DNA from: a candidate division WS6 bacterium GW2011_GWF2_39_15
GTDB taxonomy: Bacteria > Patescibacteriota > Dojkabacteria > SC72
Direction: 5' to 3'
Length of the DNA stretch: 51,563 bases
Assembly: GCA_000993565.1 (NCBI GenBank)
Contig: LBWK01000002.1
Location: 290,800 to 342,362, forward strand
Below, one piece after another: positions 1 through 51,563 of this stretch (position 1 is the first letter of the stretch; each line of letters opens with the position of its first letter). The position numbers were made by a program, and so were the translations under genes. Below the pieces are notes generated by a model. It saw nothing but the letters and a program-made list of their open reading frames with translations. It searched no databases and was not told where the DNA came from.

Positions 1-1
1 G

Positions 2-127
2 AATCTCACTACCTCAAGTCCGGAACCTGATACCGTTTGTGTTCAGATGGTTTTGAATTATAGTGAGGAAGGTGAGTTTGAAGCAAGTGAGAAAGCGACT
101 GTTGACTTTAACATAGTTAATAAATAG
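2..127 (+). CDS. 3' end of an unidentified CDS that starts upstream of the window
   Basis: The frame is open from position 2 to TAG at 125-127 (...EKATVDFNIVNK*). No motif is recognisable in the 41 visible residues. Confidence 0.3.
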   Translation, partial: NLTTSSPEPDTVCVQMVLNYSEEGEFEASEKATVDFNIVNK

Positions 128-2041
128 TTAGACTCTCTCTGCTCCATTTATAATTGAGTCAAAAGCTTTATCCGCCTTCTCGTATAATGAGTTGAAAAGC
201 TCACTATATTCCTGCTCTGTTCTTTCAATTTCTGCTTTATCCACTCTGGCCTGTTGAAGTTTGTCAGAGTATACTTCTCGTAGTTTTCTCTCTCTTATAA
301 TAAGGGATGATATTGCCAGGTGAATTCTAAATCTCCTTCCGTCTTGTTTTACAACTTCCTTTACGGCATCATCCAGGTGAGATATACCGTTTCTACCGAT
401 TAACTTTTTGGCAATTTTGATGACATCTTCATTTGTTCTGGTACGCAGGCACAATCTTCTATCTCCTGTACTTGAAATATATTGAACACTCATTGCATCC
501 TCTGTAAAAAGATTTAAAGCTGTCGCGAATCGGGAGTTGCGAGAATCCTGCTTTCCGAACTCTACACTTGAAATTTGAAATGAGCCCTCTGAAATCAATC
601 GATTTTTATCTCGAAAGATTGATTTGAAGATAAACCTAAGTGTGTCAGGAAGTCCTGCCCCTAAAACGTTCAGCGTACTTCTTCCTTTCTTTTTTGCCCG
701 GGATATTTCATCTTTCGCAAAACGGTTTATTTCAATAAGCGATTTGATAGCTCTTGATACCGGAGGTAAATCATATATGCGTTGAGTCCGAATACTTCCC
801 ATTTCACTACTATTAATTCCAAGTAGCTTTTCTACATCATAATTCTTAATTAAACTTATTAAGTCAGTTAAATCAGTCGGTTTTGGTACTAAAGCAAAGT
901 TTAGATCAGCAGAATTTATCGGAGCGACGCATGTGTATGCTAAGTCTCTTCCATGTAAGGCAAGCCATATTTCAGAAATTAAAGTTGTTGCATTCATTCT
1001 TGGTGCAAAGCTTCCCAGTGCGTCAGAGAGTAAGCTGTCTTCTTCTCTAGTAAACGGAATATCACTTTTTATATCATAGAGAAAGTTCGGAGCCATGTCC
1101 TTATATAAGGTAATCTTTCTGAGAATCTCAGTTGTATACTCCACTCTGTCATCTACAGTGATACCTTCTAACAAGGTGTTTAAAACTCTTCTCCCTTGAT
1201 CTTCGTTCGAGGTAAAATGAGGAAACCATGTCTCAATTTGGTCAATCAATCCTCGTTCATTTTGGACTAATATAACTTTACAAACTGGTGAGGTATCAGC
1301 CATTTTTGCGAAGTCCCGCCTTTCTTCCAAGTCCTCTTTTCTGATGACTTCTATTTGAAATTCAGGGTTGCTTACAGGATCTCTTTTCTCCAGAGTGGCC
1401 TCAAATTTTATCCCATATGATTTACTGACCCTTGGCGGATAATATCTGGCTCCCCACTCTTTGAAGCCCTCTAGTGTTAAAGAATCTCTATGTTTTCCCA
1501 AAGTTGATATCCATCTCTCAAGATTTCCTGGCTCATCACGTTCTTCAAAGCTAAAGTTTAAGTTTGAAGATTCTCTATTATGGTTATAGATTCTCTTTAA
1601 AGCCGCAAGATTGTCTCTTGAAGCCTTTCCACTGTTATGTCTTATGAGGTCGTATATATGATTCAATCGCATTTCTTTTATTGGAGTCTGATATCCCCAT
1701 ATCCCCGCTTCGCTACCGATGCATTCTTTGAGGGCTTCAGGCTTGCCGGACTTAAAAGCTTCATTGCCTTCTTCTGTCATTCTGTTTAAGGTAAAATATG
1801 ACTCTGGAGATTGAGATTCATCTCGTAGGTGCTCAAGTGCGAATTCGATTCCTTCTTCAATAGTTTTATTCCCCAATGTATCTAAAATCCCTTGAAGGCT
1901 AGTCTCATCGTAAATACTAACTGTTTCGAGTGCTTCTCGTACCGCTTTTGCAATCTCCTCGCTTTCAGAGATTGGCGTATCAAGTCTACTTGTGTCATTT
2001 GACGAAGATATTTCTGGATTAGTACGATTTAAGAATTTCAT
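128..2041 (-). CDS. hypothetical protein, 637 aa, cytoplasmic by composition
   Basis: Long uninterrupted ORF with an ATG start. It has no TM segment or signal peptide and its C-terminal ~70 aa are charged and coiled-coil-like. I recognise no family motif. Confidence 0.7.
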   Translation of the reverse strand: MKFLNRTNPEISSSNDTSRLDTPISESEEIAKAVREALETVSIYDETSLQGILDTLGNKTIEEGIEFALEHLRDESQSPESYFTLNRMTEEGNEAFKSGKPEALKECIGSEAGIWGYQTPIKEMRLNHIYDLIRHNSGKASRDNLAALKRIYNHNRESSNLNFSFEERDEPGNLERWISTLGKHRDSLTLEGFKEWGARYYPPRVSKSYGIKFEATLEKRDPVSNPEFQIEVIRKEDLEERRDFAKMADTSPVCKVILVQNERGLIDQIETWFPHFTSNEDQGRRVLNTLLEGITVDDRVEYTTEILRKITLYKDMAPNFLYDIKSDIPFTREEDSLLSDALGSFAPRMNATTLISEIWLALHGRDLAYTCVAPINSADLNFALVPKPTDLTDLISLIKNYDVEKLLGINSSEMGSIRTQRIYDLPPVSRAIKSLIEINRFAKDEISRAKKKGRSTLNVLGAGLPDTLRFIFKSIFRDKNRLISEGSFQISSVEFGKQDSRNSRFATALNLFTEDAMSVQYISSTGDRRLCLRTRTNEDVIKIAKKLIGRNGISHLDDAVKEVVKQDGRRFRIHLAISSLIIRERKLREVYSDKLQQARVDKAEIERTEQEYSELFNSLYEKADKAFDSIINGAERV

Positions 2042-2178
2042 ATCATTTTATACAACAATTTTCTATTACATTCTATACAAGCTATACAGAAGGAGGTTTT
2101 CGTAATATCGATCCAGTCGCACCATCTATAGTCTAGGTGCAGATCTATACTGGTAGATATCTCAAGTATTGTCTTTCT

Positions 2179-2364
2179 CTACTTCATTAGAAACTTAAAC
2201 ATCTCATATACTAGGAAAGCAGGCCATACCATGGCTTTTAAGATTCCAAATAGTCCTATCCAGAAACTGGTGGCCGTGGAAAGAAAATATACAGTTGCTC
2301 CTATAAACCCTAATCCATAAACAGCGTTATTTGCATTCGCGTGGCTTCGGACATCTTTCATCAT
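2179..2364 (-). CDS. small membrane protein, 61 aa, two predicted TM helices
   Basis: Two hydrophobic helices (YGLGFIGATVYFLSTA and FWIGLFGILKAMVWPAFLVY). It lies just upstream of the 637-aa gene on the same strand. Confidence 0.55.
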   Translation of the reverse strand: MMKDVRSHANANNAVYGLGFIGATVYFLSTATSFWIGLFGILKAMVWPAFLVYEMFKFLMK

Positions 2365-2526
2365 ATGTGCATAAATAATTTAATTCTAATTTAAGTATAT
2401 CATCAGATTATTGGATAAAACATATTTGATAAATAGTATGTGTTTGTAATGAAAGCGAGAGTCATCTATTATTAAACAATAAGCAGGAACAGCTAATACC
2501 CATATACAACTTCTATATAGAAACTA

Positions 2527-5500
2527 GTGGAAAACCTGATAAAAAGACCTAAAAGAAAGAAAGAGAGCCTCCCGTTAATTCGGATATTTGCTTTTACGAT
2601 TTTTTTCGTTTCGGCAGCACTTCTTTTTCCTTTATTTGTTTCAAATGCTCGCAACTCACAGAAGGTTGATTTTTCCAGCAAACTAAATTTGAAATCCGTA
2701 TACTCGGCAGAGGAATCGGTTAAGGTAGATCTTACAGTGGCTGGTAAGGGTGCAAAGGTCTCGCTTATTGACCCGCGTGGGAAAATAAATAAAGTAAGCA
2801 GAAAGCTAAATGGATCCTCTGTGACCTTTGATGCAGATAGTTACAGCAGACCTGGGAAGTATAAACTGAAAATATTAAACGATAACGGTGATAAGATTGA
2901 AAAAGATTTTCAATGGGGAGTTCTAACGGTTAACACCAATAAAGCTGGTTACACACCTGGTGATCAGGTCTACCTTCAAATGGCCGTTTTAAATGAGTAC
3001 GGTCATACAATTTGTAACGCTAATTTAGAGCTTAAGATTAATAACGAGATCTTTTCGACAAGTGATGAGGGAATAGTAAGAAGCAAGGAATGTGGTGCAA
3101 ATAACGTTACGGATACCCCTGACTATTTTGCATACTACGATGTTCGAAGAATAGGAGTATATGATATTAAGTTGAAAAACCTGGACAATAACTTCGAGAT
3201 TACGGATACGTTTGAGGTAAAAGAGGGTATTCCATATGAAATAGAGCGTATAGGAGCTACACGTATTAATCCGTTTCGTGCGGATTACAAAATGACAATC
3301 AAGGTTAAAGCTAACCACTCATATTCAGGGCATATATCAGAGTCAATCCCTGAGGGTTTTGAATTAGTAGATTCTGTTGCTGACTGGGATGTGAATCTTG
3401 GGCAAGGGGAAGAAAAGACCTTCTCATATATTTACAGAGCACCGAAAAAAAGTCCTGAAATCTTTCTACTTGGCCCTGTTACAATGAGTGATTTCAGTGA
3501 GAGTAGGGTTTGGAAGCTTGCTTCGGATGCAACATGTACTGCATCCGTTTCAGGAAACTGGAGTAATAATGCAACTTGGGGGGGTGGTGCAAACTGTGGC
3601 AGTAGTTATCCTGGTGCAAGTGCTGCGGGTGATATTGTGATTATAAACTCTGGAGTTACTGTAACTTTGGATGTCAGCCCGGCATACTCCGTAGGTAATA
3701 TTACATTTAACGATCCTGTCGCAACCAATAATGGATTAACTTGGGGGGTAGGAAAATCATTGACCTCAACGGGTACGATGACGTTTACGACATCAACAGG
3801 GGCAGGTGATTCTCTTGTGACAGTTGGTGCAAGTCCGAATCAGTTTAATGGTGTAAATATTGCGATGGCAGGTGGGGCTTCGGGCTTTTCCTCTTTTACT
3901 GTCGGAACAGGCACTGCTGTCCTTTCCGGTAATGTCACGACCACTGGAACGGCTGCTAACTCGAGGTTCATCTTTAATGGTAACGGCAGACTAAATATTG
4001 CAGGTAATTTTCTCCCTGGAGCTTTAACCACCACATCTGGAACTGGCTCTACAATCAATTTTAATGGCAGTGGAGCACAGTCTACAATGATTTCAACCTC
4101 TTATAGAAAAATGGAAATTAATAATACTGCAGGAGCTGGAACGGGTGTGTCACTTGGGGCCGGCAATACAACAATTCTTGATACTCTTGATATAACTGAT
4201 GGGACCCTTAAAATTGCGTCAACCACCGGGAGTAAAATTTTTGTCGGGAAAGTGACGATCGGCAGCCAAGGTGTTTGGGATGATAGCATCAATGAAGCAA
4301 TCGTTATGAGGGGAGGTCTACAGAATGACGGGACATTAACCTCAGGTACAACTGCAGGCTATACATTCAACACTAATAGTCAAACGGTAAGTGGTACTGC
4401 GGCAATATCCATCTCTGGAACAGTTACAATTACAGGAGCAATTACTATCCAGAATAGCAATTCAAATGTAGTGGCCTTTACGGCTGCTTTAAATGGTAGT
4501 GTAGCAGGATCTACCTGGCAGCAGAACTCCGATTCATATTTGAAATTAGGAGCTGCCAGTACGTTTGCTACCGCAGGAACATTGACTGCTATAGCATCTG
4601 GAAACACAGTGGAATATAACCGTGCTAATACTCAAACAATTAAAGCTACGACATACAACAATCTCGTTCTCTCAAATACAAGTGCTAAAACAGCAGGTGG
4701 TGCCTTAACGGTTGAGGGGGATTTTACAGTCTCAGGCACTGCAAGTTTTACCTATGGTGCTTATACGCACTCTTTTAAAGGAAATTGGACTATTGATACT
4801 TCTGCAGCTACACCTTTAACAGCCACAGCAGGTAGTACAATAAACTTTAATACTCCGACTAACCCTGCTGCAACTGCAATATTGGCGGGGACGACGTCTG
4901 CGACTCTTGCCTTTGTAAATGTTAATATAAATAATACAAGCGGATTTTCAGTTGACGAGAACATTAGTACATCGACCTCAATGGTTGTAGCGACTGGAGT
5001 TACCTTTACACCTGGAGCAAGTTTCGTTGTAAATGGAGCTGGTACAATCAGCGGTGCAGGAACTGCTATCGCCCAGGTTACCCGTACTTCTGCTACGGCA
5101 GATTTTTCGAGCCAGTATACAATAGCAGGGAAGACACTCACCAATCTTGAAATTGAGTACGTTGCAAGCTCTAATCAAGTAGTAAGCGATGTAGCATATG
5201 GTAGTTTGAAAATAAGTAATACTGGAGGAGCAGTGGCGACTCTGGCTGCAACTACAACATTGACAGGCAATTTAACAATTAGTTCGGGGGGAGTTCTTAG
5301 TACGGGTAGTGATTATGGTTTAAATGTTGCTGGCAACTGGAGTAACTCTGGAACCTTTACTGCTAATAATGGAACGGTTACTTTTACAGGCACAGATTCA
5401 TCTACACAGGCAATTTCTGGGAACACCACATTCCATAATTTCACGGCTTCCACATCCTCAAATGCTGCTGGGAGAATATTACAATTTGCAGGTAATTCGA

Positions 5501-8500
5501 CTACTGTTGTTGGTAGTACTTGGACAATTACTGGGTACTCTGGAAAAGTGATCACGCTTCAATCTTCTAATACAAACTCATGGACAATACAGCCTGTTGC
5601 TGCCTCTGTTGATTATGCTTCAATCTCAAAATCGACATCATCCATCTCTATTTGTGCAATTCACTCTACAAACGGTGGAGACAATAACGCGAATTGGAAT
5701 ATCACGAGCGGTGATGAATGTGCATCGGCTAACCCCACGGGTTATTCCTTCCAAAGAAAGACTTGGTACGATGGTAGCCGGTATTGGAGAGCGTTTAACG
5801 ATACAACCGACTCAAGAATTGAATTTGAATATTCAACAGATGGGTCAAGCTGGACGGAAAATACTACTGCTAGAATATACTCTAATACAAAGGATTTTTC
5901 ACTTGTTGGAGGAAGTGCGAATGCTTATATTGCATATAAGATTGGGGATGATATTGAGGTGAAAAAGGCAACTAGTTATCCGGGAGTTAGCTTTTCATGG
6001 GGTAGTGCTTCAATTAGTTACAATGGTACGAGTAGTGATGATACTTATCAATATCCAACTATAACTCAGGATAGTAACAGTAAGATATGGGTATCGGCAA
6101 CGCATTTGAATACAGATACAGTGAATCTTCAGTCAACTTCTGATGGCGATGATGGGATGATGGATGATATCTCTCCTTTTGATTCCGATAATGGAGAAGA
6201 TACTTGGTATGGTTCCGGTTGGACTGGCAATAATGAGGTAGGAGGTGGAACATGGGGAAGTACTGCTTATGAATATCACTCGGGTATGCGTTTCCAGGCG
6301 ATTAATATTCCTCAGGGGGCTACTATAAGTTCGGCCCTTCTGCAGGTTTATTCCCAAGGTGGTAATGGTACACCTAGTGAGGTTCATGCAAGAGTTTACG
6401 GAGATGATGTTGATGATGCACCTGCCTGGTCGTCAAGTGACATGCCTCACGAAGTAACTAAAACGACTGCTTTCGTCGACTTTGACCCCTCCTCCTGGTC
6501 AACTGGTGAGTGGGTTACTATGCCTGATGTCTCAAGTATTATTACTGAAATTATTGGCAGGGCAAGCTGGGCAACAGGAAATGATTTAAGGTTATCCGTC
6601 ATTGACGATGGGACGACCAAACCTCCTGATCAGGCTGAGAATGGTATCTATTGGAGTGACTCTTCGGAAACTAACGGTGCTAAATTGACAATCCAATATA
6701 CACAACATGAATTTAAGGTTGTGCAGTCGTCAAGCGCCAATGATATTACATCTTGGGGAACCGCAATAGCCCTAGATGAAAGCGGTGAAAGTAACAGATA
6801 TGGAGCAATAACATCTCGAACAAATGGTTTCGTTTTTGCGATGTGGGTCGATGGTACTACTATAGAGTCCAAGAATTTCAATGGGACAAGCTGGGATGGT
6901 TCGCCTGCATCAGTAGGAACAGGAGTTACAGGGTTAAGTAATACAATTGCTGTCTTGGCCAACAGCTTGGGAAATGTTCATGCTGTATTTGTAGATTCAA
7001 GTAATCATATTGTTTATCGAGAGTATACATCAAGTTGGCAAACTGCAATTACGCTTGATAGTAATGTGGGGAATGCGTATCCAGGGATATCACTTAACTC
7101 ATCGAATTCTGAGATATATGCTTTTTGGGTTCGTGGTGGTGATCTTTTTTATAAAAGGTCTATATCCCCTTACTTATCTGATCAGTGGGATGGAGTTGCA
7201 ACCTTATGGCAGACAGCAGGTACTATAACATATCCGACGAGCAGTCTTAGTGGCTCGGGTAAAATATTTGTCGAGTGGTTTAACGGAAGTGAGGTGAGTT
7301 GGAATATTATTGATTTTCCTCCTTCTGCACATTCTTTTCAACGTAAAACGTGGTATGATGGCACTCGCTATTGGCGCAGTTATCATGATAGCTTGGATGC
7401 ACGTGTAGAGTTTGAGTATTCAACAGATGGTGAAAGTTGGACTGAGGATACAAGTGCTCGACTTAGTGTCAATTCCAACGATTTTTCAGTTCAGGCAGAT
7501 TCATCAGAGGCATATGTTACATATTCAACAACTACGGTTGAGAATACTGATAACCTGGTAACGGATAATCTAGTTGGATATTGGAAAATGAATGAAGGAA
7601 GCTGGAATGGTACTACTGACGAAGTTGTTGATTCATCTGGTAATTCTAACCATGGTGTACGAGTAGGCAATGCTAGCCCTACTGCAGGGAAATTCAGCTC
7701 CGGAGGTGTATTTGATGGTGCTGGAGACTATATTGAAGTCGACGATTCAGCTTCTCTGAATGTAACCAATTCAGTTAGTCTAGCAATGTGGATTAATCCA
7801 CAGGACACTAATGATTGGCAAATTCCAGTTGGAAAAGTCGCAAATGCCTCTTCGCATGATTCACCTTATTTTTCCTATGCTTTACAGCTGGATTCAACGG
7901 GTACTACTATTGAAACTCGCATCTGGATTTCAACAACATCAGATAGTGAAGATTGGTGCTATTCTAGTATTGATCTCACTGAAGGTAATTGGCATCACAT
8001 TGCAGGTACTTACGATGGATCCTTCCTAAAATTCTATCTTGATGGTGTGGAAACCTGTTCTCATAGTCTAACTGGCAGCATAAATACATTTTCTGCTCCT
8101 CTACGTTTAGGTATTAACGGTGGATTTGGTGAAGCCTTTGATGGTTTGGAGGACGATGTCCGGATTTACAATACCGCTCTTACCCCTGGTCAAATAGCAT
8201 CACTTGCACATCCAGGATATGACATAGAAGTTCGGAAAGCTTCATCTTACCCTGGAACTGGATTTTCATGGGGAAATCCAACGGTCGGTCTGAATGGTTC
8301 CTCATCGACGGATGCTTATAACTATCCTAGTCTCACACAAGATACTACGGATAAATTATGGGTAACTGCCACAAACGTTGAAGATAGTAATTATGCTACT
8401 TATGCAGTACAAGGTGCCGTTGCAAGCGATGAGACTGCTTGGAATGTGCCATCCTCGCTTGATAGTAGTACGAGTGCGAATCGTTATAGTGTGATAGTTC

Positions 8501-9828
8501 CTAGAACGAGTGGCTCTGTTTTTGCTCTGTGGGTGGATGGTACTGCAATAGAGTCTAAGAACTTTAATGGAGCAAGCTGGGATGGTTCGCCCGCTTCAGT
8601 TGGAACTGGGGTGAGTGGGTTAACTACGACTCTTTCCGCAGTTGCCGATAGTTCCGGAAACGTGCACGCTCTGTTTGTTGATTCTAGCAATAACACCAAA
8701 TACCGGAGATTCACTTCAAGTTGGCAGACCGCTGATACTTTGGATAGTAATACCGGTAATGCGTACCCTTCAATTTCACTGGATACTGTGACAACTAACC
8801 TTTATTCAATGTGGATTCGTGGAAACCATATATATTACAAAAAGGGGACATATTCGGCGGGTAGTTGGACATGGGATGTTACTGCAACAGACTGGTTACC
8901 TACTGGTACAAATACTTACTTATCGTCAAACTTTTCAGGAAATTCAACAGTCTATGTAGAATGGACAAGTGGAACATCTGCTTCATATTCTATTGACTGG
9001 GATTTTATTTACCAGGCTTCATCCAACTCTCCTGTAGTATCAAGTGTATCCCTAAACGGAGGAAATACCCTGACTTTGACGGAGGGAACTACAACCTCAA
9101 TTTCCTGGGCGGCAACTGTAACTGATAGTGACGGGTATGCAAATATCAGCTCGGCAACAGGCAAAGCTTATCGTTCAGGCGTAAGCGGGTCTCAGGCTTG
9201 TACCACGAGTAATGAAGACTGTTATGAAGATGTTAGCTGCAGTCTGTCATCGTGCGCTGGATCAAGCTGTACCGCGACATGTTCAGTAAACTTTGCTTTT
9301 TATGCAACCCCTACAGACGTAGGAAGTTTGCATCAGGCTGAATATTGGAGGGCATGGGTTGAAGCAACAGACGCACAGTCAAACTCAGGCTCGGAGTTTA
9401 GTGCTGCAGATAGCCCTGATTTGGCAAGTTCTGCCGGTGTCGAGATTACGAGCTCACTTGCATATGGATCGCTACTTCCGGGTGATGATACAGGAGCTAC
9501 TCCTGAAACGACTACGGTCACAAATACAGGGAATACTCAGTTAGATATTGAACTTTCGGGTGACGATCTGTGTAGCGACTATCCGACATGTAGCGGACCG
9601 CAAATTGGGGTTGGCTACCAAGAGTATAGTACTTCTACATTTGACTATGGAGTGGGTACAGGTTTAACGAGTAGTCCGTCACTTGTGAATATAAATCTTG
9701 GACTTGCAACAAGTGTTCCGTCAAATTCAACAGACACACTTTATTGGGGAATGGGAATACCTTCACCTCAGGAAAGTGGAAGCTATACTGGTGTAAATAC
9801 TATTACCGCTGTAAATGGAGGTTCTTAA
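2527..9828 (+). CDS. giant N-terminally anchored surface protein (2433 aa) with Ig-like domains, a beta-helix-like region, 2x BNR/Asp-box modules, LamG and DNRLRE-like inserts, and a Cys-rich C-terminal module
   Basis: GTG start follows an in-frame stop. The N-terminus is basic (KRPKRKKE) and followed by one TM helix (IRIFAFTIFFVSAALLFPLFV). A T/S/G/N/A-rich segment carries recurring GNW(S/T)N motifs. Asp-box motifs YSTDGSSWTE and YSTDGESWTE are present. LamG signature: LVGYWKMNEG...WHHIAGTYDG...FYLDGV...DDVRIYNTAL. There is no LPXTG or other C-terminal anchor. Confidence 0.9.
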   Translation: MENLIKRPKRKKESLPLIRIFAFTIFFVSAALLFPLFVSNARNSQKVDFSSKLNLKSVYSAEESVKVDLTVAGKGAKVSLIDPRGKINKVSRKLNGSSVTFDADSYSRPGKYKLKILNDNGDKIEKDFQWGVLTVNTNKAGYTPGDQVYLQMAVLNEYGHTICNANLELKINNEIFSTSDEGIVRSKECGANNVTDTPDYFAYYDVRRIGVYDIKLKNLDNNFEITDTFEVKEGIPYEIERIGATRINPFRADYKMTIKVKANHSYSGHISESIPEGFELVDSVADWDVNLGQGEEKTFSYIYRAPKKSPEIFLLGPVTMSDFSESRVWKLASDATCTASVSGNWSNNATWGGGANCGSSYPGASAAGDIVIINSGVTVTLDVSPAYSVGNITFNDPVATNNGLTWGVGKSLTSTGTMTFTTSTGAGDSLVTVGASPNQFNGVNIAMAGGASGFSSFTVGTGTAVLSGNVTTTGTAANSRFIFNGNGRLNIAGNFLPGALTTTSGTGSTINFNGSGAQSTMISTSYRKMEINNTAGAGTGVSLGAGNTTILDTLDITDGTLKIASTTGSKIFVGKVTIGSQGVWDDSINEAIVMRGGLQNDGTLTSGTTAGYTFNTNSQTVSGTAAISISGTVTITGAITIQNSNSNVVAFTAALNGSVAGSTWQQNSDSYLKLGAASTFATAGTLTAIASGNTVEYNRANTQTIKATTYNNLVLSNTSAKTAGGALTVEGDFTVSGTASFTYGAYTHSFKGNWTIDTSAATPLTATAGSTINFNTPTNPAATAILAGTTSATLAFVNVNINNTSGFSVDENISTSTSMVVATGVTFTPGASFVVNGAGTISGAGTAIAQVTRTSATADFSSQYTIAGKTLTNLEIEYVASSNQVVSDVAYGSLKISNTGGAVATLAATTTLTGNLTISSGGVLSTGSDYGLNVAGNWSNSGTFTANNGTVTFTGTDSSTQAISGNTTFHNFTASTSSNAAGRILQFAGNSTTVVGSTWTITGYSGKVITLQSSNTNSWTIQPVAASVDYASISKSTSSISICAIHSTNGGDNNANWNITSGDECASANPTGYSFQRKTWYDGSRYWRAFNDTTDSRIEFEYSTDGSSWTENTTARIYSNTKDFSLVGGSANAYIAYKIGDDIEVKKATSYPGVSFSWGSASISYNGTSSDDTYQYPTITQDSNSKIWVSATHLNTDTVNLQSTSDGDDGMMDDISPFDSDNGEDTWYGSGWTGNNEVGGGTWGSTAYEYHSGMRFQAINIPQGATISSALLQVYSQGGNGTPSEVHARVYGDDVDDAPAWSSSDMPHEVTKTTAFVDFDPSSWSTGEWVTMPDVSSIITEIIGRASWATGNDLRLSVIDDGTTKPPDQAENGIYWSDSSETNGAKLTIQYTQHEFKVVQSSSANDITSWGTAIALDESGESNRYGAITSRTNGFVFAMWVDGTTIESKNFNGTSWDGSPASVGTGVTGLSNTIAVLANSLGNVHAVFVDSSNHIVYREYTSSWQTAITLDSNVGNAYPGISLNSSNSEIYAFWVRGGDLFYKRSISPYLSDQWDGVATLWQTAGTITYPTSSLSGSGKIFVEWFNGSEVSWNIIDFPPSAHSFQRKTWYDGTRYWRSYHDSLDARVEFEYSTDGESWTEDTSARLSVNSNDFSVQADSSEAYVTYSTTTVENTDNLVTDNLVGYWKMNEGSWNGTTDEVVDSSGNSNHGVRVGNASPTAGKFSSGGVFDGAGDYIEVDDSASLNVTNSVSLAMWINPQDTNDWQIPVGKVANASSHDSPYFSYALQLDSTGTTIETRIWISTTSDSEDWCYSSIDLTEGNWHHIAGTYDGSFLKFYLDGVETCSHSLTGSINTFSAPLRLGINGGFGEAFDGLEDDVRIYNTALTPGQIASLAHPGYDIEVRKASSYPGTGFSWGNPTVGLNGSSSTDAYNYPSLTQDTTDKLWVTATNVEDSNYATYAVQGAVASDETAWNVPSSLDSSTSANRYSVIVPRTSGSVFALWVDGTAIESKNFNGASWDGSPASVGTGVSGLTTTLSAVADSSGNVHALFVDSSNNTKYRRFTSSWQTADTLDSNTGNAYPSISLDTVTTNLYSMWIRGNHIYYKKGTYSAGSWTWDVTATDWLPTGTNTYLSSNFSGNSTVYVEWTSGTSASYSIDWDFIYQASSNSPVVSSVSLNGGNTLTLTEGTTTSISWAATVTDSDGYANISSATGKAYRSGVSGSQACTTSNEDCYEDVSCSLSSCAGSSCTATCSVNFAFYATPTDVGSLHQAEYWRAWVEATDAQSNSGSEFSAADSPDLASSAGVEITSSLAYGSLLPGDDTGATPETTTVTNTGNTQLDIELSGDDLCSDYPTCSGPQIGVGYQEYSTSTFDYGVGTGLTSSPSLVNINLGLATSVPSNSTDTLYWGMGIPSPQESGSYTGVNTITAVNGGS
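5741..7329 (+). repeat. copy 1 of the intragenic ~530-aa BNR/Asp-box module, carrying a ~200-aa DNRLRE-like insert at about 6105-6705
   Basis: It aligns by eye block-for-block with 7330-9010. Shared blocks are FQRKTWYDGxRYWR, EFEYSTDGxSWTE, DIEVxKAxSYPG, KxWVxAT, WVDGTxIESKNFNGxSWDGSPASVGTGV, GNVHAxFVDSSN, TSSWQTA and LDSNxGNAYPxISL. Confidence 0.85.
7330..9010 (+). repeat. copy 2 of the intragenic BNR/Asp-box module, carrying a LamG insert at about 7560-8210
   Basis: It has the same conserved blocks as copy 1. The LamG domain is inserted between the block ending AYVTYS and the block GYDIEVRKASSYPG, which are contiguous in copy 1. Confidence 0.85.
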
Positions 9829-9902
9829 TTGACTTTACTTATTGGAAATGGGTATATTATGAAGAGGATTAACTCTCGAGATTCTGTATCTGTACAACTG
9901 TT

Positions 9903-11606
9903 ATGAAATACTTGCATCAACATATAAAAACTACAATCAAAGTCCTTTCACTAAGCATACCAATGCTGTTGCTCTTCTCTACAGGTATGTTTCTTTTAAA
10001 GATTTTTGCTGATTCCATTACGACATCCGTAACAGTGGGAAATAGTGCCCCTACAATTACTGCTGGTCCTGCTGAATCAGCTGAAAGCTCCAGTACGAGC
10101 CCAACGAATGTTGGTGCATCAGTTACTTTTCAGGCAACAGCAACGGACTCTAACGCTGAAAACTACTATTTAATTGTTTGTTCTTCAGACTCAGTTACCC
10201 CGCATAATGGAGCGGCTCCAACTTGTGGTGCGACACAATGGTGTGTCAGTACGAGTACCACCAGTGGCAGTCAGGCCAGTTGTAGCAGAACGGCATTAAT
10301 CGGTGATGCCGAGTCAAATGCATGGTATGCATTTGTTTGTGATGGTAATGCGAGTGCTGCAAATTGCACAGCGACAGGAAATCAGGGATCTGGAGGTACA
10401 GGCTCTCCTTTTGCTGTAAATCATGCCCCTGCGTTTAGTTCAGTGTCAAATGATGGACCAAAAAATCCCGGACAGACAGTAACATGGATTACTACATCAT
10501 CAGACTCTGATACCAGCGGCAGTGCTGATACAGTAAAGCTTTTGGTTTGTAAAACAACCGGTATTTCTGCAGATGCTTGCGATGGCGGAGCAGGAGATAC
10601 CTGGTGTTCAAGCAGTGCATCAGCATCTAATCCCACTTGCGGTTATTCAGTGCCGATTCCTACTGTAGACGGGGCAAGCAGTGCATACGTGTATATCGTT
10701 GACAGCCATAATTTCGGCAGTGCGGCGGCAAATCAAGGGAGTGATAGTGCTTATACAGTCAGCAATGTGGCACCTGTTGTTTCAAGCGTGACCATCAATG
10801 GTGGTAATGACATTGACCTTACGGAGGGTACAACAACCGATGTCGTTGTTACAGCAACCGTTACGGATAATAATAGCTGTGGAGGGGGCGAACTTGTTAC
10901 CACATATGGGTATGTATACCGATCAGGTAAAGGATATTCACTCTGTGATAGTGCAGGTGAGGCTGATAGCAATTTCTGCTATCCTGAGATCTCTTGTAGT
11001 GTGAGTGGAGGATCGTGCACAGGTACCTCTGACCCATCGGCGAATTACACTTGCACAGTGAGTATGCAGTACTATTCTGATCCAACAGATGTTGCCACTC
11101 AGTTTCCTACTGAAACATGGCTTTCAAACTTCAAAGCCGTAGATGATGATAGCGGATCTAACAATCTTGAAGTCGCTACAGGCATTGTTGTGAACTCTCT
11201 TACAGCACTTGATGTAACATCAGCCGTTAATTATGGTGCCCTCGATGTTGGTGAGAAGAACGACCCTCTTGATCAGATCACTACGATTACTCCAACAGGA
11301 AATGTAGGTCTTGATGAGGAGTTGTCTGGTACAGATATGTGTACTGACTCTCCAACCTGTTCGGGAGGTGTTATAGGAGTGACTTATCAAAAATATGCTC
11401 TCGCATCTTTAACTGCTTATGCAAGTGGAACGGCTCTCTCAGGGGTCGCTACGGAAGCAGAGTTGAATCTACAAAAAGCTACTTCAGGTACACCTACAAC
11501 AAAGAATACATGGTGGGGTATTCTAATTCCGACAGGTACAATCCCTGGTGTCTATAGCGGAAGTAATACGATTACAGCTGTAAAAGGAGAGGTTATTAAC
11601 TGGTGA
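9903..11606 (+). CDS. secreted Cys-rich protein (567 aa) with two tandem Cys-containing Ig/cadherin-like domains plus a C-terminal module paralogous to the C-terminus of the giant protein
   Basis: N-terminal signal/anchor (LSLSIPMLLLFSTGMFLLKIFA). Each domain begins with N-x-AP (GNSAPTI, VNHAPAF, SNVAPVV). The last ~280 aa align by eye with giant-protein residues ~2166-2433. Confidence 0.85.
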   Translation: MKYLHQHIKTTIKVLSLSIPMLLLFSTGMFLLKIFADSITTSVTVGNSAPTITAGPAESAESSSTSPTNVGASVTFQATATDSNAENYYLIVCSSDSVTPHNGAAPTCGATQWCVSTSTTSGSQASCSRTALIGDAESNAWYAFVCDGNASAANCTATGNQGSGGTGSPFAVNHAPAFSSVSNDGPKNPGQTVTWITTSSDSDTSGSADTVKLLVCKTTGISADACDGGAGDTWCSSSASASNPTCGYSVPIPTVDGASSAYVYIVDSHNFGSAAANQGSDSAYTVSNVAPVVSSVTINGGNDIDLTEGTTTDVVVTATVTDNNSCGGGELVTTYGYVYRSGKGYSLCDSAGEADSNFCYPEISCSVSGGSCTGTSDPSANYTCTVSMQYYSDPTDVATQFPTETWLSNFKAVDDDSGSNNLEVATGIVVNSLTALDVTSAVNYGALDVGEKNDPLDQITTITPTGNVGLDEELSGTDMCTDSPTCSGGVIGVTYQKYALASLTAYASGTALSGVATEAELNLQKATSGTPTTKNTWWGILIPTGTIPGVYSGSNTITAVKGEVINW

Positions 11607-11633
11607 TAACTATTTATATTTTTAATTACTAAA

Positions 11634-13004
11634 ATGAAAAAACTTGGACATTTAATGAAAATATGGCTTGTACTGATAGTTTTCTCACTTGGAGTAATGC
11701 CAGTTGAAGCAGGTTTTGGTGTATCACCAACGAATATATATAACGAGTACTTAAAACCCGGAGCCCATTTTGAGAAGACAATCACGCTTTCAAGATCAGA
11801 TCCTGTCGATGATCTTGATATTATTGTTGAGCCCAGTTTGGGAGAGATAGAATCCTGGTTCAAGTTTGATCCGGGTTTGAGGTTTGTATTTCCAAAAGGG
11901 CAGACAAGAAAGTCTTTTAAAGTGATCGTGAGTGTTCCTGAAACTGCTTCATATCGTAATTACGAGGGAATTATCCGAGTTAAAGCAATGAAAAAGGGTG
12001 AAGATGTTAAGGGGGTTTCTATTGTTAAAGGAGCAAGGCTAGATGTTGACTTGGTTACTACAGAGCTCACAGTTAATGAGATAAAAGTAAAATCACTCAA
12101 AATGCTTGATACAAAAGACGGGCAGCCTCTAACTCTTGCTATGGAGGTTGAAAATGTCGGTAATATAGAAGTTTCTCCAACCGCTAAGATAAAGATTCTA
12201 ACACTTGATATGCAGGAGCTTGAGGAACATACTGCAAGTAATTTTGGAAGTGTTAAACCCAACGAGACTAAGACTTTGTATGCCAAATTCACAAGCTCAT
12301 TACCTGAAGGGGAGTATTTTGTGGAGGCGGAGGTTCTTGGAGAAAATATTGTAGTTAGAAAGGAGAGACTCGTATTGAGAATAATGGGTAAAGTTGCTCA
12401 ATTTGATGAAGGAAAGGATAATAGTAATATGTTAACAGGACTAGTAAACTTTGTGAGTGATAATGCTCTAAAAATCGGTTTTGGTCTTATGGTTTCCGCT
12501 ATAGCATTCTTACTCTTAACACGGCTTTGGAAGTCGAGAAAAATGCAGGAGAAACACTCTGAAAAGTGGGCTTTGTTACTTGGTGAGTCTACACTTTCGC
12601 GAATTGTTATATCAATAGCTATTGGAGTTATTGTTACACTTATAATGTTCTTTATTCTTTCTCTTATACCGTCACCAAAGGATCAAAAAGATGATAGCAC
12701 TTCCATTACTCAGAACCAAGACAATACCGTTGAGGTGAGTAATGTTAAAGGTGCGAAAACAGATTCAAAAAACAATATCTCTCCGGATCCTTTAGTTGTA
12801 GGAGTACATGATAAGGATGGAAAGCTTATGTATCCTATCTATTCACAGCCATTTGTTACTTCGAATGTTTTATACTATGCAAAGGAGAATGAAAAGATGG
12901 CCGTTATAGAAGAGAAGGCTGACTGGTACCGTGTAGAGCTGTCTAATGGACAGAGCGGATGGTTGGAAAAGACAAGCGTAAAAGATAGTGACACACAAGA
13001 ATAA
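11634..13004 (+). CDS. signal-peptide protein with two Ig/PapD-like beta-sandwich domains, two TM helices and a C-terminal SH3b domain (456 aa)
   Basis: Signal peptide IWLVLIVFSLGVMPVEA. Domain 1 reads GFGVSPTNIYNEYLKPGAHFEKTITLSRS...KSFKVIVSVPE...YEGIIRVKA. Domain 2 reads PLTLAMEVENVGNIEVSP...GEYFVEAEV. The TM helices are IGFGLMVSAIAFLLLTRLW and IVISIAIGVIVTLIMFFILSLI. SH3b-like tail: AVIEEKADWYRVELSNGQSGWLEKTSV. Confidence 0.85.
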   Translation: MKKLGHLMKIWLVLIVFSLGVMPVEAGFGVSPTNIYNEYLKPGAHFEKTITLSRSDPVDDLDIIVEPSLGEIESWFKFDPGLRFVFPKGQTRKSFKVIVSVPETASYRNYEGIIRVKAMKKGEDVKGVSIVKGARLDVDLVTTELTVNEIKVKSLKMLDTKDGQPLTLAMEVENVGNIEVSPTAKIKILTLDMQELEEHTASNFGSVKPNETKTLYAKFTSSLPEGEYFVEAEVLGENIVVRKERLVLRIMGKVAQFDEGKDNSNMLTGLVNFVSDNALKIGFGLMVSAIAFLLLTRLWKSRKMQEKHSEKWALLLGESTLSRIVISIAIGVIVTLIMFFILSLIPSPKDQKDDSTSITQNQDNTVEVSNVKGAKTDSKNNISPDPLVVGVHDKDGKLMYPIYSQPFVTSNVLYYAKENEKMAVIEEKADWYRVELSNGQSGWLEKTSVKDSDTQE

Positions 13005-13014
13005 ATGTTCCGGG

Positions 13015-13446
13015 TTATTTCTTTCCTGTACTACCAAAGCCTCCTCTGTTGTTATGACTAAGTTTCAAAGCATCCTCAACCTCTACTTGTTCTATTGGCA
13101 GTATGATCATCTGGCAGCATCGAGTACCTTTCTCAATTGTGACAAGTGCTTTCGTAAAGTTTAGAGCGGGAAAAAGCCACTCATCATCATTACCGCGGTA
13201 ATCATAATCAATAACTCCCAGACCGTTAACGCAGGTAATTCCCATTTTAAATGTCGAACTTCTGTTCACGAGTAGCGCAAAGTATCCTTCGGGTAATTCA
13301 ATTGCTACATTCATAGGAATAAGTTTAACTTCTCCAGGTTCTATTGTGACGGTTTCTCTTGTATAAAGGTCTAAAGAGGCCGCTTTAGGTGTTTTGTAAA
13401 CAGGAAGAGGAAGTGATCTATCAAACCTTTTTACTCTGATTTTCAT
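13015..13446 (-). CDS. dut: dUTP diphosphatase (dUTPase)
   Basis: Motifs NRSS, GVIDYDYRGN and a C-terminal RGGFGSTG. I place the start at the internal ATG at 13446 (MKIRVKRF) rather than the ORF-track start at 13497. Confidence 0.9.
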   Translation of the reverse strand: MKIRVKRFDRSLPLPVYKTPKAASLDLYTRETVTIEPGEVKLIPMNVAIELPEGYFALLVNRSSTFKMGITCVNGLGVIDYDYRGNDDEWLFPALNFTKALVTIEKGTRCCQMIILPIEQVEVEDALKLSHNNRGGFGSTGKK

Positions 13447-13575
13447 AAAATAATATAACATAATCTTTCGGTATTTATAAAGACTTAAGGAATTCATCCA
13501 TCTATATTGGAGAGGAGTATAAACAGGAGGGGGAAATAGGTGTACAATTTGAAATAAACTTATACGTTACTATTC

Positions 13576-14355
13576 ATGCAAAACTTCCTTTCTAGAATTC
13601 AAGGCCGGGGAAGAATTTTAATATTGGTACTTATAGTACTAATCGGAATATTTCTTCTCTCTTTTGTGATTGTAAAGATAATATCAAATGCTGGAAAAGT
13701 AGTTGAGACCAATGGACAGGATGCTGAAGTCCTTCAGGCTTATACTTCTGTCAGTACCTTTGGTTATGATACATCTGGTGGTTCAAATTACAATACGGCG
13801 GGGTTGCAATATTCCACAGTTCTTAATATGAGTACATCAAAAGAGATTGCTGGCTTTGAGATTAGAAATGTAAAGCTCTCAGACGAAATAGAATCGGAAA
13901 AGATCTTTATTACTTGGCCGAAACACTTTGGACAGGGAAAGGATAATAATACTTTTTATGAAGACATGGGAACGAAAGCTGATTACCCGAATAGAAAGGA
14001 TGAGGGTAACAAGTTTGAATACAGAGTCGTCGACAGTGCTGCTTACACCGATGAGATAGGTGTAAACGGTGGGGTAGTTGATTTCAGATATACCCTTTTT
14101 GGTATAGGTAATAAGTTTGATTATGAGGAGATTTTAGACAACGATAAGGTATATAAAGGCGGGAAGGAATTAGTATATGCAGGTGTCAAAAAAGAGGACA
14201 TAGACTCATCAATTGAGTTTGATGTGATAATTACTTTTACTGATAAGTCTAAGGCCGTTAAGCACTTCTCCCTGAATACCAATTTTGATGAGGTTCTTAA
14301 TCAGGGCTTCTCATTTGTAAATAACGGAGCTGATTATATAGGGAAGAAGTTTTAA
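13576..14355 (+). CDS. hypothetical N-terminally anchored extracytoplasmic protein (259 aa)
   Basis: Basic N-terminus followed by a TM helix (ILILVLIVLIGIFLLSFVIVKII). No motif recognised. Confidence 0.65.
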   Translation: MQNFLSRIQGRGRILILVLIVLIGIFLLSFVIVKIISNAGKVVETNGQDAEVLQAYTSVSTFGYDTSGGSNYNTAGLQYSTVLNMSTSKEIAGFEIRNVKLSDEIESEKIFITWPKHFGQGKDNNTFYEDMGTKADYPNRKDEGNKFEYRVVDSAAYTDEIGVNGGVVDFRYTLFGIGNKFDYEEILDNDKVYKGGKELVYAGVKKEDIDSSIEFDVIITFTDKSKAVKHFSLNTNFDEVLNQGFSFVNNGADYIGKKF

Positions 14356-14367
14356 GCTCCTTCTTGT

Positions 14368-14853
14368 TTATGCAATTAGTGCTATTGCAACTACATAATT
14401 ATGTCCATATTTCTTTGCACATTTAGGACATGTTGTGTAGTAAAAGTAGTATTTGAGTGATCTCTGGTTTTTGCTTTTAAGATACGACTCAAACTCTTTG
14501 ATCCACTGCGGCACTGCACTGTATGGTCCGTCAAAGACCTTGCTTATATATCTACCTGAGAGTCTTACATTTTCAGCCGTAGGTACTTCTTTTGTTACAG
14601 CCATATAGAGTTCGGATTTCCATGGACTTGGATCAAAGGCCATTAGTAGATAGTCCTCGGCTTTTGGAGTCGCATTAGCTTTCTCTGCAATCTCAAACAT
14701 TCGTGTAATTACTTTTCCCATGTTAAGGGGCATATGGAAGATCTGTTTTACATAATCTTTGATAAACAGCTTATCCTTCCAGATGTGTTCTTTTTCGTTC
14801 CAGAGGGAGGGATTAAATTGGGGACAGCACTCGTCCGGGTTCTTGTTCTGCAT
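14368..14853 (-). CDS. conserved hypothetical protein (161 aa) with N-terminal CCPxFNP and C-terminal TCPKCAKKYG motifs
   Basis: Intact ORF. The pattern CCPQFNPSLWNEKE...YFYYTTCPKCAKKYGHNYVV recalls a widespread uncharacterised family, possibly with a GyrI-like fold. The family name is not certain. Confidence 0.65.
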   Translation of the reverse strand: MQNKNPDECCPQFNPSLWNEKEHIWKDKLFIKDYVKQIFHMPLNMGKVITRMFEIAEKANATPKAEDYLLMAFDPSPWKSELYMAVTKEVPTAENVRLSGRYISKVFDGPYSAVPQWIKEFESYLKSKNQRSLKYYFYYTTCPKCAKKYGHNYVVAIALIA

Positions 14854-14998
14854 GTGTAGAGCAGGTAATAAGTTATCAGTAAAGTATATACCTGACTTGT
14901 GCAGATTAAAATATTCTATTGAATTCCACTATTTCCCGGCATATTTTAAAGCCTTTATGGTGTTTAAGCATTTGCTTATATAAAGACTATAAACTAGA

Positions 14999-15541
14999 AT
15001 GAATATTATGATGAAGAATGAAATAAAAAAGAGGGGAAACTATGCTTTTATTGATAGCCAGAACCTTAATCTGGGAGTTAGGAGTCAGGGATGGAGACTG
15101 GATTTTGGAAGGTTTAGGACGTATCTGAAAAATAAATATAATGTTGTGCAGGCTTTTCTATTTATAGGGCATATTGCGGGTAACGAGATGTTATATACTA
15201 ATCTTCAAAAAAACGGGTATCTTTTGATCTTTAAACCTACTTTGGAGTATAAAGAGAATGAAAAGGTAAAGATCAAAGGGAATGTGGATGCGGAACTCGT
15301 TTTACACACAATGATTGAGCTTAAGAGTTATGAGAAAGCAATTATAGTTTCAGGTGATGGAGATTTTCACTGTCTTATAGAGTATTTGGAACAGAATGAT
15401 AAGCTGGGAAGGGTTCTTGTTCCTAGTGGAAAATATTCAAGTCTTCTTCGGAAATATCAGCATTATATCGTTCCTATCAGCGGGTTGAGAAAGTCATTGG
15501 AAAAGAAAATGACCAAGATCAGCGGTCGATCGAAATCTTAG
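14999..15541 (+). CDS. NYN domain (LabA/PIN-like) putative ribonuclease
   Basis: YAFIDSQNLNLG near the N-terminus, then NVDAELVLHTM and IIVSGDGDFHCLIEYL, matching the acidic-residue layout of NYN/LabA domains. Confidence 0.8.
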   Translation: MNIMMKNEIKKRGNYAFIDSQNLNLGVRSQGWRLDFGRFRTYLKNKYNVVQAFLFIGHIAGNEMLYTNLQKNGYLLIFKPTLEYKENEKVKIKGNVDAELVLHTMIELKSYEKAIIVSGDGDFHCLIEYLEQNDKLGRVLVPSGKYSSLLRKYQHYIVPISGLRKSLEKKMTKISGRSKS

Positions 15542-15642
15542 GCTGCTTAACTTGGTCATAGTGATAAGCAATTATAGTATTTGTTGGGGAGGAAATCAAA
15601 TGTAGAGATTTCGTATTCAAGTGTTCTCATTAAAAGTGTCTA

Positions 15643-16797
15643 CTATCTCATGATCTGACTTAAAAGATGGAGAATTAAGTTTTGATACCTTGTATCTAGC
15701 TGGCTGAATGGGAGCAGTCGATTATTTTCAAAGATATAATAATTGGAAGGGTCTCCTAATGCGGATTTAGGGTCTTCCATAAAATGTTTAACCCTAAGTA
15801 GGTAGTTGAGCCCTTCTCCAGTTATTCTAAACTCTTGGGATCTTCCAAAACGTCCCATATCGTCTTCACCTATGGTCTGCTGTCTCTCGTATACTTCTAT
15901 TAGGTTATTTAAACGCAGGTATTCTAGATATTTGGAAATATTACCTCTTTTCGTCTCTATATCAGATTTAAAACGTGGGTCTGAACTGTAGCTGTTCATA
16001 AGACTGGTCCAAATTTGTCTATAGGAAAAATCTTTCTCCTCCTCTTCTCCAATTAGGTCTAAAATATAGTGTTTAAGTATGGAATTATTAGCTAGTGCAA
16101 GCAGATCTGACTTTCTTAGACGTATTCTGTAGCCAGTTCTAGAAATAAATCCCGCCTTAAACAATGGAGAGACTATTGTATCTAGGACTTGTTGCTTAGT
16201 AGCTCCATAGTCGTATAAAATGTTTGTTGTGTGTTTGTCTCCGCTTTCTAATCGCGATAGAAATGTTAACTGCATTGTGAAGGGACTTTTCCAGCCCTTA
16301 TGAGTACTGTCGGGTAAATCAAGTTTATCTCCGTATTCAAGCTGAATTGTTGCTGCGACTATTGCATTTGTGAATGCTTTGTCACTAATAAGTCTATATA
16401 CTGGCCATCCACTATGGCGCTGATTTGCTTTGAAGGTTAAGACTCCCATTGATTTAAGGAGAAAGTCTCCCCGTATTTTATCAAAACAATCTCTTGTAAG
16501 CATGCAAGCATTCTCTAGCATCATAAGTCTTTCTTCATCAATTCCACCTAAGTTTTCTACCAGTCCTAACGTTATATCCCTAGCTTCAAAAGGAGCAAGC
16601 TGGAAATTTGATACTAATAACAGGGTATAGAGTGATTGCTTTCTAGTTATTAGTTGACCAATCTCATCTAGTCTTGTTAACAAGGCTTCGTTGAATGGAG
16701 TTGCTTCAAACTGGAATTCACTGATGGCACGATCAGATTCATATTCTAAGCCTTCTAAAACTGTTGAACTTGTTTTATTGTGAAGTTTGATTGTCAT
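15643..16797 (-). CDS. hypothetical protein (384 aa)
   Basis: Long intact ORF with no TM segment. The central part has possible winged-helix-like segments. No motif recognised. Confidence 0.65.
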   Translation of the reverse strand: MTIKLHNKTSSTVLEGLEYESDRAISEFQFEATPFNEALLTRLDEIGQLITRKQSLYTLLLVSNFQLAPFEARDITLGLVENLGGIDEERLMMLENACMLTRDCFDKIRGDFLLKSMGVLTFKANQRHSGWPVYRLISDKAFTNAIVAATIQLEYGDKLDLPDSTHKGWKSPFTMQLTFLSRLESGDKHTTNILYDYGATKQQVLDTIVSPLFKAGFISRTGYRIRLRKSDLLALANNSILKHYILDLIGEEEEKDFSYRQIWTSLMNSYSSDPRFKSDIETKRGNISKYLEYLRLNNLIEVYERQQTIGEDDMGRFGRSQEFRITGEGLNYLLRVKHFMEDPKSALGDPSNYYIFENNRLLPFSQLDTRYQNLILHLLSQIMR

Positions 16798-16873
16798 GTC
16801 TTATATTATATCACTGAAGCCTATAATATATAATTCTATTAAAAATGAAAAAAGCCTCTTGAACCAACGATAG

Positions 16874-17749
16874 TTACATCCTCCAACTGTCGAGATCGTT
16901 TAAATCTTTCAAAGTAAGGGTTATTGACATGCAATCCATATTCTCGTTTATATGTGCTCTGTTAGAGCTTTTAACTAAGGCTAATACATTTTCTTTTTGT
17001 AAAAGCCAGTTTAAGGCAATCTGATTTGGAGTTAAGGTGTACCTGTTTACGATCTCAGCAAAAGATGGGCTTGTATGGGCAATATTCGTCATCCCACGAT
17101 TTAGAGGCCTATATGCGAGAATCTTAATGTTATTCTTGTTACAATACTCAATCGTTCCATTCACTTCATACTCTCTGTCAAAGATATTGTAGAGGATCTC
17201 ATTTGCTTCTACGGGGATATCGATCTTCTTTTTGAGATTAATCAGATCTTCTTTCTTTGCATTGGAAACCGCAAATGAACCTACTTTCCCATGCTTTATC
17301 TTTTCCATTAAAAAGATATTTAGTTCTCTTTCAGATATATTCGTGAAGACTGGTTTATGTATCTGAAATACATCAATATAATCAGTATTTAACTGTTTAA
17401 GATACTTATTGAAGACCGTTTCAAGCTCCACAATATCTTTATACTTGTGAATATCAAACTTACAAAGAAGTGTAATCTTCTCACGATCAAAGTCTTCAAT
17501 AGCCTGTCTTATCAGTTCCAAAGACCCGCCTTCTCCCTGTGCAATCCAGCAATCAACTAATGATAGTCCTTTTGATAGCTGATATTTTATTTGAGTTATC
17601 TCGTTAACATAGTCGGAGTAGGGGCTTTTAGTCATATATCCGCCGATTCCCCATGTACCAATTCCGAGTTTCGGTATATTCTTTTTGAAAATATTTATTG
17701 TAGGTAAATGATTATTTGGATTCATCGGATTTATTCCACATTGAGTCAT
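16874..17749 (-). CDS. aldo/keto reductase family oxidoreductase
   Basis: LGIGTWGIGG, DYIDVFQIHKP and ILAYRPLNRG are typical AKR blocks. The start may be the internal MNPNN, and the gene overlaps the upstream TrmB-like gene. Confidence 0.85.
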   Translation of the reverse strand: MTQCGINPMNPNNHLPTINIFKKNIPKLGIGTWGIGGYMTKSPYSDYVNEITQIKYQLSKGLSLVDCWIAQGEGGSLELIRQAIEDFDREKITLLCKFDIHKYKDIVELETVFNKYLKQLNTDYIDVFQIHKPVFTNISERELNIFLMEKIKHGKVGSFAVSNAKKEDLINLKKKIDIPVEANEILYNIFDREYEVNGTIEYCNKNNIKILAYRPLNRGMTNIAHTSPSFAEIVNRYTLTPNQIALNWLLQKENVLALVKSSNRAHINENMDCMSITLTLKDLNDLDSWRM

Positions 17750-18491
17750 AGATACTATTTAAGAGATCTACAATAAGTTGGTCTTTTATGATCAGTGACC
17801 AAAACTTACCATTTTTAATCGTAGCAAAACCAACTCTGTCACCAAAGGTAGACATCATTGAAGAAAGGTTGAGTCTTTCAGAATATCTTCTACATTCCTT
17901 TAAGAGTTTTGGATTGCTGGTGTCGTACTTATCTGGAACAGTGTCTTTGTCATAAAGAACTCTGATGAGTATATTTCTGGCAACTCTTTCTTTAATAAAC
18001 CAGGTGTTAGTTTTATCTAGGAGTTTCTTATTTCCTGCGGCTTTTTGGGCTGTATCAGATGCAGCTATTGTCCTTATCAAGTCAAATTTCCCTTTTAATA
18101 TTGTCTCATGATATCTGTCATGGGCATCCTGGCCAGTAAATATCTGAACATTCTCATTTTGGTAGTGCTGTGCAGAGTACTTTTCTATATCAGCAAACGC
18201 ATTAATAAAAAGTGTTTTGGATTGTTCTATTCCTTGTTTTCTGTTTTCAAATAAGTCAAGGATCTGTTCCTTGGGTGCCACTTTATAAATCTGGTTTCTA
18301 GAGTCCCCAGAGGAGATAACCAGTCCTCTTCTTTCTAGCTGTGCAATTGCTTTATACGCTGATGATTTATCCAGAAGGTTTTCTTTGTATATCTGACTCC
18401 CAAGGCTTTCACCCTTAGAGAGAAGGTATAGATATATAGCAATTTCAATTTGCGAGAGACCAAGTTCCTCAAGTGATTTATTTATTTCCAT
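17712..18491 (-). CDS. TrmB-family transcriptional regulator
   Basis: N-terminal winged HTH (LGLSQIEIAIYLYLLSKGESLGSQIY...AYKAIAQLERRGLV) followed by a ~170-aa effector-type domain. Confidence 0.8.
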   Translation of the reverse strand: MEINKSLEELGLSQIEIAIYLYLLSKGESLGSQIYKENLLDKSSAYKAIAQLERRGLVISSGDSRNQIYKVAPKEQILDLFENRKQGIEQSKTLFINAFADIEKYSAQHYQNENVQIFTGQDAHDRYHETILKGKFDLIRTIAASDTAQKAAGNKKLLDKTNTWFIKERVARNILIRVLYDKDTVPDKYDTSNPKLLKECRRYSERLNLSSMMSTFGDRVGFATIKNGKFWSLIIKDQLIVDLLNSIYDSMWNKSDESK

Positions 18492-18562
18492 ACCTGAGTA
18501 TACTGTGAAGTGGGTAACAGTGTCAACTATGTGCTACTGCGAATAACTAATTAAAAATGATA

Positions 18563-19429
18563 TTAGTTGGACCCGTAAATCTCTCCCATCCTCATTTTTA
18601 TAAACTCATTCCATATAACTTTGATCCCTGTCTCATTCTCGGACCAAGATTTCATTGTAATGTTTCCGGTCTCTAGAGGAGAATTAAACCTGTATACCTC
18701 ACCGATACCGAACTTTTTGAAATACGAATATAGTCTTCTTTGTGCAAACCAGGCTATAACTACAGCCACTTTAATATCTGTTGTCTTCATTTCAGTTTCT
18801 AATGCACTGAAAACATTCTTTAACCAGTTTATGAAAGTCTTGACTGAATCTGCAATCGTTATCGCGTTTGGGTCAATAATTAACCGATCTTTTGGTATTC
18901 CATTTTCTAGTGCAACTCGGGAAAAAATTACAGCTTCAGGGAGTTTATCAGTTTGGTCGTAATTAGGTTTACCGCCGGATATTACTACCATTGGAGCTAC
19001 CCCTGCTTTGTAAAGCTGGGCACCTTTTAAAACCCTGTCAGTGTCGCCGCTTCCTAATATGAAGATAAAGTTTGATTTTAGCCCTTCTGAACCGTCTTGC
19101 TCTAATTTTTGATCCTCCGACTCGCCAAGGTATTTCGTAATCTCACTGATAACAACCCTCTCTTTAAGTTCGAGAGTCCTTTTCACTACCTGTTCCGTTA
19201 TCTCATTGCCTACGTTTAGAATCTCTTTTATATCAAGTTTTTCTGTGAAAATCCGAATTTGATTATCCAGACCAAGTGCTTTGAGCCATTTAATAGGGAG
19301 ATCGTTATTTACAAATGTTTTGTCTTTTAAATGTTCAGGAACAATTGTTACGCTTTCATTTGTAAGAATATCGTTTAACTCTGATTTGGTGGGGAGCTGT
19401 GAGAAGGTTGTGCGTTTATTCAGTGTCAT
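18563..19429 (-). CDS. DUF218 (YdcF/ElyC-like) domain protein
   Basis: IFILGSGDTDRVLKGAQLYKAGVAPMVVISGGKP...PEA...GIPKDRLIIDPNA matches the DUF218 core pattern. An extra ~115-aa N-terminal region is unassigned. Confidence 0.7.
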   Translation of the reverse strand: MTLNKRTTFSQLPTKSELNDILTNESVTIVPEHLKDKTFVNNDLPIKWLKALGLDNQIRIFTEKLDIKEILNVGNEITEQVVKRTLELKERVVISEITKYLGESEDQKLEQDGSEGLKSNFIFILGSGDTDRVLKGAQLYKAGVAPMVVISGGKPNYDQTDKLPEAVIFSRVALENGIPKDRLIIDPNAITIADSVKTFINWLKNVFSALETEMKTTDIKVAVVIAWFAQRRLYSYFKKFGIGEVYRFNSPLETGNITMKSWSENETGIKVIWNEFIKMRMGEIYGSN

Positions 19430-19527
19430 TTCCTAAGCAAAATAGAAGTAGTTATTAGAATATACGTTGAAAAACCTTTTGAATCAATATCTAAATGGAT
19501 TAGAATGGTTTTATGGGCTGATATAAA

Positions 19528-20094
19528 TTATAACTCCTTGACTGTAATCTTCTTCGCCTTCTTAACAACTTTCTTGGGCTCAAGTAGAGTTATTATCTTA
19601 TCTAGCTTTGTACTGATCTCTTCCAATACTTTATCTCGTGCTGCATTAGGATTTGGCACAAGACCTTTAACTATACTCATACTTACACCATTTGCATCGC
19701 TTTCTCTTGTATTTCCTCTCTTTTCAAAACATCTGCTGCAGTATATCGGTTTATCTCCGGTGGGTCTGAATGGCACCTCGCATTCTTTTCCACAGTCTAT
19801 GCATACTGCTGAGAACATCTCTTTGTTCTGGAAGTCTCTTGCATCTCTTGAGTAACCGGAGTCTCTTGATCCTCGTCTGTCTCTGTCATTGTTTCCTCCA
19901 CCTACTTTCTCAAAGCAGTTGCTGCAGTATATTGGTTTTCCTCCTGTAGGTTTGAAGGGTACTTTACAGTTTTTTCTGCAGTTATCACATATTGCGTCAT
20001 GCATTTCAGGTCTGTCTGATTGTCCTCTGTTAAATGGTCTTCCTCCTGATTTTCTGTCTGAATTGTAATTTCTCGTTTTAATAACCTTATTCAT
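19528..20094 (-). CDS. CxxC-x17-CxxC zinc-ribbon protein with two copies of the motif
   Basis: CDNCRKNCKVPFKPTGGKPIYCSNCF and CIDCGKECEVPFRPTGDKPIYCSRCF, separated by an R/G/S/D-rich linker. Confidence 0.8.
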   Translation of the reverse strand: MNKVIKTRNYNSDRKSGGRPFNRGQSDRPEMHDAICDNCRKNCKVPFKPTGGKPIYCSNCFEKVGGGNNDRDRRGSRDSGYSRDARDFQNKEMFSAVCIDCGKECEVPFRPTGDKPIYCSRCFEKRGNTRESDANGVSMSIVKGLVPNPNAARDKVLEEISTKLDKIITLLEPKKVVKKAKKITVKEL

Positions 20095-20448
20095 ATTACT
20101 TAGTATCGGCTACACTATATGTTATTTATGAAGGAATAACAAGGAAAGATTATTTAGGAGATATTGCTGAGATGATAGTAGGTATTTGGTGTCTATTTTA
20201 CTTCTCCTGTTATCCTTCCTGCTTCAATAAACTTCCTTTTATACATGTCTTTTTCTTCTGCTGAGAATAGTGAAAGAACTTCAAAATCAAATTCAGTTTT
20301 TTGATTTTTAACAACCGGTTTATTCACTCTGCGGTATCCATAGAAGTCCATTCTCCATCAGCAATTAATACTGCAATACGAAGAGGAAAAGCCCGTTCTC
20401 TTTCTTTGAGGATTGTATATATTCCACCAACATATTGATGGTAATAAA

Positions 20449-20859
20449 TTAACTTTTCAATGTTCCCATAAACTGCCATGAGTTTCCTTCCGGGTCAAGG
20501 AATGTAGAAACATACCAAGGCTTATCTTCTCTATAGAAAGGTGTTTTCGTAGGTTCACAGAGTATAGTGGATCCTGCATCTCTTACTTTCTCATACCACT
20601 GTTGGACATCATCCGTATAAAGATTGTGCATTATTCTAACCGGCTCTTTACTTTTGCCTTTCACTTGGGAGTGTTTACCTATCCATACATAATCGTTCTT
20701 CTCTGTAAGGATAAATTCGTAGCCGTAATCAGGAGTAATGCCTTTTTTCTCCTTAATATCTACTTTCTCGGCTAGCTTCAGCTCTAATACATCCCTATAA
20801 AATGTCATTAACTTATCCGGGTTTTCTGACCAGATTAGGATATATGTGCCTTTGAACAT
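20449..20859 (-). CDS. VOC / glyoxalase-bleomycin resistance family protein
   Basis: 136 aa. The N-terminal beta-alpha-beta block reads LIWSENPDKLMTFYRDVLELKL and the C-terminal block reads FLDPEGNSWQF. Confidence 0.75.
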   Translation of the reverse strand: MFKGTYILIWSENPDKLMTFYRDVLELKLAEKVDIKEKKGITPDYGYEFILTEKNDYVWIGKHSQVKGKSKEPVRIMHNLYTDDVQQWYEKVRDAGSTILCEPTKTPFYREDKPWYVSTFLDPEGNSWQFMGTLKS

Positions 20860-20883
20860 AGTTAAATGAATTATGTTAAGTAA

Positions 20884-21915
20884 TTATTCTACAATAGGTA
20901 TTTTATTCAGTCCATTGATTACGTTTGCCAATATCTTTATCTCTTCCCACTTAATTTTGTTCTTCTTATCTTCAAACTCTTTTGGACCAATGATATCTGT
21001 TTGATAACCATTATCTATCTTCACAAGTACTCCTCTTGATGTCCAGAATGCATTGGCACTCCTGGCAACCGAATTAATAGATATCCAGTTATCTGGATTC
21101 TCCTCCTCACTGCAGTATGTGCCAACCATTGAAATTCTCTCTTCCCCGTTAAAATATTCCTCCCTTATCTTGTAATCCTCTTCTAAATAAACGTGATTGA
21201 ATGCAAGTGATCTTAGTGCAATCTCATTAAGTTCCTCCTCAGTCTTCTTTGTTAAATCAACTGGACCATCAAGCTTCAGATTAAAGAGAGGTCTTTTGAG
21301 TGAATCCTTTAAACCATCACCAAGGGTCTTCCTAAGATCCTCCATCTTAGCTGGAACCAGCTTATCCATATCTTCAAAAAACTTCTTTGTATCGTACTGT
21401 TCTGGAAGGGTAATGTAGTTGATTGTAATATTTGATGGAGTGTATGGTTTTACAAACTCAACAAGTTTCTTGAAACTACTCGTATACTCATCAATATCCT
21501 GCTTTGAGAAATTATTATGATATATAGTTGCCTCACACTCTGACTCATACTCAAGAAAGACTCCTGGTTCATAGTACTTGGCAATAGGGGAGAGAAGCTT
21601 AAGAAGGTATATCAAATGGAAAAACTCTGACCACTCAATATGAGGATATGCCTCCTTCACCCATGGATTCTTGTATCCTCCGAATGCAAATATCAGATAA
21701 ATAGGTTTCTTCCCCTTAACCGACATAGCAATCTTCTTCTTGATAGTTTCCTTAGTGGTATCTTTGAGGAAGTTTTTCCTGAACTTCTTTGAAAGAAGTC
21801 TCTGTCCTATGAAATATTCAATCTGTCCAAGCTCAAGCATCTTCTTCTCGTCCTGGGTAATATCTTCAGATTTAATACTCTCAAGTTCCTGTCTCAGGTA
21901 TCTATCTATGTCCAT
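20884..21915 (-). CDS. hypothetical protein (343 aa)
   Basis: Intact ORF. There is only a weak by-eye resemblance to the DIT1/PvcA core (see findings). Confidence 0.65.
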   Translation of the reverse strand: MDIDRYLRQELESIKSEDITQDEKKMLELGQIEYFIGQRLLSKKFRKNFLKDTTKETIKKKIAMSVKGKKPIYLIFAFGGYKNPWVKEAYPHIEWSEFFHLIYLLKLLSPIAKYYEPGVFLEYESECEATIYHNNFSKQDIDEYTSSFKKLVEFVKPYTPSNITINYITLPEQYDTKKFFEDMDKLVPAKMEDLRKTLGDGLKDSLKRPLFNLKLDGPVDLTKKTEEELNEIALRSLAFNHVYLEEDYKIREEYFNGEERISMVGTYCSEEENPDNWISINSVARSANAFWTSRGVLVKIDNGYQTDIIGPKEFEDKKNKIKWEEIKILANVINGLNKIPIVE

Positions 21916-21938
21916 GTATATTTGAAATTCAGAATTAT

Positions 21939-22003
21939 TGGTGCCGGAACCTTACGGATCTCCTACATTAGAGTGCAGGTATTCTAACTTAAACTACTCC
22001 GGC
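21939..22003 (-). ncRNA. aberrant tRNA-like element (65 nt) with a 7-bp acceptor stem, discriminator A and encoded CCA, but no T arm
   Basis: Minus-strand sequence: GCCGGAGTAGTTTAAGTTAGAATACCTGCACTCTAATGTAGGAGATCCGTAAGGTTCCGGCACCA. GCCGGAG pairs with TTCCGGC. A weak D stem (GTTT/GAAT) is possible. The anticodon-like stem CCTGC/GTAGG encloses an 8-nt loop, ACTCTAAT. Only 12 nt occupy the space where the variable loop plus T arm (~21 nt) should be. Confidence 0.35.
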
Positions 22004-22518
22004 AATACATTTTAGCATAATTCTATTGTAGGTGGATAGAAGTGCTGGCTATTTTTGCAGACGAATGGATTATATGTTATATTTATACGGGTACTATACT
22101 TAGTATCCTGCTACCCTAAGTAGTAGAAACGGAAAAACCGAGGGAAGCACAAATAGAATAGCTAAAAGCTTTTAAAGCTTAGTGTCTGATTCTTTTTGTG
22201 GAACTCGTGTTAATCCACAGATTTCAAAGGAAGAATCATATGAGACACTCAATAAATTTGAGGGTGTTTATTTTGAAACTGGTCTACAATCTAAACAAAA
22301 AAGAACAATATAAGTATCAAGCTTCTAAAAAGCTGAAAGATTTTGTATCACAAAACAAGACTTTAATATCATTTACAATTGATATAATACGCATTTTAGT
22401 TTCTATTTTTAAATAGACCGGACTTTAAGCCCTCCTCAAGGTTTCCACTTTCTGCTATAATCCCTCTATAACAAGATTTGTGACAGAAATAACAGAATTA
22501 AAATAACTAGGTATTAAC

Positions 22519-23718
22519 ATGAAATTCGTTATTTTTCACGGATCTTTAGGATCTTCCAATGGAAACTGGTTTCCCAATCTTAAGAGCAAGCTTGAATATA
22601 TGGGGCAAACCGTATACTGCCCCCAATACCCTGTAGATGATGAAAATACCCTTAAAAAGAGTGATAAAAAAAACATTCAGAATCTTGATTCCTGGATGAA
22701 AACTTTTGAGAGGGAAGTGCTGCCCCATTTAAAAAGAAGAGAGAAAATATGTTTTGTAGGACACTCTCTTGGTAATGTCTTCATACTACATATTATTGAG
22801 AAATATAAGATAAAGGTAGATTGTGCAATATTTGTATCACCATGTCTTGATAGATTACCGAATGCAGATTGGAAGTATGATAAGGTGAATACAACTTTCT
22901 ACAAAACAGACTTTGATTATGAGATGCTTCAGAAGTATATACCGGTTTCCTATGTACTATACTCTGATACAGACCCGTATATAGAGCCCCACAGAGCCCT
23001 ACACTTCGCAAAAGTCCTCGGAAGCTCACATATCATGGTTAAAAGAGCGGGGCATTTGAATGCAGATGTTAATATGAACGAATTTCCCCTCGTCTACGAG
23101 CTTTGTGTCACCAGACTCGACCTCACTCTATATCAGAAATATTCGTACAAAAGAAAGATAGAGGATACTATTCAGAGTTTAAGACATGCAGACAGCAAGT
23201 ATATAGTAATGACTCCGGATCAATTGAATGATGAAGCAACCTTTCATTTCATGCATTTAAATAAAGGGGGATTTGCAGCATTCATGTCCAATTCGGACAA
23301 ATGGGATCCTGAGGATGAATACTTTAAAGGCGGCAGGAAACTAGCAGGAAAGGGATTAGACTTCTCAAGGGTATTTGTAGTCGTTAACAAGCAGGATCTT
23401 AAACGACCAGTACTTAGAAAACAGATAGAATTGGATATTAAGGGGGGAATTAAGGTTTATCTAATTGATTATAAGGTGTATCAAACTATTGGCTGTGAAG
23501 ATGACTGGGGAATATGGGATAACGAGTATGTATGTATTCAGCATAGAAATAAGGAGGGGAAAGTTACAGACGGTATGATAGATGCCAGGGTTAAAACCCT
23601 TCTTACAGCACAAAATTGGAGGGACAGGATTATAAGGTTGGCAAAGAGAGCAAAAGATATTAAAAAGATAGATGAGTATTATGTCAAAAATGGAATAGAA
23701 TTTGAAATTATAGAATAG
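22519..23718 (+). CDS. serine hydrolase (YdeN/RBBP9-like alpha/beta fold) fused to an unassigned ~190-aa C-terminal domain
   Basis: MKFVIFHGSLGSSNGNWFP, nucleophile elbow GHSLG, then SDTDPYI and GHLN. The C-terminal half contains EDDWGIWDNEYVCIQHRNKEGKVTDG. Confidence 0.75.
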   Translation: MKFVIFHGSLGSSNGNWFPNLKSKLEYMGQTVYCPQYPVDDENTLKKSDKKNIQNLDSWMKTFEREVLPHLKRREKICFVGHSLGNVFILHIIEKYKIKVDCAIFVSPCLDRLPNADWKYDKVNTTFYKTDFDYEMLQKYIPVSYVLYSDTDPYIEPHRALHFAKVLGSSHIMVKRAGHLNADVNMNEFPLVYELCVTRLDLTLYQKYSYKRKIEDTIQSLRHADSKYIVMTPDQLNDEATFHFMHLNKGGFAAFMSNSDKWDPEDEYFKGGRKLAGKGLDFSRVFVVVNKQDLKRPVLRKQIELDIKGGIKVYLIDYKVYQTIGCEDDWGIWDNEYVCIQHRNKEGKVTDGMIDARVKTLLTAQNWRDRIIRLAKRAKDIKKIDEYYVKNGIEFEIIE

Positions 23719-23744
23719 CGCATAATAAAAACAGATCGCTTGTA

Positions 23745-24236
23745 TTATGATAGGAGATATAACCAGGCTCGATTTCCTCCCACATTTCCTTCCCATTGTC
23801 TTGCTACTGTTACTCCTCGTCTCTGTAATTCTTTAAGGACTTTAGTAAGATTGTGAGAGGCCCATCCATCTGAACTATCTTTTATATATCTGAGTACTGG
23901 ACGCTCAGAGCTTAGGAGTAGGAGTTCTCCCATGATCCATATTCTCTCTCCGACCTGTTGCCCCTCAAATTGAGAAGAAACTATCACTCCGCTTTCCCAC
24001 ACATCAGCACGACTTTGCTCAATGATTCTATTAGCATCTGCGGGTAAAATATTTCTATCACTTACCCCACGGTCCATGTACTGTCTGGCGATTGGTTCCC
24101 CTGAACTAATCTTTATAAGTCGTATTTCGGTATGCCCTTGGGAAGTCTTTTCCTCAATCTTAAATTCTTTAAGATTGTCTAATGGGTTTACGCTTTCACC
24201 ACTGTCTGAATCATGTGATTTATGGAAGAAGTTCAT
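23745..24236 (-). CDS. hypothetical protein (163 aa)
   Basis: Intact ORF convergent with the hydrolase gene. No motif recognised. Confidence 0.55.
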   Translation of the reverse strand: MNFFHKSHDSDSGESVNPLDNLKEFKIEEKTSQGHTEIRLIKISSGEPIARQYMDRGVSDRNILPADANRIIEQSRADVWESGVIVSSQFEGQQVGERIWIMGELLLLSSERPVLRYIKDSSDGWASHNLTKVLKELQRRGVTVARQWEGNVGGNRAWLYLLS

Positions 24237-24395
24237 AAGTATTTAACTAAAAATTAATTTGGAATCTCACAGTATGAAGACAATATCGTTGTTCATATAT
24301 ATTTGTCCATAGTCGTAGGTTAAGTTAGATATATCATTATAAATTATAATAGCTTTGGATTGGTAAGAGGTGCATAGTATTAGTATAATACACAT

Positions 24396-24878
24396 ATGTA
24401 TTCAAGTTTAGAACAAGATCTTAAAGAAATCAGAATGTCCGATACAGTGTCGGACTTTTATGGACGTTGGAATCGTAATGCGAAAGAAAGACATATTACA
24501 CCGTGGGGAATGATTTTTAAGGGTAGTAAATTAACAAGTATTTTGTCCGATTTCATTTCCGGACTTCAGTCTGTATATGATATGGAAAACCTTTCTTTTT
24601 CAGTGGCTTTCGGTGTTATGGAAGCAGCATCATTTCATCATCCGTATATAAGAAATGTAGATGGAGTATTGAATGCAAAGAGAATATACAAAGTCATGGC
24701 AGGCTCACTAATATGCGTAAGGGAGGGTGAAATGAAAGAATATACTCCTGAAGGAGATTTTATTGTAGTTGAAAATCAGGATATATTTTCATTCAAGGCA
24801 GGGGCAGAAGGCTGTGTTTTTGCAATTTTTGATTTTCCAGCCTTTGATTTAAAATACGATTTAAATCAAATATTCTGA
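24396..24878 (+). CDS. hypothetical protein (160 aa), possibly cupin-like
   Basis: Intact ORF. The C-terminal beta-rich segment DFIVVENQDIFSFKAGAEGCVFAIFDF is only suggestive of a cupin fold. Confidence 0.55.
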   Translation: MYSSLEQDLKEIRMSDTVSDFYGRWNRNAKERHITPWGMIFKGSKLTSILSDFISGLQSVYDMENLSFSVAFGVMEAASFHHPYIRNVDGVLNAKRIYKVMAGSLICVREGEMKEYTPEGDFIVVENQDIFSFKAGAEGCVFAIFDFPAFDLKYDLNQIF

Positions 24879-24902
24879 GTGGCGGGAAAACCTTGGAAAA
24901 TA

Positions 24903-25316
24903 TTAGCTTTTTGGTGCTTCAGTAGGTTTAGAATGCACCAGGTTATAGTTCTCTATTTTTTGCTTGTCACAAAAAGTACTTGTCGCAACCATAAAGGCCT
25001 CGAACCATGGTCCAGTGTGAACATATATAATATTGTGTAAATGGTCTTCCGGGTAGAAAAGATTAACGCTTGTAAGTTTGTGAGGGAGAAAGCTTTCCCA
25101 TATACATGATTGATGTGATTCAAAAGCATATGCTCCAGGTATCTCAATTACTATTTGGCAAAGAGTTTGGATAAGGATATCCAAGTTATCAGTCAAACCA
25201 TGATAAGTGCGATTTTTATAGGTTTTAAGCTGTTTTTCAATCGCCCTCCTGTACTGCTCGAGCTCGTGATTAAGAGGGTAACTTAATAAGTCATGCATAT
25301 GATAATTATACTGCAA
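24903..25316 (-). CDS. hypothetical protein (137 aa)
   Basis: Intact ORF. No motif recognised. Confidence 0.55.
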   Translation of the reverse strand: MQYNYHMHDLLSYPLNHELEQYRRAIEKQLKTYKNRTYHGLTDNLDILIQTLCQIVIEIPGAYAFESHQSCIWESFLPHKLTSVNLFYPEDHLHNIIYVHTGPWFEAFMVATSTFCDKQKIENYNLVHSKPTEAPKS

Positions 25317-25404
25317 GCTACATGCACTTAAAATTGTTTCAAAAGGTATTTACCATCTATTCGCCCTATAGTATACTTTCGGAAATATTGAAAATGACTG
25401 TAGT

Positions 25405-25899
25405 ATGAAACCTTTAGAACTAAAAGCATCAGAATTTGGATTAAATGGATCTAGAAAAAAGGTCTGGGATCTATTCAGCGGTCGGGAGCATTTAGTCCAG
25501 AATATTGATAGACAAGTTAGTCTTGGCAGCAATGGACAACCTAAGTTAGTTGTATCAATTACTGGTAAAGGGGATGTAGAAATTTTTGCTGACAAAAAGG
25601 GAAGAGTATTAGCGATTGTGAGGATCAATCATAAAGAGGATGGGTTTGAGGAATTGGGCAGGTATGCGGAAATTCCTGATGGGTTTCACCCAACTGGTCT
25701 TTATGGATTGCTTTTAACGGATGATATTGTAGAGCCAGTTCTTCTAGCCGCTTCGGATAGAGATCCCTCCTACCGTAACTGTAAAATTTGTAAGATTAAA
25801 TCTGTTGCTTATGAGGGGGATCAAATTGATGAAATCCAAAAGCTTGTTTCTTCTGATCTTGCATTCCAGGTAGGGGTGGCCTTTGCACAACTTAAGTGA
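25405..25899 (+). CDS. hypothetical protein (164 aa)
   Basis: Intact ORF. No motif recognised. Confidence 0.55.
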   Translation: MKPLELKASEFGLNGSRKKVWDLFSGREHLVQNIDRQVSLGSNGQPKLVVSITGKGDVEIFADKKGRVLAIVRINHKEDGFEELGRYAEIPDGFHPTGLYGLLLTDDIVEPVLLAASDRDPSYRNCKICKIKSVAYEGDQIDEIQKLVSSDLAFQVGVAFAQLK

Positions 25900-25919
25900 A
25901 TGACGACAATTCTTCTCTT

Positions 25920-26276
25920 TTACTTCATACTTTCCTTAACTCTGAATTCCACAATTCTTTTTACGAGATCATGAGGTATAGGTTTGTTATTTGGAAACTG
26001 TATTGCACCTTTAGATGTTTTATACTCTGAAGTTTCTTTTTTGAAAGCTTCTATACCTGAAGGAAAGGGATAGAAGCCTATATGGTTCTTATACCCCGCA
26101 AAGTATATAAGAGTTTTACCGTTTATTTTGTATGCAGGCATCTTATAACTTATTGACTCTACAGCCCCGGGAATAGTGTCCTTGATTAGTTTCCTCAGCT
26201 TTCTCATCCTTATCTGTATATCTTCCGGGAAGTTTTTAATATATTCATCAACAATAGATGCCTCTATTTTTTGCAT
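25920..26276 (-). CDS. DUF1801 (YdhG-like) domain protein
   Basis: IDEYIKNFPEDIQ...LRKLIKDTIPGAVESISYKMPAYKINGKTLIYFAGYKNHIGFYP...KGAIQFP is the typical YdhG-like layout. Confidence 0.8.
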   Translation of the reverse strand: MQKIEASIVDEYIKNFPEDIQIRMRKLRKLIKDTIPGAVESISYKMPAYKINGKTLIYFAGYKNHIGFYPFPSGIEAFKKETSEYKTSKGAIQFPNNKPIPHDLVKRIVEFRVKESMK

Positions 26277-26359
26277 ACATTTTTATATTAACATTTGGAG
26301 AGAGTTTTGGCATACATGAGAGAAAGGTTTTTAGCCCGTGTATTTCAATTCATAAGATT

Positions 26360-26812
26360 TTAGTACTTGATAAAGGAATCTTTATAATATAGATCTTGTG
26401 TTCCGGTATGGTAAGAGTTGGTGTAAATCTCTTTGTAAAAATTGCGGAGGCCATAATTTCTAGTTTCAGGATCAATTAGAGTCTGATCTCCGCCTTCTCC
26501 GTATTTATACACTGTAACACAGTCTTTATTGAAAAATCCTCTTCCTGGGCTTACATCCTCCTGGTAAATTACTCGATATTGTTCTTGACCTGATTGGTCC
26601 TTAATAACAGCTATAAAACCTCTATCAAAACCAGTCCCACCATCATAGAAGGTTATTGAGCCGTTTTCATGGTTATCAAGTAAATTTTTTACTTCTAAAT
26701 TTCCGCCGGCATTTAGTAAACTAATAGCCTGCTTTTTCTGCGAATCTAGTGGAGTATAGCTTTCGGGAAGCTTGTGCTTTGGTTTCATTTTAATATAGGT
26801 AGAAGTTAGCAA
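26360..26812 (-). CDS. hypothetical protein (150 aa)
   Basis: Intact ORF with a possible alternative start at MKPKH. No motif recognised. Confidence 0.55.
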   Translation of the reverse strand: MLTSTYIKMKPKHKLPESYTPLDSQKKQAISLLNAGGNLEVKNLLDNHENGSITFYDGGTGFDRGFIAVIKDQSGQEQYRVIYQEDVSPGRGFFNKDCVTVYKYGEGGDQTLIDPETRNYGLRNFYKEIYTNSYHTGTQDLYYKDSFIKY

Positions 26813-26985
26813 GAAATGCTATCACAGTAGGATTTCTTTGTCCATAATGGCAGGATGAAATTTGTTTTGCTTTTTCGTTAGGGATTTTCAAAATTCTATT
26901 TGACAAGCAACTGTGATAGTGGAAATATTAAATGGGGTCTAATCCATTTCAGATAGACTTCATCTAACTTTACTTATCTAATAAT

Positions 26986-27654
26986 ATGTCCGCAGCATTA
27001 ATAGCAATTGTGACAGGTATTGTCGCACTATTGGGAGTTGGGGGAACAGCAGTTGCCTCAAACTCCGCAGTTCCGGGTGACTTCCTATATCCCGTAGATA
27101 CTCTGGTTGAAAATGTCCAGAGATCTTTAATTTTTGATGCAGTGAATGAATCTGAGTTCGAGCTAAAGGTTCTGGATGAGAGAGTTGAGGAGCTGAAGAA
27201 ACTATCTGTTGATGGAGAAGTAGAGGATATTGATGACGCAACCAAAGCTCTGGAGCAGCAGCAGCTTAGAATACAGGAGAGGGTTCAGGAAATGAATCAG
27301 CTAAGAGAGAAGAATGAACTGAAAGGTGAAGACCAGCTGAAAGTCATGGAACAGTTGAAGTCATATGTTAGTGAACATCAATCAACATTAAATCAAATTA
27401 AGAGTGATTTAGAGGATAGTGGTAATTCAGATGCAGGAAAATCTGTTTCGGATATTCAGACTTCGTACGAGGATGATTTTTCAACAGAGGTTTCAGATTT
27501 TGAAACTGATACCGGCTTAGAAGTACAGGAGAGCGAGAGTAATCAGGGAGAGGATTCTGAGATTAAAAATCAGAATGAGACCCAAAACGCAGGTGAAGAC
27601 AGCGGTTCAGACAATGATAACGGGTCTGACGGGTCTTCAGGTAAAGGGAAGTAA
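26986..27654 (+). CDS. N-terminally anchored coiled-coil protein with an acidic tail (DUF5667-like)
   Basis: TM helix ALIAIVTGIVALLGVGGTAVA, then PGDFLYPVDTLVENVQ...LDERVEELKKL as seen in DUF5667-type proteins. The C-terminal tail is rich in D/E/S/G/N. Confidence 0.65.
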   Translation: MSAALIAIVTGIVALLGVGGTAVASNSAVPGDFLYPVDTLVENVQRSLIFDAVNESEFELKVLDERVEELKKLSVDGEVEDIDDATKALEQQQLRIQERVQEMNQLREKNELKGEDQLKVMEQLKSYVSEHQSTLNQIKSDLEDSGNSDAGKSVSDIQTSYEDDFSTEVSDFETDTGLEVQESESNQGEDSEIKNQNETQNAGEDSGSDNDNGSDGSSGKGK

Positions 27655-27679
27655 CTGATTATTAGCCGGTGGCAGGGAT

Positions 27680-27919
27680 CTAGATCGGGATTCTGATCTG
27701 ATCGTCTATGTATACTTTCTTTTGAGAGGAGTATTTACCGCTCTTTATTTTAACTTGTGATTTTGTTACGTTAAAGTAATTGGATATAAGGTCTATAAGT
27801 TCAAGATTAGCTTTATTTTTTGTAGGTAAAGCCTTTACTGAGACCTTATATCCACCGGTTTCCAGCTTTTCAATATTTGCTTCTTTCTGTTTTGTTTTTA
27901 CGATTATGTCTATAAACAT
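27680..27919 (-). CDS. DUF167 / YggU-family protein
   Basis: 79 aa. VKALPTKNKANLELIDLISNYFNVTKSQVKIKSGKYSSQKKV matches the YggU pattern (A.P..g.AN..l...L...l.v.k..v.i..G..sr.K). Confidence 0.8.
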   Translation of the reverse strand: MFIDIIVKTKQKEANIEKLETGGYKVSVKALPTKNKANLELIDLISNYFNVTKSQVKIKSGKYSSQKKVYIDDQIRIPI

Positions 27920-27925
27920 GGCTGA

Positions 27926-28702
27926 CTACCCTTCAATATCTTCCGTAGTCAGGCAACCCACAGTTGTATAGCCTGATAAATCATAAATTTCTTTTCCCAT
28001 GTATTCATTCCAATCTTTGTAGAAACGCGTTAACTTGTTCGTTATCTCATCCTTATTCTCTGGGTGAAGGTGCAGGTATGGGCAAACATGCTTCGGAGTT
28101 TTTCCGCCTAACAATAATCCAATTTCTACCAGACCCTGGCCTGAAGGACCAAATGACATATAGTCACTAACCTCTGCTACTATATCTCCTGCCTTCACTT
28201 TGTCCCCAACTTTAACGGTTGGGTTAATAACATGTTCCAACTCAAAAATGTATGGGGAACTCGTATTATCTCCCGTCATGGCTATAGAATAATCATCACT
28301 GTAAAGGGTTGAGATATTGGTAACAACACCATCTATGATTGAATGGACTTTTGTTCCCAGAGGAGCAAAGAAAGTAGGCTGGGGATTGTTTTTTGCAGGA
28401 TTCTCCGAGTTACCCGGAATATAGAAGCCATAGTCCTGGTAAATGGTATCAAAGAAAAGTGATTTCTTGGTAAAGAGGAAATCTCCGGCCATACCTGTTT
28501 TAGGGTTATATGGTTGAATATCAATGGGTAAGCTTTTTATTAATGTCGGTTCCGGGGCTTTGGTAATCAGGTCCGTTACCTTTTCTAACAGAGAATTGTT
28601 AGGAGTCTCTTTTTCATGTGAGTTCAGGATTTTTGGAAGGAAGATTACTCCTAAAACCACAATTATAACCAAACCCAATATTACAAATCTATATTTTTTC
28701 AT
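27926..28702 (-). CDS. secreted LytM/M23-like protein, apparently a degenerate domain
   Basis: Signal anchor FVILGLVIIVVLGVIFL. APLGTKVHSIIDGVV...VKVGDKVKAGDIVAEV resembles the M23 barrel, but I cannot find the HxxxD and HxH zinc ligands in their usual positions. Confidence 0.45.
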   Translation of the reverse strand: MKKYRFVILGLVIIVVLGVIFLPKILNSHEKETPNNSLLEKVTDLITKAPEPTLIKSLPIDIQPYNPKTGMAGDFLFTKKSLFFDTIYQDYGFYIPGNSENPAKNNPQPTFFAPLGTKVHSIIDGVVTNISTLYSDDYSIAMTGDNTSSPYIFELEHVINPTVKVGDKVKAGDIVAEVSDYMSFGPSGQGLVEIGLLLGGKTPKHVCPYLHLHPENKDEITNKLTRFYKDWNEYMGKEIYDLSGYTTVGCLTTEDIEG

Positions 28703-28796
28703 GAAAACCGTTTAGAAGTTATTTTAAATCTTACACTAAAAATAATAGGCAGACTAATGAGTATTGTTGGTATTTAGCGTAACAAGAAGTTAGTCC

Positions 28797-29333
28797 TCAG
28801 TAAACATTAAACATTGTATTTATGGCTTCGGAGGTTATTGTCTTTTTATGCTTTGAGAAGAGTTTTGTCATATGATTCATGATTGCAGTCTTATCTTTTT
28901 TATAAGTCATTAACGTGCACTGTTTTACTGATGAAGGTTCTTCTTTTTTTGAACTTGGAATCCTTAGAAGTACGCCGAATCCAAAAATCGGAATTTCAGA
29001 TCCCTTTTCAAGTGCTGTATCTATGGACTCGATTAGTTCTCTAAGATTTTCTTCATCTTTAAGAGCATCTAGAATACGTGGAATCCTTCCATGTGTTAGA
29101 GTGGCATATCCTTTACCAGTCCCAATAATTGCAGTTTGTCCCTCGCTGGTTTGTGCGAAAAATAAGCTTCTTGATTTGTTAGTTTCATCTTCAAGAGTCA
29201 ATATTGAGCATGGTACTCCTAAATCTGTTAGCTGTGAAATAAGTTTGGTATTGCTGTCTTGAAATTCTGGACATAACATCACTTGGTCTTTTATTGAAAG
29301 ATTTTGTAAATCGGTGTCTTGTAGAGATGCCAT
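28797..29333 (-). CDS. hypothetical protein (178 aa)
   Basis: Intact ORF. No motif recognised. Confidence 0.55.
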   Translation of the reverse strand: MASLQDTDLQNLSIKDQVMLCPEFQDSNTKLISQLTDLGVPCSILTLEDETNKSRSLFFAQTSEGQTAIIGTGKGYATLTHGRIPRILDALKDEENLRELIESIDTALEKGSEIPIFGFGVLLRIPSSKKEEPSSVKQCTLMTYKKDKTAIMNHMTKLFSKHKKTITSEAINTMFNVY

Positions 29334-29491
29334 ATATCACAGTATATCTATGGATTGATACAATGGTCAATACACCGATTTTTTGTATGAGAAATGATAC
29401 CCCCCTTCAACTCGAGGTAGTACAAGGAAAATTCCTTAGTCCTTGTTATGGAGGTTATATCAAAACCGGATCTCTTTCAGTAGTGGGTCAT

Positions 29492-30814
29492 TCATTGTAT
29501 ATTTTTGTTTTGATACGCATTTTCTAACTGTTTATAGAATCTTGATTTCATCGCAATAATAGTTACACAGAGCCCTATAATCCCAGTAACGGTAAATACT
29601 AGAGCAATTCCCCGATCTGAACCGGTTCCAAACCAGCTTCCTATTGTTTTTGCTCCAAGTCCTGTTGTCATAAAAGGAATAAACATGAATTGAGTGAGTG
29701 GTCCAATAAGAAAGGCGGTAAGAGGTGAGGCTGCCTGCTCAACGCTTTGTGCAAATCCAAATACCCTTCCTTGTCGCTCTAGAGGCACAACCTTTTGCAT
29801 AATCGTGTGTTCCGAAGCTTCAATGAAAGGGACAATGGCTAGATATATGAACATACCTGTCATCAAGAGATATATGGAAGGCTGGATTGTGAAAACACTT
29901 GAGATTATCCAGATTGTTAGATTGGCCATAAACATTGAACGAAGGGGGCTTTTCCCCAAACCCTTTTTAGATATATATATTCCGCCAACTATGAAAGCTG
30001 TGCTTAGAATACTCCATATAATTCCCCAGACCTGAACTGTAACAAGTGAAAGTCCGTAAGCATCCATAAGTGCCATGAATACTCCTCCCAAAAAGTTATT
30101 GAATGTTGTGAATAGAATAAGGGGGAGCAAACCCGGGATTCCCCGAAGTACTTTTAAAGTTCCGGGAATATCAATCTTGGGTACACCATCAATATGGACT
30201 ATTTTATTTTCAGGAACATCGATTGTCCAAAGGTGGATTATAGACAGAAGGCTGAGAAGTGATGCCAGGAGTAGAACGAGGTACAAACCTGAGTGGCCGA
30301 CTAAGAAACCGCTGATTACAGAAACAATTAAGAATCCGACTCCAAATACTGTCCCGAGCAATCCATTTGCTTTATCCCTTTCTTCTTCAGGTACCAAGAG
30401 CGTTACAAGAGTTGGAAGTGCAATTCCCCTTATATTTCCAACCAATGCCCCAACCATTAAGAAAATAATGAAGAACCAAAGTACCGGGTTTGTAATATCT
30501 TTGAAGAGATTTAGATCGATGTTTATATAAATAATGAATCCGAGTGTAAATACAATAAAAGAAATAACAGTCGCTATTAACATGACTTTTTTCTTCTTAT
30601 TGTGATCCACCAAACTTCCAAACCAGAACCCTGTGAGAGCAACAAAGACAAGATATATTCCTGAGAGTATTGATGTAGCGAGTACAGATTTAGATTGGAG
30701 ATAGATAAAGAAGGTAATAGCAAACCATACTGTCATATTGATTATATTCGTAACCAAAGAATTGACGATGAGTAAATAAAAGTTACGCATTTTAGTACCT
30801 GTTTCTTTTCCCAT
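29492..30814 (-). CDS. MFS transporter
   Basis: 440 aa with about 12 hydrophobic helices arranged 6+6 and a central loop (DVPENKIVHIDGVPKIDIPG). Confidence 0.85.
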   Translation of the reverse strand: MGKETGTKMRNFYLLIVNSLVTNIINMTVWFAITFFIYLQSKSVLATSILSGIYLVFVALTGFWFGSLVDHNKKKKVMLIATVISFIVFTLGFIIYINIDLNLFKDITNPVLWFFIIFLMVGALVGNIRGIALPTLVTLLVPEEERDKANGLLGTVFGVGFLIVSVISGFLVGHSGLYLVLLLASLLSLLSIIHLWTIDVPENKIVHIDGVPKIDIPGTLKVLRGIPGLLPLILFTTFNNFLGGVFMALMDAYGLSLVTVQVWGIIWSILSTAFIVGGIYISKKGLGKSPLRSMFMANLTIWIISSVFTIQPSIYLLMTGMFIYLAIVPFIEASEHTIMQKVVPLERQGRVFGFAQSVEQAASPLTAFLIGPLTQFMFIPFMTTGLGAKTIGSWFGTGSDRGIALVFTVTGIIGLCVTIIAMKSRFYKQLENAYQNKNIQ

Positions 30815-30932
30815 TTATATATTCGAATAATAAAATAAACTTAATTCTAACTTAAATGATGCTAAAGGAAAAGTCATATAGTGTTAATCTAATACCTCTA
30901 CAAAGGACTGGTTTAAGAGTAAAATATCTACT

Positions 30933-31061
30933 ATGAAATTAATTCTATCCGGAGGAGGTTCAGGAGAACAATCTAAGGAATCGGATCTGCTATTTACTTC
31001 ACGACTTCAAAATAAAAAGGTTTTGTATATTCCCATTGCAGTGAGGGATTTGAACCGATAG
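30933..31061 (+). pseudogene. possible 42-aa N-terminal remnant of a peptidase E / S51-like (class I glutamine amidotransferase-like) gene
   Basis: MKLILSGGGSGEQSKESDLLFTSRLQNKKVLYIPIAVRDLNR* resembles the N-terminal strand-loop of S51 peptidases (MKLLL.SGG...vlyIP.A). It then stops, and the space downstream is occupied by an opposite-strand gene. Confidence 0.3.
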
Positions 31062-31087
31062 TTTGAACTTTAAGAACTATACTTGAT

Positions 31088-31609
31088 TTATGATCTATCT
31101 GTAAACTTAAACCCTTTCGCTTCTTCAGTAAGATGAGGCATTGTTCTCTTGATAACCCTTTGTAAGGACTCGTTAATATTCTCAATCCGATCTTCGTAAG
31201 CACTACTGTAGTTAAGTTGAATATATGCCTGCGTTTGTCCATTCTCAATCTTTTCAAATAATGTGTATTGGTTTCCGTCTAATCGAAAGCACTGCAGCGG
31301 ATGTCCGTCATAGAAGCTCACATCTGGGCTAGTTTCCCACAATCCATTTTCTATACCATCTTCTATAAGTGCTAAGGCTAAAAAATGTGCCGCTTCGGAG
31401 TCAGGTACAGAAAAGACTATTTGATTAGGCGTTGTTTTTGAAGTAACCAATTTAGCGGTTTTGAGAATCTCTGTTACGTCCTTCTGTTGGAATAGTTCAA
31501 CTAGTTCCTTTGGCGACGGTGCATACTTACCGTCTATTGAGAAATCCCTTAGGATTTTTACAGAGGTGGCTTGAGCTTCAGATATTAGAAGAGGTTGTTG
31601 ATTAAGCAT
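31088..31609 (-). CDS. hypothetical protein (173 aa)
   Basis: Intact ORF. No motif recognised. Confidence 0.55.
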   Translation of the reverse strand: MLNQQPLLISEAQATSVKILRDFSIDGKYAPSPKELVELFQQKDVTEILKTAKLVTSKTTPNQIVFSVPDSEAAHFLALALIEDGIENGLWETSPDVSFYDGHPLQCFRLDGNQYTLFEKIENGQTQAYIQLNYSSAYEDRIENINESLQRVIKRTMPHLTEEAKGFKFTDRS

Positions 31610-31857
31610 ATTTAATTATATCAAAATTTCTGAGGATTTGATTCAGAGAGTGAATATATAGAAAGAGAACACTGACTCTATGAGTTCTCAATAATCTCCG
31701 TGTGGCAGATCTTCAGAAGGATAAGTATGATAATCGGCAAATCTGGTGAATCTAAATTTTTAGATCTTAGTGGTCCATGATATCTAATTCTAGGAATTAT
31801 CTAGCTAATAGGACTAGGTTTCCGATATGCAATATTTTATCTAATAAATGCGTATAA

Positions 31858-32397
31858 TTGATTATGACGGATATTGAATTGGTAACAGCCTCGTTAAAAG
31901 ACAAGGAGAATTTTAGACATATTGTTGATAAATACCAAGCCCCTCTTTTGCGATATATTAAGAGGATCTTATATTTATCTATTAATGACGCTGAAGATAT
32001 ATTACAAGAAGCGTTTATTACTATTTACCAGAACCTAAATCAATATGATGGAAAATTTAAACTCTCTTCGTGGGTCTATCGTATAGCGCATAATATTGCC
32101 ATCAGTCATATAAGACATAATGGAAAGCATCTCGGAATATCAATAACTACTGAGGAATTAGAAAAGATTCAAAATGAAGATACATCTTTAGATATTGATT
32201 TATCAAATTCTGAATTCGTAGAGAAGTTAACAGCCAGACTGGATCATAAATACAAAGAGGTTATATTATTAAGGTTTTTTGAAGATAAATCATATACAGA
32301 AATATCGGATATTTTGAGAATTTCAAAAGGAACCGTTGGGAGTTTAATCAATAGAGGATTATCTAAACTAAAAAAATTACTAAAAGATGAAAAATAA
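31858..32397 (+). CDS. ECF-type RNA polymerase sigma-70 family factor
   Basis: Region 2 (ILQEAFITIYQNLNQYD...SSWVYRIAHNIAISHIR) and region 4 HTH (YKEVILLRFFEDKSYTEISDILRISKGTVGSLINRGLSKLKKLL). The start is TTG at 31858 or ATG at 31864. Confidence 0.85.
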   Translation: MIMTDIELVTASLKDKENFRHIVDKYQAPLLRYIKRILYLSINDAEDILQEAFITIYQNLNQYDGKFKLSSWVYRIAHNIAISHIRHNGKHLGISITTEELEKIQNEDTSLDIDLSNSEFVEKLTARLDHKYKEVILLRFFEDKSYTEISDILRISKGTVGSLINRGLSKLKKLLKDEK

Positions 32398-33127
32398 AAA
32401 ATTAACAGATTCAGTTCTAGAAAGAATTGAGAAAGAGAAGATTAAGCCAATTAAAAAGGATATTTTTGTTCTAAAGAATACTGCTCTCTTCGTACTATGC
32501 GGTATTTCAATCCTTATTGGAGGGGTGGGTTTTGCTATGAATTTGACGTTCCTTAGTCGATTGGACTGGAGTGTCATTACATATGTACAAGGAATTATGA
32601 AATTTGTTCTTTTTACTCCTCCCTTTCTATGGCTATTGTTGACAGTTGTTTCGATCTTTATGATGTATATCGAATTCAGAAAAACAAAAGATGGTTACAG
32701 GATGGAGAACAAACATTTAATTATGATTATTGCTGCTCTGGTTCTGATTTCAGGGGTGATAGGTTGGGGGATTGAGAATAAATACAATATCACCAGTTAT
32801 TTTACTAATGTGGCGGCTATTAGAGATGCTACTGACCCAAGATATAAAATATGGAGTAATCCGGAGGATGGTTTACTTGCAGGTGAAATTAAAGAAGTAA
32901 TTAATGATGAGCTATTGATTGTAGATCTTGAGGGAATGGATTGGGAGATAAATATTAAAGACGCATTTATTGCAGGAAAAGTAGTACTTCAAAACGATGA
33001 ATCTATTAAAATAATAGGTGAGAAAGTTAGTAATTCTAGGTTTAATGCTTCAAAAATATTGCCTTGGGGACAAGGGAAAATGAGAGGTATGCAAGAAAAC
33101 AATTCCATTTATCGTAATACTAAATAG
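32387..33127 (+). CDS. multi-pass membrane protein co-transcribed with the ECF sigma factor (putative anti-sigma or partner)
   Basis: It overlaps the sigma gene by 11 nt. It has about 4 TM helices followed by a ~100-aa soluble C-terminal domain. No zinc-binding anti-sigma (HxxxCxxC) motif was seen. Confidence 0.6.
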   Translation: MKNKKLTDSVLERIEKEKIKPIKKDIFVLKNTALFVLCGISILIGGVGFAMNLTFLSRLDWSVITYVQGIMKFVLFTPPFLWLLLTVVSIFMMYIEFRKTKDGYRMENKHLIMIIAALVLISGVIGWGIENKYNITSYFTNVAAIRDATDPRYKIWSNPEDGLLAGEIKEVINDELLIVDLEGMDWEINIKDAFIAGKVVLQNDESIKIIGEKVSNSRFNASKILPWGQGKMRGMQENNSIYRNTK

Positions 33128-33159
33128 AGTACTCTGATTTAAATTATTTATTCTTATTT

Positions 33160-33543
33160 ATGAAAAACAAACACATAGTATTGGCTGGTATAGTGGCAGG
33201 AGCTTTTGGAATTCTTGCACTAGGAGCAACAAGTATTGATGCATACTATCAAAATACAAAGTATGGACCTAATCATACAGAGGCAAAAGAAGTGGCTGTA
33301 GATACTGCAATCAAAAATGGAGATGTTTCTGCATGGAAAGCAGTTATGACAGAAGACGGAAGATCTCCAAGAGTTGTTGAGGTAGTTGATACAAAAGAAG
33401 AGTTAGAGAAGTTTGCTCAGATGAGAGAATATAAGCAGGCTGGTGAATATGAAAAAGCACAGCAACTTAGAACTGAGCTTGGTTTAGGTCAAGGTAACGG
33501 AGAGGGTCGAAGAGGTAACGGCACTGGTGATTGCATGAGATAA
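33160..33543 (+). CDS. small secreted protein (127 aa), third gene of the sigma operon
   Basis: Signal peptide IVLAGIVAGAFGILALGATSIDA, a helical charged body, and a G/N/R-rich tail (GLGQGNGEGRRGNGTGDCMR). Confidence 0.6.
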   Translation: MKNKHIVLAGIVAGAFGILALGATSIDAYYQNTKYGPNHTEAKEVAVDTAIKNGDVSAWKAVMTEDGRSPRVVEVVDTKEELEKFAQMREYKQAGEYEKAQQLRTELGLGQGNGEGRRGNGTGDCMR

Positions 33544-33565
33544 AAGGAATATACCTCTCGAAATT

Positions 33566-33600
33566 AAAGGGCACTCAAGAAATTGGGTGCCCTTTGTTTT
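33566..33600 (+). terminator. rho-independent terminator between convergent genes
   Basis: The perfect 9-bp stem AAAGGGCAC / GTGCCCTTT encloses a 12-nt loop and is followed by GTTTT. It lies 23 nt after the stop of the 33160-33543 gene. Confidence 0.65.
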
Positions 33601-33613
33601 ATTATCATTAGGG

Positions 33614-33781
33614 TTATTCAACATGTTTGACAAGCTTGTTGTATTGCCCTTTTGTTAAAAAGATCCGATGTATATCAGGATTCGCTGTCTCTCCTGTTAG
33701 CGATGCAGTATTGGATACTCCCCAATTAACTATCTTCATACTTTTAACATTCAGATCAATATAGAAATATTCTTTGTTCAT
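33614..33781 (-). CDS. small hypothetical protein (55 aa from the ATG, 68 aa from the TTG at 33820)
   Basis: Short ORF with no motif, so coding status is uncertain. Confidence 0.35.
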   Translation of the reverse strand: MNKEYFYIDLNVKSMKIVNWGVSNTASLTGETANPDIHRIFLTKGQYNKLVKHVE

Positions 33782-33958
33782 GAGTAAATAATACTTCTGA
33801 TTTTTGATGATGTCGATCAAAAGATAACAGCTGGATGCAAAGATTAATTTAAAGTGTATGAGGCATATTTAAGTAGTCAGATCAGGCCGGATATGTCGAA
33901 TATATTTTAATTTAATATATTTTGAAGTAGTATATGAAAAAGATATCAAGACTACTTT

Positions 33959-34435
33959 ATGACAAACAATCAACGTTTTCTTCTTCTCACTGAATCATTA
34001 AAGGTATTCATTTCTGAAGTAAGGAAGGCAAGAAAGGACTTACAGGTTTACGAGGACTGGAATGTGAAAGAAATACTCTGTCATGTGACATTTTGGCATG
34101 TGAATTATGCAGAAAACCTATTAGCAGAAGAAAATAAAACAACATTACCGCTTCTTAAAGGAAAGTACTCTGATATCAATATCCGAGCATTTAAGGCATA
34201 TAGAAAGAAACCCACTGAAACTGTAATCAAGGAATTATTGGACGCAAATATAGAAATTGAGAATGTAGTGAAAAGAGGGAAAGTTAAAAAGATGACATAT
34301 AAAGAAGGGTCTAGGGATTATACATTAGAGGAATTTCTTGATATGACTGAGGCCCATATCCGAAATCACGCAGATGATTTACGAAAGAGTCGTAATGGAC
34401 AGCAAGGAATACACAAAGCTTTTCAAGCTGATTGA
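33959..34435 (+). CDS. DinB/ClbS-like four-helix-bundle protein
   Basis: DWNVKEILCHVTFWHVNYAENL near the N-terminus and EAHIRNHADDL near the C-terminus resemble the His-containing helices of DinB/DfsB/ClbS-type bundles. Confidence 0.5.
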   Translation: MTNNQRFLLLTESLKVFISEVRKARKDLQVYEDWNVKEILCHVTFWHVNYAENLLAEENKTTLPLLKGKYSDINIRAFKAYRKKPTETVIKELLDANIEIENVVKRGKVKKMTYKEGSRDYTLEEFLDMTEAHIRNHADDLRKSRNGQQGIHKAFQAD

Positions 34436-34444
34436 AGTAAGAAT

Positions 34445-34765
34445 TTATTTTTTGATGAATTTTGTAAAAGCGACAACTGAATCTATGTTATTTCCCAATA
34501 CAGCTTTATAAATATCAATACTTTTTACTTTATCTTTATACTTCACTCCGTTAAAGTATGCTTCCTTTATCTTTAAAATTGTTTCTCTCTTTTTAGAATG
34601 CAATTCTAGTTCTTTTTTAAAAGACTTTATGCAATCCATTACTAGGTGAGTATACCTCTCATCTTGCTTTAAGTACCATACATCAAATCTAGTTTTAGAC
34701 TTCCATTTTCCTAAGTTCTGAGAGTACAGTTTCAATATGGGTTGATTTAATTGTTTGGTAAGCAA
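34445..34765 (-). CDS. hypothetical protein (106 aa), downstream of and co-directional with fic
   Basis: Intact ORF, Lys-rich. No motif recognised. Confidence 0.5.
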   Translation of the reverse strand: MLTKQLNQPILKLYSQNLGKWKSKTRFDVWYLKQDERYTHLVMDCIKSFKKELELHSKKRETILKIKEAYFNGVKYKDKVKSIDIYKAVLGNNIDSVVAFTKFIKK

Positions 34766-34844
34766 GCACTCTTTTACTATTTGCTTTGGCTATCAAATCC
34801 AGACTCATAATGTAAAATGGCTAATGCTATAAACGAGTCGGTAG

Positions 34845-35999
34845 TTATTTATCAGCAAATATTCGTACATAATCACTATAAATATATGATTGTCCATATT
34901 TAACATCTTTGTCTTTCTTCGTTAGGATATTTAGATTAATCATTTTCTTAATTAGTCTATTGGCACCTTCTCTTGAGAAGCCTGTCCACCCTTGTATTGT
35001 TGCACTGTTTACAATCGGTTGTCCATAGAGTTTTGTAAGGACTTGCATAATTGATTCTGCCGATCTTTTACCCAGCTGCTGGACTTTTTTCATATCTCTT
35101 TCTCTTATTTCGGTAATTGATGCGACAGACTCAATTGCCTCATTTGAAATCTCTATTACGCCATCAAGGAAGAAATCTATCCACCTTTCGACTTGACCTT
35201 CGTGATAATTTTCTAACCTTTGATAATAGGTTTTTTGGTATTTTTTAAAATATGAAGAAAGAAAAAGTATAGGCTTCTCTAAATATTGCTGTGACCATAG
35301 GAAGAAAGTGGTTAGCATTCTTCCGGTTCGCCCGTTGCCATCAAGAAAAGGATGTATTAGCTCAAATTGTGAATGGATTATTCCGGCTTTAATAATAGTT
35401 GGTACATTATCATTAGCATTTATATATTTCTCTAGATCGTCTAGAGATTTAAGCATCTCTTGCGGTGGGGGAGGTACAAATACACTGTTAGAAGGTTTCG
35501 TTCCCCCAATCCAGTTTTGACTTTTCCTGAATTCACCTGGAGCCGAATAGTGAGTTGATCTTGCATCAGTCATTAATTGCAGGTGAAGATCTCGGATAAA
35601 TCTCAGTGAGAAAGGTACATTTCCGTTTTCCATTCTTTTCATCCCGTAGTTTAATGCCTTTATGTAATGTAAAATATCATCTACATCGTCTGGAACACTA
35701 TCGCTTGTTTTTACTTCAGCTTCTATTGCGTCTACCATGGTTGCCATTGTTCCTTCGATTTGACTGGATGAAGCCGCGTCCTTTCTTAGGTACATTAATA
35801 TAAAGAAATCTGAATCTGGAAGTAATTTTGTAATTCCATCAAGTTTCCCTATTAGTCTACCTGCTTCACTACTTTTTTTAAGTATTTCTGGAGAAAAAAT
35901 ATTTAATCTTTTTGATGGAAACGGATTAGGGATAAAAGCAATGTAATCCTCTCCATTTAAACTTTGTTTAATTTTCTTTCCTATTTCTATCGTTTCCAT
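34845..35999 (-). CDS. fic: Fic family protein (AMPylase-type) with an intramolecular inhibitory motif and a C-terminal winged-helix-like domain
   Basis: Canonical Fic motif HPFLDGNGRTGR. The upstream SSQIEG fits the inhibitory (S/T)xxxE(G/N) motif of Fic_N-type, class II-like proteins. I place the start at ATG 35999 (METIEIGKK), because the ORF-track extension to 36074 translates the palindromic repeats. Confidence 0.9.
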   Translation of the reverse strand: METIEIGKKIKQSLNGEDYIAFIPNPFPSKRLNIFSPEILKKSSEAGRLIGKLDGITKLLPDSDFFILMYLRKDAASSSQIEGTMATMVDAIEAEVKTSDSVPDDVDDILHYIKALNYGMKRMENGNVPFSLRFIRDLHLQLMTDARSTHYSAPGEFRKSQNWIGGTKPSNSVFVPPPPQEMLKSLDDLEKYINANDNVPTIIKAGIIHSQFELIHPFLDGNGRTGRMLTTFFLWSQQYLEKPILFLSSYFKKYQKTYYQRLENYHEGQVERWIDFFLDGVIEISNEAIESVASITEIRERDMKKVQQLGKRSAESIMQVLTKLYGQPIVNSATIQGWTGFSREGANRLIKKMINLNILTKKDKDVKYGQSYIYSDYVRIFADK

Positions 36000-36000
36000 A

Positions 36001-36073
36001 TTTGTTGACAAGAGTAAATTAGATGTCAACAAAGTATATATATTTGTTGACAAGATGTAAATAGATGTCAACA
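36001..36073 (-). promoter_or_regulatory. two direct copies of a ~31-nt palindromic element (GTTGACA-N17-TGTCAAC) immediately upstream of fic, a putative operator/promoter
   Basis: 36001-36032 reads TTTGTTGACAAGAGTAAATTAGATGTCAACAA and 36043-36073 reads TTTGTTGACAAGATGTAAATAGATGTCAACA, a 42-nt period. Each arm contains the -35-like hexamer TTGACA when read on either strand. Confidence 0.5.
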
Positions 36074-36274
36074 TTCTTAAAATTAAGCCTTATAGTGTAA
36101 AAGAGTATAAATGGGTCTTTTATTGGGAAGTTAGAAGTTGGTATTTTGTATCGTAGGTCGTACAAGTCTGGAACAAAAAACGAGAACTATTGTATATTAT
36201 TATATCTAGGACACTTAAAGAAAAAGCGTGCAAAGTAAGGTAGTTGTTACTAACTTGATATATTCGTTAAAAAT

Positions 36275-36826
36275 ATGAGAGTTTTTATTGTCGGTCCAGG
36301 CGGTGTGGGAAAAACAACTTCCGGAAAGATTTTAGCTAAGAGATTGGGTTTTGAATTCGTAGATCTTGATCTTGAATTTATGAAGCAAGTCAGAAATATT
36401 GATGAGTATGTAGCAAAATTCGGTTATGAGAAATATTGTTATGCAAATTCAGAACTATTTGAGCGGCTATTAAATGAGTATGAGAATAATGTTGTTATGC
36501 CTCTATCCTCCGGATTCTTAGTACATGAAGGGTTGAATGATTTAGTAGATAAACATATTAAGTTATTAAAGAGTAATGGAATTTCAATTCTTTTACTCCC
36601 AAGTAGAGATATTATCAAAGCAGCTTCCATAGTTGTAGAAAGACAGATTAATAGAGGCTTCGGAGAAGTAAAAGAAGGATATCAAGAAAAAGCTAAACAA
36701 AAATATTGTAGCAGACATGAACGATATAAGTGTCTGGGAGATATACAAATATACTCCTTAGAATCGCCTGAACAGATAGCAGATAAAATGGTTAATAGTC
36801 TGCAAAGGTTAGTATTAAGGAAATAA
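36275..36826 (+). CDS. P-loop kinase, shikimate kinase-like
   Basis: Walker A GPGGVGKTTSGKILAKRLGFEFVDLD with the D-x-D-type follow-on seen in AroK-like kinases, and its size (183 aa) fits. Substrate is uncertain. Confidence 0.5.
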   Translation: MRVFIVGPGGVGKTTSGKILAKRLGFEFVDLDLEFMKQVRNIDEYVAKFGYEKYCYANSELFERLLNEYENNVVMPLSSGFLVHEGLNDLVDKHIKLLKSNGISILLLPSRDIIKAASIVVERQINRGFGEVKEGYQEKAKQKYCSRHERYKCLGDIQIYSLESPEQIADKMVNSLQRLVLRK

Positions 36827-36849
36827 TCAGACGTTGAAAACATTAGGTA

Positions 36850-36926
36850 TGGCGGAATGGACGGGACTCGAACCCGCAACCTTCTCAGTGACAGTGAGAT
36901 GCTCTAACCAATTGAGCTACCACTCC
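36850..36926 (-). tRNA. tRNA-Asp (anticodon GTC), CCA encoded
   Basis: Minus strand: GGAGTGG TA GCTC AATTGGTTA GAGC A TCTCA CTGTCAC TGAGA AGGTT GCGGG TTCGAGT CCCGT CCATTCC G CCA. This is a full cloverleaf of 77 nt. Confidence 0.9.
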
Positions 36927-37003
36927 ATAAAAATTGCTCTGAAAGTATATCAAACCGTAATGGTATTTACAATAATTCCTCAGATAGAGTAATATCTAAG
37001 CAC

Positions 37004-37834
37004 ATGCCCATCAAACTCACGGATATACTCAAAACATATTCCCTTGTTCTGGATAGCCAGTATCAAATACTCAAATCAGAGATAAGGGGACTAAGAGCAA
37101 TAAACTTTCTGGATCTTCTTGTATATCACACAACAACAATTGAAAGAGAGCTTAGAAGAATGGATATAGGATCAACATATGAAGTTGATGTTTTTTTAGA
37201 TATAAAAAAGGAAGGATCTAAACCATATAAACTGGTAACGGCCAAACTCCATGATACATACCTGCTGACGTTAATATCTCTGGAAGAGATAAATGAACTC
37301 GCTACAACTGTTGAAACCCTTGAACACTATGCATACACGGATCAATTAACCGGAGCATTGAACAGACATGCCTATTGGAAACTCCTTGAAAACCTTATAT
37401 ACGATGAAGAAAGAGAAAATAAAGGATTAGGCATTGTGTTCGTTGATCTTGATAACCTGAAATCTATAAACACAACGCAGGGGTATTTAGGAGGCGATAG
37501 GGCAATTGCGTTTGTCGCTCAATGTATTGAAAAAAACTTAAGAAAATCAGACCTATTTGTCCGTATTGGTGGTGATGAATTTATAGTTATATTTAAAATC
37601 GATCCTCGTAAAGATTTCACTGTTGATGATATGGCCCAAAGAATTTTAAGAAGAATAAGAAGAGAGGGGAAGGAAGAAATAACTGCATCAATTGGTACGT
37701 ATACAGTCAAACCAGGTATCCTTCGCGGCATTGAAAAGGCTAAAGACTGGAAGAAAGAATGGAATAGAATTATTGATGAAGTAGATAAAAAGGTTAAGGA
37801 AGCTAAAAGACTCGGTAAAAACCGAGTCTCCTAG
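37004..37834 (+). CDS. GGDEF-domain diguanylate cyclase with an I-site
   Basis: YTDQLTGALNRHAYW, VFVDLDNLKSINTTQGYLGGDRAI and RKSDLFVRIGGDEFIVIF give an RxxD located five residues upstream of an intact GGDEF. The ~100-aa N-terminal region is unassigned. Confidence 0.85.
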   Translation: MPIKLTDILKTYSLVLDSQYQILKSEIRGLRAINFLDLLVYHTTTIERELRRMDIGSTYEVDVFLDIKKEGSKPYKLVTAKLHDTYLLTLISLEEINELATTVETLEHYAYTDQLTGALNRHAYWKLLENLIYDEERENKGLGIVFVDLDNLKSINTTQGYLGGDRAIAFVAQCIEKNLRKSDLFVRIGGDEFIVIFKIDPRKDFTVDDMAQRILRRIRREGKEEITASIGTYTVKPGILRGIEKAKDWKKEWNRIIDEVDKKVKEAKRLGKNRVS

Positions 37835-38161
37835 TTACTCTCCTGAATGAATCTCAATTGCTCTTTGATATACAGCCTTTGGTTGTACTCCAATGAATGT
37901 TTCAACAGGTTTTCCGTCTTTGAATACCATAACCGTAGGTATACTCATTACATTGTATTTCATTGATGTAGTAGGGTTTTCATCTACATTAAGCTTCATT
38001 ACCTTCACCTTATCCTTATTCTCATCTGCCACTTCTTCAATAATAGGACCGAGCATTAAGCACGGTGTACACCAGCCTGCCCAGAAATCTACAATTGTGA
38101 GCCCCTTGCTATCTAAGACATCTTTCTGGAAGGAATCGTCATTTACAGTTAAGTTAGCCAT
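37835..38161 (-). CDS. trxA: thioredoxin
   Basis: 108 aa. FWAGWCTPCLMLGPI carries a WCTPC active site, and IPTVMVFKDGKPV carries the cis-Pro loop. Confidence 0.9.
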   Translation of the reverse strand: MANLTVNDDSFQKDVLDSKGLTIVDFWAGWCTPCLMLGPIIEEVADENKDKVKVMKLNVDENPTTSMKYNVMSIPTVMVFKDGKPVETFIGVQPKAVYQRAIEIHSGE

Positions 38162-38249
38162 GTTATACGTGATATAATTTAGATATTTATTAACCGATAT
38201 ATAATATCATATTCTAAATCTAGAATATGTATTTGTCAAGGATTTAATT

Positions 38250-39356
38250 ATGGAGATCGTAAAAGTTGAGGCTGACAATTTAAAAGGGATAATTAGTAAG
38301 GCTGTTGAGGTTCTTAAAAACGGTGGTACATTAATATATCCTACTGAAACATGCTATGGGATCGGAGTTGATGCTACTAACCAGAAAGCAGTAGATAAAC
38401 TTTACGAATATAAAGGATTCCGGGGGCAGAAGCCTTTCTCAATGGCTGTCTTCGATAGAAAAATGGCGCAGGAATATGTTGAGATAAATGAGATGGCAGA
38501 TAATCTTTATAGAAACTACCTGCCAGGTCCTGTTACTGTTGTGTCTGCAAGCAAAGGACGTGTTGCAAAAGGAGTGGAGTCCCAGTGGGGAAGTGTTGGA
38601 ATAAGAATACCCGATCATAAAATCCCAATTGAAATAGTCAAAGCTTACGGTAAACCCATTACGGCAACCTCTGCGAACGTTTCATATAAGCCAGTACCAT
38701 ATAGTATTGAGCAGTACCTCAGATTAACGCCTAAGAAAAGCCTTGAATACATTGATTTGATTATTGATGCAGGAGAGCTTCCTAAAAATGTCCCCTCAAC
38801 AGTTCTTGATACGACAATGAATAGTCTTCAGGTATTAAGGGAAGGGAAATTAGAGTTTGAGAACGCAATTAAAAAATCAAAACTTTTTAAAACAGAAGTA
38901 ACAAAAAATACTGATGAAACAATTCGATTTGGAGAAGAGGTAGGGAAGATATTTTTTGATAAACATACTAATGGACCTCTTATCTTTGCTCTTAGCGGTG
39001 AGCTCGGAGCGGGCAAAACCCAGTTTACAAAAGGAGTCGGTAATCTGCTTGGAGTAGAGGATGTTGTTAATTCCCCTACTTATACTATTATCAACGAATA
39101 TCAGTATCAGGAGAGTGGCACACCAAGAACTCTTGCACACATGGATACTTGGAGAATATCTAATGCTAATGAATTTGAAAGGGCCGGTTTACAGGAATAC
39201 TTGGAGAAATCAGATATTGTAGTGATTGAATGGGCTGATAAATACTATAACGAGCTTGAGAAATTAGTTAAAGAGTATGATGGAGAGATCGTTAAGGTTA
39301 ATTTCAAATATCTGGATCAGGAAACCAGAGAGATATCAGTATATGAAACAAAGTAG
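38250..39356 (+). CDS. tsaC-tsaE: fusion of L-threonylcarbamoyladenylate synthase (TsaC/YrdC domain) and the t6A ATPase TsaE
   Basis: N-terminal YrdC blocks are IYPTETCYGIGVDA, PGPVTVV, GIRIPDH, TSANVS and STVLD. The C-terminal TsaE part has Walker A SGELGAGKTQFTKG, then SPTYTIINEY, HMDTWRI and VVIEWADK. Confidence 0.85.
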   Translation: MEIVKVEADNLKGIISKAVEVLKNGGTLIYPTETCYGIGVDATNQKAVDKLYEYKGFRGQKPFSMAVFDRKMAQEYVEINEMADNLYRNYLPGPVTVVSASKGRVAKGVESQWGSVGIRIPDHKIPIEIVKAYGKPITATSANVSYKPVPYSIEQYLRLTPKKSLEYIDLIIDAGELPKNVPSTVLDTTMNSLQVLREGKLEFENAIKKSKLFKTEVTKNTDETIRFGEEVGKIFFDKHTNGPLIFALSGELGAGKTQFTKGVGNLLGVEDVVNSPTYTIINEYQYQESGTPRTLAHMDTWRISNANEFERAGLQEYLEKSDIVVIEWADKYYNELEKLVKEYDGEIVKVNFKYLDQETREISVYETK

Positions 39357-40416
39357 TGAAGAAATAATACTTGGAATTGATACCAGCTGTGATGAGACCT
39401 CTATTGCGATATCACAAGGTCGAAAGATTCTCTCAAGTATTAGAGCAACACAGATAGACATCCATAAAGAATGGGGAGGGGTGGTGCCTATGATTGCTAA
39501 AAGAGCCCATGAGGAGAATATACAGGGTGTTTTTGAAAAAACACTGAAGAAAGCAAAAGTAAAGATTGAGGATATTGATTATATAGCCGTAACTCAGGGA
39601 CCGGGGCTTGCTATAGACCTGGAGGTCGGAATCCAGTTTGCTAAAGAGTTGTGCAAAAAATATGGTAAACCACTAGTTCCTGTTAACCATATGGAAGGGC
39701 ATCTTCTCTCATCACTGACACTAAATTCAAAGGGAGTCGGGTTGGTTTCTGAGAAAGATTTAAAAGAGGTTTTCCCTGCTCTTGGTCTTCTAATGTCCGG
39801 CAAGCATACAGAGATAATCTATGTAGAAGGGTTTGGAAAGTATACAAAACTCGGTCTAACACTTGATGATGCAGCAGGTGAGGCTTTTGATAAAGTGGGT
39901 AGAATGCTGGATTTCGGGTATCCTGGCGGTCCTGTAGTCTCGGAATTTGCTAAAAGAGGCAAGAGTGGGGTTATACCGCTTCCAATTCCGATGGAGAAAT
40001 CCAAGGATCTTAATTTCAGCTACTCGGGTCTTAAAACAGCCGTGCTGTATAAGATTAAAGAATTAAAAGAGAAAGGAGTACCTCAAAAGGAATGGGTTTA
40101 TGATATCTGCAGATCCTTTGTTGATTCTATCAAGAAATCTGTAATATTAAAGCTTGAAATGGCTCTGAAACAATATCCAGAAGTAAAGAGCGTTATGGTG
40201 GGAGGCGGGGTATTTAGCAGTGAAGAGGTCTTGAGAAGTATCGGTAAGGTAGTTAAAGATCATGATCTTAAGTATTTGTATCCTAAGAGCGATTACAGGA
40301 GTGATAATGCAGGTATGATTTGTATAGCGGGGTATTACAATATCATGAGAGGGAATATAGTTAAAAAGAGTGAAGAGGTTTCGACGGTTGATAGAGATCC
40401 GAGATTAAGTCTCTAG
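39343..40416 (+). CDS. tsaD: tRNA N6-adenosine threonylcarbamoyltransferase TsaD
   Basis: ILGIDTSCDETSIAI, metal-binding HMEGHL and SGKHTEII. I place the start at ATG 39343 (MKQSSEE), which overlaps the preceding gene by 14 nt. Confidence 0.9.
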   Translation: MKQSSEEIILGIDTSCDETSIAISQGRKILSSIRATQIDIHKEWGGVVPMIAKRAHEENIQGVFEKTLKKAKVKIEDIDYIAVTQGPGLAIDLEVGIQFAKELCKKYGKPLVPVNHMEGHLLSSLTLNSKGVGLVSEKDLKEVFPALGLLMSGKHTEIIYVEGFGKYTKLGLTLDDAAGEAFDKVGRMLDFGYPGGPVVSEFAKRGKSGVIPLPIPMEKSKDLNFSYSGLKTAVLYKIKELKEKGVPQKEWVYDICRSFVDSIKKSVILKLEMALKQYPEVKSVMVGGGVFSSEEVLRSIGKVVKDHDLKYLYPKSDYRSDNAGMICIAGYYNIMRGNIVKKSEEVSTVDRDPRLSL

Positions 40417-40443
40417 ATTCAGATTTACTTCTTAAAACGAAGA

Positions 40444-41724
40444 TTAATACTTTATTAACTCCTGTTCTATTTCTAACAGTCTATTATATTTAGCCAACCT
40501 TTCTCCTCGGTCTGGCCCTCCAAACTTGCTTTGTGACGCCCCTGTACCCACTACAAGGTCAGCAATCATATCATCATTTGTTTCACCTCCTCTGTGGGAA
40601 ATAATTGCTTTCATTCCCGCCTCATGAGTCATTCGGATTGCATCAATTGTTTCCGTTACGCTTCCAATCTGATTGAGTTTGATGAGAACAGCGTTCATTG
40701 CTTTAAGGTTAATGCCTTTCTGTATTCTTTCCATATTGGTAGTCAGAAGATCATCCCCGACAACCTGGTACTTATCTCCAGCCTCTCTCATGAGGTACTG
40801 CCAGCCCATCCAATCTTCCTGATTAAACGGATCTTCTATTGAATACATTGGGTACTCTTTATACCATTCGAGCTGCTTTTCCAACCACTGAATTGTTGTC
40901 AATTCTAATTTCTCTCTTTTAAGCTCATACTTATGAGCTTGTTTGTTGTAGAATTCGGAAGATGCGATATCGATTCCTATTCTGAAGTCTATGTATGGTT
41001 TATAGCCGGCTTTCTCAATACTCTCCATTATTATGTCAAAAGCCTCTTTATTTGACTGTATCTCATCCGGTGCATATGCACCTTCAAAGCCTACATTGGC
41101 ATTGTATCCTTTAGTTTTAAGTACCTCGTGCATTGCATGGAATATCTCAGCTCCTGCCCTAAACTTCTCTCTGAAGTTTACAAATCTGAACTCATCAGGA
41201 ATTACCATATATTCCTGGAAATCTGTGGACCAGTTCCCATGCAAGCCTCCTTCCATAATGAGGATCTGTGGAGAGGGTAGTTTAAAGAATGAGTGATCGT
41301 AGTTATCTTTTGTATAGATCTTGGCAAAGTATTCATACAAAGGAATGCCTTTCTCTAATGCTGTTGCTCTGCAAAAGGCCATAGAGAGTGATAGAATGGC
41401 GTTTCCTCCTAACTTGCTTTTCTGTTTCGTTCCGTCTAGATCAATTAGAAATCGGTCAAACTCATCCTGTGTATTGAAACTTTTGTTTAGGATTACCTTT
41501 CTAATCTCGTTGTTCACATTCTCAACGGCTTTGAGTACTCCCTTGCCTCTGTATCTGCTCTTGTCACCATCCCTGAGTTCAAGAACCTCTGTATCTCCTG
41601 TTGATGCCCCACTTGGAACGTCTCCTTTGGCCGATACACCACTATCTAATGTTATACGCGTAGAAATAGTCGGATCACCTTTGGAATCCAATATCTCTAT
41701 TGCTTTTACATCTTTTATTGTCAT
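40444..41724 (-). CDS. eno: enolase (phosphopyruvate hydratase)
   Basis: IEILDSKGDPTI and PSGASTG, plus the C-terminal blocks IKLNQIGSVTET and ISHRGGETND. Confidence 0.95.
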   Translation of the reverse strand: MTIKDVKAIEILDSKGDPTISTRITLDSGVSAKGDVPSGASTGDTEVLELRDGDKSRYRGKGVLKAVENVNNEIRKVILNKSFNTQDEFDRFLIDLDGTKQKSKLGGNAILSLSMAFCRATALEKGIPLYEYFAKIYTKDNYDHSFFKLPSPQILIMEGGLHGNWSTDFQEYMVIPDEFRFVNFREKFRAGAEIFHAMHEVLKTKGYNANVGFEGAYAPDEIQSNKEAFDIIMESIEKAGYKPYIDFRIGIDIASSEFYNKQAHKYELKREKLELTTIQWLEKQLEWYKEYPMYSIEDPFNQEDWMGWQYLMREAGDKYQVVGDDLLTTNMERIQKGINLKAMNAVLIKLNQIGSVTETIDAIRMTHEAGMKAIISHRGGETNDDMIADLVVGTGASQSKFGGPDRGERLAKYNRLLEIEQELIKY

Positions 41725-41742
41725 ATGGGCAGTTTCCTTTCG

Positions 41743-42591
41743 TTACTTGTTCAAATTCAATATTAATCCTGAATCAGCACCTGTAGTAGTAGTCGGAAGT
41801 TTTCCATCCCACTTTTCTATGTACAACTTCTTTATCAGATTATCGCTTAAAGTTGCCTGTTGAAGTTTTTGGGCAGCTGCTTCTCCTTCTGCTCTGGTAA
41901 TGGAGGCTTTCTTTTTAAATTCCTCCTGCTGGGCAATATACTCTTCTGTCGTAATTCTCTCCTTTTCTATCTGCTTCTGCTCAACTGTTGTGACATACTC
42001 ATCCTGGAAATTAATTGATCTGATTCCGAATTCATCAAGAGTTATTCCGTTCTCTTCAAAGAGCGGAGCAAGTTTCTCCGAGATTTTCTCCGACACTTCC
42101 TGGATATTACCTGTATATAGATCAATCGCTGAGTAGCTTCTTGGCATATTCCTTGCCCATATTCGGGAATCTGTTTTGACTATTTTCTCTACTACTTCCT
42201 GTTCAGTTCCGAGCTTCTCTGCGATCTCTTTGACCTTGTTCGGGTTTACAGAGAACCTAACTGTATACCTTACGGATATCTGCTGTCCGTCTTTTGTTGT
42301 TGTATCGACTGCATAGTCCTGATAATCAGCTTCAGATTGTGAATTTGAGTATGCCTCTGTTGATAGGGTCTCGTAGATTATTTTCTGTGTTCTGTACACA
42401 AGTACCTGGTCTACAAAAGGTACTTTAATGTGTAGTCCCGGTTTTACAGAACCGCCTACAATCTCTCCAAACCTTGTTACAACTGCTATTGTTCCATACC
42501 TTACCGTGTAGAAGGTAGAGGCAAAAAGGATGAGTGCAAGCGCTATTCCTGTTCCGGCAACTATAATTAGTTTTGCCTTCTGATTTTCCAT
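41743..42591 (-). CDS. SPFH / band-7 (prohibitin-HflC-like) membrane protein
   Basis: TM anchor LIIVAGTGIALALILFASTFY, then VRYGTIAVVTRFGEIVG...PGLHIKVPFVDQV and a C-terminal coiled coil. I place the start at ATG 42591 (MENQKAK). Confidence 0.85.
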   Translation of the reverse strand: MENQKAKLIIVAGTGIALALILFASTFYTVRYGTIAVVTRFGEIVGGSVKPGLHIKVPFVDQVLVYRTQKIIYETLSTEAYSNSQSEADYQDYAVDTTTKDGQQISVRYTVRFSVNPNKVKEIAEKLGTEQEVVEKIVKTDSRIWARNMPRSYSAIDLYTGNIQEVSEKISEKLAPLFEENGITLDEFGIRSINFQDEYVTTVEQKQIEKERITTEEYIAQQEEFKKKASITRAEGEAAAQKLQQATLSDNLIKKLYIEKWDGKLPTTTTGADSGLILNLNK

Positions 42592-42681
42592 ATTTATTTT
42601 TAGAAAAAAGTTATACAATACATTTTGCATTAAATGATTGTTGTATGCAAGAGATTTTGATAAAATCATGAAGATTCATAT

Positions 42682-42767
42682 GCCGAGGTGGTGAAATTGG
42701 CAGACACGCTACCTTGAGGTGGTAGTGGGAGTTAAATCCCTTGCAGGTTCAAGTCCTGTCCTCGGCA
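42682..42767 (+). tRNA. tRNA-Leu (anticodon GAG), long variable arm, CCA not encoded
   Basis: GCCGAGG TG ... CTACC TTGAGGT GGTAG, variable arm TGGGAGTTAAATCCCTT, then GCAGG TTCAAGT CCTGT CCTCGGC A. Confidence 0.9.
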
Positions 42768-42777
42768 GATTCTATTA

Positions 42778-42854
42778 GGGCGATTAGCTCAGCTGGTTAG
42801 AGCATCTCGTTTACACCGAGAGGGTCGGGGGTTCGAATCCCTCATCGCCCACCA
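42778..42854 (+). tRNA. tRNA-Val (anticodon TAC), CCA encoded
   Basis: GGGCGAT TA GCTC AGCTGGTTA GAGC A TCTCG TTTACAC CGAGA GGGTC GGGGG TTCGAAT CCCTC ATCGCCC A CCA. Confidence 0.9.
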
Positions 42855-42868
42855 TTTATCCCTTTATT

Positions 42869-43576
42869 ATGATTGAAATTCACTATCACAAATTTTCCGA
42901 TGATTTCGAGGTAAAACTTCAAGAAATTGAAAACTATATTATTCCGATATATCTCAAGGTTTGGAAATGGAACTTTACTCTAAAATCATATGAAGACCGT
43001 CTTAGATATACAAGTGAATTTCATAAGGCTCAACGCATATTGACTCTAAATGCTGATGAGAAAAGTGTTGGGTATTTGATTTATGACATCAAGAAGGTTG
43101 ATGACAAAACATGGGCATATTTGAGAGAAATAGATATTCTTGAGGAATATAGGGGAAGGGGATATTCCGAACTATTATATGACGAACTACTAAAAAGGGT
43201 TGAACCAGATATTATCTATGGTGAAGCCCAGAACCCAATTTCTGCTAAGGCACGGAATAAAGGTCTCTCTAAATATGGGTATAGTACGTATTGGTGTGAA
43301 GAACCGTTAAGTAAAAATTCCCCTGTGAGTGAGAGGATTAAGGAGATTTCAAGATTAGGAGTTGAACTTTTTGATAATGAAAATTTGAAGAGCTATACAG
43401 CCGGTGTTAAAGAATTTACGAAGTTTAATGATAGGTTTAGAGATTATCTTGATGTTGTACCTGAGTATAGAAGTATATTTATGAAGATAAAAAATATATC
43501 AAAGACTAAATACCAATCTGCATTTGGAGTGTTGATTAGTATAAAGAACTCCATTATTATTAATTATGAAAAATAA
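42869..43576 (+). CDS. GNAT-like acetyltransferase domain protein
   Basis: GYLIYDIKK...AYLREIDILEEYRGRGYSELLYDELLKR resembles GNAT motif A (R/Q-x-x-G-x-G/A). The C-terminal ~90 aa are unassigned. Confidence 0.5.
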   Translation: MIEIHYHKFSDDFEVKLQEIENYIIPIYLKVWKWNFTLKSYEDRLRYTSEFHKAQRILTLNADEKSVGYLIYDIKKVDDKTWAYLREIDILEEYRGRGYSELLYDELLKRVEPDIIYGEAQNPISAKARNKGLSKYGYSTYWCEEPLSKNSPVSERIKEISRLGVELFDNENLKSYTAGVKEFTKFNDRFRDYLDVVPEYRSIFMKIKNISKTKYQSAFGVLISIKNSIIINYEK

Positions 43577-43913
43577 AGTAAGTAGTGATAAATGGTGGTT
43601 AGCATGGGGACAGTATATTGCGGTAATTCTACTTGCAATTGTATTAGGATATATTGTTGATTTCTATTACCCGACAAGTAATATGTGGTTGGGTGCATCT
43701 GTAATCGTATTTGCGTCTATTTGCGGTATTTCTGCAGTAACAAGGATAACAGGTTTAAGCATCCCATATTTTTATCCAATAAAAGTTGGGAAAGCCGAAT
43801 TCAAGGGGTATGATATGACTAGAAAGGGTTTTAATGGATACTGGAAAGATATATTGTTAGCTCTTCTTTTCTCACTCCTTGTATATTTTATTGAAAAGAT
43901 TTGGATAAAGTAA
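43566..43913 (+). CDS. small membrane protein (115 aa, ~3 TM helices)
   Basis: Hydrophobic helices are present, and it overlaps the preceding gene by 11 nt. Confidence 0.6.
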   Translation: MKNKVSSDKWWLAWGQYIAVILLAIVLGYIVDFYYPTSNMWLGASVIVFASICGISAVTRITGLSIPYFYPIKVGKAEFKGYDMTRKGFNGYWKDILLALLFSLLVYFIEKIWIK

Positions 43914-43941
43914 TAGCAATTTAAATTAAGTTAATAGTGAA

Positions 43942-44403
43942 ATGTCATTTTTGGGGAAATTTTTCAGAGGTGAATCAGATGATGATCAATCAGAGGGTAA
44001 GGAAAAAAGAACTTCAGTTAATGAGGTAAATTATGAGAGAATGTTAAGAGAACTAAGAATAAAAGGGTTTAATGATGGGGCAGTAGTGCAATTCTTTGAT
44101 AGAAGCAATCCTTTTGACCAGAAAACCCGGGAAGGTTCTGCCAGTACAACGGTCTATTATTGGTTCATACAAGCTCTTCCTAAGGGAGAAAACCAGGTGC
44201 TAATGTATGATCATAATATTAGTTTACTAAGATTATCAACAATACCTTATGAACATCCGGAAGGTACTCCGGGTGCAGAAAGAAGGAAGCAATATAATGC
44301 TCTTAATCAGGATGGTGTAAGCCTTAACTATGATCTTAAAGACTTTCATGATGAAGTAGAGAAAGGGAATTGGAAAATTGCGAACGTTAGCGGTATGAAA
44401 TAA
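43942..44403 (+). CDS. hypothetical protein (153 aa)
   Basis: Intact ORF. No motif recognised. Confidence 0.55.
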   Translation: MSFLGKFFRGESDDDQSEGKEKRTSVNEVNYERMLRELRIKGFNDGAVVQFFDRSNPFDQKTREGSASTTVYYWFIQALPKGENQVLMYDHNISLLRLSTIPYEHPEGTPGAERRKQYNALNQDGVSLNYDLKDFHDEVEKGNWKIANVSGMK

Positions 44404-44408
44404 TAAAG

Positions 44409-45923
44409 TTACTCTTCCCTGACCCTATGAATATATTTGTCTTCATAGTATGTAAACTTTTCTTCAGGTAATAAAAGGACTTTATCAGGTTGAAACTCTT
44501 TCACGAACTCAGGCACATGGCTCACTAGAACTACTGTTCCTGTGTAATCTTTTAATGCATTAAGAAGTATCTTTTGTGAAGTAGGGTCGAGATATGTTGT
44601 AGGCTCATCAAGGAGCAGGGTATTACAGTTATGAGTAATAAGTTTTGCAAGTGATAATCTTGTTTTCTCGCCTCCTGATAACGTTGCTACTTTCTGATCA
44701 AGTCTATCATCATCAAAAAGAAAACCTCCAAGAATCTGCATGATCCTTTTCTTTCCGAGTTCCTTGGCTTTAGGATCACTTAGAAAGTTGTCTATAAGAC
44801 TTTTGTTGTAATCCAGACCATCGTACTCTTGTGCATAATATCCGATATCAACATTGTGACCGTATTTGTATATTCCTTCTGTCTGTTCGGTCTTTCCCGT
44901 CAGGATTTTGAGCAAAGTCGTCTTTCCAATACCGTTTCTTCCCACAATGATCATGCGTTCGCTTCTTGCCAGCGAGAAGGAGATATTTTTTAGTACTGCC
45001 TTACTCCCAAAGCTTTTAGAAATCCCTGTTACGTTAAGTACGTTTCGCCCGCTGGAACTTCCGGTTTCAAAAGCAATTTTCATATGCTTTGATTTCCTAC
45101 CTGTCTCTGTCATCTTAGTTTTAACTTCAGCATTTGCAGACTTCGCTCTTGCGAGTAGTTTCGCAGCCTTTATTTTCTCTTTTGCAGATTTTCTTCCTGC
45201 CAGTACACTTGCCGTCTCAAACATCTTTTTCACCTTCTTCTCCTGATTCTTTAAGGCTTTAACTAACCACTCGTTCTGCTTTTCCTTGAAAGTGAGGAAT
45301 TGTTCATAATTACCGTTAAAGCTCTCTACCTTGTGTGTCATCTCATTTAGGTACCAGATCCTGTCAATTGACCTGTTCATGAGTCGAAGATCGTGTGAGA
45401 CTACGAGGACAGAATTGGGGTATGTGGAAAGAAATCTCATGAGCCACTCAGCAGTAGGTATATCAAGGAAGTTAGTTGGCTCATCCAGAACGAGAAGGTC
45501 GGGTTTTTGTGATAGTATAGCCAAAAGCTCAATCTTTATTTTCTGCCCTCCCGATAGCTCACCGAATACGTTTTGAGGAACTTTATCATCCATATTCATG
45601 TAGTGAAGATACTTGGAAATTTCCCACGGTTGCATATCAAGTCCCTTTTCCAGTACTAGATACTCTTCAATACTTAATACATCAAATTTGTTATCTTCAA
45701 TATTCTTCTTTATTTCCTGTTCAAGGTAGGTAATGGTTCCATTGTTTTGAACATGGCCACTGTCAAGTTCCAGGTTGCCTGTTATCGCTCTTAAAAGGGT
45801 TGATTTGCCTGCACCGTTAACACCAACAAGGCCAATTTTTTCACCATCGTTTACTACGAGGTTTAGATGATCTAATATCAGCCTGTTCTCAATTGTGTAT
45901 GATATATCTTTAATCTGTACCAC
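44409..45923 (-). CDS. ABC-F family ATPase (two ABC cassettes, no TM domain)
   Basis: GTG start. Cassette 1 has GVNGAGKSTLL, LSGGQKIKIELL and LVLDEPTNFLD. A K-rich linker follows. Cassette 2 has GRNGIGKTTLL, LSGGEKTRLSLA and LLLDEPTTYLD. Confidence 0.9.
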   Translation of the reverse strand: MVQIKDISYTIENRLILDHLNLVVNDGEKIGLVGVNGAGKSTLLRAITGNLELDSGHVQNNGTITYLEQEIKKNIEDNKFDVLSIEEYLVLEKGLDMQPWEISKYLHYMNMDDKVPQNVFGELSGGQKIKIELLAILSQKPDLLVLDEPTNFLDIPTAEWLMRFLSTYPNSVLVVSHDLRLMNRSIDRIWYLNEMTHKVESFNGNYEQFLTFKEKQNEWLVKALKNQEKKVKKMFETASVLAGRKSAKEKIKAAKLLARAKSANAEVKTKMTETGRKSKHMKIAFETGSSSGRNVLNVTGISKSFGSKAVLKNISFSLARSERMIIVGRNGIGKTTLLKILTGKTEQTEGIYKYGHNVDIGYYAQEYDGLDYNKSLIDNFLSDPKAKELGKKRIMQILGGFLFDDDRLDQKVATLSGGEKTRLSLAKLITHNCNTLLLDEPTTYLDPTSQKILLNALKDYTGTVVLVSHVPEFVKEFQPDKVLLLPEEKFTYYEDKYIHRVREE

Positions 45924-45972
45924 GAAAGGATTTTATCATATAGGGGAGCTGAGAAGTAGCGGGATAAAGCTT

Positions 45973-46887
45973 TTATGAATGAAGTTTGAGTTTCGGAGTG
46001 CTTGAGAAGGGTGATCCAATTTCGACTTTTCCACTTGAGGTATCGCTAATACCGACGAATACTTCATATTTATCAGATGTCGCTATTTTCCTTATACCAC
46101 CGGGATATAATACATCTTCAAGGTCCTGCCTCTTTACTTTTATACCTTTTGGAAATATCTCCCTTTTGACTATAACTCTGTGATTTGAGACCTTTTTCGT
46201 AGTAGGGTTGAATTCGAAAGTTGTAACATGATAGTGGCGATTACCTTTCTCATCAAAATATGCGATATGTCCTAGTATACCCAGATCGCCGTTGTCAAGC
46301 TCATGTACCTCATTGCAGCCTCCCCACTCTTCATCTTTGTACAACCCTTCTATTATCTCGGCTCTCTGGATGCCTACGGTAATTTGCGTAAGGTTATCAA
46401 TTAAAGCGAAAGCTATCCTGCCTCTCCCCATGGGATCTTTGCTTGAGAGAACCTGCGGTCTGGAAAATACTGCGATCTTACGGTTTTCCAACTCTAGTAT
46501 TCTGATGCCTTTCATCTTGTTCGGACTTTCATAGTATAAAAACATATTTTCAAGGGATTTTCCAACGTATATTACAGTTGAGTAGTTTGATTCGTTTGGA
46601 AAGTTGGGGTTTGGTGTTACTTTCACACCGCCAAGAATGTATTCATTGCGGGTCTTTGTTATGAATGGATCCTGCATTGAGAAACTAGGAAGTTTGTGAT
46701 CCCGAACCCACCTGTTCTTACCGTCTTTCTGATAAAAGACTACAATGGATGCGAATTCATTTATTCTAGGTTCCAGCCTTATGGCAACGATTTCTCGCCC
46801 GTTGTACATAAAGGGAATCGTTGGGTTATATACATCATGTCCGTCAGGAACTTGGAAATTCTCAAGTTTTCCTTTTAAAACGCTCAT
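45973..46887 (-). CDS. beta-propeller glycosidase/phosphorylase-like protein (DUF1861 / GH130-like pattern)
   Basis: DVYNPTIPFMYNGREIVAIRLEPR..., QDPFIT and repeated beta-rich blades. The family assignment is by resemblance only. Confidence 0.45.
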   Translation of the reverse strand: MSVLKGKLENFQVPDGHDVYNPTIPFMYNGREIVAIRLEPRINEFASIVVFYQKDGKNRWVRDHKLPSFSMQDPFITKTRNEYILGGVKVTPNPNFPNESNYSTVIYVGKSLENMFLYYESPNKMKGIRILELENRKIAVFSRPQVLSSKDPMGRGRIAFALIDNLTQITVGIQRAEIIEGLYKDEEWGGCNEVHELDNGDLGILGHIAYFDEKGNRHYHVTTFEFNPTTKKVSNHRVIVKREIFPKGIKVKRQDLEDVLYPGGIRKIATSDKYEVFVGISDTSSGKVEIGSPFSSTPKLKLHS

Positions 46888-46907
46888 CTAGTCTTCGGTC
46901 GAGTTAT

Positions 46908-47879
46908 TTAACTGATCTTTGTAATAGTCTCGTATTCATGTCTTGCCCATAAATACATAATAGTTGACTCTGCTCCGAAGTTCTGGCTTATACAGTTTTC
47001 ATCTATTCCGTCGGCACAAGCGTTTTCTGGCGTGACAAGTGAGGTATGGCAGATGTTATTTCCGTAAAACCAATCCATCCAATCTTTGGCTTCACGTAAG
47101 TACTCTGAATTTTTAAAGTATTTGAAGGCGAGTGTCAACATTAAAACCATAAATGCCGCATCAATTGGTTGCTGGCCGAAATGATTATTGGCATTACCGC
47201 TAATCTCGTGTCTCTTCCTATTTCCGATTGGTGCAGGTATTTTACCTATTCTCATCTCTCGTTCCAGTGTATTGATGGATTCCAAGAGTATAGTGTCGTA
47301 TTTCTTGTGTGAAATGTTGAATTTCAAAAGATACAAAAGTATAGAGTATGGTATTGCCGCATTTGCATAGAACAGGTAATCCTCAAACCACTTATTTGAA
47401 CGGCTAGCGTAGTTATCAACTAGGTATTTGAGAGATATCTCTGCCAATTTCTTATCCCCTAAGTGGCTGTAAGCGGCAAGAGAATATGCACGGGGTCTGA
47501 TATGAACATCCTGACTGGTATAATTTGGGTCTAGACTGGATAGTAATTGCGTACATCTTTTCACTTCAAAATTCTTCTCAACGGCAAAGCCTAAAGCCCA
47601 AAGGGCCAGAGCAAAAGCATCATAAGAAGCTGGAAATGCGACTGATTTTCGCTCCTGATTAAAAAAGCCTACAAGATTGTTGCCGACTAAAGAGTTTTCA
47701 AGATATTGTAAGCAGATTTGGGCAAACTTTTTTTTGTTGTAGAGCAGAAATACAATTAGGGCACGGGCAGAATCATCGAGGGCATATCCTTCAGATCTAA
47801 GAATTTTTCCTTTCTTAGTATGTTGCCAGACCCCAAAATCGTCAGTTATTTTTTCAAGATATGCGGTTGGTCTTATCAT
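46908..47879 (-). CDS. hypothetical protein, probably an (alpha/alpha)6-barrel-like helical repeat (323 aa)
   Basis: Regular helix-hairpin periodicity with aromatic-rich helices (DDSARALIVFLL, ALALWALGFAV, AAFMVLMLTLAF). It overlaps the glycosyltransferase gene by 4 nt (ATGA). Confidence 0.6.
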   Translation of the reverse strand: MIRPTAYLEKITDDFGVWQHTKKGKILRSEGYALDDSARALIVFLLYNKKKFAQICLQYLENSLVGNNLVGFFNQERKSVAFPASYDAFALALWALGFAVEKNFEVKRCTQLLSSLDPNYTSQDVHIRPRAYSLAAYSHLGDKKLAEISLKYLVDNYASRSNKWFEDYLFYANAAIPYSILLYLLKFNISHKKYDTILLESINTLEREMRIGKIPAPIGNRKRHEISGNANNHFGQQPIDAAFMVLMLTLAFKYFKNSEYLREAKDWMDWFYGNNICHTSLVTPENACADGIDENCISQNFGAESTIMYLWARHEYETITKIS

Positions 47880-49066
47880 TTCTCTATAATTACCTTGAAA
47901 AGGTTAAGATATTTGGACGCCACTCTTGGCCACTGCATCGTTTTTCCTTTCTTGTATGCATTATTTCTATATGTTTCCATGAGCTCTGGTTTGCTGATTA
48001 CATTATTTACAGCATCTGCAATTGGAGCCGATTCTCTGAATGGAACAAGGATTCCCGTGTTATGGCTCAGCATTTCTTGTGCATATACGAAAGGTGTTGA
48101 TATACAAACTTTTCCTGCACCTAGTGCATAGGCAAGAGTTCCTGATGTAGGTTGCTGGGGTTCCAGGTGTGGCGTGAGAAAAAAATCTGCAGCCTTGTAA
48201 TACTCAATTAGCTCTTCAAGAGAGAGATACTGGTTAATAAAAACAACATGGTCTTCTACCTGCAGTTCTTTAGTTAGATTGATTAGGCTCTCTCGGTAAC
48301 TTTCCTTCTGACTCCGGATAACTCCGGGATGTGTTTTGCCCTGTATATAAAACTTGGTGTCAGGGTTTTGTTTCACTATTTCAGGCATAGCCTTAATCAC
48401 ATACTCGATTCCTTTACCCGGACCAATCAGTCCTGACATCATGAGGAGGTGCTTAGCCTTAATTCCCAGATACTTTTTATATCTCTCTGTTCCTGTAAAT
48501 TCGAAATTCGGGACTCCGTGGTGGATTAATACTGCGTCTTCTTCGTCGCAGCCGTATATCTGTACAAGTAATCTTCTGCTGTGTTCACTCATTGCTATGA
48601 CAGCACTGGAAGCTTCAATTATCCTTTGCATAATGTACTTCTGGTGTTCGGTTGGGTGGGGAAGTATTGTGTGAAAACAAGATACAATAGGCTTTTCTAG
48701 TAGATCTATAAGGGTCAGCACATACTCACCGTCATTTCCACCGTATATACCGAATTCGTGTTGCAGGCAGACTATGTCGGCGGTTGATTGGTTTATATAT
48801 TGTGCGGTTGAAACGTACGATCCTGGGTCTTCTCTTGAGAGCTTGTATTTGACGTCCCATGGAAAAGTATATTCTTCCATTCCATCATCAGAACAGACAA
48901 TCTCACCGGGCGCATCTGGATTCTGGTCGTTGATGGCGTGTACAAGATCTTTAGTAAATGTAGCTATACCGCATTTCATCGGAACATAGCTGGCTAAATA
49001 TATTGCCCTGATAGGTTTTAGCTCTTCTTCTAAAAATGTCGATAAATTGAGGCCTTTTTTTGACAT
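47876..49066 (-). CDS. family 4-like (GT-B, group 1) glycosyltransferase
   Basis: GIATFTKDL near the N-terminus, GLIGPGKGIEYVIKAMPEIV, and FFLTPHLEPQQPTSGTLAYALGAGKVCIST (E-x7-E-like region). I prefer the start at ATG 49066 (MSKKGL) over the TTG at 49153. Confidence 0.85.
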   Translation of the reverse strand: MSKKGLNLSTFLEEELKPIRAIYLASYVPMKCGIATFTKDLVHAINDQNPDAPGEIVCSDDGMEEYTFPWDVKYKLSREDPGSYVSTAQYINQSTADIVCLQHEFGIYGGNDGEYVLTLIDLLEKPIVSCFHTILPHPTEHQKYIMQRIIEASSAVIAMSEHSRRLLVQIYGCDEEDAVLIHHGVPNFEFTGTERYKKYLGIKAKHLLMMSGLIGPGKGIEYVIKAMPEIVKQNPDTKFYIQGKTHPGVIRSQKESYRESLINLTKELQVEDHVVFINQYLSLEELIEYYKAADFFLTPHLEPQQPTSGTLAYALGAGKVCISTPFVYAQEMLSHNTGILVPFRESAPIADAVNNVISKPELMETYRNNAYKKGKTMQWPRVASKYLNLFKVIIEK

Positions 49067-49367
49067 ATGATGTAAAAATAATGTTAACTCCGGAAGATAA
49101 AATTGGTTGGGTCTCGGATTATGACTGACTCCGAGTTGTTTGAAGGATCTCAAACGAAGGTCTTTTTCTTGCGTTTAAAGGATTCCTTTGATTAAACATA
49201 TTAAATTATAGCAGAGATCGGCTGTCAGAACCACTAGGCTAATACGGTTGGTAGTGTGGTCATAGAATTAGTGTCTATCCCATAGCTGCACAGAGGCTTT
49301 TGTGTCTATACTCGAATGTTTGAATGTGGTACTTTATAAGTAGTATTAAGTTAAAATAATCTTGGTA

Positions 49368-50831
49368 ATGCAAGAGCAATATTTAGGATTAGGAGACCAG
49401 TCTGTCCATAACGGTCAATATATGCTGACAGTATACAAAGTGGTTCCTTATGGTGAAGAGACTATAGAGAGTGCTGCTACAGAATTGGCTGCGGAGTCAT
49501 CTTCAGGTTCAAACCTTAAAGTCTCTACTGCTACAAACTATTCTATGAATCTGGATGCAATTGTTTATGATATAGATCACGATAGAAATCTTGTATATAT
49601 TGCATATCCCTGGCTTATGTTTGATAGAGGTGGGAATATCCAGAACATTTTGACCTTTGTTGCCGGTAATATATATGGAATGGGTAATCTCAAGGAGTGT
49701 AAACTCTTGGATGTGTGGTTTCCTCCGCAGATGTTAGTTCAGTATGACGGACCAAGTTACACGCTAGATGATATGAGAAAGTATCTCAATGTTTACGATA
49801 CTCCAATACTTGGAACAATTATCAAGCCTAAAATAGGTCTAACCTCAACGGAGTATGCCGAGCTTTGCTATGACTTTTGGGTTGGAGGAGGGCATTTTGT
49901 TAAGAATGATGAGCCACAGGCGGATCAGCAGTTTGCCCCTTTTGAGAAGATGGTTGACTCAGTTAGGATTGCTATGGATAAAGCGGAGAGGGAGACGGGT
50001 CATACTAAAGTTCATTCCTTTAACGTTTCAGCGGCTGATTATGACACCATGTTAAGAAGGACTGAATATATCCGTAATGTGATGAAACCGGGAAGCTACT
50101 CCTATCTTATAGATGGGATTACAGCAGGGTGGATGGCTGTTCAGACGTTACGCAGACACTATCCCGATGTATTTATTCATTTCCACAGGGCGGGGCACGG
50201 TGCTTTTACAAGAACTGAGAATCCAATAGGCTTTTCAGTTCCGGTTCTAACTAAATTTGCAAGACTTGCAGGGACATCAGGTGTTCATACAGGTACAGCA
50301 GGGGTAGGGAAGATGTCGGGGGATGGTAGAGAGGATATAGGGGCTGCAAAACAGGCATTGAAACTTCAGGCAAAAGGAGATTTCTTTAATCAGGTTTGGG
50401 CGGAGATACCCGAAAGAGATCCTGATATGCAGGAGATGATGAAGCGAGAAGAGATGTTCTGGGGTATGCCTACTCGAGAGCTTGCAAGAATTAGAAGAGA
50501 GAAAAAGCTTCAAATGGAAGTGACTGAAGAGCATACTATGTGGAGAGTGATTAAAAAGACTTCGCCGATTGTCTCCGGCGGGTTGAACCCTGTTCTTTTA
50601 CCAGAGTTTCTTGATGTATTTGGATCCATAGACTTTATAGTTACAATGGGTGGAGGTATTCATTCACATCCTCAAGGTACCGGTGCTGGTATTAAAGCTG
50701 TATTCCAGGCCTACGAGGCATGGATGGCCAATATCCCTCTTGAAGAGTATTCAAGAGATAAAGAGGAGCTAAGAGTTGCTATGGATTTCTACAATAGGTA
50801 TGGAACGCAGGCACATAGAGAGAAGGTTTAA
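49368..50831 (+). CDS. rbcL: ribulose-1,5-bisphosphate carboxylase/oxygenase large subunit, form II/III-like
   Basis: GTIIKPKIGL (the two catalytic Lys), FVKNDEPQ (carbamylated Lys plus Asp/Glu metal ligands), HFHRAGHG, SGVHTGTAG and GGGIHSHPQGTGAGIKA. No small-subunit gene is adjacent. The start is ATG 49368 (or TTG 49362). Confidence 0.9.
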   Translation: MQEQYLGLGDQSVHNGQYMLTVYKVVPYGEETIESAATELAAESSSGSNLKVSTATNYSMNLDAIVYDIDHDRNLVYIAYPWLMFDRGGNIQNILTFVAGNIYGMGNLKECKLLDVWFPPQMLVQYDGPSYTLDDMRKYLNVYDTPILGTIIKPKIGLTSTEYAELCYDFWVGGGHFVKNDEPQADQQFAPFEKMVDSVRIAMDKAERETGHTKVHSFNVSAADYDTMLRRTEYIRNVMKPGSYSYLIDGITAGWMAVQTLRRHYPDVFIHFHRAGHGAFTRTENPIGFSVPVLTKFARLAGTSGVHTGTAGVGKMSGDGREDIGAAKQALKLQAKGDFFNQVWAEIPERDPDMQEMMKREEMFWGMPTRELARIRREKKLQMEVTEEHTMWRVIKKTSPIVSGGLNPVLLPEFLDVFGSIDFIVTMGGGIHSHPQGTGAGIKAVFQAYEAWMANIPLEEYSRDKEELRVAMDFYNRYGTQAHREKV

Positions 50832-50891
50832 TTAAAGAAGGCTGTACTTATATGGTATAATCCCTAATTAGCTACTCTTAGAGTCTCGTTT

Positions 50892-51188
50892 ATGTCAGAA
50901 TATGCTTTTACTACCCCTCAATGCCATATTGAAGCGTATATAAAAGAAATACCGCCTAATTATCCCATAGCTCAATGGGCTATTGATATTGGGATATTTA
51001 ATCCTGAAACAGACGCATGGTTAGTCAGTATTACTGTCGGTAATGTAACAAATGCTATTAATCTAAGAAAAAGTGGAATAGGTAGTAAAGTTTTAGATGA
51101 TTTTGAATCTACTTATTCTGACTCCCACTTTAGAAAACCTTATGATGCTTTTAAAAAAATTTTTCATAAAAAAAATATCATTAATTGA
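50892..51188 (+). CDS. hypothetical protein (98 aa)
   Basis: Intact ORF. No motif recognised. Confidence 0.5.
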   Translation: MSEYAFTTPQCHIEAYIKEIPPNYPIAQWAIDIGIFNPETDAWLVSITVGNVTNAINLRKSGIGSKVLDDFESTYSDSHFRKPYDAFKKIFHKKNIIN

Positions 51189-51230
51189 TAATGTAGTGTA
51201 AAGAAAGACCGCTTTTGTGCACTGACCTCC

Positions 51231-51563
51231 ATGAAGTTATTGATTTTAGAAACGCCTGAAACAGACCCCTTAGAAAATCTCGCTTTAGAAATACAGCTTG
51301 GCAATTTTGTTCATAATAATCAATATATCCTTCGTTTATGGCACAATAGTCCTTCAATTATCATGGGGCGCTTTCAAAATGCTGAATTTGAAGTGAACCA
51401 GGATTTCACTCAAAAGCAAGGCATTCCTGTAGTAAAAAGGCATACCGGTGGTGGCACGGTCTATCACGATGAAGGCACCCTGAACATTAGCTTTTTTAAA
51501 CCCAGTAAGCCGCTGCTTTCGAAAGACGACCATAAGGATAGCAACTTTATTACTAAAAAATTA
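51231..51563 (+). CDS. lplA: lipoate-protein ligase A, N-terminal part (runs off the window)
   Basis: LRLWHNSPSIIMGRFQN...GIPVVKRHTGGGTVYHDEGTLNISF matches the LplA/LipB-type catalytic core (R..sGGG.VyHD.GnLn.s). The frame is open to the last base. Confidence 0.8.
   Translation, partial: MKLLILETPETDPLENLALEIQLGNFVHNNQYILRLWHNSPSIIMGRFQNAEFEVNQDFTQKQGIPVVKRHTGGGTVYHDEGTLNISFFKPSKPLLSKDDHKDSNFITKKL

Follow-up and report, generated by a model that had tools for sequence, protein, structure and literature searches.

A conserved three-gene surface-protein cassette of Patescibacteria resembles the WxL/Csc clusters of Firmicutes

Among described systems, the WxL/Csc clusters of Lactobacillales and Bacillales come closest to the locus analyzed here. 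These clusters hold a short WxL protein, a long WxL protein and a WxLIP, the latter with the arrangement DUF916-DUF3324-TM and a length of 320-380 aa (PMC10599100). In the Firmicute WxL clusters that we fetched, the genes for the large protein, the small WxL protein and the DUF916/DUF3324 protein followed one another in that order, which is also the order of g1, g2 and g3 in our window, a 51,563-nt stretch of the candidate division WS6 bacterium GW2011_GWF2_39_15 genome. The WxL/Csc-like gene logic proposed in an earlier, sequence-only reading of this DNA is thus borne out by genuine WxL clusters. In both systems, the C-terminal domain of a large variable protein recurs in one or several small proteins, a signal peptide/Ig/Ig/TM protein comes next, and the passengers of the large proteins are of lectin or adhesin type, but the host phylum of the cassette described here is Patescibacteria (CPR) and the cassette has neither a sortase nor the small LPXTG protein that WxL clusters typically include. 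Large Cys-rich extracellular proteins, proposed for attachment, have been described generally for CPR genomes, e.g. Peregrinibacteria (PMC4736985). The proteins studied here are likewise large, secreted and Cys-containing; however, a shared C-terminal module, a small conserved paralog or a WxLIP-like partner are not part of that report, and we found no publication describing the three-gene cassette.

The features of the locus are collected in Table 1. The ORF coordinates, the shared direction and the intergenic gaps of 74 and 27 nt were exactly as first given, and each element of the earlier reading that lent itself to computational testing was upheld. Since a promoter-like site is present in the g1-g2 gap, g2 and g3 may also be transcribed apart from g1.

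Table 1. Features of the three-gene locus, in window coordinates
Feature	Residues (aa)	Position (nt)	Strand	Basis or remark
Promoter-like site TTGTAA-17-TATTAT, 5´ of g1		2444..2472	+	Consensus scan alone, 9/12 matches (weak evidence)
g1, large-type giant surface protein		2527..9828	+	ORF, GTG start, 2433 aa; variable passengers, conserved C-terminal module
g1 N-terminal hydrophobic segment	17-45	2575..2661	+	Translation; signal peptide or signal anchor
g1 Thr/Ser/Gly/Ala/Asn-rich region	340-1040	3544..5646	+	57-71% of composition per 100 aa
g1 scaffold unit A	1070-1595	5734..7311	+	Internal repeat with unit B
g1 scaffold unit B	1599-2157	7321..8997	+	Internal repeat with unit A
LamG/concanavalin-like lectin domain inserted in g1 unit B	~1699-1895	~7621-8211	+	Pfam, PDB matches
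g1 C-terminal shared module, large-type lineage	2165-2433	9019..9825	+	Cys-rich Ig-like D3 (6 Cys), terminal D4 (2 Cys)
Promoter-like site TTGACT-18-TATATT, in g1-g2 gap		9829..9858	+	Consensus scan, 10/12 matches (does not show function)
g2, secreted small-type protein		9903..11606	+	ORF, 567 aa; four beta-sandwich domains, highly conserved
g2 mature N-terminal strand DSITTSVTVGNSAP	37-50	10011..10052	+	Conservation; AF2 pLDDT <50
g2 D1-D2, Cys-rich Ig-like pair		10053..10763	+	AF2; 6 + 4 invariant Cys
g2 shared module D3-D4	288-567	10764..11603	+	BLASTP vs g1, conservation; invariant Trp567 at end
g3, WxLIP-like membrane protein		11634..13004	+	ORF, 456 aa; signal peptide, two Ig-like domains, TM hairpin, SH3b
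g3 domain 1, DUF916-like	27-145	11712..12068	+	Conservation, alignment to WxLIP
g3 domain 2, DUF3324-like/CARDB-like beta-sandwich	146-255	12069..12398	+	AF2, alignment to WxLIP
g3 TM hairpin with basic cytoplasmic loop	TM1 ~279-299, TM2 ~323-345	12468..12668	+	AF2 helices, hydropathy
g3 C-terminal SH3b	~396-450	12819..12983	+	Pfam SH3_4, SH3_3

The C-terminal paralogy of g1 and g2 noticed earlier was clear in BLASTP, where g1 residues 2159-2431 aligned with g2 residues 281-562 (41% identity over 285 aa, E 1e-40), and the paralogous part, first described as a single module, consists of two domains, D3 plus the terminal D4. In both proteins these domains have 6+2 Cys, which likely form disulfides, and the module was found to be Cys-rich and devoid of Trp-x-Leu, as had been noted. 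The module always lies at the extreme C-terminus, in host proteins ranging from 600 to 7203 aa. Large-type and small-type modules are separate, old lineages (the nearest neighbour was of the same type in 98/109 cases), a split that parallels that of long and short WxL proteins (PMC10599100). Profile searches matched D3-D4 to no Pfam or NCBIfam family and to no described domain, consistent with the expectation that it does not map to a well-described one. Comparison of D4 with the WxL domain by hhalign was not significant (P 0.045, compared to 0.024 for the reversed control), and full-length comparison of module proteins with WxL gave nothing. D3-D4 is a previously undescribed Cys-containing end-module that, unlike the WxL domain, spans two domains and about 270 aa.

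For g1, an N-terminal TM anchor had been proposed. The hydrophobic segment is present but permanent anchoring is in doubt; SNA|RN directly follows the segment in the translation, and large proteins at other loci have N-terminal hydrophobic or signal sequences, with an ordinary signal peptide, e.g., in L096. Thus, the segment could instead be a cleaved signal peptide. The Thr/Ser/Gly/Ala/Asn-rich region, for which Pfam and PDB searches gave no family match, is possibly a beta-solenoid stalk, judging by its composition. Scaffold units A and B are 52-60% identical over three collinear blocks, with an acidic insert of ~190 aa (aa 1195-1388) in unit A and a lectin-like insert in unit B. The latter matches PDB 5hon_A, an arabinanase module (E 1.7e-7), and contains the sole Pfam-recognised domain of g1, Laminin_G_3 (aa 1730-1891, E 1.2e-29). 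The passenger regions form a mosaic across 31 large proteins from other loci, and just the last ~265 aa are common to nearly all of them. We infer that g1 serves as a surface adhesin.

The g2 monomer was modeled by AF2 as four beta-sandwich domains (pLDDT 88) with 18 Cys (3.2%) distributed 6/4/6/2, and D4 seems to possess its own last strand (TITAV) in this model. Profile searches gave no Pfam or NCBIfam family for g2, and its Foldseek matches were generic multi-Ig proteins with low TM-scores. The ORF is not a chance one, given relatives in more than 618 clusters at 90% identity (50-71% identical, ~560 aa long) and a family of 2316 representative clusters at 50% identity. Conservation of g2 is far above that of g3 and is highest for aa 37-50 (majority fraction 0.86 vs 0.68-0.73 for the domains), with T41, V45 and P50 invariant. 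This N-terminal strand, whose motif was found with a strict pattern in at least 39/69 small-type proteins and also in the minimal L096 small protein, resembles the "G-strand + NxAP linker" that closes each Ig domain and is a candidate exchanged or donated strand. An invariant Trp terminates the small-type proteins. The CPR "short" protein (560 aa) differs from short WxL proteins by two additional Cys-rich Ig domains and by much stronger conservation. We also noted that the D1-D2 pair recurs within other giant CPR proteins.

The architecture predicted earlier for g3, a signal peptide, two beta-sandwiches, a pair of TM helices and an SH3b, agreed with both Pfam and the AlphaFold2 model (pLDDT 86, dipping at 121-130). 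In this model, the signal peptide precedes two beta-sandwiches (29-142 and 150-251) and two helices (264-300 and 320-344), after which a disordered linker leads to an SH3 fold (398-445). Domain 1 opens with a near-invariant GFGVSP and its hairpin 109-142 holds a conserved GVSIVKGAR, while domain 2 gave weak Wzt_C, TRAP_alpha and CARDB matches. The last 55 aa pass the Pfam gathering thresholds for SH3_4 (29.9 bits, cut-off 24.1) and SH3_3 (28.3 bits, cut-off 27), as do SH3b cell-wall-targeting domains (lysostaphin-type hydrolases, TIGR04211 SH3-and-anchor), and SH3_3 matched 67/67 family members scanned. Unlike in those proteins, the g3 SH3b is appended to a WxLIP-like anchor via a TM hairpin and is dispensable, missing from 19/50 homologs. 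By hydropathy, the TM helices number 2 or 6 in each of the 31 SH3-bearing homologs and exactly 1 in each of the 19 SH3-less ones. This parity supports the earlier placement of the SH3b outside the cell, where it probably binds the cell wall. The SH3-less homologs (302-394 aa, SP-Ig-Ig-1 TM; typically ~320 aa) have the size and exactly the architecture of WxLIP (PMC10599100), to which g3 of the present lineage adds a second TM helix and the SH3b.

The top Foldseek matches of g3 were 9i25_C (E 1.8e-12) and 9i1y (4e-11), the sole solved WxLIP structures in the PDB, both of EfmWxLIP1, a DUF916/DUF3324 protein from Enterococcus WxL loci, although TM-scores were low (0.21/0.37) and the Vpr fibril, RbmA, ASH domains, FimC (E 4e-9) and other tandem beta-sandwiches followed within 1-3 orders of magnitude. 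The relationship lies beyond the reach of the Pfam models with which it was to be checked; DUF916, DUF3324 and WxL matched 0/117 family members even at E<=10, and PapD_N and PapD_C did not match the g3 family. It was detected, however, when the short form of g3 was aligned by hhalign to 10 DUF916+DUF3324 proteins (Prob 97.3%, E 1.9e-11, 281 columns), values inflated because signal peptides and TM helices were aligned too. With ectodomains only, the score was 36-38.5 (P 7e-5 to 1.8e-4, 222 collinear columns, probability just 48-63%) compared to 16.8 +/- 2.8 for block-shuffled and 14.3 for reversed profiles. In these alignments, GFGVSP, LKPG and P...Y.G.I of g3 correspond to FxVxP, YFDLxxxPG and MP....GxI of WxLIP, and L..GEYF corresponds to Lk.GkY in the DUF3324 half. 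Thus, of the two types suggested earlier for the first domain, DUF916 is favored over PapD, for which FimC is a weaker match and no usher is found, and g3 is a distant WxLIP homolog.

Synteny was evaluated on contigs from one genome per species, at loci with a full-length g2. An adjacent same-strand g3 homolog was present at 51 of the 53 evaluable loci (median gap about 35 nt), and look-ups starting from g3 homologs, the most divergent included, gave module-bearing neighbours in 6/6 cases; the synteny on which the sequence-only reading had staked its proposal is therefore conserved. The adjacency holds across CPR classes sharing just 30-50% g3 identity. A large, variable protein with the module at its end usually lies upstream; one carrying only the module was present at 24/49 loci. 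Loci often have 2-3 g2 copies. In L096, the cassette is reduced to a large protein of 902 aa, a small protein of 302 aa (just signal peptide, strand and module) and a g3 of 322 aa, the minimal form. Conservation of the cassette extends across the ultra-small CPR/Patescibacteria.

We consider it reasonably likely (a probability of about 0.6) that the locus is the CPR counterpart of the Firmicute WxL/Csc clusters, a non-covalent display system of three components, with g3 as the anchor for g1 and g2. The TM hairpin would fix g3 in the cell's own membrane with its Ig-like domains outside, and in the present lineage the SH3b would additionally tie it to the wall. The presumably disulfide-bonded D3-D4 would be the docking unit common to the secreted g1 and g2; on the model of WxLIP-WxL, its terminal domain may pair with a beta-strand or hairpin from domain 1 of g3, so that the variable lectin-bearing adhesin g1 and the conserved g2, in the role of "short" partner or platform, would stay on the surface.

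A simple "short partner" role leaves unexplained why the free N-terminal strand and the C-terminal Trp of g2 are so strongly conserved. Both would fit a strand-exchange fibre, a pilus of single-membrane cells, in which g2 subunits are arranged head-to-tail, the free strand of one completing or extending the beta-sheet of the next subunit's terminal domain. Here, g1, which has the acceptor module but lacks this strand, would be the tip adhesin, and g3 would be a membrane chaperone or basal anchor akin to PapD/FimC. The strand (ADSVTTSVTVGNSAP) comes without an accompanying domain, is modeled as disordered in the monomer and is retained even in the minimal small protein, and the unusual conservation, fixed length and multiple copies of g2 are as expected for a polymer subunit. 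As in chaperone-usher pili, there is a tandem Ig-like partner with FimC among its structural matches, a small subunit with a conserved free strand, and a large protein that has just a C-terminal "pilin-like" module, as do FimH and PapG. However, the cassette encodes no usher, sortase or dedicated signal peptidase, the cells have no outer membrane, g3 is anchored in the membrane instead of soluble and is matched better by WxLIP than by FimC in both structure and sequence, the g2 subunits have four domains and 560 aa, and D4 seems to have its own last strand. We therefore view a fibre as possible but distinctly less likely than display.

An S-layer-like lattice of g2, anchored to membrane and wall by g3 with g1 as an occasional inserted giant, is improbable. 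The abundant, conserved, multi-copy g2 is built from strung Ig-like domains and has a separate promoter-like site, its Foldseek matches include the HPI S-layer protein of Deinococcus (8cka_A, E 8e-7, rank 15), and S-layers have been reported for CPR cells (cited in PMC4736985, bioRxiv 10.1101/2024.05.28.596244). Those matches are generic, however, known S-layer anchoring motifs are absent, g2 keeps 50-70% identity between classes whereas S-layer proteins are usually poorly conserved, and two ancient module lineages with variable giant partners better suit a display system. Least likely of all is that the three proteins share domains and a transcript without binding, g3 being, e.g., an independent wall-associated sensor or hydrolase-targeting protein; while SH3b proteins are common and functionally diverse and any interaction among the three is putative, the adjacency is near-obligate across classes, the minimal cassette keeps the tripartite logic, and g3 is a homolog of a protein solved in complex with a cluster partner (9i25).

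The three adjacent genes of the surface locus, here called g1 (giant surface protein), g2 (small conserved protein) and g3 (membrane protein), were found as open reading frames on the same strand, separated by the 74 and 27 nt that the sequence-only reading had reported (see the table of positions). The cassette is flanked by ordinary chromosomal genes (dUTPase, NYN, aldo-keto reductase, TrmB and enolase as well as TsaD/TsaE-Sua5, RuBisCO large chain and M23 peptidase), the gene set of a small-genome bacterium, and GC content is ~38%. Scanning for consensus matches, we detected a weak promoter-like site 5´ of g1, a better one in the g1-g2 gap that was the best in the region, and no convincing terminator between the three genes. 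Co-transcription of g1, g2 and g3 is plausible and, given the promoter-like site in the g1-g2 gap, g2 and g3 may be transcribed independently of the giant gene from a promoter of their own. The 485-nt gap upstream of g1 was empty apart from a divergent 61-aa ORF with two hydrophobic segments (MMKDVRSHANANNAVYGLGFIGATVYFLSTATSFWIGLFGILKAMVWPAFLVYEMFKFLMK). A 637-aa protein, also transcribed divergently from the cassette, matched no Pfam family and is not kept beside the cassette at other loci.

Positions of the cassette genes and other features in the window
Feature	Position (nt)	Strand	Description
g1	2527-9828	+	ORF, GTG start, 2433 aa
g2	9903-11606	+	ORF, 567 aa
g3	11634-13004	+	ORF, 456 aa
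Promoter-like site	9829-9858	+	TTGACT-18-TATATT, 10/12 matches, in the g1-g2 gap (74 nt); consensus match only
61-aa ORF	2179-2364	-	two hydrophobic segments
637-aa protein	128-2041	-	
M23 peptidase	27926-28702	-	
ECF-type sigma factor	31858-32397	+	
Fic protein	34845-36074	-	
GGDEF diguanylate cyclase	37004-37834	+	
RuBisCO large-chain homolog	49362-50831	+	

The AlphaFold2 model of g3 (pLDDT 86) comprised a signal peptide, two beta-sandwiches (residues 29-142 and 150-251), two long helices with transmembrane (TM) segments at ~279-299 and 323-345 and a basic loop between them, and finally an SH3 fold (398-445) behind a disordered linker. The SH3b domain scored above the Pfam gathering thresholds (SH3_4, 29.9 vs 24.1 bits; SH3_3, 28.3 vs 27 bits; residues 400-449), and SH3 was matched in all 67 g3 homologs scanned with Pfam. 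Other Pfam matches of g3 were weak, to camelysin, CARDB and DUF7490. The extracytoplasmic location proposed for the SH3b domain was borne out by TM parity in a set of 50 homologs: all 31 SH3b-bearing proteins had an even number of predicted TM segments (two in 28, six in 3), and all 19 SH3-less proteins (302-394 aa) had exactly one, with a short tail behind it. By this parity the SH3b domain lies outside, on the side of the Ig-like domains, and the TM counts in the SH3-less homologs show signal peptide, Ig, Ig and TM to be the core of the family. The six predicted TM segments, lying between the Ig domains and SH3b, occur in Dojkabacteria-type variants of 626-627 aa (loci L009, 2508-4391; L010, 4194-6074; L016, 1563-3443).

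A signal peptide, two tandem Ig-like domains and a C-terminal TM helix in ~320-380 aa also make up the WxL-interacting proteins (WxLIPs; DUF916+DUF3324+TM) of Firmicute WxL/Csc clusters. The SH3-less homologs have this architecture, whereas g3 of the window differs by the added second TM helix and SH3b. The first beta-sandwich of g3 had been likened to DUF916 or PapD from sequence. PF06030 (DUF916) and PF11797 (DUF3324) gave no match in g3 or 67 family members at E<=10, 55 clusters of short-form g3 had no precomputed Pfam match, and a Pfam scan of 117 family members found no membership in DUF916, DUF3324, WxL, PapD, SCPU or TasA. In a Foldseek search of 350,542 PDB chains with g3, however, the top rank went to 9i25_C (E 1.8e-12), from an entry titled 'WxLIP from Enterococcus faecium locus A bound to long WxL', and ranks 3 and 4 to the WxLIP chains 9i1y_A/B (WxLIP E-values 1.8e-12 to 1.4e-10); the TM-scores were low (0.21/0.37) because the interdomain angles differ. 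Lower ranks were taken by other tandem beta-sandwich proteins, PapD-like and ASH domains, with FimC at E 4e-9.

Genuine WxL clusters were collected from Firmicute plasmids using the conserved DUF916 motif of PMC10599100 as query, and the resulting alignment of ten WxLIPs matched 9i1y and 9i25_C at E 3e-71, which identifies the plasmid proteins as the family found by Foldseek. Over the full length, hhalign aligned the WxLIPs with long g3 forms at a probability of 92.1% (E 6e-7, 245 columns) and with short forms at 97.3% (E 1.9e-11, 281 columns). Since the alignment of signal peptides and TM helices inflates these values, the fair test is the comparison of ectodomains only, which gave 62.8% for the short forms (P 7e-5, score 38.5, 222 columns) and 48.0% for the merged g3 alignment (P 1.8e-4, score 36.0, 222 columns). 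Against the merged profile, 60 block-shuffled nulls scored 16.8 ± 2.8 (maximum 24.6) and the reversed profile 14.3, so that the merged score of 36 stands at z ~6.8 over the shuffled nulls. The profile-profile alignment was collinear over both domains, and four motifs corresponded: GFGVSP of g3 to FxVxP directly after the signal peptide, LKPG to YFDLxxxPG, P..A.Y..Y.G.I to MP.....G.I and L..GEYF to Lk.GkY. Comparing cognate with crossed domains (g3 D1/D2 vs DUF916/DUF3324) did not discriminate. We conclude, with moderate strength, that g3 is a distant, previously unannotated WxLIP relative at the superfamily level. The DUF916-type assignment thus stands as a relation in profile and fold, and not as membership of the Pfam DUF916 or DUF3324 families, whose models miss all members.

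For g2, the AlphaFold2 model (pLDDT 88) began with a hydrophobic helix and a stretch lacking order (31-45), after which came four beta-sandwich domains, D1-D4. These contain 6, 4, 6 and 2 of its 18 cysteines, nearly all invariant in the family, and the even number per domain suggests intradomain disulfides. The paralogy of the g1 and g2 C-termini was recovered at 41% identity over 285 aa (g1 2159-2431, g2 281-562; E 1e-40); this common region corresponds to D3-D4, hereafter the module, and in g1 has the same cysteine pattern (6+2). There is no cysteine in g3. Searches of Pfam, NCBIfam and PDB sequences gave no match for the module; sub-threshold Pfam matches to GH123_N_2 fell on the last D4 hairpin only, in 22 of 50 members. 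The whole of g2 had no Pfam match, NCBIfam added nothing beyond Pfam for g1, g2 or g3, and PDB sequence and profile searches of the cassette proteins matched only SH3 and LamG. Foldseek with g2 was discarded as a clue to the terminal domain, having returned generic multi-Ig matches only (mastigoneme, alpha-2-macroglobulin, integrin, contactin).

The absence of WxL motifs from the module, also claimed earlier, was upheld. Pfam found no WxL domain (PF13731) in g1, g2 or 50 g2 homologs, and hhalign gave no match between the full-length module-protein alignment and the WxL alignment. The ends of D4 align with the WxL FG motif and the distal 'Y..TLTW.L', where g2 has 'YSG.NTI.AV' (TITAV) and Trp-x-Leu is absent. 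We did not accept this alignment as evidence of homology to WxL: hhalign gave it, collinear, at P 0.045, but the reversed-profile control was as high and the full-length comparison was empty.

An exhaustive profile search recovered the module from 2316 representative clusters at 50% identity (952 at E<=1e-30), always at the extreme C-terminus and on proteins of up to 7203 aa. Modules from variable upstream proteins like g1 (large-type) and from g2-like proteins (small-type) form separate lineages, the nearest neighbour from another locus agreeing in type in 98 of 109 cases; together with the only 37% identity between large and small modules of the same locus, this indicates an old duplication. 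Nearly all of 31 large proteins have only the last ~265 aa in common, and their passenger parts are mosaic. Among the largest predicted proteins in the collection are four with a full g2-like unit at the extreme C-terminus (P0314, 7203 aa; P0315, 7063 aa; P0327, 5891 aa; P0304, 5806 aa). Giant ORFs without a C-terminal D3-D4 (919-4082 aa; loci L074, L075, L078, L080 and L081) were also seen to contain the Cys-rich Ig pair D1-D2, which is thus an independent mobile module.

The giant protein of the window begins with a charged N-terminus and a hydrophobic segment that could be either a signal peptide or an anchor, followed by an Ig/MG2-like region (residues 50-340). It also contains a 700-aa region rich in Thr, Ser, Gly, Ala and Asn (57-71%) and two homologous scaffold units of ~530 aa (52-60% identity) that differ in their inserts, one holding an acidic domain and the other a LamG lectin-like domain. 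The sole Pfam family recognised was Laminin_G_3 (residues 1730-1891, E 1e-29). A BNR/Asp-box propeller was considered and dropped, the pattern S-x-[DN]-x-G-x-x-[WF], one Asp-box-like form, having no match.

Homologs of g3 fall into 78 clusters from Woesebacteria, Dojkabacteria and other Patescibacteria, the best naming among them being 'SH3 domain-containing protein', and g2 homologs into >618 clusters, all 'hypothetical', at 50-71% identity and nearly fixed length. A scan with the g2 profile that took one genome for each species gave 76 loci, with hosts in Dojka-, Shapiro-, Doudna-, Nomura-, Kaiser-, Sung-, Staskawicz-, Peregrini- and Paceibacteria, among others. HMMs built from sub-alignments were searched against the six-frame ORFs of these loci. 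Full-length g2 was accompanied by a same-strand g3 homolog in 51 of 53 evaluable loci (median gap ~35 nt), and all six look-ups that started from g3 homologs led to module-bearing neighbours. The synteny of g3 with module-bearing proteins that the sequence-only reading required is conserved. An upstream large protein carrying only the C-terminal module was present in 24 of 49 loci, and in many loci g2 was joined by a second or third paralog. In L096, the most divergent locus, the cassette is minimal: a large protein of 902 aa with the module, a small protein of 302 aa reduced to signal peptide, conserved strand and D3-D4, and a g3 of 322 aa with one TM helix. Some cassette-bearing MAG records have non-CPR titles, namely Gammaproteobacteria, Pseudomonadales, Caldisericales or Dehalococcoidia (L007, L014, L022, L035, L037, L042, L068, L070, L073, L074); these are probably loose labels or mis-binned contigs, not true occurrences outside Patescibacteria.

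Comparison with known systems left the WxL/Csc clusters as the counterpart. In Firmicute plasmids these are ordered as a large protein, an LPXTG protein in some, one to three small WxL proteins and then the DUF916+DUF3324 protein, which is the order of g1, g2 and g3. The logic is likewise shared, with a short and a long protein having a common C-terminal domain beside one WxLIP-type gene, so the likeness drawn in the sequence-only reading extends to order and roles in genuine clusters. The cassette differs in that it lacks the two or more adjacent WxL-domain proteins (PF13731; two Trp-x-Leu motifs, 160-190 aa) of WxL clusters, and in its hosts, which are Patescibacteria rather than Lactobacillales or Bacillales. 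No ORF for a small LPXTG protein (CscD) or a sortase was found in or beside it. Chaperone-usher pili have a PapD-family chaperone and an outer-membrane usher; the cassette had no match to PapD_N/C or usher, g3 is membrane-anchored whereas those chaperones are periplasmic, and FimC was only a lower-ranked fold match. The TasA/camelysin (Peptidase_M73) and SipW system is also distinct: M73 matches were weak and confined to 9 of 67 g3 homologs (best E 6e-5), there were none in the 50 g2 homologs scanned with Pfam, and the cassette has no signal peptidase gene. Large Cys-rich extracellular proteins have been remarked on in general terms for Peregrinibacteria (PMC4736985). Our literature search, which was not exhaustive, found no description of the cassette and no link between CPR bacteria and WxL or DUF916.

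In Firmicutes, short WxL, long WxL and WxLIP form a surface complex, in which a hairpin strand of DUF916 is predicted by AlphaFold to make the beta-sandwich of WxL complete (PMC10599100); a complex of WxLIP with long WxL has also been solved (9i25). As the cassette has the same three roles, we favor, at a probability of roughly 0.6, a model by analogy in which g3 would hold g1 and g2 by beta-strand augmentation of their D3-D4 modules, so that both would be displayed non-covalently on the cell surface. The WxLIP-like protein would be the anchor, g1 the large variable, lectin-bearing protein and g2 the small protein with the sister module; in Microgenomates- and Dojkabacteria-type lineages SH3b would add a tie to the wall. 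A candidate strand donor would be the conserved g3 hairpin at 109-142 (GVSIVKGAR), where pLDDT dips (121-130).

The main rival is strand exchange between subunits, which would build a fibre or lattice that carries g1 at its tip, g3 serving as chaperone or anchor. Several features speak for it, although we consider it unlikely. The N-terminal strand of g2 resembles the last strand and NxAP linker that close each Ig domain (its counterparts in g2 being PFAVNHAP at 169-176 and AYTVSNVAP at 283-291), yet it lacks a domain of its own, and the monomer model shows it as disordered. Mature N-termini are the most conserved segments of both g2 (ADSVTTSVTVGNSAP, majority fraction 0.86) and g3 (AGFGVSP, 0.89), small-type proteins end on an invariant Trp, and g2 is conserved far above g3. 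In its fullest form, which is a shade more doubtful, this would be a disulfide-stabilised, strand-exchanged fibre or lattice, with g2 polymerising by its N-terminal strand, giant adhesins as long as 7,000 aa plugged in via their C-terminal module and a WxLIP-like membrane-bound chaperone and anchor. If true, the structure would be an analogue of chaperone-usher pili that has a single membrane and no usher, and many CPR episymbionts would use it as their main organelle for host attachment; the Firmicute WxL clusters and the CPR system would derive from one ancient machine for surface assembly in monoderms. That g2 has an S-layer-like role is less likely than a fibre and seems quite improbable to us, and mere co-location of the three genes, with no binding among their products, is the least credible of all.

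Host attachment of the ultra-small CPR/Patescibacteria cells is a central question and, type IV pili apart, almost nothing is known to us of how their giant surface proteins are held. Under the display model, the cassette is a testable mechanism for holding giant adhesins, with one conserved anchor and one proposed docking module, which sits at the very end of proteins reaching ~7,200 aa in >2,300 sequence clusters. WxL-type display was known so far, to our knowledge, only from Lactobacillales and Bacillales. On this model, the cassette is a display cluster of the WxL type in which the docking module and the host phylum are new and the anchor is extended, and it carries this display principle to a distant phylum. 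It also defines D3-D4 as a new, very widespread C-terminal domain family, which could help to catalogue CPR adhesins by serving as a sequence tag, and it enlarges the DUF916/DUF3324 superfamily by a new branch, g3. The topology predicted for g3 argues for a WxLIP-type TM helix in the bacterium's own membrane, not the host membrane proposed earlier (PMC10599100), since the chain of variants with two TM helices and SH3b must return outside. We also noted that WxL and DUF916/DUF3324 pairs of Firmicute plasmids adjoin CpaF/VirB11-type conjugation genes, as in B. anthracis pXO1 (L091, 4298-6059) and Listeria pLM5578 (L092, 4259-6014), and that 154 of the 309 WxLIP-bearing plasmids were typed as conjugative, which hints at a role of these pairs in mating-pair adhesion.
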